Positions 1 to 64,000 of a DNA stretch of 64,000 nt are shown here, piece after piece. The translations under genes were made by a program, and so were the position numbers. Within the stretch, counting starts at the first letter, position 1. Every line of letters begins with the position of its first letter. Location of the stretch: the IMG/VR virus record IMGVR_UViG_3300035034_001740, positions 12,476 through 76,475 of that record; one strand, written 5' to 3'. The DNA comes from a virus (lineage: Duplodnaviria > Heunggongvirae > Uroviricota > Caudoviricetes). Under the pieces are notes generated by a model. The model did no database searches. It worked only from the letters and a program-made list of their open reading frames with translations, and was not told the origin of the DNA.

Positions 1-79
1 ACACTTATTATTTAGTCACCGAAGAAGAGATTCTTGGTCGAGTTGTTAAACAATAACATTTACGATACGTAAATTCGAT

Positions 80-122
80 CCTCACTTATGAGTATAAATA
101 TTACATAAGTGAGGATTTTTTT
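80..122 (+). terminator. Rho-independent terminator (11-bp stem cctcacttatg/cataagtgagg, 13-nt loop, T-run)
   Basis: Perfect inverted repeat 80-90/104-114 followed by attttttt. Confidence 0.6.
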
Positions 123-152
123 ATAACCACAAGTCAGCAGTTAAAAAAAGTG

Positions 153-181
153 TTGACATAATACCAATTGTGGGGTAAAAT
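153..181 (+). promoter_or_regulatory. sigma70-like promoter TTGACA-17-TAAAAT
   Basis: TTGACA 153-158, 17-nt spacer, TAAAAT 176-181, 9 nt upstream of the ATG at 190. Confidence 0.55.
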
Positions 182-189
182 GTTATCTT

Positions 190-492
190 ATGTTAGGAAA
201 GTGTCCAATTTGCGGCCGAGAAATGTCGGACGTCAACTCTAATCTTCACCATTTAGTTCCAAAACTGAAGGGTGGAAGACAGGATGATACAGTCCGATTA
301 CATATAATCTGCCATAATAAAATTCATTCCATTTGGTCAGAGAGTGAACTAATGTATCACTTCAATACAATTGATTCCATAATGGCAGATGTTCGTATGA
401 AGAAGTTTTCGAAGTGGGTATCCAAGAAGGAAACTGACTTCAATGATTCTAATAAGATGTCAAACAATCACAGACGGAGACACAGGAAATGA
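190..492 (+). CDS. HNH endonuclease (small)
   Basis: CPICG...LHHLVPKLKGG...ICHNKIH is an HNH motif; stop overlaps the next start (ATGA). Confidence 0.7.
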   Translation: MLGKCPICGREMSDVNSNLHHLVPKLKGGRQDDTVRLHIICHNKIHSIWSESELMYHFNTIDSIMADVRMKKFSKWVSKKETDFNDSNKMSNNHRRRHRK

Positions 493-893
493 CACAATAT
501 CCATATACAACTACAGGTAAAATTCGGTATGGTCGCCACAAAGATGATGGTGGTCATGGCTGGGTTGTGATCGATTGTCCTTCTGATATTGTATACTATT
601 ACAACAAAGTTTGTAACTGGTTGTTATTCAAAGGTAGGAGGATTACAACTCCACTTCACGGAGCACACATTACGGTTGTTGCTGGGAAGTATGCTGACGT
701 AGATAAAGAATTGTGGGGATACAGAGACGGTGAAGAAATTGAGTTTTCTTATGGAACAATCCAGGATAACGGCCAAAACTACTTTTGGTTGCCTGTAAAG
801 TGTGATCAAGCCAGCGAGCTTCGTAACTACTTGGGGTTGACGCCTTTACCGAAGTTCCAATTCCACTTGACAATCGGATATTTAAATGATTGA
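489..893 (+). CDS. 2H phosphoesterase (LigT-like 2'-5' RNA ligase/cyclic phosphodiesterase family)
   Basis: Two H-x-T-x motifs (HGAHITVV and FQFHLTIGY) at the spacing typical of the 2H superfamily. Confidence 0.55.
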   Translation: MTQYPYTTTGKIRYGRHKDDGGHGWVVIDCPSDIVYYYNKVCNWLLFKGRRITTPLHGAHITVVAGKYADVDKELWGYRDGEEIEFSYGTIQDNGQNYFWLPVKCDQASELRNYLGLTPLPKFQFHLTIGYLND

Positions 894-969
894 CATGAGA
901 GGAACCACTGTCTTTGACTACTGAATCTCTCAAATGACGTATATTCATTGTTAAAATAACAGGAACTAC

Positions 970-997
970 TTGACATTTCGGGTAGTTTCTTTATAGT
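970..997 (+). promoter_or_regulatory. sigma70-like promoter TTGACA-16-TATAGT
   Basis: Consensus -35 and a good -10 upstream of the ORF at 1073. Confidence 0.45.
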
Positions 998-1072
998 TAT
1001 AACCGTTGACATCGATAAGATATAGATAAATCGATTGAAACATACAGTTCAATTCAACCTAGATAAAAGATA

Positions 1073-1573
1073 ATGGTTAAGAAAGAAATAGTTGAGGCTA
1101 TAAATAATAGCCCGTATAAGATTTACATGGCAATCACTGGAGGTGGAACAGGTTTCATCGGTGATTTCTTAAAGTTTGGCGGAGGAAGTCAGACAATTTT
1201 GGGATATGAAGTTCCCTATCACGTTGTCGCTTTAGACCAATATATCGGTCAGAAGGTGGACAAATCCTGCAGTGAGGAAGTTGCTAATCAAATGGCAAAC
1301 GTGTCTTTTTTCAAGGCGCTAAGTATTGCTCAAATAGCTAAGCTTCCCATATCTCTGAACAAACTCATTGGGGTTGGTGTAACCGCTAGTCTCACAAGAG
1401 GTGAGAACGAACGAGAGGGTCGTTGGAATGGTGCTTACATTGCTATCAATATTGGCGCTGAAATAACCAACTATACAGTTGAGTTCGCCGACGGTACGCG
1501 AGATGAACAAGAACAGAATCTCATTGATGCAATTCTTGTTAGAGTTAGTGAGGTTATCGAAAATGGTTCTTAA
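1073..1573 (+). CDS. Hypothetical protein, possibly CinA/PncC-like (NMN deamidase fold)
   Basis: ITGGGTGFIGDFL...GGGSQTILGYEVPY loosely resembles the CinA C-terminal motifs; location in the NAD cluster. Confidence 0.3.
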   Translation: MVKKEIVEAINNSPYKIYMAITGGGTGFIGDFLKFGGGSQTILGYEVPYHVVALDQYIGQKVDKSCSEEVANQMANVSFFKALSIAQIAKLPISLNKLIGVGVTASLTRGENEREGRWNGAYIAINIGAEITNYTVEFADGTRDEQEQNLIDAILVRVSEVIENGS

Positions 1574-2102
1574 AACTCACAATATCGACTACGATTTGGA
1601 TTTGAGTAGGGTCTGGCTTTTTCCAGGTAGTTTCAATCCACTTCACTATGGTCACACCGATATTCTTCGTAAGGTTACTATGGAATATGGATATTCTGTA
1701 TTTGAGATTAGTAAGACTAACGTTGATAAACCTACACTTGATGATTCTGAGATTGATCGTCGGTTAGAATTGTTTGGAGAATATCCAGCTATTATCACAG
1801 ATGCTCCTAAGTTTGTTGATAAGGTCAATTACGGAGCCAGAAACTTTGTGATTGGTGCTGATACACTTTTTCGTATCATATGGCGTTTTCCTGTACAAGA
1901 TATCATGGATTTACACGACAATGACGTAAAGTTTGTAGTGTCTCCGAGGAACGACATGATTGAAGATGGTGATATATACCGTTTTACATGTGAACTTCCA
2001 AAACAGTGTAGAATAATGATTGACAAAATGATAGTAGGTGTGTTAGATTATAATAACACCATTAGTAGTACACAATTACGAGAACACAACAATGAAAAAT
2101 AA
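1563..2102 (+). CDS. Nicotinate/nicotinamide mononucleotide adenylyltransferase, NadD-like
   Basis: GSFNPLHYGH (HxGH nucleotidyltransferase motif) and C-terminal ISSTQLR as in NadD; start chosen at the ATG overlapping the upstream stop (the six-frame ORF begins at 1479). Confidence 0.7.
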   Translation: MVLKTHNIDYDLDLSRVWLFPGSFNPLHYGHTDILRKVTMEYGYSVFEISKTNVDKPTLDDSEIDRRLELFGEYPAIITDAPKFVDKVNYGARNFVIGADTLFRIIWRFPVQDIMDLHDNDVKFVVSPRNDMIEDGDIYRFTCELPKQCRIMIDKMIVGVLDYNNTISSTQLREHNNEK

Positions 2103-2979
2103 ACATACAGTTATAATCGGTCGTTTTCAACGGCCAACTATTAATCCCATACTTGATGAATTCATTGAGGATAAACTCACGGAATCTGGCGGAGTTCTAA
2201 TCCTTGTAGGTTTGGCTCATATCAAAGCTACACTCAAGAATCCAATGGATTTTGAGACACGTAAGTTCATGCTTCAAGAAGCTTATCCTGATGCTACTAT
2301 CGGATACATTAAAGATGTCCGTGAGAACGAAGATTGGTCTGCCAACCTCGATGAACAAGTAGATCGGTATGCTAAGAAGAATAAAGTAACAGTTGATGAC
2401 ATTGAAATTTTCGGTGGTAAAGAAACTGTACTGCCACAATACACAGGCGACAATATTATTTACGCTTTGCCGGCTGAAAGTTATGTCAATGAGAACATTA
2501 AAATTGAAGTTCCTTCGTATGCTAAACGGACATTGGAATACCGACTTGCTGTGTGTGGCATTGTCAATGAAAAATACCCAACGGCCTTTTCGACAGTTGA
2601 TGTCGCTGTTTTCAAAGGTGACAAGTTGTTATTGGCACGCAAACCAAATGAGACATTGTTTCGTTTCATTGGTGGGTTCGTTGACCCACGAGAAACTTCA
2701 ACACAAGCTGCTATTCGTGAGGTTATGGAAGAAGCTAATATCGACATTGACAATGTAACATATATTGACGAATTTGTCATTGATGATTGGAGGTACCGTG
2801 CAGAAAGTGATAGTATTAAATCGACTCTGTTTACAGCTGTGTATACAGATGGCAATCCAACTCCACAGGATGATATTGAAGAACTACGGTTATTTGATGT
2901 TGGGAAGATTACGCCTGATATGATAGTTCCTGAACATGTTCCGTTGTTTAACACATTGGTATTTTTAGGAGATATTTAA
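2092..2979 (+). CDS. NadM-like domain + Nudix hydrolase (NatV-like bifunctional protein; N-domain lacks HxGH)
   Basis: N-terminal GRFQ motif of NadM-type NMNATs but RPTINP where PFHxGH would be; C-terminal Nudix box GGFVDPRETSTQAAIREVMEEANI. Confidence 0.7.
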   Translation: MKNKHTVIIGRFQRPTINPILDEFIEDKLTESGGVLILVGLAHIKATLKNPMDFETRKFMLQEAYPDATIGYIKDVRENEDWSANLDEQVDRYAKKNKVTVDDIEIFGGKETVLPQYTGDNIIYALPAESYVNENIKIEVPSYAKRTLEYRLAVCGIVNEKYPTAFSTVDVAVFKGDKLLLARKPNETLFRFIGGFVDPRETSTQAAIREVMEEANIDIDNVTYIDEFVIDDWRYRAESDSIKSTLFTAVYTDGNPTPQDDIEELRLFDVGKITPDMIVPEHVPLFNTLVFLGDI

Positions 2980-2980
2980 T

Positions 2981-3634
2981 ATGAAGACAATAACATTAAT
3001 TAGACACGGACAATCGTTGGGTAATATTAACTCAACGTATTACGTTACAACTCCAGATTGGAAGATTCCTCTATCAGATACAGGAAGAAGTCAAGCCGAA
3101 GACGTTGGGAAGAAATTGGCTATCCATCTTCAATCCACTTCGGCGGCTTTATATTTCTCTCCGATGTATCGTGCTAAGGAAACATTTGAATTGATGAAGT
3201 CGTCAATTATTTCCAACTTGAGTTCGATTCGTGAAGAACCTCTTGTATCTGAACAGTCGTTCGGTATGCCCAATTCATATACTAACGAATTTGGCAATAT
3301 AGAGATGATGGAAGTGAGAGAATCATATGGTTCATTTTATTATTGTCCACCGGATGGTGAAAGTACATTGGATGTATTAATGCGAGGTAAACGATTCTTA
3401 GATGAAATTGAAAAACGTGGACATGACAACACAGTTGTTGTGACACACGGATCATTTATGAAAGTTATTTTAATGGAACTTTTAGGATGGGATGTTGAAT
3501 ATTTTGACCGCGTTAAACGGCCGGATAACTGCCAAATAATTCACCTTCAAGGTGAGTTTCTAGGTAGTTGGCATTGTTCAGAAGAAATGAAATTCAGAAA
3601 ACGTAAAATAAAGGATCACGGAGATTACGCTTAA
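2981..3634 (+). CDS. Histidine phosphatase family protein (phosphoglycerate mutase-like)
   Basis: LIRHGQSLGN (RHG catalytic motif) and a conserved His in VVVTHGSF. Confidence 0.7.
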   Translation: MKTITLIRHGQSLGNINSTYYVTTPDWKIPLSDTGRSQAEDVGKKLAIHLQSTSAALYFSPMYRAKETFELMKSSIISNLSSIREEPLVSEQSFGMPNSYTNEFGNIEMMEVRESYGSFYYCPPDGESTLDVLMRGKRFLDEIEKRGHDNTVVVTHGSFMKVILMELLGWDVEYFDRVKRPDNCQIIHLQGEFLGSWHCSEEMKFRKRKIKDHGDYA

Positions 3635-3638
3635 AATT

Positions 3639-3875
3639 ATGAAAGAAACAATTACAGTTACATATAATCAATCTGATATTCTAAAACTTGTCGAAATTGA
3701 CATGCAAAATCGAGGATATTATGATATCGGTAAGTTGGCCGTTTCCGTGTTTGTTGGGCGGTATCCTGACTCTGGGACTGATAAAATCGATAGCATTTCG
3801 ACAACTGCTTCTAAGGGTGAGCCGACAGTTAAGATGTCGACGGGGAGTGGAACGTCTCCACTCACAGACTATTGA
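3639..3875 (+). CDS. Hypothetical protein
   Basis: ORF in the operon frame; no recognisable motifs. Confidence 0.3.
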   Translation: MKETITVTYNQSDILKLVEIDMQNRGYYDIGKLAVSVFVGRYPDSGTDKIDSISTTASKGEPTVKMSTGSGTSPLTDY

Positions 3876-3989
3876 GAGAGATTCCCGACCGTTCGGAGGT
3901 CATTAAAAAACTTGAAAATACCCTTGACTTTGGGGATAAACCTATCACTATTATAAACATACTCCTGATATAGATAAGGAAAACACAAA

Positions 3990-5444
3990 ATGAATAAAGA
4001 TACACAAACAATAATTAACCCATTCGATATCATCGATGATACCGATTCCTATAAATGTACACACCACATCGGACTCAATAAAGAGGCCGTAACTGATTAC
4101 CTTGAGGCCCGTGTGGGTGCTCAATTTCCCGAAACCGTAGTTTACGGTGTAAGTGAAATGCTTGAGGGACTCGCTAACGTTCGTATCACACAAGATATGA
4201 TTGAAGAAGAGGCGATCCGCTGTAAGTTTCACTTTTTTGGAAATGAGAAGCTTTTTAACCGAGAAATGTGGGAGTATATCGTCAATGAATTTGACGGAAA
4301 ACTACCCGTTCGAATTTCATCGGTCGACGAGGGAACTGTTGTTCCAGTTGACAACGTAATGCTTCAGATTGAGAACCTTGGAGGCAAGTTAACTGCTGCA
4401 CTTCCAGGTCACCTTGAAACTTTCTTCCTACGAGTATGGTATCCAATGACGGTTGCCACAAAGAGTCGCGAGGTTAAGAAGATTCTTAAGAGGTATCTCG
4501 ACCTAACATCTGACGATGCCAGTCTGTTGCCATTCATGCTTCACGACTTCGGTGCTCGTGGCACAACTAACCAACAAGCTGCTGCTACAGGTGGAAGTGC
4601 TCACCTTATCAACTTCCTTGGAACTGACACGAAGGTTGCTATGACACACATCAATCGTTTGTTCGGTGATTCTTACGAAGGTCTTGGTTACAGCATCTTC
4701 GCTACGGAACACAGTCTTATGACAAGTGAGGGTGAAGACGGTGAACTCAAAGTTATCCGCCGATGCATGGAACGTGTTGGTATCGGAATGAAGAGTTTCG
4801 TTGCCGATAGTTACGATTACTACCGTCACGTTGCTCAATATGTTGGTCAAGACTTGAAGGAATTTATTCTTGACCAGTATAAAGAGGCTAAGACGGTCGG
4901 CATTCCTAATAAGTACGTCATTCGTCCTGACAGTTGTACTCCAGAACACCAAACTCCAGAGGAATTGGTTGTATGGACTTACGAACAACTTGAACGTGAC
5001 TATGGTGTTACTGTCAACAGTAAGGGTTATAAGGAATTGCACCCTGCTGTCGGAGTAATCTGGGGTGACGGAATCGACATTGACGGAATCGAAAAGATTC
5101 TTGAGGCGTTGACGAATGCTGGTTACGCTACCACAACTCAAGTCTTCGGAATGGGAGGTGGATTGCTCCAGAAAGTAAATCGTGATACGATGCGGTTCGC
5201 CTTCAAATGTTGTGCTCAAATGGTTGATGGTGTGTGGGGAGACGTTCAAAAGAATCCTCTTGATACTTCTAAGAAGAGTAAGGCTGGACGACAAGCTCTC
5301 ACGAAGGATGACGCCGGAAACTTCATCACAGTTCGTGAAGACGAACTCGGTGATCGTGAAAACTTCTTAAAGGTCCACTTTGAATGTGGTGAGATTCTAA
5401 TCAAGCCAACGTTCGCTCAGATTCGTGAACGTTGTGCTTTATAA
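3990..5444 (+). CDS. nadV: Nicotinamide phosphoribosyltransferase (NAMPT)
   Basis: N-terminal DDTDSYKCTHH resembles the NAMPT DSYK motif; ~480 aa; good SD (aaggaaaac) upstream. Confidence 0.88.
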   Translation: MNKDTQTIINPFDIIDDTDSYKCTHHIGLNKEAVTDYLEARVGAQFPETVVYGVSEMLEGLANVRITQDMIEEEAIRCKFHFFGNEKLFNREMWEYIVNEFDGKLPVRISSVDEGTVVPVDNVMLQIENLGGKLTAALPGHLETFFLRVWYPMTVATKSREVKKILKRYLDLTSDDASLLPFMLHDFGARGTTNQQAAATGGSAHLINFLGTDTKVAMTHINRLFGDSYEGLGYSIFATEHSLMTSEGEDGELKVIRRCMERVGIGMKSFVADSYDYYRHVAQYVGQDLKEFILDQYKEAKTVGIPNKYVIRPDSCTPEHQTPEELVVWTYEQLERDYGVTVNSKGYKELHPAVGVIWGDGIDIDGIEKILEALTNAGYATTTQVFGMGGGLLQKVNRDTMRFAFKCCAQMVDGVWGDVQKNPLDTSKKSKAGRQALTKDDAGNFITVREDELGDRENFLKVHFECGEILIKPTFAQIRERCAL

Positions 5445-6440
5445 CTCATTATAGAACTTCCAGCCGTCGTTTTGATAAGATGTAATGTCTTTCGGAACGA
5501 CGGCTTTTTTACGTCCATCTAACCACATCCATTTTCGACCTTTGTTAGTTTTGCACAACCTCCCACGTTGCCATCCATTGTTTAGAAATTTTGATAGTTC
5601 TGTTGGGGGGATTCGTTTTTCCCGTGTTCCGTTGTGTATTGCTATTTTGGAATTTGATTTATCCTTACGATACATACCAATCACCCACTTATCGTTTAAA
5701 AACGAATTGAGTTCCGACTTTGATACCATTTTATTACTACAATTTTTATTTATCCACACCGTATCCTTAGTTGAACTGGACAGACTACCTAATACCCAAC
5801 CACTCTCTATATACTGAGGAATATCATCAACCCTCACGTTCGTTTCAACCACACCGTTATTTATTCGCTTCATACCTTTCGTCATACTGGAATAAAATTC
5901 CGACGAAATTGAGGTTCCTCGTTCCCACCCTTCGGATATGTATATGTCAAGTTCTTCCGCCGTCACTCTACGGTCTTTCCCGTTCTTGGTAATATATTTT
6001 AACCCGGCAGTTCGTTTCACTGTCATCAAATGTTTTACTTCCCCTGATTGGATACGTGGGTCGTCTTTATCAATCCTAAAACAATCACCATCTTCGCCAA
6101 TAACCATCCGCGTTTGTTTAAGATATTCGGAATACTTCACACGATACAGTTCATACAATCTGCTCTTGGATAAATTTTCACTGCGGCCGTATCCGTTGTC
6201 GTTCATCATATAATTCACGGCGCATAACAAATTCCCCTCAGACGGAAACATCCGAGTTAGTAACACATGGCATATAAAATGTTCTCTTGCTGTGAGTAAT
6301 ACCAAGTTTGATTCTGAGTTGTCACCTCCCAAACACCTCGGTATTATATGATGATTTTCGTAATATTCACCTGTGAGTTTGTTCCGGTTCAATGACTTTG
6401 AATTGTCTATGATATTGTAGTATATTTTTTTATAATTCAT
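5439..6440 (-). CDS. Free-standing HNH homing endonuclease with 5 C-terminal tandem ~25-aa repeats (x-E-L-x-x-[FY]-x-x-x-G-W-x-x-G)
   Basis: ENHHIIPRCLGGDNSESNLVLLTAREHFICH is an HNH_3 motif; repeats end ...EGWERG, ...ESGWVLG, ...DKWVIG, ...NGWQRG, ...DGWKFY; only large minus-strand gene in a plus-strand block, wedged between nadV and prs. Confidence 0.75.
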   Translation of the reverse strand: MNYKKIYYNIIDNSKSLNRNKLTGEYYENHHIIPRCLGGDNSESNLVLLTAREHFICHVLLTRMFPSEGNLLCAVNYMMNDNGYGRSENLSKSRLYELYRVKYSEYLKQTRMVIGEDGDCFRIDKDDPRIQSGEVKHLMTVKRTAGLKYITKNGKDRRVTAEELDIYISEGWERGTSISSEFYSSMTKGMKRINNGVVETNVRVDDIPQYIESGWVLGSLSSSTKDTVWINKNCSNKMVSKSELNSFLNDKWVIGMYRKDKSNSKIAIHNGTREKRIPPTELSKFLNNGWQRGRLCKTNKGRKWMWLDGRKKAVVPKDITSYQNDGWKFYNEL

Positions 6441-6534
6441 TCCATTTAATCCCTAATCCGTTTGCGTTTAAATATAAATAGTAGTATCTGAGTATTTTAA
6501 CTTGATATATTTTGATTTTTTTTTTAAATGACCC

Positions 6535-6562
6535 TTGACATATATAACATAAAGTGTATAGT
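6535..6562 (+). promoter_or_regulatory. sigma70-like promoter TTGACA-16-TATAGT
   Basis: Consensus hexamers; implies the prs start is at 6616 rather than 6565. Confidence 0.5.
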
Positions 6563-6615
6563 CATTGTTATATCAACAAATAAATAAAACGCATAGGATC
6601 ACATTTCTTAAATTT

Positions 6616-7569
6616 ATGTCTGAATCACAACTAAAAATCTTCTCAGGTTCGAGCAATCCGAAACTTGTAAATGAAATTTGTCGTCAACTAAAAATGGATC
6701 AGGGTGACGTATATTTACATTCATTTCCGTCTGGTGAACGGTATTGTCAATACAAAGAAAACATTCGTGGTGCTGACGTTTATATTGTTCAAAGTATGAA
6801 TTCTCCTGTGAATGATAACTTGATGGAGTTGATGGTTATGATTGATGCCGCTCGAAGAGCAAGTGCTTGTCGTATTACTGTCGTCATTCCATATATGGGT
6901 TATATTCGACAAGATCGAAAAACAAAAAGTCGAACACCTATCTCCGGTCGAATGGTTGCTGATATGTTACAAGGTGCTGGGATTGGTCGAGTGATTGGTA
7001 TGGATTTTCACTGCGCTCAGGCTCAGGGATTCTTTAGTATTCCCGTTGACCATTTGTATGCTACTCCTACCATCGTCGATTATGTGAACGGTGATGTTGA
7101 TGTGGTAGTATCTCCTGATGTAGGCGGTGTAAAACGAGCTCACGCTTTTGCTGAGACGTTGGGGTCTGAGTTTGTGTTTGTTGCTAAAAAACGAATCGAC
7201 GACACCACGGTCGAAACGAGTTCTGTGAGTGGTGACGTGGCCGGAAAGAATGTGTTAATCGTAGATGACATGACAGAGAGCGCAGGAACATTAATTTCCG
7301 CCGCCACTGCTTGTGTGTGTGCTGGTGCTTCTAAAGTGAGGTGTGCTATTACACATGGCGTATTTTCTTCAGTTGCTTATCAACGACTTAAAACTCAAGA
7401 CGTGATAGATGAATTTATCTTTACAGATACAACAATCAATGATATCATAACTCAAGACACGTTTCCATTTCTTACACAGTTGAGTGTGGCTCCAACTTTC
7501 GCTCGTGCTATTGAACGAAACCATAACAATGAAAGTATCAGTGAACTTTTTACAATAGAAGGATTTTAA
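6616..7569 (+). CDS. prs: Ribose-phosphate pyrophosphokinase (PRPP synthetase)
   Basis: MSESQLKIFSGSSNPKLVNEI matches the Prs N-terminus; PRPP-binding loop VLIVDDMTESAGTL; ~318 aa. Confidence 0.9.
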   Translation: MSESQLKIFSGSSNPKLVNEICRQLKMDQGDVYLHSFPSGERYCQYKENIRGADVYIVQSMNSPVNDNLMELMVMIDAARRASACRITVVIPYMGYIRQDRKTKSRTPISGRMVADMLQGAGIGRVIGMDFHCAQAQGFFSIPVDHLYATPTIVDYVNGDVDVVVSPDVGGVKRAHAFAETLGSEFVFVAKKRIDDTTVETSSVSGDVAGKNVLIVDDMTESAGTLISAATACVCAGASKVRCAITHGVFSSVAYQRLKTQDVIDEFIFTDTTINDIITQDTFPFLTQLSVAPTFARAIERNHNNESISELFTIEGF

Positions 7570-7572
7570 ATT

Positions 7573-8052
7573 ATGAAAAAACTAACCCAACCCCAACCAG
7601 ATTACAGATTATACATTCTGACTCGCACAGATTTGCCGTCACTTACTCCAGGGAAAGCCGCGGCTCACGTCGGCCACGCTTGTAATGCATTCGTGTATGA
7701 AAATCCCTCTGCTGAAAACCCTTCTGTAATGGAATGGGAGAACCAAAGCCCCCAAGGTTTTGGCACAACTATTACATTGGCTGCGTCGATAGATCAGATA
7801 CAATATATAGGTGAGTCGAAGTATACACCCGGTATTATTTTTGGAATTTCCACTGACCCTACATATCCTTATTATGTAGATAAAGAGATTGTTACGCTAA
7901 TCGATTCAGATGTTCACACTTTACCTCCGGAGGAAACTGATACCGGCGGTTTTGTGTGTTTTCGAAGTGAAATCACTGCTGCTTACTATTTTGGTGACGC
8001 GGAAGATGCACATTTTAGGTCTTTGGTTTCAGACCTCTCACTACTTCCTTAG
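7573..8052 (+). CDS. Peptidyl-tRNA hydrolase, PTH2 family (putative)
   Basis: LTPGKAAAHVGHACNA resembles the PTH2 GK(I/L)AAQCxHA motif; size fits. Confidence 0.45.
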   Translation: MKKLTQPQPDYRLYILTRTDLPSLTPGKAAAHVGHACNAFVYENPSAENPSVMEWENQSPQGFGTTITLAASIDQIQYIGESKYTPGIIFGISTDPTYPYYVDKEIVTLIDSDVHTLPPEETDTGGFVCFRSEITAAYYFGDAEDAHFRSLVSDLSLLP

Positions 8053-8054
8053 AC

Positions 8055-8372
8055 ATGAAAAACAAAGAAATATATGTAAAATGTGATTGTTTTTCTGAAG
8101 TACTCAATGTGGAGTATGACGAAGAAACTAAAACCTTCAGCGTCTGTATTTATACAGACTTTCCAGATAAGCTTACATTTAGAAATAGATGTAGATTCAT
8201 TTGGCGTATTATCAAAACAGGAAAACCATATGGTGACCAGATGATTATACATTATACCAAAGCTGAAGACCTAGCGGATTTCATTAACGAAATCAAAGCA
8301 CAAAGAGAAGCCTACGATGCTGCTGAACTTATTAAATCGAAAACAGATACACAAACGGAGGAACGTTCATAG
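8055..8372 (+). CDS. Hypothetical protein
   Basis: ORF only. Confidence 0.35.
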   Translation: MKNKEIYVKCDCFSEVLNVEYDEETKTFSVCIYTDFPDKLTFRNRCRFIWRIIKTGKPYGDQMIIHYTKAEDLADFINEIKAQREAYDAAELIKSKTDTQTEERS

Positions 8373-8772
8373 CTTTAGCGACCATCAATCTGGCGTTACC
8401 TGCTAATAGAATGTATTCATTTTTGTGTCTTACTACGATAGGTGCTTTCATCTTTTTAACATCGTCTTTGAAACCGTCTTTGATGTTTTTCCAATCCTTT
8501 TCGTAGGTTGGATCTTTCTTTTGGTGTTTCTGAATAGTTTGAACCATATCATAGAAAGACTCAGTTTTTGTGGAATCAGTATTTTTAAGCCGTTCCCATA
8601 CTTTTTGAGGCATCAATCGAAGTTGGCCTGACGGAAACCTATCAACAATGGTTTTCAAAGATAAATCGAACTCTTCGGCCGCAGAGCGTATAGCAGCTTC
8701 CTCATCATTCAACGACGGAATCTCCCATTTATTATCAATTTCCAACAATAACTGTTTTAACGTAATTTCCAC
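8332..8772 (-). CDS. Hypothetical protein (minus strand)
   Basis: 146-aa ORF convergent with the 8055 gene; no motifs. Confidence 0.4.
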   Translation of the reverse strand: MEITLKQLLLEIDNKWEIPSLNDEEAAIRSAAEEFDLSLKTIVDRFPSGQLRLMPQKVWERLKNTDSTKTESFYDMVQTIQKHQKKDPTYEKDWKNIKDGFKDDVKKMKAPIVVRHKNEYILLAGNARLMVAKAMNVPPFVYLFSI

Positions 8773-8839
8773 AACTATAAATACTTAAAACAAATTATTA
8801 TATGTTGACTTTCTTATTTTTTTCATAATTATTGTCCCT

Positions 8840-9877
8840 ATGTCTGAATCAGTAGCAGAAAAAAAGAGAGTGGGTGGGAAACAAAAAAAGATTTCCTATT
8901 CGCAGTTTCAAACCTATTTAAAATGTCCTCAAGCATGGAAATATGGGTATATCGACAATATGAGAACATTCGAACAAAATGTTCATTGTGCTTTTGGAAC
9001 CGCTGTTCATGAAGCTATCCAAACCTTCTTATCAGAGTTATATTACAAAGTTGATGGGTCGGATGCTAACGAAACAAAAGGTAGTCGTGCTGCTGATTCG
9101 GTAGACGTTAAGAAAATTTTCGATGATGTATTTGAGAAGGAACTCAAAAACGAATCGAGACGTTCTTGTAAGGATGAAAAAGGTGATTACATTTTAGATG
9201 ATGGAGGACAGAAGACCTATGAAACTGTGAGTGCACCCGTTGTGATTGAAGATTCTGAGAAAGAGAAATTCAGACAACACGGATATCAAATCTTGGATGC
9301 TGCTACAGGTTTAGATTCGAGACGTAAATATTTCCCACCTAAGAAGTATAAATTGTTTGGTATTGAAACTGTTATTGATATGCCAGTGTTGAACAATCTA
9401 AAATTTGTTGGGTATCTTGACATTGTGTTACAAGATGCTAATACAGGCAAATTCAAAATTATCGATTTGAAAACTTCAACTCGTATGTGGAATACGTATC
9501 AACAGAATGATGTGTTCAAGATTTATCAGTTGCTTTTGTATAAGGCGTTTTTTGCACAACAGTTCGGTGTTCCTCTAACAAAGATTGACGTTGAGTTTAT
9601 TGTGTTGAAAAGAACACTGATGGAGAACGTATCGTTTCCCGAAAGCAGACTCCAACGAATCAATCCACCTGCATCCAAAAACTTTGTTAACGAATCGGTC
9701 GCTGATTTGGTTCGTTTCGTAAAACACGGATTTACAGAAGACGGCGAATACAATTTAGAAGGTGAATTCAAAAAGAATCCACACAAAGGAAAGACACGAT
9801 ATAGTAATTGTAAGTATTGTGAATACTCCGTAAAGAATGACGGCCCATGTGACCGCAAAGAAGGAACATGCAATTAA
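8840..9877 (+). CDS. PD-(D/E)XK nuclease, Cas4/RecB-like, with C-terminal Cys cluster
   Basis: YSQFQTYLKCPQAWKY N-motif, LDIV...IIDLKTS (D...D/ExK) and CKYCEYSVKNDGPCDRKEGTC at the C-terminus. Confidence 0.6.
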   Translation: MSESVAEKKRVGGKQKKISYSQFQTYLKCPQAWKYGYIDNMRTFEQNVHCAFGTAVHEAIQTFLSELYYKVDGSDANETKGSRAADSVDVKKIFDDVFEKELKNESRRSCKDEKGDYILDDGGQKTYETVSAPVVIEDSEKEKFRQHGYQILDAATGLDSRRKYFPPKKYKLFGIETVIDMPVLNNLKFVGYLDIVLQDANTGKFKIIDLKTSTRMWNTYQQNDVFKIYQLLLYKAFFAQQFGVPLTKIDVEFIVLKRTLMENVSFPESRLQRINPPASKNFVNESVADLVRFVKHGFTEDGEYNLEGEFKKNPHKGKTRYSNCKYCEYSVKNDGPCDRKEGTCN

Positions 9878-9905
9878 TTTTTAAACAAAAAAAAGAAAAA
9901 ATAAT

Positions 9906-10298
9906 ATGAGTGAATACACATTAGACACAGAAGAAAAGGAAATTGAACCTATTGACGTTTCTACAACACCAGACTTTTCCGATAAGGAAAAGGAACTGTT
10001 ACAGAAGATTGAAGTTCTAACGAACGAATTGGCAGACGAAGGGGTAACCTGTTTCGTTGCTAGTAAGTTCAAAAGCCAAGAGAATCCGTCAGCTGCCTGG
10101 CATTTTGGTACTGATCCAAATGTTGCTTTGTCAGCATTTGCTAAAGACTATGCTCCGTTGTTTCTACACATCACATCTAAGTTCACAGGAACTAAGATTG
10201 TTGCTAGTAACGTAGATAATGGAAGTACTGTATACGAAGTTGACCCACGAGTTAACCAAGATTCACAGTCGGAAACACAGGCACAACCAGAAGCTTAG
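9906..10298 (+). CDS. Hypothetical acidic protein
   Basis: ORF only. Confidence 0.4.
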   Translation: MSEYTLDTEEKEIEPIDVSTTPDFSDKEKELLQKIEVLTNELADEGVTCFVASKFKSQENPSAAWHFGTDPNVALSAFAKDYAPLFLHITSKFTGTKIVASNVDNGSTVYEVDPRVNQDSQSETQAQPEA

Positions 10299-10331
10299 TA
10301 AATACCACTGTTTCTTTATTATTCGAAAAAA

Positions 10332-10362
10332 CATCCGGAGGGTGTATTAACCCCTCCGGATG
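10332..10362 (+). terminator. Strong stem-loop (11-bp stem catccggaggg/ccctccggatg), possible terminator or RNA element
   Basis: Perfect GC-rich inverted repeat right after the 9906 gene; weak U-tract. Confidence 0.4.
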
Positions 10363-10494
10363 TACCGGAGTTATTATACGAAGAATGTAACTCACTATAC
10401 TCATATGATGAGTGGTCGCTCGTTCGGATTTTGAAACATGAGATTTATGAGAATTGAAATACAATCCTCAACCTCTGTCGAACACTGAAATGTC

Positions 10495-11412
10495 ATGGCT
10501 GATAAAAACAATGATACGAAGTCTGATAAGAAATCTGTAAAAGATATTCAGAGTGAACTATTATATTATGATGATGTAGCATTAATTGCTGATTATTATG
10601 ACGGAGATTCAAGAAGCGAATTGGATACCTCCGTAACCTTTGGTTCTCACACGTTTAAGGTTCCTATCACTCCTGCTAATATGAAATGTAGTATTGATTT
10701 CGACTTAGCGGAACAACTGAGTAACTCTGGATATTTTTATGTACTTCATAGATTTTATGATTACGAAAGTATCAAGAATTGGATTCGGAAGAGCCAAGAT
10801 GGATTGGAAATCATATCGATTTCCTTGGGTGTACAACAGAAAGACTATGACTTCATAGACTGGTTAACGGAAATGGGTTCCCCGTTGGTAGATTATATTA
10901 CAATCGATGTTGCCCACGGTCATAGTAAGCCTGTAAAAGACATATTGAGTCATATCACTACTAAGTTCGGTGACAATGAAATAAAACCTTTTATTATTGC
11001 TGGAAATGTAATGACACGGAAGGCCGTTGAAGACCTAAACGATTGGGGTGCTGATGCTGTTAAGGTTGGTATTGGTCAAGGGAGAGTTTGTTTTCTCGGA
11101 GATACTATGGTAAATACGGTAGACGGTAGTTTGAAAATAAAAGATGTTAGAGTTGGTGACAGGGTAATAACACACACAGGAGATTATAAGGTCGTATTGG
11201 ATACAATAGAAAAGTATTCCAATGATATGATTAGTGTGAACGGAAATGTATGTACAAAGAATCACAAGTTTTATGTGATCTACAAATCCGATATTGACTC
11301 TGTAACTGATGAAAACATTCACGATTTCGCTTTTTGGTTGGAAGCCCATAAGATAACAGATGAGCATCTTTTGATAACAGTAGACCAACACCCACTCCAA
11401 AATACTCCGTGA
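10495..11412 (+). CDS. guaC-like: IMPDH/GMP reductase family protein, N-terminal fragment (N-extein 10495-11088) fused to a split-intein N-half (11089-11409)
   Basis: N-extein has ITPANM, TIDVAHGHS and IIAGNV...GADAVKVGIGQGRV, aligning with GuaC up to the catalytic Cys; then intein block A CFLGDTMVNTVDG and block B CTKNHKF; stop after ~107 intein residues. Confidence 0.8.
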   Translation: MADKNNDTKSDKKSVKDIQSELLYYDDVALIADYYDGDSRSELDTSVTFGSHTFKVPITPANMKCSIDFDLAEQLSNSGYFYVLHRFYDYESIKNWIRKSQDGLEIISISLGVQQKDYDFIDWLTEMGSPLVDYITIDVAHGHSKPVKDILSHITTKFGDNEIKPFIIAGNVMTRKAVEDLNDWGADAVKVGIGQGRVCFLGDTMVNTVDGSLKIKDVRVGDRVITHTGDYKVVLDTIEKYSNDMISVNGNVCTKNHKFYVIYKSDIDSVTDENIHDFAFWLEAHKITDEHLLITVDQHPLQNTP

Positions 11413-11643
11413 TTCTCAGTTATAATCAATATGACTTCGGATTCTGAGGTGAAAGAATTTTATACTGGGAGTGTGATATACGAACAGTAAATTTTAAAGT
11501 ACTAGATGAAATAGAAAATGAAATACAAATTTATAGAACCGGAAATAAGTAAAGTTGAATATGAGTTTGATATTCCTGTATACGATCTAGAGATTGAGAG
11601 TGACCATTCATACTGTGTCGGTGAAAATATCATAGCACATAAC
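11089..11643 (+). mobile_element. Split mini-intein in the IMPDH/GMPR gene (IntN 11089-11412, 105-nt gap, IntC 11518-11643)
   Basis: Blocks A and B in IntN; IntC MKYKFIEPEISKVEYEFDIPVYDLEIESDHSYCVGENIIAHN ends in HN followed by +1 Cys (CSTKLKTG matches the GuaC catalytic loop). Confidence 0.8.
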
Positions 11644-12360
11644 TGCAGCACTAAACTCAAAACAGGTTTCACGTGTCCAATGTTTTCTTGTGTTAAACGG
11701 TGTTCTACTCCGATCCATGACGATTTGGAATCCGTTCGGAGTGAGATTCAGACTACAATCTATAATGAAATTAAGCGTGAGTTACACAATCGCCATCCGT
11801 ATATGCCAGTGCGGATATCGGTTGATACCGTATACTCCACCTTACACTATATTAACAATTTGTTGGTTCCTGTGTCGGGTGAGCCAGACAAAATCGACCC
11901 CGACACCATAAAAACGGCAATACAGGTTGAACTACAACGGAGAGTCGATGAAATTACATCAAATAGAATTCCAATCATCGCTGACGGTGGAATGTCTGAG
12001 AACGGAGACATTGTTAAAGCTATTCGTGCTGGAGCAAGTATGACAATGGCTGGAGGTATGTTTGCTGCTTGTGAAGACTCTCCTGCTGAGAATGTGTATG
12101 AGAGCCGTGAAACTACCGAAGGTGTGGATGTGGATATACCACATAAAATAATTAAAAAAAGGTATTATGGTTCTGCCAGCGAAGAGAATAAGGGGCATAA
12201 GAAAAATGTGGAAGGTTTCTTAACAGAACTCAATTGTAACGGATTTACGTATTTAGAAAAACTCGAAGAAATCCAAGGCGATTTACAAAGCGCTATAAGT
12301 TACGCAGGCGGCTCTGGGTTGGATAATCTCAGAGAAGTTGATTACTATATTCTCCGTTAG
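11518..12360 (+). CDS. guaC-like: Split-intein C-half (42 aa) fused to the IMPDH/GMP reductase C-terminal fragment (C-extein 11644-12360)
   Basis: IntC blocks F and G (VYDLEIESDHSYCVGENIIAHN), then CSTKLKTGF...ADGGMSENGDIVKAIRAGASMTMAGGMFA, aligning with the GuaC C-half. Confidence 0.8.
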   Translation: MKYKFIEPEISKVEYEFDIPVYDLEIESDHSYCVGENIIAHNCSTKLKTGFTCPMFSCVKRCSTPIHDDLESVRSEIQTTIYNEIKRELHNRHPYMPVRISVDTVYSTLHYINNLLVPVSGEPDKIDPDTIKTAIQVELQRRVDEITSNRIPIIADGGMSENGDIVKAIRAGASMTMAGGMFAACEDSPAENVYESRETTEGVDVDIPHKIIKKRYYGSASEENKGHKKNVEGFLTELNCNGFTYLEKLEEIQGDLQSAISYAGGSGLDNLREVDYYILR

Positions 12361-12486
12361 ATTTAACATATAAGTATGGCAGAATATTGTTTTTTTGGAG
12401 TGTAAAAACAAATAAAAAATAAAGGTTGTTTATTGGATATATCCTTCATATATACAATATTTAAACTTACCTTTAATTATAAATTG

Positions 12487-12504
12487 ACACACGGACGTTA
12501 GTGT
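12487..12504 (+). promoter_or_regulatory. ACAC-N8-GTGT palindrome (NrdR-box-like) overlapping a TTGACA -35 element upstream of nrdJ
   Basis: ACACACGGACGTTAGTGT has the ACAC...GTGT ends of the 16-bp NrdR box; TTGACA at 12484-12489. Confidence 0.3.
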
Positions 12505-12541
12505 GTTTTTGTTATCTAACATTAGAAAAAAAAAAGAAATT

Positions 12542-13174
12542 ATGTCAATCAAAGCCTTACAAGAATATACAATTTACGCTAAATACGCAAAATACAACGT
12601 TGAAGAGAAACGAAGAGAAACATGGGATGAACAGATAGACAGAGTGTTCGACATGCATGAACGAAGATTTACAGACGAATTGGAAACGATACCAGAATTT
12701 AGAAAAAATTTTGATTTCGCAAAGCAACAAGTATTAAAACGAAGGGTATTAGGATCACAAAGAGCACTACAGTTTGGTGGTCCGTCAATTGAGAAACACG
12801 AGGCTAAAATGTTTAACTGTATCGTGTCATACTGTGACCGTGAACGTTTTTTCCAAGAGTGTATGTATCTTTTGTTGTGTTTTCACCCAGACACTGAGGT
12901 TAAAGTCCGAGGTGGAGTGAAAAAAATAAGCGAACTTACATGCAATGATGAAATACTAGCACATGTGGAAGATTCGGGTGAGTTTGTATGGGTTAAACCC
13001 AGTAATGTATTCGAAACCCCCTCAAAAGGAAAACGAAAATTAAAGATAACGTTCGAAGACGATACAGAGGTAAAATGTACCGAAGACCATCAGTTTTTTA
13101 CTACGAATCGTGGTTGGGTAGAAGCTAAAGATTTATCAGATGAGGATGATGTAAAGTTTTTTGATAATAAGTAG
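12542..13174 (+). CDS. nrdJ: Class II (B12-dependent) ribonucleotide reductase fragment 1 (extein 12542-12877) + split-intein N-half 1 (12878-13171)
   Basis: YAKYAKY...RRETWDEQIDRVF is NrdJ-like; intein block A CFHPDTEVKVRGG, block B KCTEDHQFFT; start taken at the second Met, downstream of the promoter (the ORF begins at 12503). Confidence 0.8.
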   Translation: MSIKALQEYTIYAKYAKYNVEEKRRETWDEQIDRVFDMHERRFTDELETIPEFRKNFDFAKQQVLKRRVLGSQRALQFGGPSIEKHEAKMFNCIVSYCDRERFFQECMYLLLCFHPDTEVKVRGGVKKISELTCNDEILAHVEDSGEFVWVKPSNVFETPSKGKRKLKITFEDDTEVKCTEDHQFFTTNRGWVEAKDLSDEDDVKFFDNK

Positions 13175-13441
13175 TTGTTTGTCGTCGATGATACATTACA
13201 TCACGTAGACTTTTACATACTTGAAATTGATACTGTTGTAGATTTGACTACTGACACATGAATCCACTAAAATATAATAAGAATGGATATCGACAACGGA
13301 ATTTAAACAATTATTGCAAGAGAAAAAATATTTATGAGAATTAAGAAAAAAGAATATATTGAAGATGACATTAACTACTGGGATATAACAGTACCGGAAC
13401 ATCACAACTTCGTATTGGCTAATGGGGCAGTGGTTCATAAC
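12878..13441 (+). mobile_element. nrdJ split mini-intein 1 (IntN 12878-13174, gap, IntC 13334-13441)
   Basis: IntC MRIKKKEYIEDDINYWDITVPEHHNFVLANGAVVHN (blocks F/G) then +1 Cys of CGCGTGFS (the RNR GGGxGFS motif region). Confidence 0.8.
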
Positions 13442-14494
13442 TGCGGATGTGGAACAGGCTTCTCCGTTCAAAAGTGTCATGTGTCGAAATTGCCTAAGAT
13501 AACACCACGAACAAAAGGAAAAAAGAAATTTGTTATTCCAGATAACATTGAAGGTTGGGCTGATGCTATCGGTTTGGCAATCAACTCATTCTTTGACGGT
13601 TCATCTGTGTTTCCGGAGAGTAATGGGTATGAAATGGAATTTGATTATTCCAAAATACGACTTGAGGGTTCATTAATATCAGGAGGATTTAAAGCGCCTG
13701 GTCCAGAAGGGCTGAAGGCATCTATCTCCAATATTGTTAATCTTATCGAACGTCGATTGAATTCTCCTGATTTTCATACCGACGGATTTGCTGGTCAGTT
13801 GCGGCCTATTGATGCTTATGACGTTGTGATGCACATGTCGGATGCTGTATTGAGTGGTGGGGTTCGTCGTAGTGCTACTATTTGTTTGTTCTCTCCGGAG
13901 GATACTGAGATGTTAAACGCTAAAACAGGCAATTGGCTTGAAACGAATCCTCAACGTGGTCGTTCGAACAACTCTGTGTTATTGATTCGTGACAAAACAA
14001 CCAAAGAAGCCTTTGAGAAAGTCATGGAGTCTGTCAAAGAATTTGGTGAGCCAGGTTTCGTATGGGCAGAAGACGAAGGTATCCTATATAACCCTTGTTT
14101 AGTGGGTGACACATTGGTAGAGACGGATTGTGGATTAGTCTCAATTCGTGAAATCGTAGAAGACCCATCCAAGTATAAGGTGTTATCATATAACGATTCC
14201 GGTGACTTGGTGTATGAGACTGTAAAGGCCGGCGTTAAAACCCGTGAAAATGCTAACGTTATTAAACTGGAGTTTGATGATGACACTGTGTTAGAATTGA
14301 CATCTGACCACCGAGTGTATACTAACAATCGAGGGTATGTGAATGCCTCTAATTTGACCACTGATGATGAGGTTGTTTCCGTTGATTTTGATAGTGAGTC
14401 GTATTCATCGACGGTTGAGGTAACTGAAGAAGTGTATGTCGATCAATCTAAATGGACTACTCGGGTAATTGAAAATATGAAACCGAGCTGTTAG
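13334..14494 (+). CDS. nrdJ: Intein-1 C-half + NrdJ fragment 2 (extein 13442-14095) + split-intein N-half 2 (14096-14491)
   Basis: IntC blocks F/G; the extein ends ...EDEGILYNP; IntN2 block A CLVGDTLVETDCG, block B LTSDHRVYT. Confidence 0.85.
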   Translation: MRIKKKEYIEDDINYWDITVPEHHNFVLANGAVVHNCGCGTGFSVQKCHVSKLPKITPRTKGKKKFVIPDNIEGWADAIGLAINSFFDGSSVFPESNGYEMEFDYSKIRLEGSLISGGFKAPGPEGLKASISNIVNLIERRLNSPDFHTDGFAGQLRPIDAYDVVMHMSDAVLSGGVRRSATICLFSPEDTEMLNAKTGNWLETNPQRGRSNNSVLLIRDKTTKEAFEKVMESVKEFGEPGFVWAEDEGILYNPCLVGDTLVETDCGLVSIREIVEDPSKYKVLSYNDSGDLVYETVKAGVKTRENANVIKLEFDDDTVLELTSDHRVYTNNRGYVNASNLTTDDEVVSVDFDSESYSSTVEVTEEVYVDQSKWTTRVIENMKPSC

Positions 14495-14701
14495 AAACTG
14501 AATATGGTCTGAGTGCTGTGATTGTGGATGACATCACAACTTATTGTGGGGCCAACTATGAAAACGAACTTAAAAAAAATGGAAATTAATAAAAAAATTA
14601 AAAAAATAAAACGAATCTCAATTATATCAAATCAAGATGTATACGATATAACGGTAAACAATACCCATAACTTTTTTGCCAATGGGACTTTAGTTCATAA
14701 C
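14096..14701 (+). mobile_element. nrdJ split mini-intein 2 (IntN 14096-14494, gap, IntC ending 14701); inserted at the NPC(V)E radical-Cys motif
   Basis: IntC ...ISIISNQDVYDITVNNTHNFFANGTLVHN then +1 Cys; the spliced product reads ILYNP-CVEIGF, i.e. the N-P-C-x-E thiyl-radical motif. Confidence 0.8.
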
Positions 14702-15490
14702 TGTGTTGAGATTGGATTTTATCCGTCATTGGATATTAACATGTTATCCGATGCGAAGTTGGCTAAGTTCAAACAGAGCCCGGAATACAAAGACGGAAAG
14801 AATTTGTATAACGGTTGGCAAGCATGTAATCTCTGTGAGATAAACATGAAGAAGGTTAAAACTGCTGAAGACTTTAGACAAGTATGTCGTGCTGGTGCTT
14901 TCATAGGAACGCTTCAAGCTGATTATACTAAATTCAAATATTTAGGATTAACCTCCCAGTATCTTGTCGAACAAGAAGCGTTGATTGGTGTATCAATGAC
15001 AGGTATGATGGATTCTCCTGAAATTGCATTTGATCCAAAGGTTCAACGTGACGGAGCAAAACAGGTTCTTGATATGAATGCTATTACAGCAAAACATATT
15101 GGAATCAACGTTGCCGCTCGTGGAACCTGTGTAAAGCCGGCGGGGTGCCTTGATACAAATCAAGAAATTAAAACGGTTGATGGTAATAAAACTATATTAT
15201 CCATTTTCGAAGACCAAGGGTTTACATTGAAAGAGCTACAGTCCATGGATGGTGAGTGGCTCGACTTAAAAAGTCCCGTTCAGATTTACAATGAGAATAA
15301 TGAATTAGAAAATATATCTAAATTATATGTCAATGGCAACATAGAGGTATATGAGATTCCTATGGAAGATGGCAGTGTAATCAAATGCACACCATGGCAC
15401 AAATTTAAATTGGTGAATGGCGATTGGAAGCGTGCTGATGAACTAGATGAAGGTGACGATATTTTAAATTTTGATATTGTGGGGAACTGA
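14558..15490 (+). CDS. nrdJ: Intein-2 C-half + NrdJ fragment 3 (extein 14702-15145) + split-intein N-half 3 (15146-15487)
   Basis: Extein contains ACNLCEI and ends ...ARGTCVKPAG; IntN3 block A CLDTNQEIKTVDG, block B KCTPWHKF; start ambiguous among 14522, 14558 and 14579 (the 14579 Met gives a 40-aa IntC). Confidence 0.8.
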   Translation: MKTNLKKMEINKKIKKIKRISIISNQDVYDITVNNTHNFFANGTLVHNCVEIGFYPSLDINMLSDAKLAKFKQSPEYKDGKNLYNGWQACNLCEINMKKVKTAEDFRQVCRAGAFIGTLQADYTKFKYLGLTSQYLVEQEALIGVSMTGMMDSPEIAFDPKVQRDGAKQVLDMNAITAKHIGINVAARGTCVKPAGCLDTNQEIKTVDGNKTILSIFEDQGFTLKELQSMDGEWLDLKSPVQIYNENNELENISKLYVNGNIEVYEIPMEDGSVIKCTPWHKFKLVNGDWKRADELDEGDDILNFDIVGN

Positions 15491-15643
15491 TATAAAAGAA
15501 ACAGTATTTAGAAAATTATTAGAAGGAAAAATATGAAAGTAATAAAAACACCAAAAAAATCTGATGGGAAGGTTTTAACTTTAGATTTAGAAACAGAAAA
15601 CACACATACATATCAGCTAGCCAATGGGTGTGTAAGTCATAAT
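15146..15643 (+). mobile_element. nrdJ split mini-intein 3 (IntN 15146-15490, 42-nt gap, IntC 15533-15643); +1 residue Thr
   Basis: IntC MKVIKTPKKSDGKVLTLDLETENTHTYQLANGCVSHN; the spliced product reads VKPAG-TTSCVLGSSSGIHP, matching the RNR PTG(T/S)IS...SSGIEP motif. Confidence 0.75.
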
Positions 15644-16630
15644 ACAACTTCATGTGTATTGGGTTCTTCAAGTGGAATACACCCTCATCACGCCCGTAGA
15701 TACATGAGAAGAGTTCAAGCCAACAAGTTGGAATTTCCTGTTCAAGAGTTTATGAGACAGAATCCTTCGGCGGTAGCTGAATCTGTATGGAGCACAAATG
15801 GAACTGATATGGTTATCTCTTTCTTGTGTGAGGTTCCTGTTGGTTCTGTTATCAAAAATCAACTTGGGGCGATTGACTTGTTGGACAAGGTAAAGTTAAC
15901 TCAACAAAATTGGGTAGAGGCTGGAACACGTATTGAGAAATGTACAAAGTCTTACACAAGACACAATGTATCAAATACTATCACAGTTCAATTAGATGAA
16001 TGGGATGATTTAACAGATTATATTTACAAGAACCGTAAGTGGTTCGCTGGTATTTCATTGTTGCCTGCTAGTGGTGATAAAGACTATCCACAGGCTCCAT
16101 TTACAACTGTGTTTACACCGTCTGAAATTGTTAAAGAGTATGGCGACGCTTCTGCTTTCGCTAGTGGTTTGATTGTCGCTGGCCTTCTTGCTTTCGATGA
16201 TAACCTTTGGAAAGCGTGTGATACTGTTTTGGGTATTGGCGAAGATATTGCTGATAATCTTGATGTTCCTGCATATCCAGTCCGTCCTGTTAAAAATGGT
16301 TATACACCATCACAATACAATAAGAAGTTGATAAAATTCTCACAGCAGTTAGAACAGTATCATAAAGATCAAGATACTTACGATACATGGTTCGATAAAA
16401 AGGATTGGATACGAAGAGCTGTTCAGTTCGCCGAAAGATATTTTAATGGTGATTTCAAAAGAATGACATATTGTTTGAAAGATGTTAACAACTGGAAAAC
16501 TTGGTGTGACCTTAAACGAGAATATACAGAAATCGATTGGTCAACTGTTCTCGAAGAGTCTGAATTCTATCAGAATGTAGATGAAACTGCGGGCGCGGCC
16601 TGTAGTGGTGGAAAATGTGATATTTTTTGA
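15533..16630 (+). CDS. nrdJ: Intein-3 C-half + NrdJ fragment 4 (extein 15644-16630, C-terminal ~329 aa)
   Basis: IntC blocks F/G, then TTSCVLGSSSGIHPHH...; good SD (aaggaaaaat) before the ATG. Confidence 0.85.
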   Translation: MKVIKTPKKSDGKVLTLDLETENTHTYQLANGCVSHNTTSCVLGSSSGIHPHHARRYMRRVQANKLEFPVQEFMRQNPSAVAESVWSTNGTDMVISFLCEVPVGSVIKNQLGAIDLLDKVKLTQQNWVEAGTRIEKCTKSYTRHNVSNTITVQLDEWDDLTDYIYKNRKWFAGISLLPASGDKDYPQAPFTTVFTPSEIVKEYGDASAFASGLIVAGLLAFDDNLWKACDTVLGIGEDIADNLDVPAYPVRPVKNGYTPSQYNKKLIKFSQQLEQYHKDQDTYDTWFDKKDWIRRAVQFAERYFNGDFKRMTYCLKDVNNWKTWCDLKREYTEIDWSTVLEESEFYQNVDETAGAACSGGKCDIF

Positions 16631-16648
16631 TAAGTTGAACTATATAAA

Positions 16649-17197
16649 ATGAAATATAAGAACATGGCAACTGGCCGAGGCGACAGTGGATATACAGATA
16701 TGTCTATGGGTGGACGTATGGCTAAAGACGACCCCCGATGTGAAGCTGTAGGTAGACTTGATTCGTTTCATGCTTCTCTTGGAATGTCACATCATTTTTT
16801 ATCATCCTCCGATAAGGTTGATATCAAAAAAATTCAACATACGTTGTTTAAGTTGATGGGCGAAATTCCATGTGCCGAAGATAACAAAGTTAAGTATTTT
16901 GATAAATATGGAGGCGTAACTCAAAATGATGTTGACACGTTGGAAGAATACCGATTGAATATTGCAATGGAGTTGGATAAAAAGTATGGTGGTCAGTCAG
17001 ACTGGACATTATATGGTGAAGATGGTTTTAACTCATCTATATTAACTAAAGCATCTACAGATTTAAGAGCTGCTGAGAGAAGTATAGTTGAGTTAAGGAA
17101 CCTTGGATATGTTATTCGTGACGAAATCTTAGCGTTTATAAATCGTTTAGACAAAACGTTGTATGCTCTATCAAAGAAATACAAAGAAGAATCTTAA
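16649..17197 (+). CDS. ATP:cob(I)alamin adenosyltransferase, PduO/MMAB type
   Basis: ATGRGDSGYTDMSMGGRMAKDDPRCEAVGRLD matches the PduO N-terminal TKTGDKGxT...G.R motif; directly downstream of the B12-dependent RNR. Confidence 0.75.
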   Translation: MKYKNMATGRGDSGYTDMSMGGRMAKDDPRCEAVGRLDSFHASLGMSHHFLSSSDKVDIKKIQHTLFKLMGEIPCAEDNKVKYFDKYGGVTQNDVDTLEEYRLNIAMELDKKYGGQSDWTLYGEDGFNSSILTKASTDLRAAERSIVELRNLGYVIRDEILAFINRLDKTLYALSKKYKEES

Positions 17198-17213
17198 AAA
17201 AAGTTGTTATAAT

Positions 17214-17242
17214 TTGACAATAGGAGTCGTCGAATGTATAAA
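17214..17242 (+). promoter_or_regulatory. sigma70-like promoter TTGACA-17-TATAAA
   Basis: Upstream of prkA; followed by SD aaggaaag. Confidence 0.5.
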
Positions 17243-17280
17243 ATAGGTAATGAAAATCAAAACTCAAGGAAAGAAATAAT

Positions 17281-19200
17281 ATGTCGATTATAAAATCAAT
17301 TGTAGAACAATATAAACAATCTAAAGATGAAGAGTATTCATTGGAAGATTACATTGAATTGTGTAAGACGAATAAGTTAGCTTATGCTTCACCCGCTGAG
17401 AGAGTTTTAGACGCTATAGGTGATCCTGAACTTATCGATACTCAGAAAGACCCAACGATGGGAAGAATCTTTCAGAATAGAACAATTAAGGTATATCCAG
17501 CGTTCAAAGATTTTTATGGGCTCGAAGAGGTCATTGAACAAATCGTTGGTTATTTTACTCACGCTGCTCAAGGGTTGGAAGAAAAGAAACAAGTGTTTTA
17601 TCTTCTTGGACCTGTCGGTGGTGGTAAATCGTCTTTGGCTGAACGGATCAAGGAATTGGTTGAGGTTCACCCAATTTACGTTCTAAAGGCTGGTGATACA
17701 ATTTCTCCTGTTTTCGAATCTCCGCTTTCTTTGTTCAATGAGTCTCACTCTGAGGAACTTGGGATTCCAAAGAATCGACTAAAGACAATTCTTTCGCCTT
17801 GGGCAATCAAACGTCTTGACGAATATGGTGGAGACATTTCAAAGTTTTCCGTTGTTCGTATGATGCCTTCTAAACTTCGTCAACGTGGTGTTGTTAAGAC
17901 GGAACCAGGCGATGATAACAACCAAGATATCAGTTCGTTGGTTGGTAAGGTTGACCTTCGTAAGTTGGATGAACTTAGTCAAAATGATCCAGATGCTTAC
18001 TCATTCAGTGGTGCTCTTTGTCGTGGTAATCAAGGTGTTATGGAGTTCGTGGAAATGTTCAAGGCTCCAATCAAAACTCTTCACCCATTGTTGACTGCTA
18101 CACAAGAAGGTAACTATGTTGGTTCGGAAGAAATTGGACCTATTCCTTTCGACGGTGTTGTTATGGCTCACTCCAATGAATCTGAATGGAAGACTTTTAG
18201 AAACAACAAGAATAATGAGGCGTTCTTAGACCGTATCTATCTTGTAAAGGTTCCATACTCTGTTCGTTACGACGAAGAGAAGAAGATTTATGAGAAGTTG
18301 CTTAGAGAATCTAATCTCTTCGACGCTCCTTGTGCTCCAAAGACACTTGAGATTCTATCCAAGTTCTCTGTATTAACACGATTGGTTGAACATGAGAATT
18401 CAGACTTGTTTACCAAGTTACGAATCTATAATGGCGAAAACTTAAAAGATGTTAAGCCAGACGCTAAGTCGGTTCAAGAGTATAAAGACTATGCTGGTCT
18501 TGATGAAGGCATGAGTGGGTTCTCCACACGAGCAGCTTTCAAAGTATTATCAAAGACATTCAATCATGATGCTAACGAGATTGCTGCTGACCCAATTCAC
18601 CTGATGTATGTGTTGGAAGAGGCTGTTAAGAAAGAACAGTATGGTTCTGAGAAAGAAGATGAATATATCAACCTTATTAAGAACACTTTGACTTCTAAGT
18701 ATGCTGAGGAAATCGGCAAGGAAATTCAAAAGGCTTACCTTGAATCATATAGTGATTACGGACAGAACATCTTTGAACGGTATGTTAACTACGCTGACCA
18801 CTGGGTTCAAGATCAGGAATACAAAGACCACGATACAGGTCAACTCATTTCCAAACACGCTCTTGAAGCTGAGCTTGAGAAGTTGGAGAAGCCTGCTGGA
18901 ATCGGCAACGTTCAAGACTTCCGACATGAGATTGTAAACTTTGTTCTTCGATCTAAGTCAAAGAATGGTGGTAAGTTCCCACGTTGGGATTCATTCCAAA
19001 AGATGAAGGATGTAATCGAACACAAGATGTTCGCTTCAACAGAAGAACTGCTTCCTGTTATCTCATTCGACTCTAAGAAGTCTTCCAAGGATACAAAGAA
19101 ACACAATGACTTCGTATCACGTATGGAGAAGAACGGTTACACTCTACGTCAAATCAAGAGAGTCGTTGACTTCTACATGAGATACTCAAAGAGTAACTAA
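17281..19200 (+). CDS. prkA: PrkA family serine protein kinase (AAA+ ATPase domain)
   Basis: Walker A LLGPVGGGKSSLAERIKEL; ~640 aa; overall PrkA/YeaG architecture. Confidence 0.88.
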   Translation: MSIIKSIVEQYKQSKDEEYSLEDYIELCKTNKLAYASPAERVLDAIGDPELIDTQKDPTMGRIFQNRTIKVYPAFKDFYGLEEVIEQIVGYFTHAAQGLEEKKQVFYLLGPVGGGKSSLAERIKELVEVHPIYVLKAGDTISPVFESPLSLFNESHSEELGIPKNRLKTILSPWAIKRLDEYGGDISKFSVVRMMPSKLRQRGVVKTEPGDDNNQDISSLVGKVDLRKLDELSQNDPDAYSFSGALCRGNQGVMEFVEMFKAPIKTLHPLLTATQEGNYVGSEEIGPIPFDGVVMAHSNESEWKTFRNNKNNEAFLDRIYLVKVPYSVRYDEEKKIYEKLLRESNLFDAPCAPKTLEILSKFSVLTRLVEHENSDLFTKLRIYNGENLKDVKPDAKSVQEYKDYAGLDEGMSGFSTRAAFKVLSKTFNHDANEIAADPIHLMYVLEEAVKKEQYGSEKEDEYINLIKNTLTSKYAEEIGKEIQKAYLESYSDYGQNIFERYVNYADHWVQDQEYKDHDTGQLISKHALEAELEKLEKPAGIGNVQDFRHEIVNFVLRSKSKNGGKFPRWDSFQKMKDVIEHKMFASTEELLPVISFDSKKSSKDTKKHNDFVSRMEKNGYTLRQIKRVVDFYMRYSKSN

Positions 19201-19209
19201 TTCAATCAT

Positions 19210-19238
19210 CCCCACAAGAGAACCTTGTGGGGGTTTTT
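19210..19238 (+). terminator. Rho-independent terminator (ccccacaag/cttgtgggg stem, then TTTTT)
   Basis: 9-bp perfect stem right after the prkA stop. Confidence 0.6.
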
Positions 19239-19251
19239 ACTAAATTAATTT

Positions 19252-19449
19252 ATGCCAAGACAAGAAAATAAAAAGCAGTTGGTGGTGAAGATGGAACGTG
19301 AACCTGTTAACGGTGAAATATTTGATGTTCTGAAAATCGATGGTCAAGAGATTGTCGCATTTCATGTAACGAATATTGATAGGTTAGGATTGGAACACAA
19401 TAATAAAACTATGGCGGATGCTGTAGTAGACTACCTCACAAAGAAATAA
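19252..19449 (+). CDS. Hypothetical protein
   Basis: 65-aa ORF between prkA and yeaH. Confidence 0.35.
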   Translation: MPRQENKKQLVVKMEREPVNGEIFDVLKIDGQEIVAFHVTNIDRLGLEHNNKTMADAVVDYLTKK

Positions 19450-19451
19450 TT

Positions 19452-20735
19452 ATGGCTCGTATTATAGACAGACGTAAAAATTTGAAAGGGAAATCGACAA
19501 GTAATAGACAACGTTTTATTAAGCGTGCTAAAGAAGCTATTCGCGAATCCCTCAAAGATAAGATTAGAGGTCGTAAGGTAACTGACACGTCAACGGGTGA
19601 AAACGTTATAATCCCAAAAGAAGGTATCAAAGAACCTACGTTTGGTCACGACTGGGAAACTGGTAAGAAGAATGATGTTCGTCCAGGAAACAAGACGTAT
19701 AAAAAAGGTGATACAATTCGTAGGCCTCCAGAAAACGCCGGTGGTGGTGGAAAACAAGGTTCTAATGGTGATGAAATTTCTGAGGATGAATTTGAGTTTG
19801 CTTTAAGTAAAGAAGAATTTTATGACTTGTTCTTTGAAGATTTGGAACTTCCAAATTTACAAGATAAGGAAATGAAGGAAATAAAAAACTTCAAGAGTGT
19901 CAGAGAAGGCTTCCGTAAAGATGGAAGTATATCAAACCTCGACAAGTTGCAGTCTTATAAGAATTCGTTGGGTAGACGAATTGCTCTTAAACGACCCTCA
20001 AAGAAAGTTCTTGATAAGTTGGAAGTTGATCTGATCGAAGCTGAGGATGAAGAAGATATCAAGACACTCGAAGAGAAAATCATGAAGATGAAAAAGAAGT
20101 TCCGTCAGGTTCCTTTCTTTGATGAAGTTGACATGAGATTCCGTAACTACAATCTCAAACCACAACCTAATGACAAGGCTGTTATGTTTTGTGTAATGGA
20201 TGTGTCTGCTTCGATGGGTGAACACGAAAAGGGTTTGTCAAAACGATTCTTCATGTTACTTTATATGTTCCTTGAACGTAAGTATGAACATACTGATATC
20301 ATATTCATTAGACACCACACAGCGGCGTCTGAGTGTGATGAAGAGACATTTTTCCATTCAAAGGAAACAGGTGGAACGGTTGTTAGTTCAGCGTTTAAGT
20401 TATTGAAAGAAATTCAACGTGAAAGATACCCTACGAATGAATGGAATATCTACATCGCTCAATGTTCTGATGGTGATAACTTCGGAGACGATACCGCTGA
20501 GGTTATTAACATTCTTCAAAACGATTTGCTTCCGATTACACAATACATGGCATACATTCAAACAGAATATCATAGATCGAGGTATTCGGATATGTATTTC
20601 AATTCTGATTATGGGTTGTGGTGCCATTATGATGTGTTACGAGATACCGCTAGTAACTTCGATATGAAACAGGTGAATCAATCTCCTGATATATGGAAGG
20701 TGTTCATTGAACTATTCAAGAAACAAGATAGATAA
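19452..20735 (+). CDS. yeaH: YeaH/YhbH family protein (DUF444/UPF0229, vWA-like)
   Basis: N-terminus MARIIDRRKNLKGKSTSNRQRFIKRAKEAIRE matches the YeaH/YhbH signature; 427 aa. Confidence 0.85.
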   Translation: MARIIDRRKNLKGKSTSNRQRFIKRAKEAIRESLKDKIRGRKVTDTSTGENVIIPKEGIKEPTFGHDWETGKKNDVRPGNKTYKKGDTIRRPPENAGGGGKQGSNGDEISEDEFEFALSKEEFYDLFFEDLELPNLQDKEMKEIKNFKSVREGFRKDGSISNLDKLQSYKNSLGRRIALKRPSKKVLDKLEVDLIEAEDEEDIKTLEEKIMKMKKKFRQVPFFDEVDMRFRNYNLKPQPNDKAVMFCVMDVSASMGEHEKGLSKRFFMLLYMFLERKYEHTDIIFIRHHTAASECDEETFFHSKETGGTVVSSAFKLLKEIQRERYPTNEWNIYIAQCSDGDNFGDDTAEVINILQNDLLPITQYMAYIQTEYHRSRYSDMYFNSDYGLWCHYDVLRDTASNFDMKQVNQSPDIWKVFIELFKKQDR

Positions 20736-20740
20736 AAGTT

Positions 20741-22321
20741 ATGCCAAGAAAGTCAAAGTTGTTATATAATAGTGCCGAATGGGATTTTGACGCGATTCGT
20801 AGAGTATACGATGAATGTGACAAAATCGCTAAAGAGGAACTAAAGTTAGATATATACGAAAATCAGATTGAAATGATTTCATCTGAACAGATGCTTGATG
20901 CTTATACATCGGTGGGAATGCCTATCATGTATAATCATTGGAGCTTCGGAAAACATTTCGTCCAAGAGTCTACAAAATATAAGAGAGGTCAAATGGGATT
21001 GGCATACGAAATCGTCATTAACTCAGACCCTTGTATTTCGTATCTCATGGAAGAGAACACCATGACCATGCAGACATTGGTTATTGCTCACGCTGCTTTC
21101 GGTCATAACTATTTCTTCAAGAACAATTATCTGTTTAAAGAATGGACTGATGCTAGTGGCATCATACCGTATCTTTCATTCGCTAAACGTTACATCTCTG
21201 AGTGTGAAGAGAAGTATGGTGAACGTGAAGTTGAACTAATTCTCAACAGTTGTCATGCGTTGAAGAACCATGGCGTCAACAAATACAAAAGGCCGCCTCA
21301 GCTTTCAGTGGGCGAAGAGAAGTTACAACAACAAGAACGTCAAGACTTTTTGGATTCTTCTGTAAATCACTTGTGGAGAAGTTTCGACTCTACAACAAGA
21401 GACGGAGTGAACCCTAATACTTTTCCTGAGAAAGAGGAAGAGAACATTTTGTACTTCATGGAGAAGCATGCACCTAACCTTGAACCTTGGCAACGAGAAA
21501 TCATTCGTATCGTTCGTAAGGTAGCTCAATACTTTTATCCCCAACCTCAAACAAAGACCATGAATGAAGGGTGTGCTACATACGTTCACTACTACATCAT
21601 GAATCGTTTGTATGATAAGGGTAAAATCTCAGACGGTAACATGAAAGAGTTCTTAATCTCACACACCAATGTTGTTCATCAACCTGATTATGATGATGTA
21701 GTTATCTATAAAGACGAAAACGGCGAAGAGAAGTCATACAGTCGTTACAATGGTATTAATCCATATGCGTTAGGATTTGATATGTTGAGAGACATGGAAC
21801 GTATGTGTAAGAATCCAACGGAGGAAGATAAATACTATATGCCTGAGGTCGCTGGTACTGATTGGTTGGAAACGTTTCATTATTCGATGCAGAACTTTCG
21901 TGACGAAAGTTTCATCAGACAATACCTTAGTCCTACTATGGTTAGAAAGTGGAAGATGTTTGTTATGAATGATGACGCTGATGAAAGTTTATATAAGATA
22001 TCTGCTATCCAAGATCAAACAGGGTTCAACAATGTTAGGAACGCATTAGCAGAACAACACATGATAACTAATTACTATCCTGAGATTAAGATTACTAATG
22101 TCGATATTAAAGGTGATAGGTCAATGTTATTGACTCACCAATCACATGACGGTGTCGAAATCGGTAAAGACGATATAGAAGACATGATGAAACACTTGTA
22201 TCGTCTATGGGGTTATAACATTAAGATTGAAAGTTATAACTCAGAAGACGGAAGTATTATCGAAGAGTTTGAAACTGACTTTTCGGATGTGGAAGAAGAG
22301 GATGATGAATTTCCGTTTTAA
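20741..22321 (+). CDS. spoVR: SpoVR family protein
   Basis: ENQIEMISSEQMLDAYTSVGMPIMYNHWSFGKHF matches the conserved SpoVR N-domain; acidic C-terminal tail. Confidence 0.85.
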   Translation: MPRKSKLLYNSAEWDFDAIRRVYDECDKIAKEELKLDIYENQIEMISSEQMLDAYTSVGMPIMYNHWSFGKHFVQESTKYKRGQMGLAYEIVINSDPCISYLMEENTMTMQTLVIAHAAFGHNYFFKNNYLFKEWTDASGIIPYLSFAKRYISECEEKYGEREVELILNSCHALKNHGVNKYKRPPQLSVGEEKLQQQERQDFLDSSVNHLWRSFDSTTRDGVNPNTFPEKEEENILYFMEKHAPNLEPWQREIIRIVRKVAQYFYPQPQTKTMNEGCATYVHYYIMNRLYDKGKISDGNMKEFLISHTNVVHQPDYDDVVIYKDENGEEKSYSRYNGINPYALGFDMLRDMERMCKNPTEEDKYYMPEVAGTDWLETFHYSMQNFRDESFIRQYLSPTMVRKWKMFVMNDDADESLYKISAIQDQTGFNNVRNALAEQHMITNYYPEIKITNVDIKGDRSMLLTHQSHDGVEIGKDDIEDMMKHLYRLWGYNIKIESYNSEDGSIIEEFETDFSDVEEEDDEFPF

Positions 22322-22348
22322 TTAAAATAAAACAAAATTATTTAAAAT

Positions 22349-22383
22349 AAGACCCATCGATGAAATATTCGTTGGGTCTTTTC
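22349..22383 (+). terminator. Rho-independent terminator (aagaccca/tgggtctt stem + TTTT)
   Basis: Inverted repeat with a 16-nt loop after spoVR. Confidence 0.5.
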
Positions 22384-22423
22384 ATATATATGTATATATG
22401 AAAGTAAAGCACACACAACATAA
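22384..22423 (+). repeat. AT-alternating leader element ATATATATGTATATATG-AAAGTAAAGCACACACAACATAA (copy 1 of 2; see 45094)
   Basis: ~40-nt near-identical copy at 45094-45133; contains the start codon and first 8 codons of an MK[IV]KHT(R/Q)H gene. Confidence 0.6.
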
Positions 22424-23021
22424 ATCCATTCGGTCGCCTATAAAGGTGGGCCGATCTTGTTTTGACATTGGCGAACTACCATTTCCACAAATTTCGGACT
22501 TGAGACCATATCAACTCAAAATTTTTGATATGCTGTGTAGAGGTAAAACTTTGCATGTGACAAAATCTCGTCAAATTGGAATGACCACTGTAGCAGTTAT
22601 ATATGCCGGTTTAAAAATACAACAAGAAGGCGTTCGTCCAAACATTCTTGCAATGGATTCTAAGATGGAAAAACATATTGAACACATGATTACTGACCGT
22701 GTGGGCAATGAATCATGGAAATATATGCCAGTCGGTTGGTCTATGTTAGATGAAAGTGAATGGATACATGAACTTAAATTTAGAGGTGTGGATATAAAAG
22801 ACCAAGTGTTCTCATACTCATCTGTTCACTATGGAGGAGTATGTGACTTTCTGACAAGTAGATTTGTAAACGACCCTACATCAGAGTATAGATTGATAAC
22901 ATACAAAGATGCGTTTCCTGGAACTACTGATGAAGAGATTGACCAGTTGAAGTTGTATATGGGAAGTGTCGGATTTAATAAGGATATGATGTGTAAATTA
23001 CACCATGAGGAAAAGATTTAA
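22398..23021 (+). CDS. Hypothetical protein, MK[IV]KHTRHN-leader family member (MKVKHTQHK...)
   Basis: Starts with the conserved leader peptide; contains a P-loop-like SRQIGMTT. Confidence 0.5.
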   Translation: MKVKHTQHKSIRSPIKVGRSCFDIGELPFPQISDLRPYQLKIFDMLCRGKTLHVTKSRQIGMTTVAVIYAGLKIQQEGVRPNILAMDSKMEKHIEHMITDRVGNESWKYMPVGWSMLDESEWIHELKFRGVDIKDQVFSYSSVHYGGVCDFLTSRFVNDPTSEYRLITYKDAFPGTTDEEIDQLKLYMGSVGFNKDMMCKLHHEEKI

Positions 23022-23214
23022 AGGCGATTTAAAACTAACATCGGTCAACGTATTTGAAGATCGGTATAGAAAATTCAAAGAAGTAAATTTGGGTAGTAGT
23101 ATGACACTGCAAAAGTTGGTGAATCGTTCTTTAGCTCTATATCTAAAAGATGATGAGTATAGAATATTACTCGATGAAATGTTAGATTTACAAGATAGTG
23201 GAAGTTCGTTCTAA
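23005..23214 (+). CDS. Hypothetical protein
   Basis: ORF only. Confidence 0.35.
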   Translation: MRKRFKGDLKLTSVNVFEDRYRKFKEVNLGSSMTLQKLVNRSLALYLKDDEYRILLDEMLDLQDSGSSF

Positions 23215-23258
23215 TGAAAGTTAAACATACAAGACATTACAAAGGTGTAAATCTGTAG
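23214..23258 (+). pseudogene. Truncated MKVKHTRH-leader ORF (14 codons: MKVKHTRHYKGVNL*)
   Basis: Same leader codons as the other family members but stops after 14 aa; likely a remnant. Confidence 0.35.
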
Positions 23259-23276
23259 TAAAAGATAAGGAAGAGA

Positions 23277-24776
23277 TTGATGAAAAATAAAAAAAAGAGA
23301 ATACTTTTGTTAAGCGATGATATTAGGATGCACAGTGGCATTTCTACGATGTCAAGGGAACTGGTTTTGGGTTGTGTACACAAATATGATTTTGTACAGG
23401 TGGCGGCTGCTCAAAAGCATCCTGAAGAGGGGAAGGTTTTTGATATGAGTGATGCTGTTAACAAAGAAAAAAATATTACAGACTCATATGTTAAGTTATA
23501 TCCAACGAGCGGATACGGAAATCCGGACCTTATTCGCCGTTTGATTAAAGAGGAAGAGATTGATGTTATACTTCACTTTACTGACCCAAGATTCTGGACG
23601 TGGTTATATAATATTGAAAGAGAAATACGCCAACAGATTCCAATTACGTATTTAAACATCTGGGATAATATTCCCGCTCCAATGTGGAACCGACCATTTT
23701 ATATGAGTTGTGATGCTTTGTTTTCAATCTCTAAACAAACTTACAATATCAATAAGATTGTATTGGGTGAAGATTGTTGGGTTAGTTCAAAAGACGTAAA
23801 ATCCAAAGACGACTTGAAAGGGAAATCTTTACTTCATTATGTCCCACACGGAATCAATGAAGATGTATTTAAACCGTTAGATAAAAACGATTCTAAACTG
23901 TTGGATTTTAAAAAGAAGATTTTTGGCAATAAAGAGTATGAGTATGTTTTATTTTATAACAATCGGAATATTGGAAGAAAGCGTGTATCGGATATAATAC
24001 TAGCATACAGAAGTTTTTGTGATTCATTACCTAAGAAAGAATCTGATAAGTGTTGTTTGTTGTTACATACCGCTAAAGTTGACCCAAGTGGAACAGACCT
24101 TCCAGCGGTGATTGAAGCTTTGTGTCCAGACTATAACATAGTATTCAGTACTAACAAGTTGGCGCCATTTGAAATGAACATGTTATACAATATTTCAGAT
24201 GTTGTTGTTAACAACGCTAGTAATGAAGGGTTTGGTTTAAGTCATGCTGAAGGTTTGATGGCTGGACGAGTTTTAATTAACAATGTCACCGGTGGATTGC
24301 AAGACGGAGCTAATTTCATGGATGATGATGGCAACGCTGTTGAGTTTACAGACGAATGGGGCAGTAATCACGATGGTCGATATAAGAAGTGTGGTAAGTG
24401 GGTAAAACCTGTCTTTCCAGCTGCTAGGCAGATTCATGGTTCTCCTGCTACTCCATATCTATTTGATGATCACACCAGATGGGAAGATTTCGCTGAGGCT
24501 ATTATGTATTGGTATCTGAAGGGGCCTGAAGAAAGAACTGAATGTGGTCAAGCTGGTCGTGAGTTCGCTATGGGTGACGGTGGATTGAATTCTAAGAATA
24601 TGAGCAAACAGTTAATTCTTGGTATGGAAACAACACTTAATAACTGGACTCCAAGATCAAAATTTAGTATTCACACAGACGATGAATACCACGGACACAC
24701 ATACGAAAATGGATGTGGAGTTATAATTCCGCCGGTCAACATCGAAAAAATCAAGGAGGAAATATCAAATGAGTAA
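23277..24776 (+). CDS. Glycosyltransferase, family 1 (GT-B)
   Basis: C-terminal NNASNEGFGLSHAEGLMAGRVLI matches the GT1 E-x-FG...E-A-x-A-x-G-x-PVI motif. Confidence 0.6.
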   Translation: MMKNKKKRILLLSDDIRMHSGISTMSRELVLGCVHKYDFVQVAAAQKHPEEGKVFDMSDAVNKEKNITDSYVKLYPTSGYGNPDLIRRLIKEEEIDVILHFTDPRFWTWLYNIEREIRQQIPITYLNIWDNIPAPMWNRPFYMSCDALFSISKQTYNINKIVLGEDCWVSSKDVKSKDDLKGKSLLHYVPHGINEDVFKPLDKNDSKLLDFKKKIFGNKEYEYVLFYNNRNIGRKRVSDIILAYRSFCDSLPKKESDKCCLLLHTAKVDPSGTDLPAVIEALCPDYNIVFSTNKLAPFEMNMLYNISDVVVNNASNEGFGLSHAEGLMAGRVLINNVTGGLQDGANFMDDDGNAVEFTDEWGSNHDGRYKKCGKWVKPVFPAARQIHGSPATPYLFDDHTRWEDFAEAIMYWYLKGPEERTECGQAGREFAMGDGGLNSKNMSKQLILGMETTLNNWTPRSKFSIHTDDEYHGHTYENGCGVIIPPVNIEKIKEEISNE

Positions 24777-24993
24777 TTTTTACTTCAGACTATCAACCAT
24801 GTTTTACAGTATTGGAAAATACTTTGAACTCAAATCGTTCAAATCTGCCGTTTCAGACAGAGTTATGATTGACTTTCAAAAGAGGGTAAATTATAAAACA
24901 TCACATCCGATTGATGTGAATGATATTCGTGAAGCCATTGATAATGGTGATGACATATGTTTAAAGTTCGGCACTTATAAAAAGAAAAAATGA
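24769..24993 (+). CDS. Hypothetical protein
   Basis: ORF only. Confidence 0.3.
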   Translation: MSNFYFRLSTMFYSIGKYFELKSFKSAVSDRVMIDFQKRVNYKTSHPIDVNDIREAIDNGDDICLKFGTYKKKK

Positions 24994-25523
24994 AAACTAG
25001 AAACATATCAGACACGGAATATCAAATGCATAAATTGAGATTAGATTATGTAAATACAATATCAAAGTTTACTGCTATATCAGTTTCAGAAGCATTTAGA
25101 ATGGCAGACTTAATGATAACTCCAATCGAAGTTACAACAGATGAGAATCAAAACTCTCCGGCGGCCAACCCTAAAGGTGAAGACACTCCAGAGGAATCGG
25201 AATATCCTATAGCAAGTCCAATTCGTATTGGGAATCAACCTACTACCTCACCGACACAAAAGGTGACGCCTCAGTTTGAAGACATGGTTGACCCCAAAAT
25301 AAAGTCAACCGTTCCAGACAAAAAAGAGTTGCAGGTTAGTGAGGAACTTTATGATTCTCGTACTGCTGGGGGAACAATCCCTATGAGGTATGAAGACAGA
25401 GTTAAGTATGCTGAGGGTCATTCGTCACAACCTCAAAAAGAATCTATTGAACGGGCCGACGGAAATAAAGTTGATGGTCGAGGATTTGGAGAAAGCGGTG
25501 GAGATTACCCCCCATTACGATAA
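24990..25523 (+). CDS. Hypothetical Pro/Thr/Glu-rich protein
   Basis: Low-complexity central region. Confidence 0.4.
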   Translation: MKTRNISDTEYQMHKLRLDYVNTISKFTAISVSEAFRMADLMITPIEVTTDENQNSPAANPKGEDTPEESEYPIASPIRIGNQPTTSPTQKVTPQFEDMVDPKIKSTVPDKKELQVSEELYDSRTAGGTIPMRYEDRVKYAEGHSSQPQKESIERADGNKVDGRGFGESGGDYPPLR

Positions 25524-25539
25524 TTTTTAAGAATACAAT

Positions 25540-26838
25540 ATGAAAAATAATATAAATAAACCTATATGTGTATTACAGGCTCCTGTTTTTTCACGTTCTG
25601 GCTACGGCGATCATTCAAGAGACATACTAAGATCGTTATACAATAGAGATGAATATGATATAAAGGTCGTTGCTACGACTTGGGGAAGTTGTCCCAACAC
25701 GGAGTTACAAGATGATTCTGAGTTTGCAAAGTTCGTTCGAAACTCCATCCTTAAAGGCCCGTTACAAAAGAAGCCTGAGATTCATATTCAGATAAGCATT
25801 CCAAACGAATTCACTCCACAAGGAAAATACAACATCGGGATTACAGCCGGTATTGAAACGACTTTGTGTCGTGCTGAATGGATTGAGGGTGTGAATAAAA
25901 TGGATTTGATCATCGTGCCTTCACAACACGCTAAGACGGTCTTCGAAAACTCAAAGTTCAAAAAGAAATTGGATGACGGTCAAGATGTTCCTGTTAAGTT
26001 AGAGAAACCAATTGAGGTATTGTTTGAGGGAAGCGATTTAGAAGTGTTCGGTCGTGGGAAGCCGAAACACCCATCAGTTGATGAACAGTTGAAAGCTGTC
26101 AAAGAAGATTTCTGTTTTCTATTTGTCGGTCATTGGCTGCAAGGTGACATCGGTGCTGATCGTAAGGATATTGGGATGTTAGTTAAAACGTTCCTTCAAG
26201 TATTTAAAGGTAAGAAGGAGGCTCCTGCTCTAGTTTTAAAAACTAGTGGTGCTGGTTTCTCTGTTGTTGATCAAATGGAATGTCTTCGTAAGATTAAGAT
26301 GATTCGTGAGAGTGTGGGTGGTGACGATCTACCAAACGTATATCTGTTACACGGGGAACTTACAATGCATGAACTCAACTATCTATACAACCATACCAAA
26401 GTAAAGGCTCACGTATCATTTACTCACGGTGAAGGATATGGAAGACCGTTGCAAGAAGCGTCATTGAGTGGGAAACCAGTTATCGCTAGTGGGTGGAGTG
26501 GTCATGTTGATTTCTTGAACAAGGATTATGCCGAACTCCTAACCGGCGAACTCGTAAAGATTCCAGATTCGGCTGCCAATGAATGGATAATCAAAGAAAG
26601 TAAATGGTTTGCCGTAAATTATTCTATCGCGGCCCAACGACTTGAAGATGTGTTTAAGAATTATAAGAAGTATGAGACTAAAGGCCAGAAACTTGCCCGA
26701 GAGAATGAAAAGAAGTTTTCATTAACAAAGATGTATGAAAACTTCGATAAGATACTTGACAACAATCTCCCCAAGTTTACTATTACGGCAGACATTCAAC
26801 TTCCAAAACTTAATTTGCCTAAGTTGAAAAAGAAATAA
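25540..26838 (+). CDS. Glycosyltransferase, family 1 (GT-B)
   Basis: HGEGYGRPLQEASLSGKPVIASGWSGH matches the GT1 C-terminal motif. Confidence 0.6.
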   Translation: MKNNINKPICVLQAPVFSRSGYGDHSRDILRSLYNRDEYDIKVVATTWGSCPNTELQDDSEFAKFVRNSILKGPLQKKPEIHIQISIPNEFTPQGKYNIGITAGIETTLCRAEWIEGVNKMDLIIVPSQHAKTVFENSKFKKKLDDGQDVPVKLEKPIEVLFEGSDLEVFGRGKPKHPSVDEQLKAVKEDFCFLFVGHWLQGDIGADRKDIGMLVKTFLQVFKGKKEAPALVLKTSGAGFSVVDQMECLRKIKMIRESVGGDDLPNVYLLHGELTMHELNYLYNHTKVKAHVSFTHGEGYGRPLQEASLSGKPVIASGWSGHVDFLNKDYAELLTGELVKIPDSAANEWIIKESKWFAVNYSIAAQRLEDVFKNYKKYETKGQKLARENEKKFSLTKMYENFDKILDNNLPKFTITADIQLPKLNLPKLKKK

Positions 26839-26894
26839 AATGAAACCAACAAACAACACTTTCGAATTCAAACTGTTAAAGAAAGAATTGACCC

Positions 26895-27692
26895 ATGAAA
26901 ATATCATTTTTAGTTACAGTTCATAACGAAACTACTGAGTTACAAACTTTGTTGAGCCAGTTGAATAGTTATTTGGATTCTACTGGACATAAAGATGAAG
27001 TTGTAATTCTAGACGATTACTCAACAAACAAAGATACAATCGATTTGATTGATACGTATTCCTCCATTGATAATTTTACAGTAGTTAAACATAAGCTCGA
27101 TGTTAAAGGTGAAGGATTCGGTGGTCACAAACAGTTTGGCAACGAACAGTGTAGTGGAGATTATATTTTCCAAGTTGATGCAGACGAATACTTTTCTGAC
27201 GCCCTACTTTACAACCTGAAAGAGTTGTTGATCGGAAACCCAACTGTGGATTTGTTCTTAATTCCAAGAGTCAACATCATAAGAGAACTGAATGTTTGGA
27301 ACTATGCCAAGTATGGATGGCAGATTTCAAAACTTGATGAATTTGAAGAACAAAAGGTGTTCGATGATCAATCATCAGAGTATCAATTTATAAAGAACTT
27401 CAATTTCGTAAGTAACGAAAAGAGAATAAGTGAAACTCAGATCGATGTTACATATAAACTTCCTATTATAAATTGGGGGTCCGGAGATTACCAATATAGA
27501 TTATACAGAAACTCAAAAGGTATAACATGGGATCGTCCGTTACATGAGTTGATAATTGGTGCTGATGTACAAACGTATCTGCCTAAAGAAGTTGAATGGT
27601 CACTCATACATGACAAGACGATGAGACGTCAAACTCAACAGAACACCTTTTACATGACGGAATTCAGCCAGGAGATGAATACAAGAAACTAA
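26895..27692 (+). CDS. Glycosyltransferase, family 2 (GT-A)
   Basis: MKISFLVTVHNE...VVILDDYSTN...QVDADEY (DxD). Confidence 0.6.
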   Translation: MKISFLVTVHNETTELQTLLSQLNSYLDSTGHKDEVVILDDYSTNKDTIDLIDTYSSIDNFTVVKHKLDVKGEGFGGHKQFGNEQCSGDYIFQVDADEYFSDALLYNLKELLIGNPTVDLFLIPRVNIIRELNVWNYAKYGWQISKLDEFEEQKVFDDQSSEYQFIKNFNFVSNEKRISETQIDVTYKLPIINWGSGDYQYRLYRNSKGITWDRPLHELIIGADVQTYLPKEVEWSLIHDKTMRRQTQQNTFYMTEFSQEMNTRN

Positions 27693-27696
27693 GATT

Positions 27697-28236
27697 ATGA
27701 ATACAATACTTGAACATTACGAATTAAAATGCAACACACGATCCGACATAAACGAACATCTACCTACGTTGTTTAGATATTCAAGTGAGTGTGATCATAT
27801 CACTGAAATGGGAGTTAGGGAAGTTGTTTCGACGTGGGCATTTCTGAATGCCAAACCCAGAAAAATGGTTAGTTATGATCTGTATACGAGTACACATATA
27901 AACGAACCCTTGAGACTCGCTAAAGAGAGTGGGATTGATTTTTCCTTCGTCGAAGCAAATGTATTGGAAGTCGATATCGAAAAAACTGATCTATTGTTTA
28001 TTGATACCGCTCACCAATATGAACAATTAAAGAATGAACTTTCGAAACATTCTGGCAAGGTTAAGAAATATATCATTCTACACGACACCACGTTATTCGC
28101 TCACACAGATGAGTCGACAGGTAATGTGGGTGGATTGGTTAAGGCCCTCGATGAATTTTTAGAAGAGAACTCTAATTGGCAACGGAAAGAAGTGTTTACA
28201 AATAACAATGGATTAACCGTACTCGAACGGGTTTAA
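27697..28236 (+). CDS. Class I SAM-dependent methyltransferase (TylF/CmcI-like, putative)
   Basis: ITEMGVREVVSTWAF...LLFIDTAHQYE...ILHDT resembles macrocin-O-MTase-like folds. Confidence 0.4.
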   Translation: MNTILEHYELKCNTRSDINEHLPTLFRYSSECDHITEMGVREVVSTWAFLNAKPRKMVSYDLYTSTHINEPLRLAKESGIDFSFVEANVLEVDIEKTDLLFIDTAHQYEQLKNELSKHSGKVKKYIILHDTTLFAHTDESTGNVGGLVKALDEFLEENSNWQRKEVFTNNNGLTVLERV

Positions 28237-28281
28237 TATAAATAATACTTAATTACAATATGGTCAATCAGTATATACAAC

Positions 28282-28893
28282 ATGCATTTTAACAGATTAC
28301 AACATCATTTCGATACTGGTGAAATGACCCCAACTTACGTTCTGGATATAGGAGCTAATAAAGGGGAATGGACACGTCAAGCATCACATATATGGAAATC
28401 TGCTAATTTCTATATGATTGAGGCATGTGAAGTTCACTCTAATCATTTAAAGGTCGTTGGATTTCCATACGATATACGAATCTTATCAGATTCATGTAAA
28501 TCCGTTGAGTTCTATACAAATAAGACTGACTTAGCATCAACAGGAAACTCACTCTACCGTGAAGACACCCATTACTTCTCAGACGATAACATATTGATAG
28601 AGACTAAAGAAGCTCGTTCGTTGGATTCGTTGAACTTGGGAAGGTTTGACATGATCAAATTGGATACACAAGGGTCTGAGATTGATATACTAAAAGGGTC
28701 ATCTGAAACCTTACTGGGTGTCAAACATATATTAATGGAAGTTTCCCTTACACAATATAATATTGGTTCTCCCAGGTTTTATGATGTGATTGAGTTTATA
28801 AATTCAATCGGATTCGAAGTTTTAGATATAATTGATAACCATTACTTAAACAATGAGCTCATTCAGGTGGATGTCTTATTTAAACGAAAATGA
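28282..28893 (+). CDS. FkbM family methyltransferase
   Basis: VLDIGANKGEWT is the FkbM signature. Confidence 0.6.
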   Translation: MHFNRLQHHFDTGEMTPTYVLDIGANKGEWTRQASHIWKSANFYMIEACEVHSNHLKVVGFPYDIRILSDSCKSVEFYTNKTDLASTGNSLYREDTHYFSDDNILIETKEARSLDSLNLGRFDMIKLDTQGSEIDILKGSSETLLGVKHILMEVSLTQYNIGSPRFYDVIEFINSIGFEVLDIIDNHYLNNELIQVDVLFKRK

Positions 28894-29621
28894 AAGTTTA
28901 TTACAGAATATCCGATTCGGGTTACAACAAAGTAAAGCCTGATTACATTTCCAATGAAAATTGTTATAATAACTTCATTAATAATTTCAAACACCCTAAC
29001 GAAGTCATATTGATAGCTGATAATGTCTCAGATGTTACGTGGTCATGGTGTCAGAATATGAGAGATCGTGATGGTCTACTTGAGATACATCGAACTAACG
29101 GTGGTTCATCTGGAAAAGGTTTCAATATATGTTATGATATGGCAATTCAACATGATGACGATGAGATAATATTCTTCGTGGAGAATGATTATATATTTGT
29201 CGATGGGATTTACGATTTTATGTTGGAAGCGTTTTACTTCGGTATTGAATATTTGACTCCGTATTTACATCCGGATAAGTTCATACCAGCTTCGCAGGGT
29301 GGGAATGTATTGGTAGACGATGACGGTGGTCAAGTTACGAAGGTGTTTAATACAGGCAGTCGATTCTGGATGTTAACTGATTCAACCACAATGACATTTG
29401 CTTCTACTGTTGGGGTGTTAAAACAAGACATGGATATAATAAAAGCATTCACATCAGAGCCATATCCAAACGATTGTAAGATGTTCCATTCTCTACGGGA
29501 TAAAGGACGTTCATTAGCACAACCCATTCCCACATTAGCCACTCACGGTGAGACGTCATGGATGGCATCTACAATTGGATTACATACAAACAATTGGGAG
29601 GATATTATTTATGGAAAATAA
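28890..29621 (+). CDS. Hypothetical protein, possible GT-A fold glycosyltransferase
   Basis: ILIADNVSD...HDDDEIIFFVENDY is a DxD-like arrangement. Confidence 0.35.
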   Translation: MKVYYRISDSGYNKVKPDYISNENCYNNFINNFKHPNEVILIADNVSDVTWSWCQNMRDRDGLLEIHRTNGGSSGKGFNICYDMAIQHDDDEIIFFVENDYIFVDGIYDFMLEAFYFGIEYLTPYLHPDKFIPASQGGNVLVDDDGGQVTKVFNTGSRFWMLTDSTTMTFASTVGVLKQDMDIIKAFTSEPYPNDCKMFHSLRDKGRSLAQPIPTLATHGETSWMASTIGLHTNNWEDIIYGK

Positions 29622-29862
29622 AGATTTAATTATAGGCGCAGTCGGTGATTATACGTTTGACCACACGGATAATTGTCCTTCACAGGATGACCCTCGTTAC
29701 CATGACTTTATCGAAGGCAGGAAGTTCTTTTATAATGAAGCTTATAATCAACGTCACGTTGGATACTCCAATCTTGCATATGATCACTCAACGTTTGATA
29801 TGGATGGCATCGCTAATGGCATTTGGATAAAGTCATCTAACTATAAACTTATTAATATATAA
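29611..29862 (+). CDS. Hypothetical protein
   Basis: Start chosen at the ATG overlapping the upstream stop (MENKDLIIGAVGDY...). Confidence 0.35.
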   Translation: MENKDLIIGAVGDYTFDHTDNCPSQDDPRYHDFIEGRKFFYNEAYNQRHVGYSNLAYDHSTFDMDGIANGIWIKSSNYKLINI

Positions 29863-29876
29863 CAACATATTATAAA

Positions 29877-29904
29877 TTGACATGTGTATCTCATATATCA
29901 TAAT
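29877..29904 (+). promoter_or_regulatory. sigma70-like promoter TTGACA-16-CATAAT
   Basis: ATAAATTGACA extended -35, upstream of the GT2 gene at 29913. Confidence 0.45.
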
Positions 29905-29912
29905 ATACTAAA

Positions 29913-30722
29913 ATGATTTCAGTAATTATACCAACTTATAAGAATCCAGAATATCTGGACATTTGTTTATCTTCATGTATCTCAGGTTCTAAGTTAGATA
30001 CCACTAGAATTATTGTTGTGGTTGACGGTTACATAGAACTATCTCAGAAGATATTGGATACGTATAATGAATCTATTTCGGTGTTAGACTTGGATGTCAA
30101 TCGTGGGATGGATGCTGCTATTAATTTAGGAGTTTGGAATTGTGATTCTGATAAGGTCTTCGTAGTGAACGATGATCAAATCTTTGCTGATGGGTGGGAT
30201 ATTGAACTAGATGCGTTAGACGTCGATTCCACGGTGTATACTATAGAACAGATAGAACGCAACGCTGGTATATTTAATTTTCACGTTGCTAACTTCGGAG
30301 ATACTGTTGATACATTTGACATGGAGAAATTCAATGAGTATGTAAATACTCACTCATCGAATAAACAAACTGACTCTGCCAGAATTTTCCCTTTTCTACT
30401 GAGTAAAAGGTGGTTCATGACTGTGGGCGGTTTTGAAAATTACAATTCTCCGTTTTGGACTGATGTCGATTTCTTTTTAAAGTTAGAACTAGCGGGTCTC
30501 ACATTCAAACGAATATACCACACAATGTTATTTCATTGGGGATCAACCGCTACAAAAAACCGCAAAGATTCTGAGTCGGTAGGTTTCCAAGATGGAGAAA
30601 GTCGGGCTGCTGAACAATTTTTTTATAAATGGGGGTATTTGCCACAGATAGGTGGCCAAAATACAGTTAATACGAAATATCCGACGCATAACAAGACTAT
30701 CAAAGGGATCGTATATGAGTAA
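29913..30722 (+). CDS. Glycosyltransferase, family 2
   Basis: MISVIIPTYKNPEYLDICL is the classic GT2 N-terminus; DxD in VVNDDQIF. Confidence 0.7.
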   Translation: MISVIIPTYKNPEYLDICLSSCISGSKLDTTRIIVVVDGYIELSQKILDTYNESISVLDLDVNRGMDAAINLGVWNCDSDKVFVVNDDQIFADGWDIELDALDVDSTVYTIEQIERNAGIFNFHVANFGDTVDTFDMEKFNEYVNTHSSNKQTDSARIFPFLLSKRWFMTVGGFENYNSPFWTDVDFFLKLELAGLTFKRIYHTMLFHWGSTATKNRKDSESVGFQDGESRAAEQFFYKWGYLPQIGGQNTVNTKYPTHNKTIKGIVYE

Positions 30723-31764
30723 ACACACATTTTTAATAACAGGAGTTGCTGGATTGATCGGATCGAATATGGCACACTGGTTAATAACCCATACAGATAG
30801 TAATGTCGTTGGTATTGATGATTTGTCAGGGGGAGCTGTTTCAAATTTGCCTGATGAGTCAGATAGATTTAAGTTTTATCAAGGCGATGCCGCGTCTGAT
30901 ATATTGAATCATATATTTGAGACTCACAAACCAACTCATGTATATCATTTTTCGTGTTGGGCGGCTGAAGGAGCCAGTCCATTTTTCAGAAAGCATAGTT
31001 TCTATACTAATAACATGGTGTCTGCTAATGTAGTTAATAACTGTATAAATCACGATGTCACCCGATTGTTGTTTACAAGTACAATGGCGGTATATGGCTA
31101 TGGGGATAACAACCCACCGTTCAGTGAAGAATTGATACCTGCCCCGATTGATACGTATGGTATTGGTAAATATGCAGTTGAGATGGATATACGGGTAGCT
31201 GGGATTCAACATGGGTTGGATTGGTGTATAATTCGTCCTCATAATGTATATGGGAAATTTCAACAGTATAATGACAAGTTTAGAAATGTGTTGGGGATTT
31301 GGATGTTCCAATACCTAAGAGGTTTGCCGCTAACTATATTTGGGGATGGTGAACAAAAACGGTCATTCTCATACATTGATGACACCCTTCACTGTTTTTA
31401 TAACGCGATGATGTTTTCTGAGTGTTCGTGTGAAGTTATCAATTTAGGTGGTATTCATGAATATTCTATAAATGACGCGTTAAGTGTTGTATTAGAGGTT
31501 TTTGAGGCTGATGGCAATCCATTTGGGTTTCCTCAAGTAGTACACTGTGAGTCTCGACACGAAGTGAAGGATGCTTATCCTACATATCAAAAGAGCGTCG
31601 ATATGTTGAAGTTTAACCATGTTACTGATTTAAGAAGTGGCATACAACATATGTGGAATTGGGTTAAGGATGATTACACCGCCCATAATAGATGTCAACT
31701 TGAGTTGGGTGAATTTGAAGTGTCTAAAGGGGTATACGAACAGTGGAAAGTCGATAAAAAATGA
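30716..31764 (+). CDS. NAD-dependent epimerase/dehydratase (extended SDR)
   Basis: FLITGVAGLIGSNMAHWL is a GxxGxxG Rossmann motif; YGIGKYAVE is the YxxxK catalytic motif. Confidence 0.8.
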
Positions 31765-32045
31765 AAGTTAAACACAACCGACACAACGACCGCGGTTCGA
31801 AAACGATTGTAAATAATAATCGGATTACTAAACAAGTTATGACACCATGTTATGATAACAAATTTGTATCTGAGGATTATATTGAAGAAGTTTCTAAGGC
31901 CAAAAGAGATAATTGTAATCATAACGAATGTGATCATTCTATAGGTTATTGTGTCGATGGGGATTTTTGGGGATTTAAAGATTCTGAATGGGAGTCGGTT
32001 ACATTTTGTATTAACGGCGAAGCCACAACCATTCCTTTATCATGA
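31761..32045 (+). CDS. Hypothetical Cys/His-rich protein, MK[IV]KHTRHN-leader family (MKVKHNRHN...)
   Basis: Conserved leader; ATGA overlap with the upstream stop. Confidence 0.5.
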   Translation: MKVKHNRHNDRGSKTIVNNNRITKQVMTPCYDNKFVSEDYIEEVSKAKRDNCNHNECDHSIGYCVDGDFWGFKDSEWESVTFCINGEATTIPLS

Positions 32046-32656
32046 AATTCTTTACAGCAGATACACACTTCGGCGACGAACGGTTATTTCTATTTCCAAG
32101 AGATTACAAGAACGCTGATTTAATGGAAGCGGATTTGATTCGTAATTGGAACAAGGTCATCACCAATGAAGATGAGGTTTATCATTTGGGAGACTTCTTA
32201 GTTGATGAATCTAAGTTTGACTTGGTTAGTCAGTTAAACGGTGTAAAACATTTGATTGTGGGGAATTATGATGAACCATACGACACACAAAGATTTCTTG
32301 ATGCTGGCTTCGCCAGTGTTTCGACCTCTTTGATTATGGATATCGGTGAACTACGTGTTAATCTGGTTCACTACCCAACGAAGGGAGTTGTCAATCGATT
32401 TAACATTGTTGGTCATGTTCATGGAGCATGGAGAGTTCAAAAGAACATGTTGAATGTGGGTGTTGACGCCTGGAACTATCGTCCAGTAACGGAGAAGGAA
32501 GTTTTGTTTATGTATAACGCTATTGAGAACTTCTATGATGATGATATTTGGGCGTATAAACACCGTTCTAATATGGAACATAAACACAGAGGAAAAGCAG
32601 GCGGCGCTGCTAAAGGGAGTTTAAAAGAAGGTTCATTAAGGAGTTTAATAAAATGA
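32042..32656 (+). CDS. Calcineurin-like metallophosphoesterase
   Basis: FTADTHFG (DxH), VYHLGDF (GD), VGNYDEP (GNHD-like), GHVHG. Confidence 0.6.
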   Translation: MKFFTADTHFGDERLFLFPRDYKNADLMEADLIRNWNKVITNEDEVYHLGDFLVDESKFDLVSQLNGVKHLIVGNYDEPYDTQRFLDAGFASVSTSLIMDIGELRVNLVHYPTKGVVNRFNIVGHVHGAWRVQKNMLNVGVDAWNYRPVTEKEVLFMYNAIENFYDDDIWAYKHRSNMEHKHRGKAGGAAKGSLKEGSLRSLIK

Positions 32657-33156
32657 AAGTAATATACACAACACAGAAAATTGAAGAAAACCAAAACTCT
32701 ATCTTTTTGGCTGGCCCAAGCCCTAGATCAGATGACGTTCAATCATGGAGGCCAGAGGCTATTCAACTTCTTGCTGATAAGGGTTTTGACGGTGTAGTTT
32801 ACAATTCAGAACACGTCGATGGTCAAGAGGGATTTAATAAATCTGAATATCCACCTGATTGGGAATGGCATGCTATCAATCAGTCTGGCGTATTGGCGTT
32901 TTGGGTTCCTAGAGACATGGAAACTATGCCAGCATTAACAACCAATGTTGAGTTTGGATATTGGATGAAGGGACATCCGTTCTTATTGTATGGTAGACCC
33001 GATGGTGCTCCTAAGAACAGATACCTTGATTGGTTATTGAAAAAGGAACGACCATCAGCACCAATATATAAAAATCTAAATGACTTAATGGAATCCTCAA
33101 CAGGACTTCTCAATCTATTAAAAGAACTATATGAAGATAAAAAAATTGTTAGATAA
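32653..33156 (+). CDS. Nucleoside 2-deoxyribosyltransferase-like protein (putative)
   Basis: IFLAGPSPR... and TTNVEFGYWMKGHP resemble the NDT/DNPH1 motifs. Confidence 0.4.
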   Translation: MKVIYTTQKIEENQNSIFLAGPSPRSDDVQSWRPEAIQLLADKGFDGVVYNSEHVDGQEGFNKSEYPPDWEWHAINQSGVLAFWVPRDMETMPALTTNVEFGYWMKGHPFLLYGRPDGAPKNRYLDWLLKKERPSAPIYKNLNDLMESSTGLLNLLKELYEDKKIVR

Positions 33157-33544
33157 CGCAAGATTGCCTGAGAAGGCAACCACATATGCAGCTGGTTACG
33201 ACCTATTTTCCACTGAGGATTATATATTAGAACCCAAACAAAGACATTTGTTTAAAACTGGTATTGCTATGGAGATTCCAGAAGGAGTCTACGGTAGAAT
33301 CGCACCACGTAGTGGATTTGCTTATAAAAATGGGATCGATGTTCTTGCTGGAGTGATTGATGCCGATTATCGTAATGATGTTGGTGTTATATTATATAAC
33401 ACTGGCGATGAACCGTTTGAAGTGAAAGAGGGGATGGCGATTGCTCAAATTGTATTTGAACAACACCAGAACTTTCCGTTTGTTGAGGTAGATGTTCTTA
33501 GTGATATTGATCGAGGCGGCGGTTTCGGGTCGACAGACAAATAA
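33131..33544 (+). CDS. dut: dUTP diphosphatase (dUTPase)
   Basis: AGYDL, RIAPRSG, GVIDADYRN, and C-terminal RGGGFGSTD are all five dUTPase motifs. Confidence 0.9.
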   Translation: MKIKKLLDNARLPEKATTYAAGYDLFSTEDYILEPKQRHLFKTGIAMEIPEGVYGRIAPRSGFAYKNGIDVLAGVIDADYRNDVGVILYNTGDEPFEVKEGMAIAQIVFEQHQNFPFVEVDVLSDIDRGGGFGSTDK

Positions 33545-33590
33545 CTACACGATACTATCGTGTTTTTGAGGTTGGTGTATATTTATATCC

Positions 33591-34877
33591 ATGAATCTCT
33601 TTAAAAATATAGCGAAGGAACTTCTTATGGAAAGAGAAGGGACGTTTGAGAAATGTTCAACTCAAGCTAATCTTCGGGAAGGTAAGAACGCTATTCTCAA
33701 ACTGGCAAATCTCGTGTCTGATGACCATCTACATGAGTATGGCCGTGAGAACGACCCCCATGTGACTGTATTGTATGGTATAACCCCATCCTTGTCAGCT
33801 AAGAGGGGTGTTGAAGAGGCTATCCGCAAATCAGGTATCAATGAAATAAGAGGTTGTATAGGCGAATGTTCATTATTCGAACTAGAGGATTTTGATGTAG
33901 TTAAATTCGAAGTTATATCTGAGAATTTGCACCAGTTACACGATGCTATCTGTGAAGACGTTCCCTATACGACAGACTACCCAGACTATAACCCACACAT
34001 TACAGTAGCATACGTAAAACCAGGATTGGGCCAACAGTATGTTAATAGGATAGGTAATAAGTTAGAGGGCGTCCCTTTGAGACTTGATACTATTCAATTC
34101 AGTGATGTTGACGGAACACAGACTCCAATTAAGTTGGGATATCCGGACAATGAAGACGCACAACATCCTGACACAGGTGGAATGAATGAAGACCTTGGTG
34201 TCGGCGGCGGCTTTATGAGCGGCGGTAATCAAGGTATGGGTTACATGGGTGGCCATCAGGGGGTATTTAACTCACCTGAAGTCGGAGCAAGTTCTAACAA
34301 ATATAGATCATACAGCAGAAATAGTATGTCGGGGGCTAACACTGTGGTTTCTAGTGGTTACTACGATACTGTATTTGATCAAGATGTTGAGAAAATCATG
34401 AGTATCTTGCACGATTTAGGGATTAAAACTGCTGGAATGCCTGTCAACCGTGACGAAAAAGATTTTAGTGTTCAAGGATTTGACAGTCAACATTCCGGTT
34501 TTAGAATCCCCAATGATGTCAACGTAAAGTCTTCAGATGATGTTATGAATGATACTTCTGGAATCAACCTATCCAGAAAGACCGTAATGAAACACTTGAA
34601 ACTTGAGTTCGGTGATGAACTTCCAGATTTAATAAAACAAAACCAAGACAAAATCAACTTTGATGAAATTATGCTTGGACTGAAAGAAGTAATGAGGGAT
34701 ATGAAATATCCAGACAAGGATTTCGCTTTTATGAAAGTTCTTAAACAACTTATACGAGAACCAAACTATTATACAGGTCTCGGTAAGTATGACATTGGTG
34801 AGTCGTATGAACGAAGCATCTATGGAACAAAATTTAAACCAAATGAAATCTCAAATATATTAGAAGGATTAAAATGA
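33591..34877 (+). CDS. Hypothetical protein with N-terminal 2H phosphoesterase domain
   Basis: DPHVTVLYGIT and NPHITVAYVKPG are the two HxTx motifs; Gly-rich linker; C-domain unknown. Confidence 0.5.
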   Translation: MNLFKNIAKELLMEREGTFEKCSTQANLREGKNAILKLANLVSDDHLHEYGRENDPHVTVLYGITPSLSAKRGVEEAIRKSGINEIRGCIGECSLFELEDFDVVKFEVISENLHQLHDAICEDVPYTTDYPDYNPHITVAYVKPGLGQQYVNRIGNKLEGVPLRLDTIQFSDVDGTQTPIKLGYPDNEDAQHPDTGGMNEDLGVGGGFMSGGNQGMGYMGGHQGVFNSPEVGASSNKYRSYSRNSMSGANTVVSSGYYDTVFDQDVEKIMSILHDLGIKTAGMPVNRDEKDFSVQGFDSQHSGFRIPNDVNVKSSDDVMNDTSGINLSRKTVMKHLKLEFGDELPDLIKQNQDKINFDEIMLGLKEVMRDMKYPDKDFAFMKVLKQLIREPNYYTGLGKYDIGESYERSIYGTKFKPNEISNILEGLK

Positions 34878-35140
34878 AACCAGACTGTAAAATAAATATG
34901 AAAGCACTAACAGGCATCGTTGATGGTATGTTAGCTGAAAAGAATCAAATGGGTCGCAAGGTCTTTGAAGATATGACCGAAGGCGACTGGAGTGGTGAAC
35001 GTAACAGTTCCGTTGATAACGTTGGTGAATATATGCAGATGTATAAGAAATTTGAAAAACGAGCACAAGAGATGGGGAATATGAATGTTAGTCATATGGC
35101 CGGCGCAAAAACTTTTGCTGAATGGTTAGATTCACACTAA
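34874..35140 (+). CDS. Hypothetical protein
   Basis: ORF only. Confidence 0.4.
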   Translation: MKPDCKINMKALTGIVDGMLAEKNQMGRKVFEDMTEGDWSGERNSSVDNVGEYMQMYKKFEKRAQEMGNMNVSHMAGAKTFAEWLDSH

Positions 35141-35183
35141 ACAATTCTGGAAAATCACAACTGTGAGATGTTAGAATGACATA

Positions 35184-35453
35184 ATGGTAAAAGATCATCA
35201 TAAAGAATACCACTTGGAAGACCTTAATGAAGGTAATACAAGAATGGTAGACTCGAATGTAAATCCTAACAAGGATGATTACGACGATGATTTCGAGCAT
35301 GGGATTGACGATAAACTCCAAGCCGGAACTAGACGTTGGACTTTAGATACTTATAAAGGAAGGAACGGCGATCACAAAACGCCAAAGCTTCCTAATTCTA
35401 TCAAGGAATTGAAACAGATGATCAAAGAAGAAATTCGTAATTTTTTACTATAA
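35184..35453 (+). CDS. Hypothetical protein
   Basis: ORF only. Confidence 0.35.
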   Translation: MVKDHHKEYHLEDLNEGNTRMVDSNVNPNKDDYDDDFEHGIDDKLQAGTRRWTLDTYKGRNGDHKTPKLPNSIKELKQMIKEEIRNFLL

Positions 35454-35467
35454 AAACAAGGAACTCC

Positions 35468-36208
35468 ATGAAGGTATATATATTATTACTATTAACACTG
35501 ATATTTTCAGTGAGCTGTTCGTCTATGTCAGTCAACCGTCAAGCGGGTGGTATGCTTGACATACAAGGACGGTTAGGTAAAGCGGGTGTACAACAACCTG
35601 AAAACGCAAGAGACTCCGCTACCTTAACTTATAATGAAGATGGCGTTAAGATTCCGATGGGTGATGGTGACGAACTTGAGGTAATAGTTGATAAGGGCGT
35701 TTTGGGTGGGGTTAGAAAAACAATTATGTATAAACCAAAAAACAAGTCTAACGTTGAGGTATCTAACATAACAGCTGATGGCACAACCGGAACAAGTCAC
35801 AAGGATATGGTGGGTCAGTTAAAAGTATTTATGAAAAGCGCTAAGATAATCCTTTGGGTTGGTATAGGGTTTCTTGTTTCCGGCGGCGTATTCGCTGGTT
35901 TCTTGAGAGATACACGGACAGGGATGATCTTAGGTGGTATCGGTGCTTTGATGCTTATAGGATTTGCTGTGTTGCCACAAATTTACGCTAACTATCTGTT
36001 GGTGTTAGGAATTCTCTCTATTGTTATTCCTGTGATGTGGTATCTGAATATGAGAAGAAATGAGAGACTATTGAAAGCATCCGTTGAGACACATGAAGAG
36101 TTGAAGATTAAAGACCCTGAGAAGGCTAAGGAACAATCCAATGAGTTCAAGCAGAAGATAGACCCAAAGGACTTAGATCACGTTAAAAAATTAAAGAACG
36201 TCAACTAA
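35468..36208 (+). CDS. Membrane protein (signal peptide + 3 predicted TM helices)
   Basis: N-terminal hydrophobic stretch VYILLLLTLIFSVSC; later TM-like stretches. Confidence 0.5.
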   Translation: MKVYILLLLTLIFSVSCSSMSVNRQAGGMLDIQGRLGKAGVQQPENARDSATLTYNEDGVKIPMGDGDELEVIVDKGVLGGVRKTIMYKPKNKSNVEVSNITADGTTGTSHKDMVGQLKVFMKSAKIILWVGIGFLVSGGVFAGFLRDTRTGMILGGIGALMLIGFAVLPQIYANYLLVLGILSIVIPVMWYLNMRRNERLLKASVETHEELKIKDPEKAKEQSNEFKQKIDPKDLDHVKKLKNVN

Positions 36209-36216
36209 ATGGAGAA

Positions 36217-36549
36217 ATGTCGGCTAGTGATTCAATGAAGATGAGGTTGCAACTCAGAAAGGAACTCAACCGTGATTTACTAAACACACGTTGGGGACAA
36301 GTTAAACGACAACGTGAAGAGGAACGCGAACGGGTTGGAAAAGAAATTCAAAACAGCGCCATAACAATCGATGATATTTTACCTCCATCTCCGAATGAAA
36401 CTGTAACTATTACGAGATATGGTGACGACGGTCTCGGTAGTAGGACTGAAGAGGAAGTTCCTCTTATCAAACTGTATAACAACTTAAAAAAACAATTCGA
36501 AATCACTCATCAAAATGAAAGACTACATAGATTTTCAAGTCCACGATAA
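36217..36549 (+). CDS. Hypothetical protein
   Basis: ORF only. Confidence 0.4.
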   Translation: MSASDSMKMRLQLRKELNRDLLNTRWGQVKRQREEERERVGKEIQNSAITIDDILPPSPNETVTITRYGDDGLGSRTEEEVPLIKLYNNLKKQFEITHQNERLHRFSSPR

Positions 36550-37234
36550 ACTGAATCCTAAACTATGGGATAATGAAACTCTTAAATCAGATGTTCGAAG
36601 GAAGTTGATAAAGATTGCTAATGCGTTCCACAAGTTTCTTAATGTAAAGGCAAAGCTTCGTGATGTTATCATGACAGGAAGTTCAAGCAATTATAATTAC
36701 AGTTCTAAATTCTCAGACATTGACCTTCACTTGTTATATGACTTTGATGATGTTTTATCTGAGGAAGAGGAAGAACCCATTGAGACGGAAGCTGATTTGG
36801 TCAAGGAGTATATGATGGCTAAAAAAACCATTTGGAACGACAAATTTGATATCACCATAAATGGCGTTGAAGTGGAGTTATATTCACAAGATATTGATGA
36901 ACCTCACGAAGCTAACGGTCAGTTCTCCATTGTTAAAAATAATTGGGTTAAAAAGCCAGAGAAGATTGATGTTGAGTTGGATGAAAAAGCGGCTGAAAGT
37001 AAAGCTAAAGAATTAATGGATTTAATCGACCATACCCTTAAAGGCGACCCAAGTGACTCAACCATTCAGAAACTCAAGGATAAGATAAAGAGATTACGCC
37101 AAATCGGTCTTGACAAGGAAGATGGAGAGTATTCGGTAGAGAATCTCGCGTTTAAGGTTTTACGCCGAAGTGGATACATAGAAAAACTGTGGGATTCGGA
37201 GGTTGAATCACAACAAAAAGACTTTTCTTTATAA
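36515..37234 (+). CDS. Hypothetical protein, possible Pol-beta-type nucleotidyltransferase fold
   Basis: TGSSSNYNYSSKFSDIDLHL fits the GS...D-x-D motif. Confidence 0.35.
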   Translation: MKDYIDFQVHDKLNPKLWDNETLKSDVRRKLIKIANAFHKFLNVKAKLRDVIMTGSSSNYNYSSKFSDIDLHLLYDFDDVLSEEEEEPIETEADLVKEYMMAKKTIWNDKFDITINGVEVELYSQDIDEPHEANGQFSIVKNNWVKKPEKIDVELDEKAAESKAKELMDLIDHTLKGDPSDSTIQKLKDKIKRLRQIGLDKEDGEYSVENLAFKVLRRSGYIEKLWDSEVESQQKDFSL

Positions 37235-37266
37235 AAAGTTATTTTAAGTTGACAATTGGGATTTGA

Positions 37267-37286
37267 TAGTCTATCTATATAGACTA
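37267..37286 (+). promoter_or_regulatory. 20-bp palindrome TAGTCTATCTATATAGACTA overlapping the start codon of the 37286 gene
   Basis: Perfect 8-bp arms; 10 nt downstream of TTGACA at 37249. Confidence 0.35.
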
Positions 37287-37495
37287 TGAGTAAATTCTTT
37301 AAAAAGTTATTTGATATGTCAACCGTTGATTGGATTGTGAACAAGAATCGTAAACCGACTGAGAACACTAAATATCTCAGTGTTGTACATGGAGGAATTG
37401 AATACAGATTCACACAACACCAAGTTAAGGATGCTAGAGAACGTGCGTTGAAGCAACCAGAAGATAACTTCGACGTTGCTGAACACATCACTTGA
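37286..37495 (+). CDS. Hypothetical protein
   Basis: ORF only. Confidence 0.4.
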   Translation: MSKFFKKLFDMSTVDWIVNKNRKPTENTKYLSVVHGGIEYRFTQHQVKDARERALKQPEDNFDVAEHIT

Positions 37496-37935
37496 TGCAA
37501 ACGGAGTTCTCTACAGTCTATTCCGCCGTTATTATAACGAGGGGTGAATATGCTTATATAAGGAAGGGTGACAAATTTCATTTCCTTGAGGGTGTTAAAG
37601 TAGGCGATAATCCAGGTTCATCGCCTAGAAATGATATCACCTCTGTTCTGTATGACATGATTGGGATAACATTTACGGTTGATTGGCTTAGATACATAGG
37701 GGCGACAATTCACACAAATGAATATTGTCCATGTGAGTATTGTGAACTTGATGAAAATTTTATAGTGTTACACTACTGGCTCGACTTCGGTAATTTGCCA
37801 GATATGAATTTAGAAAACTTGGGGTTGACTAAATTCTTGTTGTCTGATATGGTTGAGAACAAACATGGAAACATACTCAACGCAGATTCTTTAGCTGCTA
37901 AAAGAGTGTTAGACATTAGAAACCAACCGATGTAA
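37492..37935 (+). CDS. Hypothetical protein
   Basis: ORF only. Confidence 0.4.
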   Translation: MMQTEFSTVYSAVIITRGEYAYIRKGDKFHFLEGVKVGDNPGSSPRNDITSVLYDMIGITFTVDWLRYIGATIHTNEYCPCEYCELDENFIVLHYWLDFGNLPDMNLENLGLTKFLLSDMVENKHGNILNADSLAAKRVLDIRNQPM

Positions 37936-37940
37936 ATTTT

Positions 37941-38675
37941 ATGAAAACTATACAGGACTATTTAAAAGAACAAGACGCAGTATCGTTGATACAAAAGACA
38001 GTTGACGAACATGCTGCTCGATGTTGGGTATCTCTAAACGAACAACAGATCAAGGATTTGATTGAAGCGTATACATCTGTATATCAGACATTAATTAGTT
38101 TCGGTGAATGGACATGGTTTCGTTCTACATATGAAGTATCAGCATACGTAAATCCTCCACTTTCGTTTGGAGATACAGATAATGAACCAGTTCTTGAAAT
38201 CTCATTGTTGAATAAGAACTATGACGAGCCGCCAGCAGGATTAAAGTGGTGGGGCGGAGATCCTGAGATTAAGGATGATGCTCCAGAAGGCCATTACAAC
38301 GTGAATTACAGTGACCATAACAAGTATTACTCAGTCGACGGTATGCCTTGGAGAGTAACAGTGAATTTAGAACTTGATATAGATGATACCGCATTAGATT
38401 ATTCCATAGAGGATATTTTGGTTGAGTATATGTATAGTGTCACCTTCAACGGCTTCCGAGAAAAAAGTTATTTGGGTATGAAAAAAGACCTACAGGAACG
38501 GATGGAAGAAACGGATTACGTTTCATACGAAGACGCGATGAAAGAAATAAATGATTACTCAGAAAATAGAGACGTAACCGATCCGAAGAACGCAAAGGAA
38601 TCCAAAGTTCTATTTACAAAAGAGGCTGTCGAAGATTTGAAAAGAATGGTTGACAAGCCGTTTGAGTCTGACTAA
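37941..38675 (+). CDS. Hypothetical protein
   Basis: ORF only. Confidence 0.45.
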   Translation: MKTIQDYLKEQDAVSLIQKTVDEHAARCWVSLNEQQIKDLIEAYTSVYQTLISFGEWTWFRSTYEVSAYVNPPLSFGDTDNEPVLEISLLNKNYDEPPAGLKWWGGDPEIKDDAPEGHYNVNYSDHNKYYSVDGMPWRVTVNLELDIDDTALDYSIEDILVEYMYSVTFNGFREKSYLGMKKDLQERMEETDYVSYEDAMKEINDYSENRDVTDPKNAKESKVLFTKEAVEDLKRMVDKPFESD

Positions 38676-38685
38676 TATCAAATTC

Positions 38686-39618
38686 ATGAAATTAGGATTA
38701 ACATGCATCTCTGAGATTCTAAGAGATACTGACAAAACGTTTACGTATCGTACAATGACGCGTAAACAATTTCTCAAGTTGGGTCGTAAAGACGGTTTAA
38801 AACAGTTGTCAGAACGTATATTGCATAATGTTCGATTTGCTTCAAAAGTTGTAAACCACTGTCACGATATTGGCGCTGTTCATTATCGTATACCGAGCAT
38901 GTTTCCCTTAATGACTGATACAGTATCCGATATTCTCTGGTCGGACTTACCTGATATAGATGACATTTATATTGCAATACGTGAGATTGGTGAGACTGCA
39001 CGTAGGTGTAACATTCGTATAGGTTCACATCCAGATCAGTTTGTGATTTTATCGTCTCCGAGAGATGAGGTTCGCCTGAAATCTATTATAGATTTAAAAA
39101 TGACCGGTTGGTTTTTTGACACCATGAATCTACCACGAAATCATGAGGCTCCTATTAATATTCATACGTCATGTTCTATTAAAGATGGTTCGTCGTTAGA
39201 ACAAATTGGTGATAGAATTTATGAATCGATGATGGCAGCTAGTGATTCTGTGTATACTCGATTGACGTTGGAAAACGAAGACAAGTCCAGCTTTAATTGT
39301 GAAACCTTGTTTCGACTCCATGAGTATATCAAAACATGCCATGGGCTATCGATTCCTTTAGTGTTCGACAACTTGCACCATCAGTGTAATCCGTCATCGA
39401 CAGGTGATGCAAAGTTTTGGTTAGGTAGATTCAAATCCACTTGGCCAGACGGAATTACGCCTGTCATGCATTGGTCTGAGGGTGGAGCTAACGGTAAGGT
39501 TCGTGCTCACGTTGATTATATCACAGAGGCGGTAGGCAAACCATTCGATTGTTCTGTTATTTGGGAACTTGAAGTCAAAGCAAAAGATAAAGCTATTTTA
39601 AAATTATTAAACGGGTAA
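38686..39618 (+). CDS. UV damage endonuclease UvdE-like (putative)
   Basis: MKLGLTCISEIL resembles the UvdE M-x-LGY-x-x-IS start; IRIGSHPDQF resembles the TIM-barrel sugar-phosphate isomerase/endonuclease fold. Confidence 0.4.
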   Translation: MKLGLTCISEILRDTDKTFTYRTMTRKQFLKLGRKDGLKQLSERILHNVRFASKVVNHCHDIGAVHYRIPSMFPLMTDTVSDILWSDLPDIDDIYIAIREIGETARRCNIRIGSHPDQFVILSSPRDEVRLKSIIDLKMTGWFFDTMNLPRNHEAPINIHTSCSIKDGSSLEQIGDRIYESMMAASDSVYTRLTLENEDKSSFNCETLFRLHEYIKTCHGLSIPLVFDNLHHQCNPSSTGDAKFWLGRFKSTWPDGITPVMHWSEGGANGKVRAHVDYITEAVGKPFDCSVIWELEVKAKDKAILKLLNG

Positions 39619-39625
39619 AAAATTT

Positions 39626-40141
39626 ATGAATAAACCAACTTGGGATGTGTATTATTTAACGCAGTGCTTTTTAGTAGCACAACGAAGTTTAGACCCTAAC
39701 ACTAAATGTGGAGCTGTCGTTGTAAGCGCGGACAACCGAGTGTTAAGCCAAGGTTATAATTCACCGCTTCGAAATTCTATTGACGAAGAGATTCCGTTGA
39801 CACGGCCTGAAAAGTATTGTCACATGATTCATTCGGAAGAGAATGCTATATTGGCATACAACGGTTCATATCAAGATATCAAGGGGGCTACAATTTATAT
39901 CACAGGTTCTCCATGTCACAAGTGTTTACGGATGATTATTCAAAAGGGAATCACTGAGATTGTATATCCAAAATTCCCAGTTGCTAAGTGTCAAGACAAC
40001 GCCGATTTGGAAGCTGCTGCTTTAATGTTGAAGCATCATCCAGAGGTAACTGTTACAGAAATAGACTGTTTGGATAAGATTTTCAGACTGATTGACCAGA
40101 CTAAATTTTACATTGACTCCAAACTGAAAGCTGATGAGTGA
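39626..40141 (+). CDS. dCMP deaminase
   Basis: HSEENAI and GSPCHKCLRMIIQKGI match the CDA zinc motifs (H-x-E ... PCxxC). Confidence 0.8.
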   Translation: MNKPTWDVYYLTQCFLVAQRSLDPNTKCGAVVVSADNRVLSQGYNSPLRNSIDEEIPLTRPEKYCHMIHSEENAILAYNGSYQDIKGATIYITGSPCHKCLRMIIQKGITEIVYPKFPVAKCQDNADLEAAALMLKHHPEVTVTEIDCLDKIFRLIDQTKFYIDSKLKADE

Positions 40142-40448
40142 TATTCCGATAGTAGTAAATGTATACAAGGACGAATATGACGTTTACATTGGGCGTGATT
40201 CGAAATTTGGGGATACTAAATGGGGAAATCCATACTCAAATCCGTTCATGCGTTTAGACATGAAACTTCATATGTATGAAGACTATATTAGAAAAAGTCC
40301 CGATTTATGGAATGATCTTGACAGTTTAGTGGGCAAGCGTATAGGATGTCATTGTAAATCCAGAATATGTCACGGTGACATTTTAAAAAAACTGGTAATC
40401 GAAAAACTAAAATTAAAGGAAGAAGATATATGGCAAAAGTGGATTTAG
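40134..40448 (+). CDS. Hypothetical protein (DUF4326-like, Cys/His-rich)
   Basis: GDTKWGNPY...CHCKSRICHGDIL. Confidence 0.35.
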   Translation: MSDIPIVVNVYKDEYDVYIGRDSKFGDTKWGNPYSNPFMRLDMKLHMYEDYIRKSPDLWNDLDSLVGKRIGCHCKSRICHGDILKKLVIEKLKLKEEDIWQKWI

Positions 40449-40867
40449 ATAGTGTAGAACATAACATGTCTCAAGCAGGCATTGGACAAAATGAGATTGA
40501 TCGAGTACTTGGTCAACTCAAACAAGAACTTGAGGATGCGGCGGCTTTAAGAGCGGCCCAACCCAAAGTTGAAAAACATAAGTATATTATCGCTAACACA
40601 GATGTTCCCGCTGGAACTCCAGTAAGTGAATATCCTATGGTGGTTGTTGAGGCTGAGGATTCAGTTCAACCTACATCGTTGGTCGATGGAATCAAAAACG
40701 CAATCGCTACGGCGAATCTTGACTGTAAGAAGTTGGTTAAGACTCCTGTAACATCAGTCTTTGATGGAATTGAACGAGTTCCTGCTAAATATTTTAAGGC
40801 TCATCAAATTAAAACCGTCGCTAAGTTTGTGACACAGGTGGTTGAAACTGATAACAAGTTGACCTAA
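40430..40867 (+). CDS. Hypothetical protein
   Basis: ORF only. Confidence 0.4.
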   Translation: MAKVDLDSVEHNMSQAGIGQNEIDRVLGQLKQELEDAAALRAAQPKVEKHKYIIANTDVPAGTPVSEYPMVVVEAEDSVQPTSLVDGIKNAIATANLDCKKLVKTPVTSVFDGIERVPAKYFKAHQIKTVAKFVTQVVETDNKLT

Positions 40868-40891
40868 GTGTGATTAGTCGTTACAGAGTCT

Positions 40892-41485
40892 ATGAAGGTT
40901 AGAGACGCTGTTGTAAGACGATCTATACACAGAGAACGTAATATGACAACATTCAATCAGATTGATCGGGGATACCCTTCAAAGATTAACAAAGAGAAGG
41001 AAGCTGAAGTTAATGATAAGTTTCGGAAGAACTCTCCGTGTATCAATAAATGTAGACTAGAAAACTACCGATGCAGCGCTTGTGGCCGTTCCCTAAAACA
41101 AATAGGGAATTGGCTATATTATACAAAATACGAACGAGAACGGATAATTAAGAAATTAAATATGACAGATCAGAAATTGAAAATTACAGGCAAGAACTTC
41201 GATTTGACGGAAGCTATTAAGGCTAACGTGAATGAGAAGATGACGAAGGTGTTTGAACACGACCATACTTCTAAAGTGAGTGTAGTTTTGGAAGAACAGA
41301 CTTCACACAATCCTCCGGAGTTTAGAGCTGCTGGTAATATAACAATTCACGACAAAACATATCACGTTGAGTCAACGACTGAGGATATGTACAAGTCGAT
41401 TAATGAACTTTCAAAGTTGATGCTCAGAGACATTCGGAGAGAACACTGTAAGTTTGAAGCGGGTCGGGTAAAAGATGAACAATAA
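40892..41485 (+). CDS. Ribosome hibernation promoting factor (HPF/RaiA)-like domain protein; N-terminal Zn-ribbon extension or alternative start at 41162
   Basis: C-terminal ~100 aa (KLKITGKNFDLTEAIKANVNEKMTKVFEH...HVESTTEDMYKSINELSKLMLRDIRREH) aligns along its length with E. coli HPF; N-part has CINKC...CSACG. Confidence 0.55.
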   Translation: MKVRDAVVRRSIHRERNMTTFNQIDRGYPSKINKEKEAEVNDKFRKNSPCINKCRLENYRCSACGRSLKQIGNWLYYTKYERERIIKKLNMTDQKLKITGKNFDLTEAIKANVNEKMTKVFEHDHTSKVSVVLEEQTSHNPPEFRAAGNITIHDKTYHVESTTEDMYKSINELSKLMLRDIRREHCKFEAGRVKDEQ

Positions 41486-41502
41486 CACGAAAATTAAAAA
41501 CT

Positions 41503-41904
41503 ATGAGTGAGAAAAAATATATATTCGTAATTGATACCGACTCATATGCAGGTAATTTTGAAAGAGAAATGACCGCATATGTTATAGGTGAAGTTGGCGA
41601 ATGTGGAGTTGGTGAGAAATACGCTTCTGCGTTTGACGAAGAAGTACACCCCGTCGATTTGGAAGATATTTCGGAATATAGAATTGACGATAGAGGTTTT
41701 CGCCGACCTACTTCAAAATATCTGAGTGCTGATGGAAATTATAACTCGGTTGCTATCTTCTTAAATGGTATGTTGGATGATGAAACGATTGATTATATGA
41801 AACTCCGTGCTCGGAAATACCTCAACATCAGAGGACATGATATAAAAATCACAGGGTTCCGAATGATCACAGAAGTTTTAACTACAGAAGGGAAATCTAT
41901 ATAA
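41503..41904 (+). CDS. Hypothetical protein
   Basis: ORF only. Confidence 0.4.
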   Translation: MSEKKYIFVIDTDSYAGNFEREMTAYVIGEVGECGVGEKYASAFDEEVHPVDLEDISEYRIDDRGFRRPTSKYLSADGNYNSVAIFLNGMLDDETIDYMKLRARKYLNIRGHDIKITGFRMITEVLTTEGKSI

Positions 41905-41907
41905 ACT

Positions 41908-42816
41908 GTGAATACATTGGATACAAAATATTTAAACCTTTGTAAGACGATTCTTGCTGAGGGAGTTAGAAAACCTAACAGAACAGGAACCGATACAATT
42001 GCTACGTCAGGTCTTAGTATCCGACATGACATGTCAGACGGATTTCCTCTGATCACAACAAAGAAGATGGCATACAAAACATGCCGTGTTGAATTAGAGG
42101 GTTTCATTGGTGGTCAAACGTCAAAGAAATGGTATCAAGATAGAGGTTGTAAGATTTGGAATGAGTGGTGCAACCCTCGGAAAGTTCCATACGGCACAGA
42201 CGACGAAACTCATGCTAGAATGGCAGCTGAAGATGATTTGGGTGAGATATACGGAGCACAGTGGCGCAACTTCCACGATCCGTCTCTAACGGAGAGAAGT
42301 GCCACAGGAATCAATGATGGCGTGGCCACATATTTTAACGGTGGCAGAGTCGATCAATTAGAGAACATTGTTCGTACATTGAAAACTAATCCGAGCGACC
42401 GTCGGATGATTTGTTCAGCTTGGAATCCACTTGCATTAGATCGTATGGCTTTACCTCCATGTCACTTTGCATGGCAAGTTGTTGTGGTGGGTGATCGGCT
42501 GGATTTGATTTGGACTCAACGATCTTGCGACTTTCCGATTGGCGCACCTTTTAATATAGTGAGTTACGCTACGTTACTCCATCTTCTTGCTAAAGAATCG
42601 GGATATAAAGAAGGTATTCTAACAGGAAACTTCGGAGATATTCACATTTATGAAAATTGTGTAGATGCTATCAAAGAACAACTCACGCGTGAGCCGTATG
42701 ATCTGCCCACGATTGAAACGGAAAATTTCACATCAATTTTTGATTGGAAAGCCGAAGACACAAAGTTAATTGGGTATAAATCCCATCCAGCTATCAAGAT
42801 GGATGTCTCCGTTTAA
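41908..42816 (+). CDS. thyA: Thymidylate synthase (ThyA), GTG start
   Basis: RTGTDTIATSGLSIRHDM...GFPLITTKK and ALPPCH active-site Cys motif. Confidence 0.9.
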   Translation: MNTLDTKYLNLCKTILAEGVRKPNRTGTDTIATSGLSIRHDMSDGFPLITTKKMAYKTCRVELEGFIGGQTSKKWYQDRGCKIWNEWCNPRKVPYGTDDETHARMAAEDDLGEIYGAQWRNFHDPSLTERSATGINDGVATYFNGGRVDQLENIVRTLKTNPSDRRMICSAWNPLALDRMALPPCHFAWQVVVVGDRLDLIWTQRSCDFPIGAPFNIVSYATLLHLLAKESGYKEGILTGNFGDIHIYENCVDAIKEQLTREPYDLPTIETENFTSIFDWKAEDTKLIGYKSHPAIKMDVSV

Positions 42817-42916
42817 ACTAACAGGTAACTATCAAATTCAGGGTTCTTTGACAACACTATGAACCACAACATGTTACAGATAAATCGATGTCGTAACTAT
42901 TTTTGAGAATATGGAG

Positions 42917-42945
42917 TTGACATATAGGGTTTGATACTATTAAAT
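42917..42945 (+). promoter_or_regulatory. sigma70-like promoter TTGACA-17-TTAAAT
   Basis: The ATG at 42952 lies 6 nt after the -10, so the transcript may be leaderless. Confidence 0.4.
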
Positions 42946-42951
42946 TATCTG

Positions 42952-43692
42952 ATGAGAGAAAAATTCAATAACATTTATATAGTGGGTGACTTGCATGGCG
43001 ATTTCCATGCGATTGATATTCTGTGTCGAAAAATGCCTGATAATTCTCTGATCATCCAAGTTGGTGATTGGGGTGTTGGTTTTGGAACACGAGGTATGAG
43101 AACCATGCTGCTTGGAATAATCCAAGAGGAATTAGAGAAGAAGAACAGCGAAATTTGGGCAATCAGAGGAAACCACGATGACCCTGCATACTTCCCTAGC
43201 TCAGATGGGAATATTCATCTAATTGGAGATTATACATACCAAACAATTAACGGAATGAAATTTCTGTTTGTTGGTGGTGCTACATCGATTGACAGGAATA
43301 TGCGTAGGGAAGGTCGTGATTGGTGGTCAGATGAAATTGTAAAATACGATACAGACAAGTGTAAAGAAGAGTGTGATGTTTTGATTGTTCACACAGCTGC
43401 TAAGTCGTGGTATCCTCACGATACACCTGAAAGTTTGAAGAAGGTCATTACATATTATGTTCCTGACATTGGTATTGAACGTGAAATTATGTATTCTGAT
43501 TTGTGTGTAGAACGTCAAAAGATTGAAAAAATCTTCACCAAGACAAAACCAAAGTTCGCCTTTTACGGACACTTCCATGATTCAAACAAAGAGGTAATTG
43601 GAGACTGTGTTACTAAGTTGCTTCATATCAATGAGTATGTTGAGTTTGGCGGTATGATGACATACACACATGACTTAACAGATAATTCTTAG
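42952..43692 (+). CDS. Calcineurin-like metallophosphoesterase (Ser/Thr phosphatase-like)
   Basis: IYIVGDLHGD and RGNHDDP. Confidence 0.65.
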   Translation: MREKFNNIYIVGDLHGDFHAIDILCRKMPDNSLIIQVGDWGVGFGTRGMRTMLLGIIQEELEKKNSEIWAIRGNHDDPAYFPSSDGNIHLIGDYTYQTINGMKFLFVGGATSIDRNMRREGRDWWSDEIVKYDTDKCKEECDVLIVHTAAKSWYPHDTPESLKKVITYYVPDIGIEREIMYSDLCVERQKIEKIFTKTKPKFAFYGHFHDSNKEVIGDCVTKLLHINEYVEFGGMMTYTHDLTDNS

Positions 43693-43708
43693 AATAACTT
43701 ATTATAAA

Positions 43709-43737
43709 TTGACTTGGCGGTTTTTATCGTCATTATA
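43709..43737 (+). promoter_or_regulatory. sigma70-like promoter TTGACT-17-ATTATA
   Basis: TATAAATTGACT extended -35. Confidence 0.4.
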
Positions 43738-43743
43738 TAAAAC

Positions 43744-44184
43744 ATGAAACTACATAAAGCATTAAAAGTAAAGAACCGTATGGTTGGTGAGGTTAATCGT
43801 CTCAAAGGATTAATTCAACGTGACAACTCAAGTTTAGAAGAGAAGTTTGATGAGGGGGCGATTCAAGCTAACTTTGTGGAATTCAATAACATTATGGAAG
43901 ACTTGATTAAGTTGAAGGCTCAGATACAAATAGCTACAGCTCCGATATCGGATAAGTTGATTCGCATGGCTGAACTTAAAGGTCTGCTCGGTTGGTATTC
44001 CGTATTGACTGTAAAGGAAGGAACCATTGAGGTAGATAACTATCGGACTGAAAAGACCAAAACTGAAAAATGGTCGTGTTTCTTAACTCAAACAATAATT
44101 GATGATACATTGGCGAACATTCAACGAGAGATTGAGAGTCTTCAAGACGAAGTTGACGAATACAATGCTTCTACAGATATTTGA
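43744..44184 (+). CDS. Hypothetical coiled-coil protein
   Basis: ORF only. Confidence 0.4.
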   Translation: MKLHKALKVKNRMVGEVNRLKGLIQRDNSSLEEKFDEGAIQANFVEFNNIMEDLIKLKAQIQIATAPISDKLIRMAELKGLLGWYSVLTVKEGTIEVDNYRTEKTKTEKWSCFLTQTIIDDTLANIQREIESLQDEVDEYNASTDI

Positions 44185-44405
44185 TGTGTAATGTGTCGGA
44201 GGCCGTTGGGATATGTCATTACGGCGAGTAATCGCTAACGCATACATCTACAGATATTGATAATGCCAATACAAAACTTAAAGATTATAATGGTAAAAAT
44301 TCAAACTGTAACATGTAACTCTCAACACTTAGATCGACTTATTCGAGCGGCTTCCTTCACATTGCCATCATATTTTAATGATAGACAGAAATTACTGTAG
44401 ACGAA

Positions 44406-45056
44406 ATGAACATGTCAGAATGTAACATAGACCTACAAGAAAAGAATCAATCATATCCAAGAACATGTGATCGATGTGGTTTTGGTCCATGTATGAAACA
44501 CAATGTTTCAAGACGGATTTTAAATGGTACTCGTGGCTTATACATTGGTGCTATGGAAAAGAATCGTGAAGGTGGATTTAAAAGTCGAACACATGTTGTA
44601 GAGGCTTTGATGTCCATCGGGGTTACTGTATGGAATCATTATAATAACCCAATACGATCCGACAGTGATGAAGGAGATGCTGAAATGTTTGAGAGATTCG
44701 AACAGTGGAGGGAGGAAGAAAATTATGAAGCCATCCATGAGTGTGGAAAACCGATTCGTAATAAAGATTTAGCACTAATCGACAAATGTGATTTTGTTAT
44801 CTGTGAGTTGGATATGGAGAAGTTGAGTTGCGGAACTTGGGAGGAACTGTTTCTTGCCAACCGCCACAAGAAGCCAGTATTTGTATTCTGTAAACAGGGT
44901 AAGAAGGCTATTCCTTTATGGATGTGGTGGACTCTACCTATCAATTACTTTTATAATAACTTGGAAGAGGTTATCGACACTCTAAAAAAGATTGATACAG
45001 GCGATATCGTGATAGACAATGACCGTTGGAAGTTATTACGTCCAGAATTTCGTTAA
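44406..45056 (+). CDS. Hypothetical protein, nucleoside 2-deoxyribosyltransferase-like C-terminal motif
   Basis: CDFVICELDMEKLSCGTWEELFLANRHKKPVFVF resembles the NDT D-x-GT-x-x-E-x-G...KPV motif. Confidence 0.35.
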   Translation: MNMSECNIDLQEKNQSYPRTCDRCGFGPCMKHNVSRRILNGTRGLYIGAMEKNREGGFKSRTHVVEALMSIGVTVWNHYNNPIRSDSDEGDAEMFERFEQWREEENYEAIHECGKPIRNKDLALIDKCDFVICELDMEKLSCGTWEELFLANRHKKPVFVFCKQGKKAIPLWMWWTLPINYFYNNLEEVIDTLKKIDTGDIVIDNDRWKLLRPEFR

Positions 45057-45093
45057 AATAAACATTTTCCATATCGTTTTCGTATGGTAGTTG

Positions 45094-45133
45094 ATATATA
45101 TGTATATATGAAAATTAAACACACACGACATAA
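45094..45133 (+). repeat. AT-alternating leader element (copy 2 of 2) ATATATATGTATATATG-AAAATTAAACACACACGACATAA
   Basis: 36/40 identical to 22384-22423. Confidence 0.6.
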
Positions 45134-45512
45134 CGATGAGACGGATAATGGATTTGACTTCAGCAGATATCCGTCTCTCCGACACTACTCCTGTCACGCC
45201 AGATGTCGAGAGAATTTTTATGATGTAGACTTTATCTCCGTACCGATTACCTACACGGAGGGGGGTATCTGGACGAAATTCATGTCTGAGAACAAAGACA
45301 AACCCTCTGGCGATGATTGTATAGGTTCAACTTTACAGAATCCTTATTTTGAGATACTAAGAAGCAACTGTGCAGTCAATTTATCAGACACTAACGGAAA
45401 TCGCATTATATCATTCGATGTTGAATCTAAGAAGGTTCTAAGAGACGACGAAGATATCACAATGGATGATGCTTCTATTGGTCGTGCTGTAAGAGAATTC
45501 CTTTTCAATTAA
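45108..45512 (+). CDS. Hypothetical protein, MKIKHTRHN-leader family
   Basis: Start placed at the conserved leader Met inside the repeated element (the ORF extends to 45084). Confidence 0.5.
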   Translation: MKIKHTRHNDETDNGFDFSRYPSLRHYSCHARCRENFYDVDFISVPITYTEGGIWTKFMSENKDKPSGDDCIGSTLQNPYFEILRSNCAVNLSDTNGNRIISFDVESKKVLRDDEDITMDDASIGRAVREFLFN

Positions 45513-45531
45513 ATTCAAAGCAAATAAAAAT

Positions 45532-45846
45532 ATGTATTACGTAATAGACACAACACGAAAAAACAATGATGGTCAAAGCCTCGCAGCATCATACAACACA
45601 GTTGAAGAAGTAGTAGCGCACTTAGAAGTAATGTGCCCGCGACTAACTAACAAAACAAGATCACAACTCATGAGTGATGCTGCTGATTTAGGATTCGGAG
45701 ACGATGACATCTATGGCAAAAATTTCACAAACATGATGATTGAACAAAATGTTAACATTGGGGTTATCAGACAAGATGGACAGCCTATCAGATGTGACAT
45801 TCACAACGACGATCAGTTCAGTAATAAGACAGAATACGGACATTAA
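45532..45846 (+). CDS. Hypothetical protein
   Basis: ORF only. Confidence 0.4.
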   Translation: MYYVIDTTRKNNDGQSLAASYNTVEEVVAHLEVMCPRLTNKTRSQLMSDAADLGFGDDDIYGKNFTNMMIEQNVNIGVIRQDGQPIRCDIHNDDQFSNKTEYGH

Positions 45847-47471
45847 TGTCGATAGAGAATATCAAGTTTACACGGCCGGAAACTGTTCATTCTCCAAGAG
45901 GTAAGAAGTATGTTCGTCATTGGGTGTTACCTAACGATGAAGTAGTTGTAAAGGGATTTTGGAAGTTCTGGAAAGCCAACAAGCAGAAGATGATTCTGCG
46001 TGGTTTTTCAATGTCCAAGGATAAGTCAACAGGCAAATGGAGGTTGGTAGAAACCAAAGAACGAATAGATGATTTCGCTGACTATAAAAAGAAGCCTGAG
46101 ATTGTCATGGAATGTTCTTGGGAACCCAAGCCACTTGATAATCCAGAAGGGCTTAGAGAATGGCAAGTTCCTGCCGCTGCTAAATTGGCCGATTGTATAA
46201 GACAAATTGGTTCAGCTATAGATGGTTCCGATACAGGTTCAGGTAAGACATATACTGCTATCGGTGCTGCTCGTGAGTTGGGTATGAAGGTGGCTGTCGT
46301 TTGTCCAAAGGCTGTTATAGAATCGTGGAAACGTGTTATCAAAGATCACTTCAAACTTGATTTGGTCTTTGTATTGAACTATGAGGCGTTGAAAGGCGGC
46401 AAGTATACAGATTACATAGAGTTAAAGCGTTTAGAGAATTCAATGATGACAACATATCATTGGAATTTGCCAAAAGATACGTTAATAATATTCGATGAAA
46501 GTCACAGACTTAAAGGTAAAGACACAAAGAATGCTCAGATGGCTATAGCAGCTAAACGACAGTCTTACAAAGTATTGTGTTGTTCAGCAACAAATGCTAT
46601 CGACCCATTGGAATTGAATGCTGTTGGATATATTTTGGGACTTCATAAATGTGGAATGGACTTCTATCAGTTCGCTAAGGATTACGGTTGTAAGAAGGGT
46701 ATTGGTGGGTTACATTTTCCAGGTGACAATTATAGTTTAAAGAAACTACACAAAGACATTTTCATTGAACGTGGGGTTCGATTAAAGAAGGATGAAATTC
46801 CTGGATTTCCTGATAGTGATATCATAGTTGACCCTTATACTATTGAGGATGACGATGCTGAGGAAATTAATCGTATCTATTCTGAGATGGAGAATGAGCT
46901 TAAAAACCTTGAGATACAGTCAGGCCCAAAGACTGCTGTTGAAATGACCATCAGACTTCGTGCTCGACAAAAGATTGAGTTGCTGAAAGTTCCGTTGATT
47001 GTTGAAATGACAGAAGACTTGATAGCCGATGGGCAGTCTGTTGTTATTATGACAAACTTCTCAGATACTATTAGAGCATTATCCAAGAAGCTGAAAACAA
47101 ACTGTATTGTTTGGGGTGAGAACAAAGGTGATGAAAGACAGAAGAACATTGACGATTTCCAATCTGACGAAGAACGGATTTTGATATTGAATATTGCCGC
47201 TGGCGGTGTTGGTGTTTCGTTACATGATTTGCATGGCAATCATCCAAGAACAGCTTTGATATCACCTAATGATAGTGCTCCTTTAATGAGACAGGCGTTT
47301 GGCCGTGTTCATAGAGACGGCGCTAAAACAAAGAGTCAACAAAGAGTCTTGTTTATTGCCAATACGGTTGAGGAACAAGTATGTAATAACGTTAAAGTTA
47401 AGTTGACGAGTTTAGATAGAATTAATGATGGAGATTTAAATCCTAAGTATGAAGGGATGTTACGAGAATGA
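45846..47471 (+). CDS. SF2 helicase, SNF2/DEAD-like
   Basis: Motif I SDTGSGKTYTA, motif II IIFDESHRLKG, C-terminal helicase domain LNIAAGGVGVSLHD...QAFGRVHRDG (motif VI). Confidence 0.7.
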   Translation: MSIENIKFTRPETVHSPRGKKYVRHWVLPNDEVVVKGFWKFWKANKQKMILRGFSMSKDKSTGKWRLVETKERIDDFADYKKKPEIVMECSWEPKPLDNPEGLREWQVPAAAKLADCIRQIGSAIDGSDTGSGKTYTAIGAARELGMKVAVVCPKAVIESWKRVIKDHFKLDLVFVLNYEALKGGKYTDYIELKRLENSMMTTYHWNLPKDTLIIFDESHRLKGKDTKNAQMAIAAKRQSYKVLCCSATNAIDPLELNAVGYILGLHKCGMDFYQFAKDYGCKKGIGGLHFPGDNYSLKKLHKDIFIERGVRLKKDEIPGFPDSDIIVDPYTIEDDDAEEINRIYSEMENELKNLEIQSGPKTAVEMTIRLRARQKIELLKVPLIVEMTEDLIADGQSVVIMTNFSDTIRALSKKLKTNCIVWGENKGDERQKNIDDFQSDEERILILNIAAGGVGVSLHDLHGNHPRTALISPNDSAPLMRQAFGRVHRDGAKTKSQQRVLFIANTVEEQVCNNVKVKLTSLDRINDGDLNPKYEGMLRE

Positions 47472-47701
47472 AGATTAAACACATCCGACACAATACAAAA
47501 GATACTCTTAACTTTCCGTTTAGACTATATTGGGAAGAATATTCAATGAATGGAGGTGTTATAAAGAAGAACACTTTAATAGATGATGTAATACAACTAG
47601 CACATTACATAGTGTTACTTGGGACGACTCCTGAATTTAAGGGCCTTATAACTCCTGAAGAAGACATAAAAAAATTATTCGATGGAAATCAAAAAACATG
47701 A
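47468..47701 (+). CDS. Hypothetical protein, MKIKHIRHN-leader family
   Basis: Conserved leader; ATGA overlap with the helicase stop. Confidence 0.45.
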   Translation: MKIKHIRHNTKDTLNFPFRLYWEEYSMNGGVIKKNTLIDDVIQLAHYIVLLGTTPEFKGLITPEEDIKKLFDGNQKT

Positions 47702-48327
47702 GTCACGATAGAAGAGGTAAAGGAACACGACCTATATTAGAGTCGGAGATACGAGCTGCACAATCTATAGCTAATAGTGCTATGGATGCTGCCAAGAAGC
47801 TCGGGGTTCATTATAGCACATACAAACGGTGGGCTAAGAAGTATGGTGTCCATGATTTCTTCAATCAAGAAGGGAAAGGCAGACCAAAGAAACACAAAAA
47901 TCCATCTAAAGGCAAATACCCATTAAATGATATATTGGATGGGAAACATCCAGACCACCCGACGCATCTATTTAAGAAGAAGCTTATACAATCGGAAATT
48001 AAAAAAAATGAATGTGAAATATGCGGTTTCAAAGACATAAGAGAAGATGGACAAGCTCCTATTCTGATAAAGTATATGGATGGCAACCCAAGAAACAAAT
48101 CTTTGGAGAATGTTCAGTTCGTATGTTACAATCATGCTTTCATCCACGGAATTGAAAAGTCAATCCGCCATGATAGATTCGCCAAGTTTGAAGAGCCAGG
48201 AAAGCTACAAAATACAGTTGAAAAGATTGCTGAACGTGAGGGTAAAGTCGCCGGCGTTCCTATGAATATCAATACAGATGAATTGACTGAGGATGAAATT
48301 AATAGTTTATTAAATACCGATGAATGA
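47698..48327 (+). CDS. HNH endonuclease with N-terminal HTH-like region
   Basis: ECEICGF...MDGNPRNKSLENVQFVCYNHAFIHG is an HNH motif. Confidence 0.55.
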   Translation: MSHDRRGKGTRPILESEIRAAQSIANSAMDAAKKLGVHYSTYKRWAKKYGVHDFFNQEGKGRPKKHKNPSKGKYPLNDILDGKHPDHPTHLFKKKLIQSEIKKNECEICGFKDIREDGQAPILIKYMDGNPRNKSLENVQFVCYNHAFIHGIEKSIRHDRFAKFEEPGKLQNTVEKIAEREGKVAGVPMNINTDELTEDEINSLLNTDE

Positions 48328-48571
48328 CATATCAACAGAAGAAAAAATTGAATTGTTGGAAAACTGGAAACAAACTTTGTTCCTAGACATTGAACAATTT
48401 ACAGAAGAAGTTAATAAACAACTTGATAAGAAGAATAGGTCTATTGCCGCTTTCAATGTTCGTTTAAAGAACATGACTGAGGCTATATCAAAATCACAAT
48501 CCAGAGTTGATAAAACACGGATTCAAATTGCTGAAGTCGAAAGGGAAATTGGTAAGGCCAAACAAGAATAA
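48320..48571 (+). CDS. Hypothetical coiled-coil protein
   Basis: ORF only. Confidence 0.4.
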   Translation: MNDISTEEKIELLENWKQTLFLDIEQFTEEVNKQLDKKNRSIAAFNVRLKNMTEAISKSQSRVDKTRIQIAEVEREIGKAKQE

Positions 48572-48687
48572 TTTAAAATAAATTCTTATAACTTGATTTT
48601 GTGGCGATAATTACATAGTTATAGTTGACTGAAATCTCATGTAGGTGAGCCAGTCGTATTATTAACAATAAAAACGAGGAAAACAAA

Positions 48688-49515
48688 ATGGCTGATAAAT
48701 ATAGCATATCTGCCCGTGTATTGGTAAACGGGAAAAAGGTGCGTGAATACGCACATGACGATAAACTGTTCATCGAAAGTAAGGATGGAACAGAGTTCGA
48801 AATCGACGTAAAGAATCACAATAGCAACAGAGTGATGGTAATCGTTTCGGTGGATGGAATTGACGTAATCAATGGTAAACCGGCAACGAACGATTCGTCT
48901 GGATATATCATCGGTGGCAATGACGCAATTCGTATCAAAGGTTTCCGTAAGGATACCGAAACTGTTGGCTCCTTTAAGTTCACATCGAATAAGAATTCGT
49001 ATGCTAACGGAAAAGGTGATGGTGGCAATGAAGGTATCATTTCAGTTCGATTCTTTGAAGAGAAACGAATTGCACGAGAACCGATGTGGAGAAACCATGA
49101 CAGTTATATGTCACATCAACCGAATCTGGCTGATATTCCTAATACTAACAACAAACGTATCTTGTTTGGAAACTCTTCGGATACGCTTGGCCTTAGTCAA
49201 GTTCGTGGTTTGATGAATACTGTAGTTCCAACTAACAACGTTGACAATTCATGTTGTACAGAATCAAGTAAATATTACTCGGTTGAAAACAAAGAAGCTA
49301 GTTTCGATATGGGAACTACTTGGGGATCGAAGAAGAGAGATTCTGCTGTTGAGATCGACTTTGAAAAGGGAAATCTATTCTCAGAGATAAACTTGTATTA
49401 CGCTTCCCGTCAAGGGTTGATTAACATGGGTGTTCCATTGACTAAAGAGACTTATATCTCTTTGCCAAAGGGCTTCAAAGATTTCGCAACACCACCAGCA
49501 GGATGGGAAGGGTAA
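48688..49515 (+). CDS. Hypothetical protein
   Basis: Good SD gaggaaaac; no motifs. Confidence 0.45.
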   Translation: MADKYSISARVLVNGKKVREYAHDDKLFIESKDGTEFEIDVKNHNSNRVMVIVSVDGIDVINGKPATNDSSGYIIGGNDAIRIKGFRKDTETVGSFKFTSNKNSYANGKGDGGNEGIISVRFFEEKRIAREPMWRNHDSYMSHQPNLADIPNTNNKRILFGNSSDTLGLSQVRGLMNTVVPTNNVDNSCCTESSKYYSVENKEASFDMGTTWGSKKRDSAVEIDFEKGNLFSEINLYYASRQGLINMGVPLTKETYISLPKGFKDFATPPAGWEG

Positions 49516-50177
49516 TTACTATGGGTAAGAAAACTAACTCAAAGAAAGCAATTGTGAATCTGTTTATTTTAGATTCGTCGGCATCGATGTCTTCTATCAA
49601 GAAACAAATCATTGACGGTTTCAACGAACAACTCGATACAATTATCAGGATGTCCAAAGATTCTAACATCAAATCATTCGCTGGATTAACGTTTTTCAGT
49701 AGTGATGTTGACGTTAGGTTTTCGGCTGACGATGTTGATAAGTTGTATAAGTTGGATGATAACAATTATATTCCATCGAGTTGTACATCGATGTATGATG
49801 GTATTGGAAAATCTGTTAAAGCACTTGACGCGAAGTTAGGTGGTTATATGGAAGCTTGTAATGTCGTTGTTACTATCCTAACAGATGGACAAGAAAATTC
49901 ATCCCGTGAATATTGTGGTTCTCAAATTTCTGATATGATTGAAGAGTATCGTGAGAATCTCGGGTGGACCTTCAACTTCATTGGTGCTAATATTGATGTG
50001 GAGAGTCTTGCTAACACACTAAACATTAGCAGAGGAAACACATTGAGTTTCACTTCTGACTCTGAGGGTACCAGAAAGATGATGGATTCATACTCAAGAT
50101 CGGTGGTTGGTTATTATGCCTCCGCCGCTAAAGGTGACGATGTTTCTGATACAAAGTGTTTTATGTCAAATAGTTAA
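49503..50177 (+). CDS. von Willebrand factor type A (vWA) domain protein
   Basis: LFILDSSASMSS is the MIDAS D-x-S-x-S motif; ILTDGQEN. Confidence 0.6.
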   Translation: MGRVITMGKKTNSKKAIVNLFILDSSASMSSIKKQIIDGFNEQLDTIIRMSKDSNIKSFAGLTFFSSDVDVRFSADDVDKLYKLDDNNYIPSSCTSMYDGIGKSVKALDAKLGGYMEACNVVVTILTDGQENSSREYCGSQISDMIEEYRENLGWTFNFIGANIDVESLANTLNISRGNTLSFTSDSEGTRKMMDSYSRSVVGYYASAAKGDDVSDTKCFMSNS

Positions 50178-50189
50178 GGAATTTCAAAC

Positions 50190-50218
50190 GGGAGTTGTTA
50201 ATTCAGCTCCCTTTTTTC
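50190..50218 (+). terminator. Rho-independent terminator (gggag/ctccc stem + TTTTTT)
   Basis: Followed immediately by TTGACT. Confidence 0.55.
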
Positions 50219-50518
50219 TTGACTTCTTCTAAACCCATGTCATATTTGGGATATATGGGACAGGAAAGTATAAACGACAAAACGATTTCGGTTCTGGCTC
50301 GATACAATATTGTGGGAACTTGAAAGATGATATGAAAAAGGAAATAAGTCAATTTGAACGTCAACTGTTTGAAGACCTTATCCAAGGTAACTATACAGGT
50401 ATACTTAACAATTGTGGCCTTCCTCAACTGGGCAAGGCTATTGAGAGACATACGAGTATTGCGCTTGCTTCCAACACTCCATTGATTCATTGTACCTTAA
50501 TTGTAAAAGGGATTTTAT

Positions 50519-51142
50519 ATGACGACGACCAAACCGAAACTAACGAAGTGTAAATATATTGACAACCTCTTTGAGAGAGGTATGGATAAAAGTGAGGTGT
50601 TGGAGGTAATCAATAAAGACTATCCTAACGCCAATAACTCTGGTACTATCGCAGCTCGTTACTCAATCTTCAACAAAGAGAATCCAGATCATTTGGTTAA
50701 GATGACGATGGAGGATGCTAAGAAGGATTTGTTGAAACGGTCCAAAAAAAACCCTTCCATAGACACAGACTATATCATGTTGACTGCTGAACAGACTCAT
50801 GAAGTTGGCGGTGGTTTTCCTAAACCTGACTTTGTATCATGTCCCGACAACGACGATGATGAAATTGTTATTGAACAATACTTTTTCGTTGGCGACCCAA
50901 AGACATACAAAAAGTTTCCAGGTAAAAGAGAACTTGAGAAACGACAGAAAGCTCACATAAAGACATGGGACAAAAAGAAGGCTGACGATAAGAAGGCTGA
51001 AGAAAAACGAAAAGAAGCTCGGCGTGTGGTGAGAGAAAAAAAGAAGTCTGCTAAAAAACAAACAACTAAGAGAGTGGCTAAGAAAGAAACAGCTAAACGA
51101 AAGACAACGAAATCAAAGGCTGTCGATAAATTTTTTGAATGA
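50519..51142 (+). CDS. Hypothetical protein with Lys-rich histone H1-like C-terminal tail
   Basis: C-terminus KKADDKKAEEKRKEARRVVREKKKSAKKQTTKRVAKKETAKRKTTKSK. Confidence 0.45.
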   Translation: MTTTKPKLTKCKYIDNLFERGMDKSEVLEVINKDYPNANNSGTIAARYSIFNKENPDHLVKMTMEDAKKDLLKRSKKNPSIDTDYIMLTAEQTHEVGGGFPKPDFVSCPDNDDDEIVIEQYFFVGDPKTYKKFPGKRELEKRQKAHIKTWDKKKADDKKAEEKRKEARRVVREKKKSAKKQTTKRVAKKETAKRKTTKSKAVDKFFE

Positions 51143-51153
51143 ATATATGACAC

Positions 51154-51822
51154 TTGACGACTATCATGATTAATTACAACTTAAAATTTAAATGGAAGGA
51201 TGGCAAACATCATTTCATTAGCGATTTACACTATCGTCACGACCGAAATTTTATTTGGGGCGATCCCAAAAGAGGGTATAGTAACGTGACAGAGATGAAC
51301 AAAGATATCATCTATCAATGGAATTCTCAGGTAGGTCATGAAGATACCGTTTGGCACCTTGGAGATACAATCTTCGGTGACACTGATGCTTCTGAACTGT
51401 TGAAACTATATGAACGATTGAACTTCAAGACTTTATATTGTATCTTCGGAAACCATACCTCAGGTGAGAGAACCTTGTTCAAAGCTATGATGGATGAAAT
51501 GGGTATGGAAGGAAAAGAAGTATATCCATCAGAATTGAAAATCAACTCTGAGAAGAAGGTTGTCTTTTTAGGTTACTATGCTGAGATTGAGATTGACGGT
51601 CAACAGATTGTGCTCAGTCACTATCCTCATACAAGCTGGAGAAGCCAATCGAAGGGTGCTTGGAACATACATGGCCATACCCATTGTAATCTAAAGGAAA
51701 CCGATATGAAACGGATTGATATTGGATGGGATTACAAAAACCGTCCACTGTCATTCAAAGAACTAATTCCAATCATGGCAAAAAAGAAGCGAATGACCGG
51801 AGGCGATTATCGCGGAAAATAA
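51154..51822 (+). CDS. Calcineurin-like metallophosphoesterase (paralog of 32042)
   Basis: ISDLHYRHD, VWHLGDTIFGD, FGNHTSGE, HGHTH. Confidence 0.6.
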   Translation: MTTIMINYNLKFKWKDGKHHFISDLHYRHDRNFIWGDPKRGYSNVTEMNKDIIYQWNSQVGHEDTVWHLGDTIFGDTDASELLKLYERLNFKTLYCIFGNHTSGERTLFKAMMDEMGMEGKEVYPSELKINSEKKVVFLGYYAEIEIDGQQIVLSHYPHTSWRSQSKGAWNIHGHTHCNLKETDMKRIDIGWDYKNRPLSFKELIPIMAKKKRMTGGDYRGK

Positions 51823-51824
51823 AT

Positions 51825-52130
51825 ATGAAAAACAAACATCGAACAGGAAGCGAAGAATGGTATTCATCACTTAAAAAAGGTGACGTGTTATACGAAAGTT
51901 CATGCGGCCAAACAATTGAAGTTAAGTTGTTGGAAGATGCTAAGAAGACATTTGACGACGACGGGAGTTGGAGAGTGGAATTTATAGCTGAGTGTGGAAA
52001 TGGTGAAATCGACTATCTGATTTCTCAAATCGGGTTGAATTATGGTGGTGGTAGATTGAGTGAAATGCCTGAATATCTTGGACCGATTCTACGACTTGAT
52101 GGAACTACAGACCTAAATAAGATTTTTTAA
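51825..52130 (+). CDS. Hypothetical protein
   Basis: Start chosen after the upstream stop (MKNKHRTGSEEW...). Confidence 0.4.
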   Translation: MKNKHRTGSEEWYSSLKKGDVLYESSCGQTIEVKLLEDAKKTFDDDGSWRVEFIAECGNGEIDYLISQIGLNYGGGRLSEMPEYLGPILRLDGTTDLNKIF

Positions 52131-52136
52131 AAAGTC

Positions 52137-52165
52137 TTGACTTTTTAGGTCGTTAATTCATAATG
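52137..52165 (+). promoter_or_regulatory. sigma70-like promoter TTGACT-17-ATAATG
   Basis: The -10 overlaps the ATG at 52163. Confidence 0.4.
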
Positions 52166-52387
52166 AAGACTATGAATGATCCAAAAATGTTTGAAGCCAC
52201 CTTTAACATGACTTGGTATTTAGGATACCGAACGACAACGGTTCGTTATTGGCCTGTCTATGGGTCGATGCAAATCAAGATTGGGGACGCTAAGAATTTT
52301 CGTTGGGCAAATCAATATGATCGAGAAAACGTATTGAAAGCTCCTAACTTTCAAAAACTTTACACTGAGTATAAGAACACTGAATGA
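52163..52387 (+). CDS. Hypothetical protein
   Basis: ORF only. Confidence 0.35.
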   Translation: MKTMNDPKMFEATFNMTWYLGYRTTTVRYWPVYGSMQIKIGDAKNFRWANQYDRENVLKAPNFQKLYTEYKNTE

Positions 52388-52809
52388 ACATATTTAATAT
52401 AGAACGAGCGTTCCGATGGAAAAGGGAACGTGGTTGGGATACTTTGTATTGGTTAATCGATGTCCACGATACTATTCTGGATGGAAAATACACGAATGAC
52501 CAGGACTTGGCATCTACGGATGAAGCTATTGAAGTTTTACAGTGGATTACAAACCGAACCGATCAAAAAATCATTATCTGGACTTCGTCTTATGCTGAAC
52601 ATTTTAGTAGGCTCAAAGATTATTACGAATCCAACTTTGGTATCACCTTAGACTATCACAATTGCAATCCTGAGTGTGGAAATACTAAGTATGCGGATTT
52701 CACTACTAAGCCGTATTTTAACATACTGTTAGATGATAAATGTGGATTCGTTTCTGATACCGATTGGACATTGGTTAAACAAGAACTAATACGAATAGGA
52801 GAATGGTAA
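52384..52809 (+). CDS. Hypothetical protein
   Basis: ORF only. Confidence 0.4.
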   Translation: MNIFNIERAFRWKRERGWDTLYWLIDVHDTILDGKYTNDQDLASTDEAIEVLQWITNRTDQKIIIWTSSYAEHFSRLKDYYESNFGITLDYHNCNPECGNTKYADFTTKPYFNILLDDKCGFVSDTDWTLVKQELIRIGEW

Positions 52810-52854
52810 AAGAGATTCTTGACGCATAATAAACTAATCTTATTATAAGGACAT

Positions 52855-53115
52855 ATGAAATTTAAAACGAAACAAACTAAAATTGAAGAACTTGAACTTG
52901 ACGTATCTGTGGCTCAGGTCGCTGACTTGATGGAACGTGTTATCAGAGAAGAGAATGATATTCCAACGGGTGCTTATATTGTTTCGGGGGATTTGATTCG
53001 TGATGTAGAACAACATACTACACACGATTGGACTGAAACTGTCTTTGTTCGGAAATCGACTTCGGCTGATGAACAGGCATTTGATTTAATAACAAGAATA
53101 CAAAAATACAAATAG
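52855..53115 (+). CDS. Hypothetical protein
   Basis: ORF only. Confidence 0.35.
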   Translation: MKFKTKQTKIEELELDVSVAQVADLMERVIREENDIPTGAYIVSGDLIRDVEQHTTHDWTETVFVRKSTSADEQAFDLITRIQKYK

Positions 53116-53127
53116 AAAATAAACGAT

Positions 53128-53301
53128 ATGTTAGGATTATGGACAATTTTAGGGTTTGTGCTTATTAGCACATTTCCAAAACCAGAGACAAAGAAACAGG
53201 CGGTTTGGCAACTGTTCTTAGGCGGACCTCTCTGCTGGATAGTTTTTCCGTTAGTGGCAGTATGCCGAAAATATATTCCAAGACCAGACGAATTACCTTA
53301 A
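53128..53301 (+). CDS. Small hydrophobic protein (57 aa; below the ORF-track cutoff)
   Basis: MLGLWTILGFVLISTF...LFLGGPLCWIVFPLVAV has two TM-like segments and fills an otherwise empty gap. Confidence 0.3.
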   Translation: MLGLWTILGFVLISTFPKPETKKQAVWQLFLGGPLCWIVFPLVAVCRKYIPRPDELP

Positions 53302-53310
53302 ATTATAAAC

Positions 53311-54180
53311 ATGGATATTAAAGATACAGTTAAATGGTTCATTGAGGACGTTCAAAATGATGATAGCACCAAAGACCTTATTCAGGCAGCTCGTGACCTT
53401 GGTTTTGAAGTCAAGGAAGCTGACCTTACAAATCCGTTCGATACATATCTGAATTATTTTCCAGAGGATTCATGTGTTGTAACTGAGACTTCAATTCAGT
53501 CTGCTGAACAGATTATGAAGCAATGTCCAAATTGGATTCCTTCGGTGTGGGATAATGTAGAACAGTTCGCTTGTAAGTATTACTATCAGTTTTTCGGGGA
53601 CTATCTGTTCAACGATAAGTATGTGATGCTTCCGCTTGGAGAAGTTACAAGACGTTTGGATGATCTTTACGATTGGTTGGGTAAACACGACACAATTTTC
53701 ATTCGACCATCATCTGGCCGTAAGACTTTCACGGGTCAATTGTTTGATCGCAAATATTTTCATAAAGATTTCAACGCTGTGATTTCTTATGGCGGAAATG
53801 ATACTGATTTGGTTGTAGTTTCAACTCCAAAGATTATTCTCGGTGAATACCGATACATCATTGGTGACAGAAAGGTTATCGCCTCAAGTCAATATTCTTG
53901 GGATGATAAGCCCAATAAGAAAGAGGCTCCAAAACATTTGAATGGTTTTGTTGATATGGTATTAGCTGACACAACTGATTTTAATCCTTGTCCTGTATGG
54001 GTTCTTGACGTATGTCTGGACGCCGATTTGAAACCTCATGTGCTTGAAGTAGGTTCGTTCAGTTGTTCGGGATTATACGCATGTGACAAGAAATCTATTG
54101 TAGAAAAGACTTCGGAGATTGCTTTTCGAGAATACAAAGAATTATCTCCAAAATTTCATATAAATAGAAACGGAAACTAA
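53311..54180 (+). CDS. Hypothetical protein, possible ATP-grasp-like fold
   Basis: YRYIIGDRKVIAS...VWVLDVCLDADLKPHVLEVGSFSCSG, weak. Confidence 0.35.
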   Translation: MDIKDTVKWFIEDVQNDDSTKDLIQAARDLGFEVKEADLTNPFDTYLNYFPEDSCVVTETSIQSAEQIMKQCPNWIPSVWDNVEQFACKYYYQFFGDYLFNDKYVMLPLGEVTRRLDDLYDWLGKHDTIFIRPSSGRKTFTGQLFDRKYFHKDFNAVISYGGNDTDLVVVSTPKIILGEYRYIIGDRKVIASSQYSWDDKPNKKEAPKHLNGFVDMVLADTTDFNPCPVWVLDVCLDADLKPHVLEVGSFSCSGLYACDKKSIVEKTSEIAFREYKELSPKFHINRNGN

Positions 54181-54232
54181 AATGGCAAAAAAATACGACC
54201 AAATTAAAAATTTGGAAGACGTGTCGTGAAGT

Positions 54233-54463
54233 TTGAAACTAAGGATCAGTAATATGGAGAATGATAAAAAATTAAGATGGATTTATGAAAGGGTTTTGTC
54301 TATCACACAACCAATAGACAAAGCAGTTCACATTATTATAATAAACGATGAAGGTGTTGAGGTAAGTTACACATTCGATGAAGACGAAAACTTAGAAAAA
54401 TCAAATTTCGAAATATTTAAAGATGCTATCGAAGAATTGATGGACAAATATCCACTTATATAA
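54233..54463 (+). CDS. Hypothetical protein
   Basis: ORF only. Confidence 0.35.
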   Translation: MKLRISNMENDKKLRWIYERVLSITQPIDKAVHIIIINDEGVEVSYTFDEDENLEKSNFEIFKDAIEELMDKYPLI

Positions 54464-54469
54464 AACATT

Positions 54470-54967
54470 ATGATATCAGAAAGAACAGTAGACATTTTCG
54501 AACAAGATGATTTGGATATCATCTTCCACCAAGCTAATTGTATGTGTACTATGGGAAGTGGTATCGCTAAAATAATCCGTGAACGATTCCCAGAAGCGTA
54601 TGAAGCCGATTGTAAAACCGTTAAGGGTGACTTGTCGAAGTTGGGTAGTTACTCAGTGGGACATATATGTCGTGGCGGAATGAATATGGTTATTATCAAC
54701 TTATACGGACAAGGAAATTTTACGAATCGCAAGATAGGAAAACGTGATACGAGTTATGACGCTTTGTATGACGCGATGAAACTTGCTTTGACTAATCTGG
54801 TAAAAGAGATGCCGGATGAGTTGAAAGACAAACGATATAAAATCGGAATCCCACACGGTATGGGTTGTGCACTCGGAGGCGGATCATGGATTGTGGTTCG
54901 TGCTATGGTTGAAGACATATTTTCCGACTGTGAATTTGATGTTGTAATTTGTAAACTACCACAGTAA
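54470..54967 (+). CDS. Macro domain protein (ADP-ribose binding/processing)
   Basis: IIFHQANCMCTMGSGIAKII resembles the Macro vNAAN...GGGV motif; the GIPHGMGCALGGGSW Gly-rich loop. Confidence 0.5.
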   Translation: MISERTVDIFEQDDLDIIFHQANCMCTMGSGIAKIIRERFPEAYEADCKTVKGDLSKLGSYSVGHICRGGMNMVIINLYGQGNFTNRKIGKRDTSYDALYDAMKLALTNLVKEMPDELKDKRYKIGIPHGMGCALGGGSWIVVRAMVEDIFSDCEFDVVICKLPQ

Positions 54968-54968
54968 C

Positions 54969-55223
54969 ATGATTGGTGATCCAGTAGACAACACTACAAA
55001 ACCGTCCGGCTCATTGACGTGGATAGGTAGCGCGTGGATGGGCACCCACCGCGTGATGTTTTATAATGACACTCCCACGGGTTACTACGTGACCCACTCA
55101 GCGCTATCACCAGCCCACATGGTAAGCGCTTTTACAAAAAGCGGTGAATGCCTAGCACATGGCAACAAACCCGAAGATATCGAGCATTGGTGTGAGGAAC
55201 ATTTCTTACACGGAAATCGATGA
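54969..55223 (+). CDS. Hypothetical protein (locally GC-rich ORF)
   Basis: ORF with ~50% GC against a ~38% background. Confidence 0.3.
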   Translation: MIGDPVDNTTKPSGSLTWIGSAWMGTHRVMFYNDTPTGYYVTHSALSPAHMVSAFTKSGECLAHGNKPEDIEHWCEEHFLHGNR

Positions 55224-55347
55224 GTAAGGAGGAACGGCTGAATTGTGACAACTGACTTCGGTTGTGGGACAACTCATTCCGAACGCTTTTAAATTGTTTA
55301 GATATCATCAAACATGATGTTTCTTTTCCGTCTATATACTTATAGTC

Positions 55348-55794
55348 ATGGAAAATAAAGATAATTTGCCTGAGGTCAAACATTTGCTTCAGAAACATTC
55401 CGTTTTAGCATCATTCAACATAAGCAAGTCTATAACCCAGAAGGATATAGATTCGGTGTATGATAAATTGAAGGTCAATCCCAAGAACGACCAGATGAAA
55501 GATGTTGCTAGACGAATGGTTGAGTCTATGAAGGCTCTTGATTATTGTGAATCCAAAAACATACCAGGAATAATCACTTATGAGAATACCCTCAAACAAG
55601 GTGTTAAGGGGATAGACAAAAAGAAGATGGCAGAACTCTTAGGAATTGCTAACATCTTCACACAGACCTTATTACAAGAAGGCCTCACTCCACACGAGAG
55701 TGCTTATACACTTGGTATAATAATACGCAACTTGAACTTGAACGACCCTAACTTATTTAGGGGTTTTGATACGGGCGAAGGTTCTTCTTTTTAG
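55348..55794 (+). CDS. Hypothetical protein
   Basis: ORF only. Confidence 0.4.
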   Translation: MENKDNLPEVKHLLQKHSVLASFNISKSITQKDIDSVYDKLKVNPKNDQMKDVARRMVESMKALDYCESKNIPGIITYENTLKQGVKGIDKKKMAELLGIANIFTQTLLQEGLTPHESAYTLGIIIRNLNLNDPNLFRGFDTGEGSSF

Positions 55795-55990
55795 AGTTTT
55801 CTTCTTTTACATCGTATGATTTGATTCTGTAACTCATACCTTCAGTTGAGTTCACTTCCTCCGTAATTCCAATAGCTTCTTGTTTTGCTTCGTAGAAGTT
55901 TGGCCGGCTGATTACATATTTTGTTGTTGTACTGTCGTCATTTTGAAAGGTAATGACATACCTATTCAGTTTCTTATTTTCGTCATTCAT
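55757..55990 (-). CDS. Hypothetical protein (minus strand)
   Basis: Part of a 3-gene minus-strand cassette. Confidence 0.4.
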   Translation of the reverse strand: MNDENKKLNRYVITFQNDDSTTTKYVISRPNFYEAKQEAIGITEEVNSTEGMSYRIKSYDVKEENSKKKNLRPYQNP

Positions 55991-56486
55991 GTTTTGTTAT
56001 TATCTCTTGGATACTTGGATCAAATAAATTGTAAATTGGTATTTTATAATGCTTAGCTATTCGTAGAGCTTGGCCTGTTCCTCCAGAGGATTTGCCATCA
56101 GGTGTATAACACACCACAAAGTCGCTGGGTGTTTTTAAATCCCAACCTAAGACTTGACATACATTCCGTGTATGCATCGATCTGGCACCACGGCTCAAAG
56201 TCTTCCACTTTTTATGAAATTGTTCAGCAATCGCTTCAGTTTCTTTTTTTGAAGGGTGGTTGGTGATAATCAATTCACTAGAGTTATTTTCAAATTCTTT
56301 CCAAGGTAGAAAGATTTCCTTCTTTCCATTTGCATCGACGCAACCCAATTCAAAGACCATATCTGCTCCTTCGGCTCCACCACTTCTTAGAGTGTAACCT
56401 TTCTCAGCGAAACGTTTACCGACGACATACATCAAAAGAAGTATATCGTCTGGAGTTTCTCTACTGCCGATACCAGCATAAATCAT
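55983..56486 (-). CDS. DprA/Smf-like Rossmann-fold (SLOG) protein
   Basis: YAGIGSRETP and LRSGGAEGADM resemble the DprA GSR...SGGAxGxD motifs. Confidence 0.45.
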   Translation of the reverse strand: MIYAGIGSRETPDDILLLMYVVGKRFAEKGYTLRSGGAEGADMVFELGCVDANGKKEIFLPWKEFENNSSELIITNHPSKKETEAIAEQFHKKWKTLSRGARSMHTRNVCQVLGWDLKTPSDFVVCYTPDGKSSGGTGQALRIAKHYKIPIYNLFDPSIQEIITKHE

Positions 56487-56496
56487 AGATTATTCG

Positions 56497-56676
56497 TTAT
56501 TCGTTTTCTGAACCCGCGTCTAAGATAGGCGGAAACAACAAAGTAATTTTAGGATCATCAGTAACTCCTATATAACGATCTTCTACGACGTCAATATGTT
56601 TAACTCCCACACTTATATATGGCTGGAAGTGCTCGATGAACAGTTGGTTGATGATTTGAATGTCTCGTTCCTTCAT
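56497..56676 (-). CDS. Small hypothetical protein (59 aa, minus strand)
   Basis: MKERDIQIINQLFIEHF...; 10 nt upstream of the DprA-like gene on the same strand. Confidence 0.3.
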   Translation of the reverse strand: MKERDIQIINQLFIEHFQPYISVGVKHIDVVEDRYIGVTDDPKITLLFPPILDAGSENE

Positions 56677-56746
56677 ACAGCTTGTATAGTAAACTATAAA
56701 TTCTCTAAAGTCAAGTGTTTTTTGTGTTATATCAATATATATTAGT

Positions 56747-57190
56747 GTGAAGTCTTATTCCGGCACGAAAATACGTGAAATAATTCGTAGTGAATTAAAA
56801 AATGTCAATTTGCAAATACCTGATATGACATATGCTATGGTAAAGCCAGATTGGTTGGTGAATACTATGTATCCTAATATGTTTAGACGTTGGTTGCGTG
56901 AGAACGGGTTGGAGTTGTGGTTATCCTATTGGGACTGTGACAATTTTTCCATTCTGTTTTTCATTTTTGTTCAAATATGTAACGCAAAAACAATGAGCGC
57001 TCGACTTGATGGTGACACGGTCCAAGGTACTGCTGTAGGAATAATGTTTTTCGACCAGACAGATGTAGGTGGCCACGCTATCAATTTTATCGTTACCAAA
57101 AATGGTTTGTTGTTCTTCGAACCCCAGAATGGAAAGATTATATCATTAACTCAAAAAGAAAAGGATTCGTCATGGTTCGCTCTTTGTTAA
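56747..57190 (+). CDS. Hypothetical protein (GTG start uncertain)
   Basis: ORF only. Confidence 0.3.
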   Translation: MKSYSGTKIREIIRSELKNVNLQIPDMTYAMVKPDWLVNTMYPNMFRRWLRENGLELWLSYWDCDNFSILFFIFVQICNAKTMSARLDGDTVQGTAVGIMFFDQTDVGGHAINFIVTKNGLLFFEPQNGKIISLTQKEKDSSWFALC

Positions 57191-57313
57191 TAATATCCAT
57201 GTTACTGTTGGGTTCTTGTGCCACAACAAACGAACCAAACGATGACGATGACGATTTAGGCATCGAATTGGTAATGCCCGACCTAACAGAAGTTCAACCG
57301 GAAATTATAGAAT

Positions 57314-57652
57314 ATGAATAGAGTTCATTTTAGAAGCAAAAAGTTTACAGCATTTGTTGTAGCAGTTATATTAACAACCGTGTTTACCATCGCTGGTTTA
57401 GTAACGATAGCAATAATACCGTCTGCTGCTGCTTCGATAGTAAATTTGATTACTGTATCATTAGCGACAATGAACGGTGCTGTCAGCATGTATACCATCG
57501 GTCAGAGTGTTGTTGATTACAGAATCCAAGCCAACCACAATACCAGTGTATCAGATGTGAATAGTAGTTCTAAGGAACATAAGATAGAAGAATACAAAAA
57601 ATACAATCTTCAATTCGAAGGTGATACCAACCCAGAGAACCCTTTTGAATAA
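57314..57652 (+). CDS. Hypothetical membrane protein
   Basis: Two hydrophobic helices. Confidence 0.4.
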   Translation: MNRVHFRSKKFTAFVVAVILTTVFTIAGLVTIAIIPSAAASIVNLITVSLATMNGAVSMYTIGQSVVDYRIQANHNTSVSDVNSSSKEHKIEEYKKYNLQFEGDTNPENPFE

Positions 57653-57653
57653 C

Positions 57654-57944
57654 TCAATCTCCCTCAAAGTCTTCTATAACAACCTCATTCAAGACGTTCT
57701 TTTTAAGAATCCGTTCGACTGTTCTTATAGACTTCTCATCCAGTTTAGTTTTTGGGTGTTTTAAAAGCGCCTTTAGACATCCTGTAATAAACTTATCCTT
57801 CACGAACTTCAGACGTTCCGGAGTTATTGGATTCGTTATAGAAACTCTGTTGAATTTAACTTCACTAAACATTGCACATAAAAAAGCAATCTCCGGCCTT
57901 GATAGATTATAATACCCTCTCATAATATTTATATATTGACACAT
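57654..57944 (-). CDS. Hypothetical protein (minus strand)
   Basis: ORF only. Confidence 0.4.
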   Translation of the reverse strand: MCQYINIMRGYYNLSRPEIAFLCAMFSEVKFNRVSITNPITPERLKFVKDKFITGCLKALLKHPKTKLDEKSIRTVERILKKNVLNEVVIEDFEGD

Positions 57945-57978
57945 ACTTATAATCAGTCAAACTATAAATAATAAGAAT

Positions 57979-58323
57979 ATGAAAATAAAACATTTAAAGA
58001 AACCAACGAAACAAGAACTTATCAACGATCTTAATTTTCTATGTGGTCACAAGTTGTCTCTGGACTATAACTTTGAAGTGCTCGACAAAGTTGTTGAGAC
58101 TTCCGGAAGTCCTATGTTTGAGGCAGTCTACATGTCATTTGATTTTGCGTGTGACATGTTATCTAAGAGACATGATATTTCACCCGATGACGTGGGTTGG
58201 TTCGTTTATGATAATGAAATGGGAGAGGCTAGCTTAGAGTGTGCGGTTGTGATTGATGGGGTAACTAAGTTCAAGGAAATTAAAACCGTGGAGGATTTCG
58301 TAGACACTATACGAACAACTTAA
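57979..58323 (+). CDS. Hypothetical protein (MKIKHLKK..., divergent leader-family member)
   Basis: ORF only. Confidence 0.4.
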   Translation: MKIKHLKKPTKQELINDLNFLCGHKLSLDYNFEVLDKVVETSGSPMFEAVYMSFDFACDMLSKRHDISPDDVGWFVYDNEMGEASLECAVVIDGVTKFKEIKTVEDFVDTIRTT

Positions 58324-58324
58324 T

Positions 58325-58552
58325 GTGAAAATATCGATATCAACAAATCTGGCGTTGTTCCTTACGGGACTTACATTTGTAATACTTAAACTGTGTTCGG
58401 TTATAACGTGGCCGTGGGCTGTCGTTCTAATTCCTTGGTATCCGATGATGGTTGGTCTTGCTGTTACAGTCGCAATGTCTATGGTTGTTTTAACGGCACT
58501 ATTGTGGGTTTTTATGATAGCAGTAATTCAAATGATGGTAGACGAACTTTAA
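58325..58552 (+). CDS. Small membrane protein (GTG start)
   Basis: Hydrophobic throughout. Confidence 0.35.
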   Translation: MKISISTNLALFLTGLTFVILKLCSVITWPWAVVLIPWYPMMVGLAVTVAMSMVVLTALLWVFMIAVIQMMVDEL

Positions 58553-58897
58553 ATGAAGAACTTTAAGGAAAGTGTTGACGATAGAATCCAAGATATAATG
58601 GATACTTTTGATTTTGATAGAGTTCATAAGGTTATGCATGACACGAATTGGATGTGGTCAGGGAGAGGAATTCCAACTGTAACAGGTCTAAGACAGACTG
58701 CTGAAAAGTTGTTAAATGATGTGGTTAATAGTCGGTCAAGATATATTTCCACAGGAGGTTTGACTGTAACGTTGTATAGAACTGACACATGGTTTGATTT
58801 AAACTTAAGTTTTGTTGTCACCGACTGTAGTGTTGATGGGATATTCTATACAGATGATACGTCTACCCATAAGAAACACAAAATTAAAATGTCATGA
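58553..58897 (+). CDS. Hypothetical protein
   Basis: ORF only. Confidence 0.4.
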   Translation: MKNFKESVDDRIQDIMDTFDFDRVHKVMHDTNWMWSGRGIPTVTGLRQTAEKLLNDVVNSRSRYISTGGLTVTLYRTDTWFDLNLSFVVTDCSVDGIFYTDDTSTHKKHKIKMS

Positions 58898-59178
58898 GGA
58901 TTAAACATACTCGTCACAATGTTCCATCGATACACGATGATATAGAAAGAATCGTTGAAGATGTGTTAAAAAAATACATATTCCAACTCGTAGATGATTT
59001 TCTTTTATGGTCAATAGAAACTAACATAAGAGATGACATTCATGATGAACTTGAAGAATGTACTATCAATTCGATTATTACAACTTATGGGTCAAGTGGA
59101 TTTTATGTAACTTTGGATTATCTGATAGAAGGAGACCCTGATATCCATTACTTTAAAACTCTAATTCCGGCGAGTTAA
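58894..59178 (+). CDS. Hypothetical protein, MRIKHTRHN-leader family
   Basis: Conserved leader; ATGA overlap. Confidence 0.45.
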   Translation: MRIKHTRHNVPSIHDDIERIVEDVLKKYIFQLVDDFLLWSIETNIRDDIHDELEECTINSIITTYGSSGFYVTLDYLIEGDPDIHYFKTLIPAS

Positions 59179-59187
59179 AAAAAAGTG

Positions 59188-59216
59188 TTGACATCGTGTG
59201 GGTATGTCTGTTATAT
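59188..59216 (+). promoter_or_regulatory. sigma70-like promoter TTGACA-17-TTATAT
   Basis: Followed by SD aagga and the ATG at 59224. Confidence 0.45.
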
Positions 59217-59223
59217 TAAGGAC

Positions 59224-59835
59224 ATGATAATTAACTCCGACTTCAAAGATTACTACGACTTTGTGGCACATCAGTATCGTGACCCAAAGACTGTATTCGA
59301 ACGTGATCATATTGAATGGGGACGTAGAAACGATGGTACTCCAGGCGAACTACATAAAGTAAGTAGAGAACTTTCTTTTGGAATTAGCTGTGGTATTGGA
59401 AGAGTTAATGCAGAGAGTGTTGATGCTCTTATCATTGGTGGTAAGGTATATCAATACCATCATAAAGTTGACTCAAACTTCATAGGAGAAACAGTACATT
59501 CATACCGTGAGCCACCAATATCAGACGTTAGAAAAATCCGTCCGTTTGGGGTACGAGACTTTCGTGAATACAAGTGGGGTGAACATGTCGCAAAGTTTAA
59601 TGATCTTTGTGTCAAGTATGGACCTATCATTTGGTTTCACGACCGTGGAATTGATATCAATCCATGTTTTCGGTATCAGACTAATATTATGAAAATCCTT
59701 GACCCTTACACAATGGTTCAAGATATCATGGCATGTATCGGTAGTGTGGAACCACACATACCTGAAATGAACGATATAACAAAAATAGAAGCTGCTGGTT
59801 TCGATAAAAAGAAATCATTTAGACACAGAAAATGA
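59224..59835 (+). CDS. Hypothetical protein
   Basis: Start moved downstream of the promoter (the ORF extends to 59185). Confidence 0.45.
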   Translation: MIINSDFKDYYDFVAHQYRDPKTVFERDHIEWGRRNDGTPGELHKVSRELSFGISCGIGRVNAESVDALIIGGKVYQYHHKVDSNFIGETVHSYREPPISDVRKIRPFGVRDFREYKWGEHVAKFNDLCVKYGPIIWFHDRGIDINPCFRYQTNIMKILDPYTMVQDIMACIGSVEPHIPEMNDITKIEAAGFDKKKSFRHRK

Positions 59836-60146
59836 AAACAGATACACAATTACGATTAGAACATGACAATCAGAGGATGCGAGAGTTTATTCAAGAACTC
59901 AGCCGACTGACTCATTTTTCCCACAAAGACGAATGTAGAGAATTTCTTGTGGAAGTTGATTCGCCTTCGGTATTGAAAGACTTGAAAACTCTGGACGAAC
60001 TACAGCGGAAATTGGATTCCAAGTATGAGGATTCTATCACGGCTGTATTGAATTACGTTTACAATAACTGTGAACCAGATGAATACAATAAGGTCCATGA
60101 AACCTTGTTTAAATTTAAATCTCAAATAATGAATAACAATGAATAA
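59832..60146 (+). CDS. Hypothetical protein
   Basis: ORF only. Confidence 0.4.
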   Translation: MKTDTQLRLEHDNQRMREFIQELSRLTHFSHKDECREFLVEVDSPSVLKDLKTLDELQRKLDSKYEDSITAVLNYVYNNCEPDEYNKVHETLFKFKSQIMNNNE

Positions 60147-60213
60147 CGATTACAACATAAAAAGATTGGAAGCGTTACTACGTGCTATGGAAAAGGAGAA
60201 CTTAGAAAGTTAA

Positions 60214-60576
60214 TTGACGATGAGTGAAATGGAATATCATAAAGGACAGTTAGTTACTGTCGATTTAAAAGGGAAAACTATTGAAGAGTTTTTTGAACAA
60301 CTGTGTTTTGACGCGAATTACGTATCTCTGAAAAAGGAATGTTGTTATGACTACGATTCGTTTGAAGAACTGTATTGTGAAGAGATTGGTCGTTATTATG
60401 AATATGTAGAACACAATGGCGTTTTTTACAAAGCCGATGATACAGATTTGGATGACGGTGGTTTCATAGAATCAACTTTGGAGAACGACGATTCGATTAC
60501 ATACTTTGTTGGTTTTTATAATGGAGGAGCAGGCCTTGGTGAAGTTTTGAAAGACGCCATTGACAACGCCAAATAG
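60214..60576 (+). CDS. Hypothetical acidic protein
   Basis: ORF only. Confidence 0.4.
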   Translation: MTMSEMEYHKGQLVTVDLKGKTIEEFFEQLCFDANYVSLKKECCYDYDSFEELYCEEIGRYYEYVEHNGVFYKADDTDLDDGGFIESTLENDDSITYFVGFYNGGAGLGEVLKDAIDNAK

Positions 60577-60621
60577 TTATGAATTTCGTTGGCCGTATGA
60601 TATGAAGACTCCAATCTATAA

Positions 60622-60813
60622 ATGACGATTAAATATAAGAAACGTTTAAAATGTGAATGGTGTGATAATCACAACGGTGTATTGAGATATCGACAGAACA
60701 CGAACTATTCCGACGAAGAGTTGAATTGGAAATCATTATGTCAGAATTGCAAAGATGAAAACGATTGTTGGTGGGAAATAATGTGGAAAGAGTTAGAAAA
60801 TAACTTATTTTAA
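60622..60813 (+). CDS. Small zinc-ribbon protein
   Basis: CEWC...CQNC. Confidence 0.35.
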   Translation: MTIKYKKRLKCEWCDNHNGVLRYRQNTNYSDEELNWKSLCQNCKDENDCWWEIMWKELENNLF

Positions 60814-60851
60814 ATTGACATTTGAGTCTATATCGTATCTGATTGAATCAT

Positions 60852-61307
60852 ATGAAAGCAATAGCAGCAATGTCAGAAAACCGAGTGATCGGTAACAATA
60901 GTGGAATACCTTGGCATATTCCAGCGGACTTTAAATGGTTCAAAGAATGTACTTTGGATTCGACCTTAATCATGGGTAGAAAAACGGTGGAGTCTTTGCC
61001 TGGGAAGCTGCCACGAAGAACCATAATCAAATTGTCGGGGAACAAATCGGTTGATGCTATAATGGATGATATTAAATTGATTGAGAACAGTCAGGATGTT
61101 ACAAACCAGAGGGATGTATGGTTGTGTGGCGGTGCTCAGATATATAAACTTCTTTTACCATATTGTACTGACTTGTATCTAACGCGAGTGCACAGAGAGT
61201 GTGAAGGCGATACATTCTTTCCCGATTTTGAAGATTTGTTTGGCAGAAAAGGCATCTTCGTCGAGACGGATGAATTTACAATCGAACACTGGGAAAGGGT
61301 TTTATAA
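60852..61307 (+). CDS. folA: Dihydrofolate reductase
   Basis: MKAIAAMSENRVIGNNSGIPWHIPADFKWFKECT is the canonical DHFR N-terminus; the ATG is 9 nt inside the TTG-initiated ORF. Confidence 0.85.
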   Translation: MKAIAAMSENRVIGNNSGIPWHIPADFKWFKECTLDSTLIMGRKTVESLPGKLPRRTIIKLSGNKSVDAIMDDIKLIENSQDVTNQRDVWLCGGAQIYKLLLPYCTDLYLTRVHRECEGDTFFPDFEDLFGRKGIFVETDEFTIEHWERVL

Positions 61308-61510
61308 TGAATCGAATATACAAATATGAAGGGCTCAGGCTATCCACAGGAGTTTGTATAATTGTTCGCGCGAAGAACGAATCTGATGCTATAGAAATTG
61401 TCAGATCGGAGTTAGAGTTGACTGAGCTTACTGACAATAGAGACATATCAGTAGATGAGATTAAAGTTAAAGGGAACGGAGTTTTGTATTCCAACACCGG
61501 AGATTGTTAA
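61307..61510 (+). CDS. Hypothetical protein
   Basis: ORF only. Confidence 0.35.
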   Translation: MNRIYKYEGLRLSTGVCIIVRAKNESDAIEIVRSELELTELTDNRDISVDEIKVKGNGVLYSNTGDC

Positions 61511-61688
61511 TGTGGAATATACAGTAGAGTTACAAACTATACGTGAAGAATGTGAAAAACATGGCATTGTGTGGGACGCTGGGAATCTGACAGAATGTTT
61601 GGTGATGATTACTTTGGTTGGAAACACGGCGGCGACGGAGACAATGGAGAAAGTTTAATGTTTTCTTTAATCGTCCTGCTGGAACTTA

Positions 61689-62081
61689 ATGATACACGAT
61701 TTAAAAACAAAAAATAATATGAAACAAAAAAACGAACAAGAAGAATATTACAAATTCCCAGACGATTGCAGAGACGTTCCGATTCCAACGGAACCTATCG
61801 ATGTTATGAAGGGAACTGTGTTTGAGTCACCGACAATCGAAGAACCTTGTTGTTCAGATGCGTGTGGTTGTAAAACTGAGATTTCGAATCTACAAGCTTT
61901 GAAGATGATTTTAAGTTACATGTTTATACGAGAGGAAGTTATTGAACCTATAAAACATAAAGTGGGTGACTCTGAAGCAAGGGAATTCTCTACTAACTGT
62001 AGACGGAGAAAGTTGTTCAAATGGCAGAAATTGCCTGAAGGATACGAAAGATTAGACTCATACACAATAAATCCACATTAA
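61689..62081 (+). CDS. Hypothetical protein
   Basis: ORF only. Confidence 0.35.
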   Translation: MIHDLKTKNNMKQKNEQEEYYKFPDDCRDVPIPTEPIDVMKGTVFESPTIEEPCCSDACGCKTEISNLQALKMILSYMFIREEVIEPIKHKVGDSEAREFSTNCRRRKLFKWQKLPEGYERLDSYTINPH

Positions 62082-62083
62082 TC

Positions 62084-62551
62084 ATGAATAAAACACAAGA
62101 ACTTAATTGTAGGAACGAGACTCACAAGCACGTACGTCAAGTTCAAATGAACTTAAACTTATTCGTCCACGAACTCATCGAACGTGGTCAGCGACATGAT
62201 GATAGTAAATTTGAAGAACCTGAACTTTCGATATTCGCAGTGAATACGGAACTGCTTGGTAAGACTACATATGGAAGTGTTGAGTATGAGAATTTGTTGG
62301 AAAAAGTCAAAGTGGCTACAACACACCACTATGACAGCAACCGACATCATACGGAACACTGGGAAAACGGCGTTAATGATATGTCTCTAGTCGATCTGAT
62401 TGAAATGATTTGTGATTGGAAAGCTGCTACTCAACGACACAAAGACGGTGATATCAGAAAAAGTCTTGAAATCAACGCTGAAAAGTATAAGTTTTCGCCT
62501 CAGTTGAAACAAATATTTGCAAACACGATCAATGACCACTTAGACGAATAA
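62084..62551 (+). CDS. Hypothetical protein, possible HD-domain phosphohydrolase
   Basis: H-x-H ... RHDDSK resembles the HD motif. Confidence 0.35.
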   Translation: MNKTQELNCRNETHKHVRQVQMNLNLFVHELIERGQRHDDSKFEEPELSIFAVNTELLGKTTYGSVEYENLLEKVKVATTHHYDSNRHHTEHWENGVNDMSLVDLIEMICDWKAATQRHKDGDIRKSLEINAEKYKFSPQLKQIFANTINDHLDE

Positions 62552-62712
62552 AACTCTAAATAAGGATTGACTTTTAGAAAACCTATAACATAATAACGAC
62601 ATGAAAATCAAAATATTTGTAACTGTGATACTTCTCGCGTTACTGTTCACAGCCTGGCAGGCAACTCCGGCTACTTCGACAGTAGTTCAAAATAAAGCAG
62701 CTGTCGCTCAAG

Positions 62713-63369
62713 TTGAGAATAGTGATAGTTGCTGCTGTTTCTGCTGAATCACAAGATAGTATTGGATTCAAGCTCGGTGTTAATATTACAGGTATGGTTG
62801 AAGAACCTAATACGGCGACATTCCTATACTACTATCCAACAAAGAGTTTGGCGTCTATCATCGATTCAAATATTCGTGGTGACATTCAATCTATGTTGTC
62901 AGAAGAGTTTGGTGGACGCGAATTGGAAAAATGTAAACAAGAAAAGAATCAAATCTTTGATTCGGTTCGGATACAGATCACAGAAAAGTATAAGAGATTT
63001 GACATCACAATTACATCATTTGGTTTGTCAGAAGGTCTAACCTATGAAGACCGTGAAATTCAACAAGCGATTAACGATGCTTACATCGCTGAAATGAAGA
63101 TTCAACAGGCTGAACAAGATAAGATTGCTCAACTCCAAGAGAATGAACGTCTATTGAGTATTGCTCGAAACGAACGTGAGAGAGCAGAGGAATTCGCTCA
63201 GGCCGCTGAAGCTCGTTCAAAACAAGTTGATGTTGAAATCAAACGGATGCAGGCTGAAGCTATCTTGAACTTCTCTAAGTCGTGGAATGGTGAAGTTCCA
63301 AACTTCCTGACAGTTGGTGGCAATGGGAATTCAGGAACACCGTTTCTATTCAATCTTGACACTAAGTAG
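62713..63369 (+). CDS. SPFH/band-7-like protein (putative; start uncertain)
   Basis: C-terminal coiled coil AQAAEARSKQVDVEIKRMQAEAILNF typical of SPFH proteins; see the frameshift note in findings. Confidence 0.35.
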   Translation: MRIVIVAAVSAESQDSIGFKLGVNITGMVEEPNTATFLYYYPTKSLASIIDSNIRGDIQSMLSEEFGGRELEKCKQEKNQIFDSVRIQITEKYKRFDITITSFGLSEGLTYEDREIQQAINDAYIAEMKIQQAEQDKIAQLQENERLLSIARNERERAEEFAQAAEARSKQVDVEIKRMQAEAILNFSKSWNGEVPNFLTVGGNGNSGTPFLFNLDTK

Positions 63370-63394
63370 TCGGTCAATAGTTTAAAATAACACA

Positions 63395-63423
63395 AGGGGG
63401 GTTAGAAATGACTCCCTTTTTTG
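63395..63423 (+). terminator. Rho-independent terminator (gggggg/ctccc stem with a G-U wobble + TTTTTT)
   Basis: After the 62713 gene; immediately followed by TTGACA. Confidence 0.45.
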
Positions 63424-63452
63424 TTGACAAGATTGAATCCCGATAGTAAATT
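63424..63452 (+). promoter_or_regulatory. sigma70-like promoter TTGACA-17-TAAATT
   Basis: 6 nt upstream of the ATG at 63459. Confidence 0.4.
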
Positions 63453-63458
63453 ATAAGA

Positions 63459-63761
63459 ATGAAAGAACTTCAGATAGTAATACAGGGAACCACAGGGGCC
63501 GGTAAATCATCCCTAGCATATCTTATCCAAAAGACATTGGGAGATAATAACATAACCTCAACTATTGTTGAGACTCCAGACGACGGAGATTCAAAGGCGG
63601 TTGCTGATTCGTATATCCAAAGAGTTAAATCGTTAAACGGAATTAACGTGTTAATTCAAACTCAACAAATAACACGTATGACAGATAAAGAAACAATAGA
63701 TGCCACAACTGAACAAGTTAGACATATGGCGTCGGGGGATATGCGTGACTATAGAAGGTAG
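63459..63761 (+). CDS. Small P-loop NTPase/kinase-like protein
   Basis: Walker A GTTGAGKSS near the N-terminus. Confidence 0.45.
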   Translation: MKELQIVIQGTTGAGKSSLAYLIQKTLGDNNITSTIVETPDDGDSKAVADSYIQRVKSLNGINVLIQTQQITRMTDKETIDATTEQVRHMASGDMRDYRR

Positions 63762-64000
63762 ACAAATGATGATACCATCAAATACGTTTGAATGGGAACA
63801 TGACTCACGAGGAAAAGATGTATCCGATACGGAAACGAAGTTTAAACCAAACCCTTCAAATTAGGCTACACAGCCTACGAATGGTTATTCAGGCAACTGA
63901 CCTGTAGCCAAATAAGTTTTGTAACTTGATTCAGCATACAAAAGAGCTTGGTCAACATTGGCCCCAATTGTTGTTGCTAATGTGAAGAATGGAATTAACG

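What the first reader, a model, noticed from the sequence alone, without database searches (positions are those of the whole stretch)
17281..22321. Complete prkA-yeaH/yhbH-spoVR triad
**What the sequence shows.** Three adjacent genes encode a PrkA-type AAA+ Ser kinase (Walker A GPVGGGKSS), a YeaH/YhbH DUF444 protein (MARIIDRRKNLKG...NRQRF) and SpoVR (YTSVGMPIMYNHWSFGKHF). The block is bounded by its own promoter at 17214 and terminators at 19210 and 22349.

**Established knowledge.** In bacteria this conserved triad (yeaG-yeaH-ycgB in E. coli; prkA-yhbH-spoVR in Bacillus) is linked to starvation and sporulation responses. Its biochemical function is still poorly defined.

**Inference.** A viral copy suggests manipulation of the host starvation or dormancy programme during infection.
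Basis: partly seen in the sequence, partly recalled or inferred. Interest (0 to 1): 0.65.

Follow-up and report, generated by a model that had tools for sequence, protein, structure and literature searches.

The report
Phage-borne PrkA–YeaH–SpoVR starvation module
A large uncultured phage carries intact copies, kept under selection, of a three-gene bacterial starvation/sporulation module (PrkA, YeaH, SpoVR) behind its own promoter; the genes belong to known families, but phages carry them far more often than the literature suggests.

Summary
ORFs 17281-19200, 19452-20735 and 20741-22321 are full-length PrkA, YeaH/DUF444 and SpoVR. Pfam E-values are 1e-149 to 1e-167, and all three pass NCBIfam equivalog cut-offs.

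The surrounding 64 kb is viral. It holds homing endonucleases, intein-split RNR and IMPDH genes, td/frd/cd, NAMPT+Prs and an Acb1-like gene. The best non-triad matches are to huge phages, and a relative sits on a 311-kb contig.

The same gene order recurs in independent assemblies, so the contig is neither chimeric nor bacterial.

In NJ trees all three genes fall in a clade made only of viral or metagenomic sequences, next to alphaproteobacterial sequences. Within the window's clade dS is saturated while dN is 0.16-0.27, which indicates long-term purifying selection.

A promoter conserved across relatives (TTATAAnTTGACA-17-TATAAA) belongs to a motif class used five times in the window.

How the module works and what it does for the phage remain inferred. 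Manipulation of host starvation physiology is plausible but untested.

This is a new member of a known kind, of moderate interest.

The parts
17204..17242 (+). Promoter of the module: GTTGTTATAATTTGACA, 17 nt, TATAAA (sigma-70-like, with a conserved TTATAA element upstream of the -35)
   Evidence: Unique match in the window, 0.18 expected. The -35 and the upstream element are invariant in six clade members whose synonymous sites are saturated. TTATARNTTGAC occurs 5 times in the window against 0.15 expected, each time upstream of a gene.
17281..19200 (+). prkA/yeaG: AAA+ ATPase with the PrkA C-terminal domain (639 aa)
   Evidence: PF08298 3.7e-167 and PF06798 2.3e-60; NF011999 1090 bits. Walker A at residues 110-118. 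268 of 298 columns invariant in bacteria are kept. phrog_22605. PDB 9xip matches at E 1e-43.
19208..19239 (+). Intrinsic-terminator-like hairpin (11-bp stem plus T run) between prkA and the downstream genes. It is probably a partial terminator or attenuator, because there is no room for a promoter before 19252.
   Evidence: dG -18.1, z -3.9. A stable hairpin lies at the same position in L002 and L251 but not in L085 or L254.
19252..19449 (+). Conserved 65-aa ORF specific to the window's phage clade, of unknown fold; a candidate fourth component
   Evidence: Homologues lie at the same position in L002, L085, L251/L252, L254 and L256. dN/dS is 0.13-0.30 where it can be computed. Only 4 homologue clusters, all 64-75 aa, were found among 1.84 billion representatives. 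It is absent from 80 bacterial loci. No Pfam, PHROG or PADLOC hit.
19452..20735 (+). yeaH/yhbH (DUF444): the N-terminal half is modelled with low confidence; the C-terminal part is a vWA domain with an intact MIDAS site
20741..22321 (+). spoVR/ycgB (526 aa): a helical domain with a zincin-peptidase-like fold, plus an alpha/beta C-terminal domain
22349..22385 (+). Terminator-like hairpin followed by UUUUCAU, closing the block
   Evidence: dG -16, z -3.3. The terminator scan did not call it.
23005..23214 (+). Conserved 69-aa ORF that directly follows spoVR in relatives. In the window a 207-aa ORF (22398-23021) separates the two. It may be an associated small regulator; that reading is inferred from its beta-alpha-alpha sequence pattern only.
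   Evidence: 65-70% identical in L002, L085, L251 and L256. No significant Pfam or PHROG hit.

Best explanation
SHOWN. The block is a complete, intact prkA-(65-aa ORF)-yeaH-spoVR module in the genome of a large, probably jumbo, uncultured phage.
- It belongs to a lineage of the module found only in viral or unassigned metagenomic contigs. The nearest named bacterial relatives are alphaproteobacterial.
- All three genes show the same tree pattern, so the module was inherited as a block.
- It has been kept under strong purifying selection.
- It is transcribed from a promoter class that the phage uses elsewhere in its genome.
- The three proteins are an AAA+ ATPase (PrkA), a vWA/MIDAS protein (YeaH) and a protein with a zincin-peptidase-like fold (SpoVR).

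INFERRED.
- The three proteins work as one ATP-driven protein-remodelling or proteolytic machine. PrkA would be the motor. YeaH would be the MIDAS adaptor that couples motor and client, as in MoxR/NorQ-vWA and Rea1-MIDAS pairs. SpoVR would be the effector or client-binding subunit.
- The phage expresses the module from a sigma-70-type promoter. This would free it from the sigmaS/NtrC starvation signals that control the host copy.
- The phage would thereby impose, or pre-empt, the host's starvation-adaptation state so that a nutrient-limited cell stays able to support replication.
- The 65-aa ORF would be a clade-specific accessory subunit.
For: Identity and completeness.

Viral context:
- PHROG and Pfam hits to homing/HNH endonucleases, thymidylate synthase, DHFR, dCMP deaminase, NAMPT, Prs, RNA ligase/Acb1-like, DprA, and intein-split RNR and IMPDH.
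- No tRNA genes and no bacterial housekeeping genes were seen.
- Nearly all ORFs lie on one strand, and GC content is uniform at 0.34-0.43.
- Non-triad proteins match huge phages best: LR745206, LR756502, LR756504, Atu_ph07, SCTP-2 and Lak.
- A clade member lies on a 311,653-bp contig.

Not chimeric: the order RNR-PduO-prkA-sORF-yeaH-spoVR-orf69-glycosyltransferases recurs in independent samples.

Viral lineage:
- The best bacterial PrkA in 185,579 species genomes is 61-64% identical. IMG/VR contigs reach 65-75% and metagenome proteins reach 80%.
- In NJ trees WIN sits in an all-viral clade. For PrkA this clade has 46 taxa with bootstrap 85; with 205 taxa it has 74 members, bootstrap 69, and no named bacterium inside.
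- The clade of viral, alphaproteobacterial and phage-record sequences has bootstrap 95-100 in all three gene trees.
- Flanks of other members of the viral clade carry phage lysozyme, Mtd_N, UvsX, DNA polymerase, Acb1 and a virion structural protein.

Selection: dN is 0.16-0.27 while dS is above 1.3 or cannot be computed.

Intein: a relative's YeaH has a 299-aa intein inserted exactly at the MIDAS motif, a position typical of functionally essential sites.

Promoter.

Folds.

Joint action and the starvation link in bacteria: 10.1101/072470, PMC4664914, PMC9512850.

The same window encodes a ribosome-hibernation-factor domain (PF02482, 5.5e-13).
Against: - No expression, interaction or phenotype data exist for any phage copy.
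- The biochemical activity of PrkA is disputed: kinase, protease or none (PMC9512850, PMC13001217).
- The trees are neighbour-joining only, and support for the viral-only node is moderate (49-85).
- No capsid or terminase gene lies in the window, and the host is unknown.
- In Thermus phages a distant version of the triad sits in the head-morphogenesis module. That position points to a phage-directed role there.
Confidence: 0.5

Rival explanations
1. Anti-dormancy or counter-defence role. The phage module does not mimic starvation adaptation. Instead it prevents the infected cell from shutting down through toxin-antitoxin or abortive-infection-like arrest, for example by remodelling or degrading host regulators.
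For: In E. coli, YeaG represses the mqsRA and dinJ-yafQ toxin-antitoxin modules and controls metabolic heterogeneity under nitrogen starvation (PMC4664914). The window also carries an Acb1-like anti-CBASS gene, and Acb1 occurs near triads of other viral contigs. These phages therefore invest in counter-defence.
Against: There is no PADLOC or anti-defence family hit for any of the four proteins. The link between YeaG and toxin-antitoxin modules is known only from E. coli. Mutant phenotypes of the triad differ between bacteria.
Confidence: 0.2
2. Phage-directed role. The AAA+/vWA/zincin-like machine acts on the phage's own proteins, for example in capsid or virion assembly or maturation, by analogy with its role in building the spore integument in Bacillus.
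For: In Thermus phage Lalka27a the genes for the vWA protein, the SpoVR-like protein and the PrkA-like AAA ATPase lie between the portal and minor head protein genes and TerL. PrkA and SpoVR are needed for spore cortex and coat formation (PMC13001217; PMC4605624 citing Beall and Moran 1994).
Against: In the window and its relatives the module lies among nucleotide-metabolism and glycosyltransferase genes, with no structural gene within about 17 kb upstream or 40 kb downstream. The Thermus proteins are only 22-28% identical, so they represent a separate and probably independent acquisition. The window proteins keep 90-94% of the positions invariant in bacteria, which argues for unchanged clients or partners.
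Confidence: 0.12
3. Neutral passenger. The genes were picked up recently from a host and have no function for the phage.
For: Large phages do accumulate host-derived genes. The proteins are ordinary orthologues of the bacterial families.
Against: The viral lineage is deep: synonymous sites are saturated while dN is 0.16-0.27. There are at least 27 distinct PrkA subgroups in IMG/VR. All three genes are retained together in nearly every contig long enough to show them. The promoter is conserved and phage-type. No named bacterial sequence falls inside the clade.
Confidence: 0.03
4. Artefact. The contig is bacterial, or a chimera joining bacterial and viral DNA.
For: IMG/VR contains some misassigned contigs. 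One GenBank 'phage' hit, Enterobacter phage LAU1, is a prophage prediction that includes flanking host yeaG-yeaH.
Against: Composition is uniform across 64 kb. Phage genes lie on both sides. The same gene order appears in at least six independent assemblies from different samples. The phage promoter motif is shared with other genes of the window.
Confidence: 0.02

Closest known systems
Bacterial yeaG-yeaH-ycgB (E. coli) / prkA-yhbH-spoVR (Bacillus) module
   Same: The three families, gene order and strand are the same. All are full length and pass NCBIfam equivalog cut-offs. The Walker A and MIDAS residues are conserved, and 90-94% of positions invariant in bacteria are kept.
   Different: It is encoded by a phage. 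It is driven by a sigma-70-like promoter shared with other phage genes, whereas the E. coli copy is under NtrC/RpoS control (PMC4664914). It has an extra conserved 65-aa ORF and a hairpin between prkA and yeaH, neither seen in 80 bacterial loci. It is at most 64% (PrkA) identical to any bacterial species representative.
Triads in jumbo and huge phages: Ralstonia phage RsoM2USA ORF30-29-28; uncultured huge phages LR745206, LR756502, LR756504
   Same: prkA, yeaH and spoVR are adjacent on one strand of a phage genome above 300 kb. These genomes also share non-triad genes with the window.
   Different: Identity is only 56-59% (PrkA), 37-45% (YeaH) and 47-56% (SpoVR). No 65-aa ORF is present. In LR756502 spoVR lies about 245 kb away from prkA. 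The RsoM2USA paper lists PrkA and SpoVR under different functional classes and does not treat them as a module (PMC8504454).
Thermus phage triads (phiYS40, TMA, phiLo, MN1, Lalka8/27)
   Same: A PrkA-like AAA ATPase, a vWA protein and a SpoVR-like protein are encoded side by side in a phage.
   Different: Identity is 22-28%. The order is vWA, then SpoVR, then AAA. The genes lie inside the head module between the portal and TerL genes. The genomes are 70-180 kb. This is probably an independent acquisition from a Thermus-type host.
AAA+/vWA-MIDAS partner systems (MoxR-vWA, NorQ-NorD, Rea1/Midasin-MIDAS) and the AAA+ zinc protease FtsH. These are analogies of mechanism, not membership.
   Different: PrkA is not a MoxR-type AAA+; its AAA_5 hit has an E-value of only 0.043. 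SpoVR lacks HExxH. No complex or activity has been shown.

Membership tests
PrkA/YeaG family (PF08298 + PF06798; NCBIfam NF011999) | Full-length two-domain architecture scoring above the curated cut-offs | tested here: met
   PF08298 covers residues 20-375 (556 bits). PF06798 covers residues 378-631 (205 bits). NF011999 scores 1090 bits against a cut-off of 576 and covers residues 1-638.
PrkA/YeaG family (PF08298 + PF06798; NCBIfam NF011999) | Walker A P-loop. The lysine equivalent to B. subtilis K108 is needed for ATP binding and function. | tested here: met
   GPVGGGKSS lies at residues 110-118. The role of this lysine is reported in PMC9512850.
PrkA/YeaG family (PF08298 + PF06798; NCBIfam NF011999) | ATPase, kinase or protease activity | not testable with these tools
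   This needs purified protein. The literature itself disagrees (PMC9512850, PMC13001217).
YeaH/YhbH (DUF444, PF04285; NCBIfam NF003707) | Full-length DUF444 match above the cut-off | tested here: met
   PF04285 covers residues 4-425 (497 bits). NF003707 scores 535 bits against 396.
YeaH/YhbH (DUF444, PF04285; NCBIfam NF003707) | vWA fold with the MIDAS motif DxSxS...T...D | tested here: met
SpoVR/YcgB (PF04293 + PF24755; NCBIfam NF008737) | Full-length SpoVR plus SpoVR_C match above the cut-offs | tested here: met
   PF04293 scores 516 bits and PF24755 67.7 bits. NF008737 scores 753 bits against 679.
prkA-yeaH-spoVR operon as a system | Three genes adjacent, on the same strand, in the order prkA, yeaH, spoVR | tested here: met
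   The order matches most of the 80 bacterial loci. An extra 65-aa ORF is inserted.
prkA-yeaH-spoVR operon as a system | Stress or starvation regulation (NtrC/sigma54 and RpoS in E. coli; sigmaE in Bacillus) | not tested
   Only a sigma-70-like, phage-shared promoter was identified. No scan for sigma54 or sigmaS sites was made, and no expression data exist.
Virus-encoded host-derived (auxiliary) gene | Located on a genuine viral genome, flanked on both sides by viral genes | tested here: met
   No capsid or terminase gene lies within the window itself.
Virus-encoded host-derived (auxiliary) gene | Maintained by selection in viruses | tested here: met
   dN is 0.16-0.27 with saturated dS. Viral-only clade.
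Zincin/gluzincin metallopeptidases (considered for SpoVR) | Zincin catalytic fold | tested here: inconclusive
Zincin/gluzincin metallopeptidases (considered for SpoVR) | HExxH zinc-binding and catalytic motif | tested here: not met
   There is no HExxH in the sequence. The invariant motif is IAH117AAFGH122N, which has H-x4-H spacing with Ala in place of the catalytic Glu. SpoVR is therefore not filed as a zincin peptidase; only the fold resembles one.
Known anti-phage defence systems (PADLOC) | Match to any defence-system protein model | tested here: not met
   No hit for any of the four proteins at E up to 0.01.

The most novel reading that the evidence does not exclude
A virus-specific, ancient lineage of the PrkA-YeaH-SpoVR module is a widespread host-takeover system of marine and environmental large phages. 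In the window's clade it has its own small subunit and its own promoter. It works as a split ATP-dependent remodeller or protease: an AAA+ motor, a MIDAS adaptor and a zincin-like effector. It rewires the starvation or dormancy state of nutrient-limited hosts. If so, the phage copies and their clade-specific accessory would give a route to the still-unknown biochemistry of a module conserved across bacteria.
Probability: 0.25. Interest if true: 0.75.

Novelty: new member of a known kind. Interest (0 to 1): 0.5.

Why it matters
Bacteria from E. coli to Bacillus conserve the yeaG-yeaH-ycgB / prkA-yhbH-spoVR module and express it under starvation, stress and sporulation. Its biochemistry is still unresolved after 30 years.

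This analysis shows three things about phage carriage of the module:
- Large phages carry it often. At least 126 IMG/VR contigs hold it, in at least 27 PrkA subgroups.
- The phage copies form their own lineage under purifying selection.
- At least one clade has wired the module to a phage promoter.

Phages that infect nutrient-limited hosts therefore seem to need this function. That offers an independent way into the problem: a cultured carrier (RsoM2USA) can be mutated, and the clade-specific 65-aa partner and the intein at the MIDAS site point to functionally critical surfaces.

The fold results (vWA/MIDAS for YeaH, zincin-like for SpoVR) give a testable model of the triad as a three-part AAA+ machine. 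No paper describing the phage copies as a module was found in the searchable library.

Tried and rejected
- Megablast of window 1-25000 against 50,697 phage records found no match. Lineage therefore had to be inferred from proteins.
- PADLOC found no defence-system match.
- Foldseek of the SpoVR model against the PDB gave nothing below E 0.05. An HMM profile of SpoVR against PDB sequences gave nothing at E up to 10. phmmer of YeaH and SpoVR against the PDB gave nothing.
- Pfam at E up to 10 gave no weak vWA or peptidase hits for YeaH or SpoVR. The fold assignments therefore rest on the structure models.
- For the 65-aa ORF there was no Pfam, PHROG or PADLOC hit. The only non-small hit in the exhaustive search (P0125) is an RCC1-repeat protein. 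It matches through a 'LGLGHNN'-like repeat and was judged spurious.
- orf69 has no significant Pfam hit. The RHH-like reading is my inference only.
- The composite promoter pattern TTATAANTTGAC-N16-19-TANAAT gave 0 matches, because the -10 elements vary.
- The metagenome-contig scan with SpoVR added no new close relatives beyond the contig already known as L002.
- Fragmented triad genes in L256 were considered as pseudogenes. This was rejected because every gene in that long-read contig, including the glycosyltransferase, is frameshifted while homology covers the full length.
- Enterobacter phage LAU1 'YeaG/YeaH' was rejected as a viral example. It lies at the end of a prophage prediction, next to tail genes on the opposite strand.
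- Literature searches for a structural paper behind PDB 9xip, or for any report of SpoVR as a metallopeptidase, found nothing usable.


Full report

Yes. Three + strand ORFs lie at exactly the stated coordinates.
- 17281-19200 (639 aa) matches the PrkA AAA domain (PF08298, 3.7e-167) and the PrkA C-terminal domain (PF06798, 2.3e-60).
- 19452-20735 (427 aa) matches DUF444 (PF04285, 5e-149).
- 20741-22321 (526 aa) matches SpoVR (PF04293, 6e-155) and SpoVR_C.

All three exceed the cut-offs of NCBI's equivalog models: NF011999 1090 bits against 576, NF003707 535 against 396, and NF008737 753 against 679.

The terminator after prkA is an 11-bp G+C-rich stem with a T run at 19208-19234 (dG -18.1 kcal/mol, z -3.9). 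The site near 22349 is a hairpin with an interrupted loop (dG -16, z -3.3) that the terminator scan did not call.

The promoter TTGACA-17-TATAAA at 17214-17242 is the only such site in the window, where 0.18 are expected.

It starts 13 nt after the terminator's T run and ends 2 nt before yeaH.

**2. Is the context viral?**

The window has 94 ORFs of at least 100 aa, nearly all on the + strand. GC content is uniform at 0.34-0.43 and GC skew is positive across almost the whole window. There are no tRNA genes.

Profile searches identify:
- NAMPT, a homing endonuclease on the opposite strand, Prs, and exonuclease- and helicase-like proteins;
- dCMP deaminase, thymidylate synthase and an HNH endonuclease;
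- DHFR, phosphoesterases and a DprA-like protein;
- a NUDIX protein and an RNA-ligase/Acb1-like anti-CBASS protein;
- an RNR gene broken into four intein-bearing ORFs, and an IMPDH-like gene broken in two, with a Hint domain at the break;
- a PduO-type cobalamin adenosyltransferase immediately upstream of prkA.

Several ORFs match phage-only PHROGs of unknown function.

Two non-triad proteins find their best database matches in huge phages: the 630-640-kb genomes LR745206, LR756502 and LR756504, plus Atu_ph07, SCTP-2, Lak and Maribacter phages. Megablast found no close cultured relative. The window holds no capsid or terminase gene.

A clade member with the same gene order lies on a 311,653-bp contig. 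The fragmentation of its genes is explained by long-read indel errors, because every gene there is frameshifted while homology remains complete.

The order (IMPDH)-RNR-PduO-prkA-sORF-yeaH-spoVR-orf69-glycosyltransferases recurs in independent assemblies from different samples. This excludes a chimera.

**3. How does the triad relate to bacterial and other viral copies?**

A scan of one genome per 185,579 species found at least 595 bacterial relatives. The best are only 61-64% identical (Alpha-, Beta- and Gammaproteobacteria). Most have the three genes contiguous, and none has the 65-aa ORF.

IMG/VR holds at least 126 contigs with a PrkA relative. Almost every contig long enough to show it has all three genes adjacent. 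They fall into at least 27 PrkA subgroups.

The closest relatives, at 70-80% identity, are all metagenomic.

Neighbour-joining trees with 100 bootstraps place the window as follows.
- It groups with L085 and L002 at bootstrap 100.
- That group sits inside a clade composed only of viral contigs. For PrkA the clade has 46 taxa (bootstrap 85), for YeaH 36-50 taxa (55-70), and for SpoVR 39 taxa (49).
- The sister group is 9-12 alphaproteobacterial sequences.
- The clade of viral, alphaproteobacterial and phage-record sequences has bootstrap 95-100 in all three trees.

The three genes therefore share one history, which means the module was inherited as a block.

I then added 100 more PrkA sequences from the protein search. 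The clade grew to 74 members (bootstrap 69). It still contained no named bacterium, and a protein from a 7.3-Mb bacterial contig fell outside it.

Flanks of other members of the viral clade carry phage genes:
- phage lysozyme with PAAR, Mtd_N, and peptide deformylase;
- DNA polymerase, UvsX, RNR, exonucleases, a virion structural protein and Acb1.

A few flanks also carry EF-G or CysRS genes. These could belong to huge phages, or they could mean that those contigs are bacterial.

In GenBank phages the triad occurs in Ralstonia jumbo phage RsoM2USA and in four uncultured huge phages. A distant form (22-28% identity) occurs in Thermus phages. PHROGs already holds families for all three proteins, labelled 'unknown function'.

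The RsoM2USA paper lists PrkA and SpoVR in separate functional classes and does not recognise a module. No paper treating the phage copies as a unit was found.

**4. Is there evidence of function in the virus?**

- Selection. Within the window's clade dN is 0.16-0.27, while dS is above 1.3 or saturated beyond computation, for all three genes. For the 65-aa ORF dN/dS is 0.13-0.30 where it can be computed.
- Conserved positions. The window proteins keep 268 of 298 (PrkA), 94 of 100 (YeaH) and 150 of 161 (SpoVR) positions that are invariant in the bacterial sets.
- Intein. In relative L085, YeaH carries a 299-aa intein (C...GN|C) inserted immediately before the MIDAS motif, at MF|C-VMDVSASMG. Inteins typically sit in functionally essential sites of important genes.
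- Promoter. The region upstream of prkA is conserved in six clade members despite saturated synonymous divergence: GTTnTTATAAnTTGAC(A/T), about 17 nt, then an A/T-rich -10. The core TTATARNTTGAC occurs five times in the window against 0.15 expected. Each copy lies in front of a gene and is followed by a -10-like element at a 17-nt spacing. The module therefore belongs to the phage's own transcription programme, through a sigma-70-like promoter class.
- Hairpin. A stable hairpin after prkA is present in three of five relatives. No promoter fits between it and the next start codon, so it most likely attenuates read-through. That would give more PrkA than YeaH and SpoVR. This last step is inferred.

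**5. What are the parts?**

PrkA is an AAA+ ATPase. A solved homologue exists (PDB 9xip, E 1e-43), but I found no paper for it.

- M1 aminopeptidases at 9.2-8.6;
- M32 carboxypeptidases at 8.7;
- ACE, M3 peptidases, thermolysin and LasB at 6.8;
- MATCAP at 5.4.

Foldseek and sequence profiles against the PDB found nothing. SpoVR has no HExxH motif. The candidate active-site helix carries the invariant motif IAH117AAFGH122N. I therefore say that SpoVR resembles a zincin fold, and I do not call it a peptidase.

The 65-aa protein has only four homologue clusters among 1.84 billion representative proteins, all 64-75 aa. It has no family or defence-system match.

**6. What is the most likely mechanism?**

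Shown:
- The module is a phage-resident, selected, promoter-equipped four-gene block.
- Its three large proteins are an AAA+ ATPase, a vWA/MIDAS protein and a protein with a zincin-like fold.

Established for bacteria:
- E. coli yeaG is induced by NtrC and by stress. [quoted passage not shown]
- B. subtilis PrkA needs its Walker A lysine and was reported to be an ATP-dependent protease and not a kinase (PMC9512850).
- B. anthracis PrkA showed negligible kinase and protease activity in vitro (PMC13001217).

Inferred:
- The three proteins form one ATP-driven remodelling or proteolytic machine of motor, MIDAS adaptor and effector.
- The phage expresses it independently of host starvation signals, to set the physiological state of a nutrient-limited host in favour of replication.

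Two observations fit a starvation theme. The window also encodes a ribosome-hibernation-factor domain protein (40892-41485, PF02482 5.5e-13). It also encodes NAD-salvage and nucleotide-synthesis genes.

Rivals:
- An anti-dormancy or anti-toxin-antitoxin role.
- A role on phage proteins, suggested by the position of the distant Thermus-phage triad between the portal and TerL genes.
- A neutral passenger, or an assembly artefact. Both of these are contradicted by the data above.

**7. Comparison and verdict**

The proteins are members of the PrkA, YeaH and SpoVR families by every feature I could test. The module is the known bacterial one in a new place. It has a phage promoter, an extra small gene, and a phylogenetic lineage of its own.

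Phage copies already exist in sequence databases and in one characterised jumbo phage, so this is a new member of a known kind and not a new system.

What is new is how common the phage copies are, that they form a single clade, that they are under selection, and that they are rewired to a phage promoter. The fold-level model of the triad is also new here.

Interest is moderate (0.5). The function for the phage is unknown, but it could be tested in RsoM2USA.

Noticed in passing
window 40892-41485 (+): A 197-aa protein joins a DUF1289 domain (residues 48-90) to a ribosome-hibernation-factor domain (Ribosomal_S30AE/HPF, PF02482, 5.5e-13, residues 97-187). It is a second stationary-phase or dormancy gene in the same phage.
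   Followed up: partly
window 10495-11412 and 11518-12360 (+); 12503-16630 (+): An IMPDH/GMP-reductase-like gene is split into two ORFs, and the first ends in a Hint domain. A ribonucleotide reductase is split into four ORFs, each carrying intein-splicing pieces. The same fragmentation occurs in relatives L085 and L251, so it looks like real split-intein 'fractured genes' and not sequencing error.
   Followed up: partly
window 16649-17197 (+): A PduO-type cob(I)alamin adenosyltransferase lies between the RNR and prkA, and this position is conserved in relatives (L085, L251, L002). It suggests that the RNR is B12-dependent and that the phage makes its own cofactor.
   Followed up: no
L085 9658-11844 (residues 247-546 of its YeaH): A 299-aa intein (C...GN followed by C+1), with a central endonuclease-sized insert, interrupts YeaH exactly before the MIDAS motif DVSASM. 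I know of no report of an intein in this family.
   Followed up: partly
window 23005-23214 (+) and 22398-23021 (+): A 69-aa ORF is 65-70% identical in L002, L085, L251 and L256, where it directly follows spoVR. Its sequence pattern suggests a beta-alpha-alpha (ribbon-helix-helix-like) protein, but it has no Pfam hit. In the window only, a 207-aa ORF with a P-loop-like segment is inserted between spoVR and this ORF.
   Followed up: partly
window 12477, 17207, 29870, 43702 (+) and 57956 (-): The motif TTATARNTTGAC occurs 5 times against 0.15 expected. Each copy has an A/T-rich -10-like element 17 nt downstream and lies in front of a gene. It is a candidate promoter class of this phage.
   Followed up: partly
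window 33591-34877 (+): A 2',5' RNA ligase superfamily protein weakly matches the anti-CBASS protein Acb1 (PF23474, 2.9e-7). Acb1 also occurs near the triads of two other viral contigs.
   Followed up: no
window 2092-7569: A NAD-salvage cluster (NUDIX, histidine phosphatase, NAMPT, Prs) is interrupted by a homing endonuclease on the opposite strand (5439-6440). That stretch is the only part of the window with higher GC (0.43).
   Followed up: no
L253 2311-5817: In this relative an HNH endonuclease and two other ORFs lie between prkA and yeaH, and two small ORFs lie between yeaH and spoVR. The module therefore tolerates insertions of mobile genes without losing any of the three genes.
   Followed up: no
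L257 (Thermus phage Lalka27a, record positions 14659-18877): Genes for a vWA protein, a SpoVR-like protein and a PrkA-like AAA ATPase sit between the portal and minor head protein genes and TerL. This is an unexpected place for a 'starvation' module.
   Followed up: partly
L170 (Enterobacter phage LAU1, MN688132.1, 1-3308): The YeaG and YeaH genes annotated in this 30.8-kb 'phage' lie at the record's end, next to tail genes on the opposite strand. They are most likely flanking host DNA from a prophage prediction.
   Followed up: no

What the first reader, a model, noticed from the sequence alone, without database searches (positions are those of the whole stretch)
23277..31764. 8.5-kb glycosylation locus
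Eight enzymes lie in one co-oriented block: two GT1 glycosyltransferases, two GT2 glycosyltransferases, a possible GT-A protein, two methyltransferases (one FkbM) and an SDR epimerase/dehydratase. FkbM and TylF-like methyltransferases together with glycosyltransferases resemble O-methylated sugar and glycan decoration pathways. In a phage this could modify virion proteins (capsid or tail glycosylation) or host surface polysaccharide, for example for superinfection exclusion. I see no flippase or polymerase in the block, which argues for protein or soluble-acceptor glycosylation rather than polysaccharide export.
Basis: partly seen in the sequence, partly recalled or inferred. Interest (0 to 1): 0.55.

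Follow-up and report, generated by a model that had tools for sequence, protein, structure and literature searches.

The report
Phage glycan-building gene cluster
This is a real gene cluster in a large aquatic phage that builds a methylated sugar chain, but what the chain is attached to is still unknown, with the phage's own proteins my best guess.

Summary
Window 23277-31764 is a co-oriented, tightly packed block. Six enzymes pass curated profile thresholds: two GT4-type GT-B glycosyltransferases, two GT2, one FkbM methyltransferase and one SDR epimerase-like enzyme. Two more are only tentative: a CmcI/Methyltransf_24-like methyltransferase and a divergent GT-A.

The block has two layers. The core is a 69-aa protein, GT1A, GT1B and GT2a. 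It is syntenic in Flavobacterium phage immuto, Microcystis phage Mel-JY01, a 401-kb huge phage and 80 IMG/VR contigs, and the GT pair recurs in Rhodothermus phage RM378. The family is almost absent from cellular genomes. The 4 kb downstream is a fast-turnover tailoring island, and here it is a mosaic of sub-modules seen separately in other phages.

No flippase, polymerase, initiating transferase or other multi-pass membrane protein accompanies the cassette, here or in relatives. DNA glycosylation is unlikely. Published LC-MS of immuto DNA reports no glycosylated base, and the window's ThyA is canonical.

Best reading (about 0.35-0.4): a cytoplasmic assembly line that puts a strain-variable, O-methylated oligosaccharide on a conserved phage-specified acceptor, probably virion protein. 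Modification of host envelope glycans is the main rival. The acceptor is inferred, not shown.

The parts
23005..23214 (+). Conserved 69-aa basic protein (pI 9.05) immediately upstream of the GT pair. It has a beta-alpha-alpha (ribbon-helix-helix-like) sequence pattern and a conserved C-terminal SGSx[FY] motif. Function unknown: a regulator, or more speculatively a carrier or acceptor.
   Evidence: tblastn finds it at the same position in 38 of 82 loci, and a 69-aa ORF sits there in the 401-kb huge phage. No Pfam or NCBIfam hit. The RHH reading is inferred from the sequence pattern only.
23277..24776 (+). GT1A: GT4-type, GT-B fold, probably retaining glycosyltransferase, and a core gene. The likely true start is ATG 23280 (498 aa).
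   Evidence: PF00534 at 33 bits and phrog_2170. AF2 pLDDT 84.8. Foldseek matches GlgM, chlorovirus B736L (3oy2), PimB' and MshA. The EX7E motif (NEGFGLSHAE) is invariant in 40 homologues. Present in 82/82 loci. At least 7995 homologous clusters. Family median pI 5.99. The SD sequence AAGGAAGAG lies upstream of 23280.
24769..24993 (+). 74-aa ORF of unknown function, inserted between the two core GTs. Found only in this phage.
   Evidence: No family hit. No homologue in the 82 loci. Not homologous to the ORF inserted at the same place in L086.
24990..25523 (+). 177-aa acidic (pI 4.9) ORF rich in Pro/Ser/Thr/Glu, of unknown function, inserted between the two core GTs. Found only in this phage.
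   Evidence: No family hit. No homologue in related loci. Composition.
25540..26838 (+). GT1B: GT4-type, GT-B fold, probably retaining glycosyltransferase, and a core gene.
   Evidence: PF00534 at 27.3 bits and phrog_2170 at 2.5e-22. AF2 pLDDT 89.8. The top PDB match is 3oy2 (chlorovirus NY-2A GT, E 1e-16), followed by BshA, TreT, SPS and MshA. The top BFVD matches are giant-virus GTs. The EX7E motif (GEGYGRPLQE) is invariant. There are 629 50%-identity clusters at E<=1e-30. Some family members carry an intein inside EX7E. P0400 is a natural GT1B-GT2a fusion.
26895..27692 (+). GT2a: GT-A fold family-2 glycosyltransferase with DAD (DXD) motif. Third core gene.
   Evidence: PF00535 at 54.7 bits. 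Present in 68/82 loci, and in 42/45 loci that have a full downstream flank. Fused to GT1B in P0400 (29% identity, E 1e-25).
27697..28236 (+). Probable CmcI/Methyltransf_24-like SAM-dependent O-methyltransferase (tentative). Part of the variable island.
   Evidence: PF13578 E=0.029, below threshold. Of 3634 homologues, 2 of the 120 listed carry PF04989, and one is named cephalosporin hydroxylase. Invariant E37-G39, D61, D103/H106 and H129-D130 fit a class I methyltransferase by inspection. A family profile finds nothing in PDB sequences. A homologue lies next to an SDR homologue in L021.
28282..28893 (+). FkbM-family methyltransferase. Part of the variable island.
   Evidence: PF05050 at 45.7 bits, TIGR01444 at 46.5 against a cutoff of 37.7, phrog_8156. 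Homologues in L052, L078 and L067.
28890..29621 (+). Probable divergent GT-A glycosyltransferase (tentative). It forms a conserved adjacent pair with GT2b.
   Evidence: GT2 is sub-threshold here (E=0.064) and in homologues (3.3e-4, 0.022). hhalign against a GT2 profile gives 73% probability and E=3e-5, aligning ADN...ENDY with D...DxD. In L068 and L041, and in Mel-JY01, p243 directly abuts GT2b; in L039 the two lie about 1.2 kb apart.
29611..29862 (+). 83-aa ORF: C-terminal remnant of a GT7-like (beta-4-galactosyltransferase-type) gene. Probably decayed.
   Evidence: Matches the C-terminal end of intact 243-aa proteins in L076/L078 (E 1.6e-13). Those proteins hit Glyco_transf_7N and 7C (2.6e-13, 1.4e-15).
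29913..30722 (+). GT2b: GT-A fold family-2 glycosyltransferase. Part of the variable island.
   Evidence: PF00535 at 51.4 bits. Homologues in L068, L070, L041, Mel-JY01 and L039.
30715..31764 (+). Extended SDR, a nucleotide-sugar epimerase-like enzyme of undefined specificity. Part of the variable island.
   Evidence: PF01370 at 126.5 bits and phrog_540 at 1.6e-44. No NCBIfam equivalog is passed (best 94 bits against cutoffs of 262-365). It has GxxGxxG, STMAVYG and YGIGK and no Thr-Asp-Glu dehydratase triad (sequence; interpreted from general SDR knowledge). The closest locus homologue is in L021 (377 bits).

Best explanation
The block is a phage-encoded, membrane-independent, Leloir-type glycan assembly line.

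Shown:
- Two GT4 enzymes with intact EX7E motifs (GT1A, GT1B) and a GT2 enzyme (GT2a) form a phage-restricted core that is always found together.
- Downstream lies a rapidly exchanging set of tailoring genes. Here these are two more GT-A enzymes, an FkbM methyltransferase, a probable CmcI-like methyltransferase and a nucleotide-sugar epimerase-like SDR.

Inferred:
- The core enzymes use host nucleotide sugars. The SDR supplies an epimerised one.
- The core lays down the first sugars on one conserved acceptor.
- The variable enzymes extend the chain and cap it by O-methylation, which gives each phage strain its own glycan.

Most likely acceptor (inferred, about 0.35-0.4): one or more phage-encoded proteins, probably exposed on the virion. 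Mycobacteriophage capsid and tail glycosylation and giant-virus capsid or fibril glycosylation are the precedents. The variable glycan would then act as a surface coat that changes how the particle is recognised or how stable it is.
For: Enzyme identities. GT-B folds with high confidence.

GT1A and GT1B are always paired in the same order in 82/82 loci. GT2a is present in 68/82. The pair also occurs in the huge phage GCA_902730405.1 and, without an adjacent tailoring island, in RM378.

A natural GT1B-GT2a fusion and GT1B-GT9-like-GT2 fusions show the core enzymes act on one substrate.

The acceptor looks conserved and phage-specific. The N-terminal domains are highly conserved (mean column identity 72% for GT1A and 65% for GT1B) across phages of Flavobacterium, Microcystis and Rhodothermus. 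Only 3 hits turned up in 185,579 species genomes, all on short MAG contigs.

No membrane machinery is present: 0 TM segments in all cluster proteins, and no ORF with 4 or more TM among 640 downstream ORFs.

The downstream island turns over quickly. Its median Jaccard similarity is 0.19 when GT1B is still 80-95% identical. Its chemistry is typical of exposed glycans: NeuB with a CMP-transferase, GT10/GT11 fucosyltransferases, FkbM and Methyltransf_24, DegT and PEP mutase.

The nearest structures are viral GTs from systems with virus-autonomous glycosylation (3oy2 is the top PDB match for GT1B; giant-virus GTs lead in BFVD; review PMC9614988).

Outside the family, the only sequence hits among 50,697 phage records are Arthrobacter phage GTs. 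In Kitkat that gene lies between the tail terminator and the tail chaperones.

In Che8-type phages the GT genes lie far from the structural genes, yet the capsid is glycosylated (PMC11256854).

Inteins inside the EX7E motif of some GT1B homologues point to strong purifying selection, by inference from what is generally known of intein insertion sites.
Against: No acceptor has been identified. No virion protein is in the window, and no glycoproteomic data exist for any relative.

The cassette sits in the replication and nucleotide-metabolism region, not the structural module.

The top cellular structural neighbours (BshA, MshA, TreT, SPS, GlgM) use small soluble acceptors, and PimB' and WaaG use lipid-linked ones. 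Peripheral-membrane GT4 enzymes need no TM segment, so the absence of TM helices does not exclude a lipid-linked host acceptor.

The 82 loci were selected through GT1B, so 'core gene of the lineage' is not independently shown.
Confidence: 0.37

Rival explanations
1. Remodelling of the host envelope. The soluble GTs work at the cytoplasmic face of the membrane on a host lipid-linked intermediate, such as Und-PP-sugar or an LPS core or peptidoglycan precursor. The host's own transporter or ligase then exports the altered, methyl-capped glycan. This changes the surface of the infected cell, for example to block superinfection or to stop progeny adsorbing to infected cells and debris.
For: GT4 enzymes such as PimB', WaaG and PglA are among the structural matches. 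In ABC-transporter-dependent O-antigen pathways all GTs are TM-less and the chains are terminated by methylation (general knowledge). Cyanophage GT and epimerase clusters are usually interpreted this way (PMC12801897). Island variability could track host glycan diversity. GT2a and GT2b have weak GtrB-like PHROG hits.
Against: No initiating phosphoglycosyltransferase, flippase, polymerase, ligase or ABC component is present here or near the cassette in 82 loci. The core GTs are conserved at 45-47% identity between phages of Bacteroidota and Cyanobacteria, whose envelope glycans differ. The family is essentially absent from cellular genomes, so it was not recently borrowed from host polysaccharide loci. 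The pair is retained even in RM378, where no tailoring genes adjoin it.
Confidence: 0.23
2. DNA hypermodification. The GTs glycosylate a hydroxylated base (5hmC, 5hmU or 5hoC) in phage DNA to evade restriction, as T4 alpha/beta-GT, the RB69/DLP3 arabinosyltransferases and the MT/5mYOX-linked GT clusters do.
For: The cassette lies among replication and nucleotide-metabolism genes, next to a PD-(D/E)XK nuclease: dUTPase, dCMP deaminase, ThyA and DHFR in the window, and a pol I-like gene and RNR in RM378. T4-type phages also carry two GT-B DNA glucosyltransferases (general knowledge). DNA-modifying GT-B enzymes also resemble BshA and MshA in fold searches, and DNA glycans can be diverse (Pyle et al.).
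Against: Published LC-UV-MS/MS of immuto_2-6A DNA shows canonical dA, dC and dT, with dG replaced by fdPreQ1, and reports no glycosylated nucleoside (PMC10516641). That phage carries the same core.

The only ThyA homologue in the window has all 12 E. coli active-site residues, including L143, D169 and N177. By the criteria of PMC13326640 it is an ordinary dTMP synthase, and it passes TIGR03284.

No TET/JBP or C5-methyltransferase Pfam hit was found in the window. T4 alpha/beta-GT are not among the top 50 PDB or BFVD matches. GT1A is acidic, with a family median pI of 5.99.

Caveat: only 64 kb of this phage is visible, so a hydroxylase could lie elsewhere in the genome.
Confidence: 0.1
3. Synthesis of a soluble cytoplasmic glycoside or methylated oligosaccharide, such as a compatible-solute-like compound or a polymethylated polysaccharide, which would alter host physiology during infection.
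For: The best cellular structural neighbours of both GT4 enzymes use small soluble acceptors (BshA, MshA, TreT, SPS, GlgM). GT1A also matches a methylmannose-polysaccharide mannosyltransferase, 7qsg. That pathway combines a GT4 enzyme with O-methyltransferases and needs no export (general knowledge). No membrane components are present.
Against: The variable islands encode nonulosonic-acid, fucosyl, amino-sugar and phosphonate chemistry, which is typical of complex exposed glycans. Diversifying turnover is hard to explain for an intracellular metabolite. Fold ranking within GT4 does not discriminate acceptors well.
Confidence: 0.08

Closest known systems
Mycobacteriophage virion glycosylation (Che8, Corndog, Myrna type; Freeman et al. 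2023, cited through PMC11256854 and PMC12619734; details from my own knowledge)
   Same: Phage-encoded soluble GTs, in some phages with an O-methyltransferase, decorate phage proteins in the cytoplasm. The genes need not lie in the structural module. The glycans vary between phages.
   Different: No sequence orthology: tblastn of GT1A and GT1B against 50,697 phage records finds no mycobacteriophage hit. The hosts are Gram-negative aquatic bacteria. The cassette here has a universal GT4-GT4-GT2 core and sits in much larger genomes. Glycosylated virion proteins have not been demonstrated.
Autonomous glycosylation in giant viruses (chlorovirus A064R, A546L/B736L; mimivirus fibril clusters; PMC9614988)
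   Same: Virus-encoded clusters of GTs, methyltransferases and sugar-nucleotide enzymes act without ER/Golgi or membrane export. The glycans are methyl-capped and strain-variable. The best solved-structure match to GT1B is chlorovirus B736L (3oy2, E 1e-16), and its best BFVD matches are Klosneuvirinae GTs.
   Different: These are eukaryotic viruses. Identity is only 13-20%. B736L's own acceptor is unknown. This is fold-level resemblance, not family membership.
Phage DNA glycosylation systems (T4 alpha/beta-GT; MT/5mYOX-linked GT clusters, Pyle et al.; 5hoC arabinosylation, PMC13326640)
   Same: Multi-GT phage clusters near nucleotide-metabolism genes. GT-B enzymes that resemble BshA and MshA. 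Diverse glycans.
   Different: No hydroxylated-pyrimidine source lies next to the cassette. ThyA is canonical. A phage carrying the same core has no glycosylated nucleoside reported in its DNA. T4 GTs are not among the top fold matches.
Cyanophage 'LPS / cell-wall modification' gene clusters (P-SSM2, S-SCSM1, S-SCSM2R; PMC12801897) and bacterial ABC-transporter-dependent O-antigen loci
   Same: Runs of GT1, GT2, GT10 and GT11 genes, NDP-sugar epimerases and methyltransferases in large aquatic phages. TM-less GTs.
   Different: Those clusters are also functionally uncharacterised. The phage-specific GT4 pair described here was not reported as their core. Bacterial loci carry initiating transferases and export genes, which are absent here.
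GtfA/GtfB O-glycosylation of serine-rich repeat adhesins (recalled from memory; a lead only)
   Same: Two adjacent GT4-type GT-B paralogues start cytoplasmic protein O-glycosylation, and GT-A enzymes then extend the glycan.
   Different: Not tested. GtfA/GtfB structures were not among the top 50 Foldseek matches. Both phage proteins keep the EX7E motif, whereas GtfB is non-catalytic (from memory).

Membership tests
CAZy GT4 / Pfam Glycos_transf_1 retaining GT-B glycosyltransferases (GT1A, GT1B) | Pfam PF00534 score above the gathering threshold | tested here: met
   33.0 and 27.3 bits against a cutoff of 26.4. GT1B is only marginally above it.
CAZy GT4 / Pfam Glycos_transf_1 retaining GT-B glycosyltransferases (GT1A, GT1B) | Two-Rossmann-domain GT-B fold closest to solved GT4 enzymes | tested here: met
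   AF2 pLDDT 89.8 and 84.8. The top 50 Foldseek PDB hits are mostly GT4 enzymes (3oy2, BshA, MshA, PimB', SPS, TreT, GlgM), alongside other retaining GT-B families such as OtsA and glycogen synthases, at E 1e-16 to 1e-8.
CAZy GT4 / Pfam Glycos_transf_1 retaining GT-B glycosyltransferases (GT1A, GT1B) | EX7E motif in the C-terminal domain | tested here: met
   GT1A has E-GFGLSHA-E and GT1B has E-GYGRPLQ-E. Both glutamates are invariant in 40 and 39 homologues.
CAZy GT4 / Pfam Glycos_transf_1 retaining GT-B glycosyltransferases (GT1A, GT1B) | Glycosyl transfer with retention, from a defined NDP-sugar donor | not testable with these tools
   Needs an enzyme assay.
GT2 (Pfam Glycos_transf_2) GT-A glycosyltransferases (GT2a, GT2b, p243) | PF00535 above threshold, with a DXD motif | tested here: met
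   GT2a scores 54.7 bits with DAD. GT2b scores 51.4 bits with NDD.
GT2 (Pfam Glycos_transf_2) GT-A glycosyltransferases (GT2a, GT2b, p243) | The same criteria applied to the 243-aa protein at 28890-29621 | tested here: inconclusive
   13.6 bits (E=0.064). Homologues score 21.1 and 15.1 bits against a cutoff of 23.3. hhalign gives 73% probability and E=3e-5. No structure was predicted.
FkbM methyltransferase family | PF05050 and TIGR01444 above their curated cutoffs | tested here: met
   45.7 bits against 22.7 and 46.5 against 37.7.
TylF / CmcI / Methyltransf_24 O-methyltransferases (27697-28236) | Profile match above threshold, or a class I methyltransferase fold | tested here: inconclusive
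   PF13578 at 15.7 bits against a cutoff of 26.3, and no TylF hit. Two of the 120 listed homologues carry PF04989. A family profile finds nothing in PDB sequences. No structure was predicted.
Phage DNA-glycosylation gene clusters | An associated source of a hydroxylated pyrimidine: a ThyA homologue with N177D, D169N or an L143 change, or a C5-methyltransferase plus 5mYOX/TET | tested here: not met
   ThyA 41908-42816 keeps all 12 active-site residues of E. coli ThyA (criteria). No TET/JBP or C5-methyltransferase hit was found in the window. Only 64 kb of the genome is visible.
Phage DNA-glycosylation gene clusters | Glycosylated bases in virion DNA | not testable with these tools
   For the relative immuto_2-6A, which carries the same core, published LC-MS shows dA, dC, dT and fdPreQ1 only (PMC10516641). 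There are no data for this phage.
Wzx/Wzy- or ABC-dependent polysaccharide loci and Gtr-type seroconversion modules | Initiating polyprenyl-phosphate transferase, flippase, polymerase or ABC permease, or GtrA/GtrC membrane proteins | tested here: not met
   All cluster proteins have 0 predicted TM segments. None of 640 downstream ORFs in 82 loci has 4 or more TM. The few ORFs with 4 or more TM lie upstream of the cassette and occur in only six of the loci. The TM predictor was a simple hydropathy-window scan, not a dedicated tool.
Mycobacteriophage-type virion glycosylation | Glycans covalently attached to capsid or tail subunits | not testable with these tools
   Needs virion glycoproteomics. 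No structural genes lie in the window.
Mycobacteriophage-type virion glycosylation | Sequence homology to the Che8, Corndog or Myrna GTs | tested here: not met
   tblastn of GT1A and GT1B against the phage collection gives no mycobacteriophage record at E<=1e-5 or 1e-6. Only Arthrobacter phage GTs match, at 27-31% identity over the C-terminal domain.
Pfam GT4-conflict (PF20706) | Profile match above threshold | tested here: not met
   The window's GT1A has no hit at E<=0.05. The homologue P0256 matches only residues 279-350, at 29.2 bits.

The most novel reading that the evidence does not exclude
A very large lineage of aquatic phages, with genomes from 130 kb to over 400 kb, carries its own membrane-independent protein-glycosylation system. 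A fixed GT4-GT4-GT2 core primes a phage protein. This could be a virion subunit or, more speculatively, the conserved 69-aa protein with its invariant C-terminal SGS motif. A fast-exchanging tailoring island then gives each strain a different methyl-capped glycan coat, which would be the phage equivalent of O-antigen serotypes.
Probability: 0.3. Interest if true: 0.75.

Novelty: new variant of a known kind. Interest (0 to 1): 0.5.

Why it matters
Virus-encoded glycosylation is established for giant viruses and for some actinobacteriophages. For the abundant large phages of aquatic Gram-negative bacteria, GT clusters are usually called 'LPS' or 'cell-wall' genes without any test.

The core GT pair found here defines a phage-restricted family of at least 8000 clusters at 90% identity and about 630 at 50% identity. 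It spans phages of three host phyla. It is conserved enough to host inteins in its catalytic motif, and it is always followed by a hypervariable sugar-tailoring island.

If the acceptor is virion protein, many environmental phages would carry strain-specific glycan coats. That would bear on adsorption, grazing, particle stability and immune recognition. If the acceptor is the host envelope, or after all DNA, the cassette would still be one of the most widespread uncharacterised phage modification systems.

Two cultured phages, immuto and Mel-JY01, carry it, so the question can be tested directly.

Tried and rejected
- Megablast of the block against 50,697 phage records found no match.
- Literature search for Mel-JY01 found nothing. 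A four-term search for glycosylated phage capsids with phage-encoded GTs found nothing. RM378 papers and the Far-T4 paper do not discuss the GTs. Freeman et al. 2023 is not held.
- The promoter and terminator scan shows no enrichment over shuffles: 44 promoter-like sites against 46 expected. It was not used.
- GC content and skew show no foreign-DNA signature for the block.
- phmmer and profile searches of the 179-aa and 243-aa proteins against PDB sequences gave nothing meaningful.
- The two ORFs inserted between GT1A and GT1B are not homologous to the ORFs inserted at the same site in the huge phage L086. I rejected the idea of a conserved third partner there.
- The RM378 pol I-like protein is not related to the PD-(D/E)XK nuclease.
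- GT4-conflict membership was rejected.
- I rejected a bacterial genomic island or a host-derived O-antigen locus. Synteny is with isolated phages, and the scan of 185,579 genomes gave only three short MAG contigs.
- There are no tRNA genes in the window.
- Whether 'moraphages' (PMC12619734) are the same lineage could not be established.

Full report
**1. What is in the sequence**

Window 23277-31764 is a run of co-oriented + strand ORFs with 4-8 nt overlaps or short gaps. Pfam places six of them above curated thresholds:
- two Glycos_transf_1 proteins: GT1A at 23277-24776 and GT1B at 25540-26838;
- two Glycos_transf_2 proteins: GT2a at 26895-27692 and GT2b at 29913-30722;
- an FkbM methyltransferase at 28282-28893, which also passes TIGR01444;
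- an extended SDR of the NAD-dependent epimerase/dehydratase family at 30715-31764.

PHROGs agrees.

- The 179-aa protein (27697-28236) reaches only E=0.029 on Methyltransf_24. It has 3634 homologues, a few of which carry the CmcI family PF04989. A family profile finds nothing in PDB sequences.
- The 243-aa protein (28890-29621) is sub-threshold on GT2, both here and in its homologues. It aligns to a GT2 profile at 73% probability and E=3e-5 across the nucleotide-binding Asp and the DXD-like ENDY motif.

- a 74-aa ORF and an acidic, P/S/T/E-rich 177-aa ORF wedged between the two GT1 genes;
- an 83-aa ORF that is the C-terminal remnant of a GT7-like glycosyltransferase, which is intact in L076/L078;
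- just upstream, a conserved 69-aa basic protein at 23005-23214.

GT1A most likely starts at ATG 23280, behind a good Shine-Dalgarno sequence.

**2. Context**

The rest of the window is an auxiliary and nucleotide-metabolism region of a large phage, with no structural genes and no tRNAs. It contains:
- NAD salvage genes (NAMPT, NMNAT/Nudix, PRPP synthetase);
- a PD-(D/E)XK nuclease;
- an intein-interrupted IMPDH/GMP-reductase and further intein genes;
- a cobalamin adenosyltransferase;
- PrkA, DUF444 and SpoVR;
- dUTPase, an Acb1-like 2H phosphoesterase, UvdE, dCMP deaminase, ThyA, DHFR and a helicase.

The same contig occurs in two metagenome assemblies.

**3. Relatives and architecture**

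GT1B and GT1A have 45-47% identical homologues, in the same order, in Flavobacterium phage immuto and Microcystis phage Mel-JY01.

A scan of IMG/VR returned 133 relatives. In the 80 loci kept, plus the two isolates:
- GT1A and GT1B are both present in 82/82;
- GT2a is present in 68/82;
- the upstream PD-(D/E)XK nuclease is present in 76/82;
- the 69-aa ORF is detectable in 38/82.

All of these are in the same order. A 401-kb huge-phage contig (GCA_902730405.1) has the same layout. Rhodothermus phage RM378 carries a distant GT1A/GT1B pair (26% and 23% identity) between a pol I-like gene and ribonucleotide reductase, with no adjacent tailoring genes.

Both families are very large in metagenomes. 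Each reaches about 8000 clusters at 90% identity, which is the cap of the search. A GT1B profile finds 629 clusters at 50% identity with E<=1e-30.

In contrast, a pattern scan of one genome from each of 185,579 prokaryotic species found only three loci, all on 11-26 kb MAG contigs. The core is therefore phage-restricted, as far as that scan can see.

Natural fusions tie the core enzymes to one pathway. P0400 is a GT1B-GT2a fusion. P0449 and P0495 combine GT1B, a GT9-like domain and a GT2-like domain.

**4. The variable island**

Downstream of GT1B the gene content turns over quickly.
- 640 ORFs from the loci fall into 207 clusters.
- Locus pairs whose GT1B is still 80-95% identical share a median Jaccard of only 0.19 of their downstream clusters.

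A Pfam survey of 149 cluster representatives shows a varied sugar-chemistry toolbox: GT2, Methyltransf_24, FkbM, DegT aminotransferases, CMP-sugar synthetase with NeuB and UDP-GlcNAc 2-epimerase, GT10/GT11 fucosyltransferases, acetyltransferases, radical SAM enzymes, a C-methyltransferase and PEP mutase.

The window's island is a mosaic of sub-modules seen separately elsewhere:
- the 179-aa protein plus the SDR, as in L021;
- the GT7-like remnant plus FkbM, as in L076, L078 and L052;
- the 243-aa protein plus GT2b, as in L068, L041, L039 and Mel-JY01.

Base composition gives no sign of recent foreign origin.

**5. Structures and motifs**

AlphaFold models of GT1B (pLDDT 89.8) and GT1A (84.8) are GT-B folds.

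The closest solved structure to GT1B is the chlorovirus NY-2A glycosyltransferase B736L (3oy2, E 1e-16). For GT1A, 3oy2 ranks third behind GlgM. The remaining matches are GT4 enzymes: BshA, MshA, TreT, sucrose-phosphate synthase, PimB', WaaG and a methylmannose-polysaccharide mannosyltransferase.

Among predicted viral structures, the best GT1B matches come from giant viruses and uncultured tailed phages, including an FkbM-GT fusion. T4 alpha/beta-GT are not in the top 50.

Both proteins keep an invariant EX7E motif, so both are probably catalytic. By general knowledge of GT4 enzymes, they are probably retaining.

The SDR has the GxxGxxG, S/T and YxxxK elements but lacks the Thr-Asp-Glu triad of 4,6-dehydratases. 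It passes no NCBIfam equivalog. I read it as an epimerase-like enzyme of unknown specificity.

**6. What it does not contain**

None of the cluster proteins has a predicted TM segment. None of the 640 downstream ORFs in related loci has four or more.

Across both strands of all loci, only six ORFs have 4 or more TM segments. They occur in only six of the 82 loci, and all lie upstream of the cassette.

So there is no flippase, polymerase, ligase, ABC permease, initiating phosphoglycosyltransferase or Gtr-type protein.

**7. The DNA rival**

Because the neighbours are nucleotide-metabolism genes, DNA glycosylation had to be examined. Four points argue against it.
- Published LC-UV-MS/MS of immuto_2-6A DNA finds canonical dA, dC and dT, and complete replacement of dG by fdPreQ1, with no glycosylated nucleoside reported (PMC10516641). 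That phage carries the same GT core.
- The criteria of PMC13326640 distinguish ordinary thymidylate synthases from hydroxylating homologues. By them, the window's ThyA is ordinary: it has all twelve E. coli active-site residues, including L143, D169 and N177, and it passes the thymidylate synthase equivalog. DHFR, dCMP deaminase and dUTPase complete a normal dTMP pathway.
- No TET/JBP or C5-methyltransferase domain was found anywhere in the window.
- GT1A is acidic.

The caveat is that only 64 kb of this phage is visible. T4 itself has both a normal Td and a separate hydroxymethylase.

**8. Mechanism and ranking**

Shown: a phage-restricted, always-paired GT4-GT4(-GT2) core, followed by a rapidly exchanging tailoring island, with no membrane components.

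Inferred: a cytoplasmic assembly line that uses host nucleotide sugars. The core primes one conserved acceptor, and the variable enzymes extend the chain and cap it with methyl groups.

I favour a phage-encoded protein acceptor, probably on the virion (about 0.37), for these reasons:
- the acceptor-side domains are conserved across phages of three host phyla;
- the family is not shared with cellular polysaccharide loci;
- the nearest viral structural neighbours come from viruses with autonomous virion glycosylation;
- outside the family, the only sequence hits in the phage collection are Arthrobacter phage GTs, and in Kitkat that gene sits between the tail terminator and the tail chaperones;
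- in Che8-type phages the GT genes lie far from the structural genes yet glycosylate the capsid (PMC11256854).

The main rival is remodelling of host envelope glycans through host export machinery (about 0.23), because peripheral GT4 enzymes need no TM helices. DNA glycosylation (about 0.10) and a soluble glycoside or oligosaccharide product (about 0.08) follow.

**9. Novelty**

Phage GT clusters are known, and GenBank already labels the immuto and Mel-JY01 genes 'glycosyltransferase'. A 2025 study notes GTs among the core genes of another large aquatic phage lineage, without assigning a function (PMC12619734).

I did not find any description of the following:
- the phage-specific GT4 pair as a conserved unit;
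- its combination with a hypervariable tailoring island;
- its breadth, from RM378 to 400-kb phages.

I therefore class it as a new variant of a known kind. Interest is moderate, because the key question, the acceptor, remains open. It can be tested in two cultured phages.

Noticed in passing
Proteins P0361, P0367, P0382 and P0454 (homologues of window 25540-26838): Some GT1B homologues carry an intein of about 400 aa, with LAGLIDADG-type motifs, inserted exactly inside the catalytic EX7E motif: THGEGF|C...VVHN|CRPxLEA. This was read directly in P0361 and P0367. P0382 and P0454 show the same two-stretch profile break. An intein in a glycosyltransferase is unusual and suggests the gene is under strong purifying selection. 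The window's own GT1B has no intein.
   Followed up: partly
window 17281-22321: A complete PrkA (AAA kinase), DUF444 (YeaH) and SpoVR (YcgB) triad is encoded by the phage. PrkA homologues at 55-59% identity occur in 634-642 kb huge phages and in Ralstonia jumbo phage RsoM2USA.
   Followed up: partly
window 8840-23214: In most relatives the PD-(D/E)XK nuclease lies about 0.1-2.5 kb upstream of the 69-aa ORF and GT1A. Here about 13 kb of auxiliary genes is inserted between them: IMPDH, intein-bearing genes, a cobalamin adenosyltransferase and PrkA/DUF444/SpoVR.
   Followed up: partly
window 10495-15490: Several neighbouring genes carry Hint or intein splicing domains. An IMPDH/GMP-reductase is split over 10495-11412 (IMPDH N-terminal part plus Hint) and 11518-12360 (IMPDH C-terminal part). 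Three further ORFs, at 12503-13174, 13334-14494 and 14522-15490, have Intein_splicing hits.
   Followed up: no
window 1479-7569: An NAD+ salvage set: an NMNAT-like cytidylyltransferase (1479-2102), a Nudix protein (2092-2979), NAMPT (3990-5444) and PRPP synthetase (6565-7569). An HNH endonuclease gene lies on the opposite strand at 5439-6440.
   Followed up: no
window 33591-34877: A 428-aa protein has an N-terminal 2H phosphoesterase domain that matches the 2'-5' RNA ligase family and the anti-CBASS Acb1 family (E 5.5e-9 and 2.9e-7), followed by a long low-complexity C-terminal part.
   Followed up: no
window 40892-41485: A fusion of DUF1289 with a ribosome hibernation factor domain (Ribosomal_S30AE) is encoded by the phage.
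   Followed up: no
window 23005-23214 and homologues in 38 loci: The 69-aa protein upstream of the GT pair has a conserved KLTSVK...LQKLVNRS pattern, which looks like a ribbon-helix-helix, and an almost invariant C-terminal SGSx[FY] motif. It has no family hit.
   Followed up: partly
window 22398-23021: A 207-aa ORF just upstream of the cassette has a Walker-A-like KSRQIGMTT segment reminiscent of terminase or ATPase N-domains. It has no Pfam hit and no homologue in the related loci.
   Followed up: no
window 35468-36208: This is the only ORF in the window with 4 predicted TM segments (246 aa, no Pfam hit). It lies 3.7 kb downstream of the block, with unrelated genes in between.
   Followed up: no
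window, one ORF among the 40 in alignment A2: One small ORF hits Agglutinin_C and Lectin_C_term (ricin-type lectin C-terminal domains, E 3e-6 and 9e-5).
   Followed up: no
L086 (GCA_902730405.1) 11519-12546, and window 24769-25523: The junction between GT1A and GT1B is a repeated insertion site. Unrelated pairs of small ORFs occupy it in this phage and in the 401-kb huge phage.
   Followed up: yes
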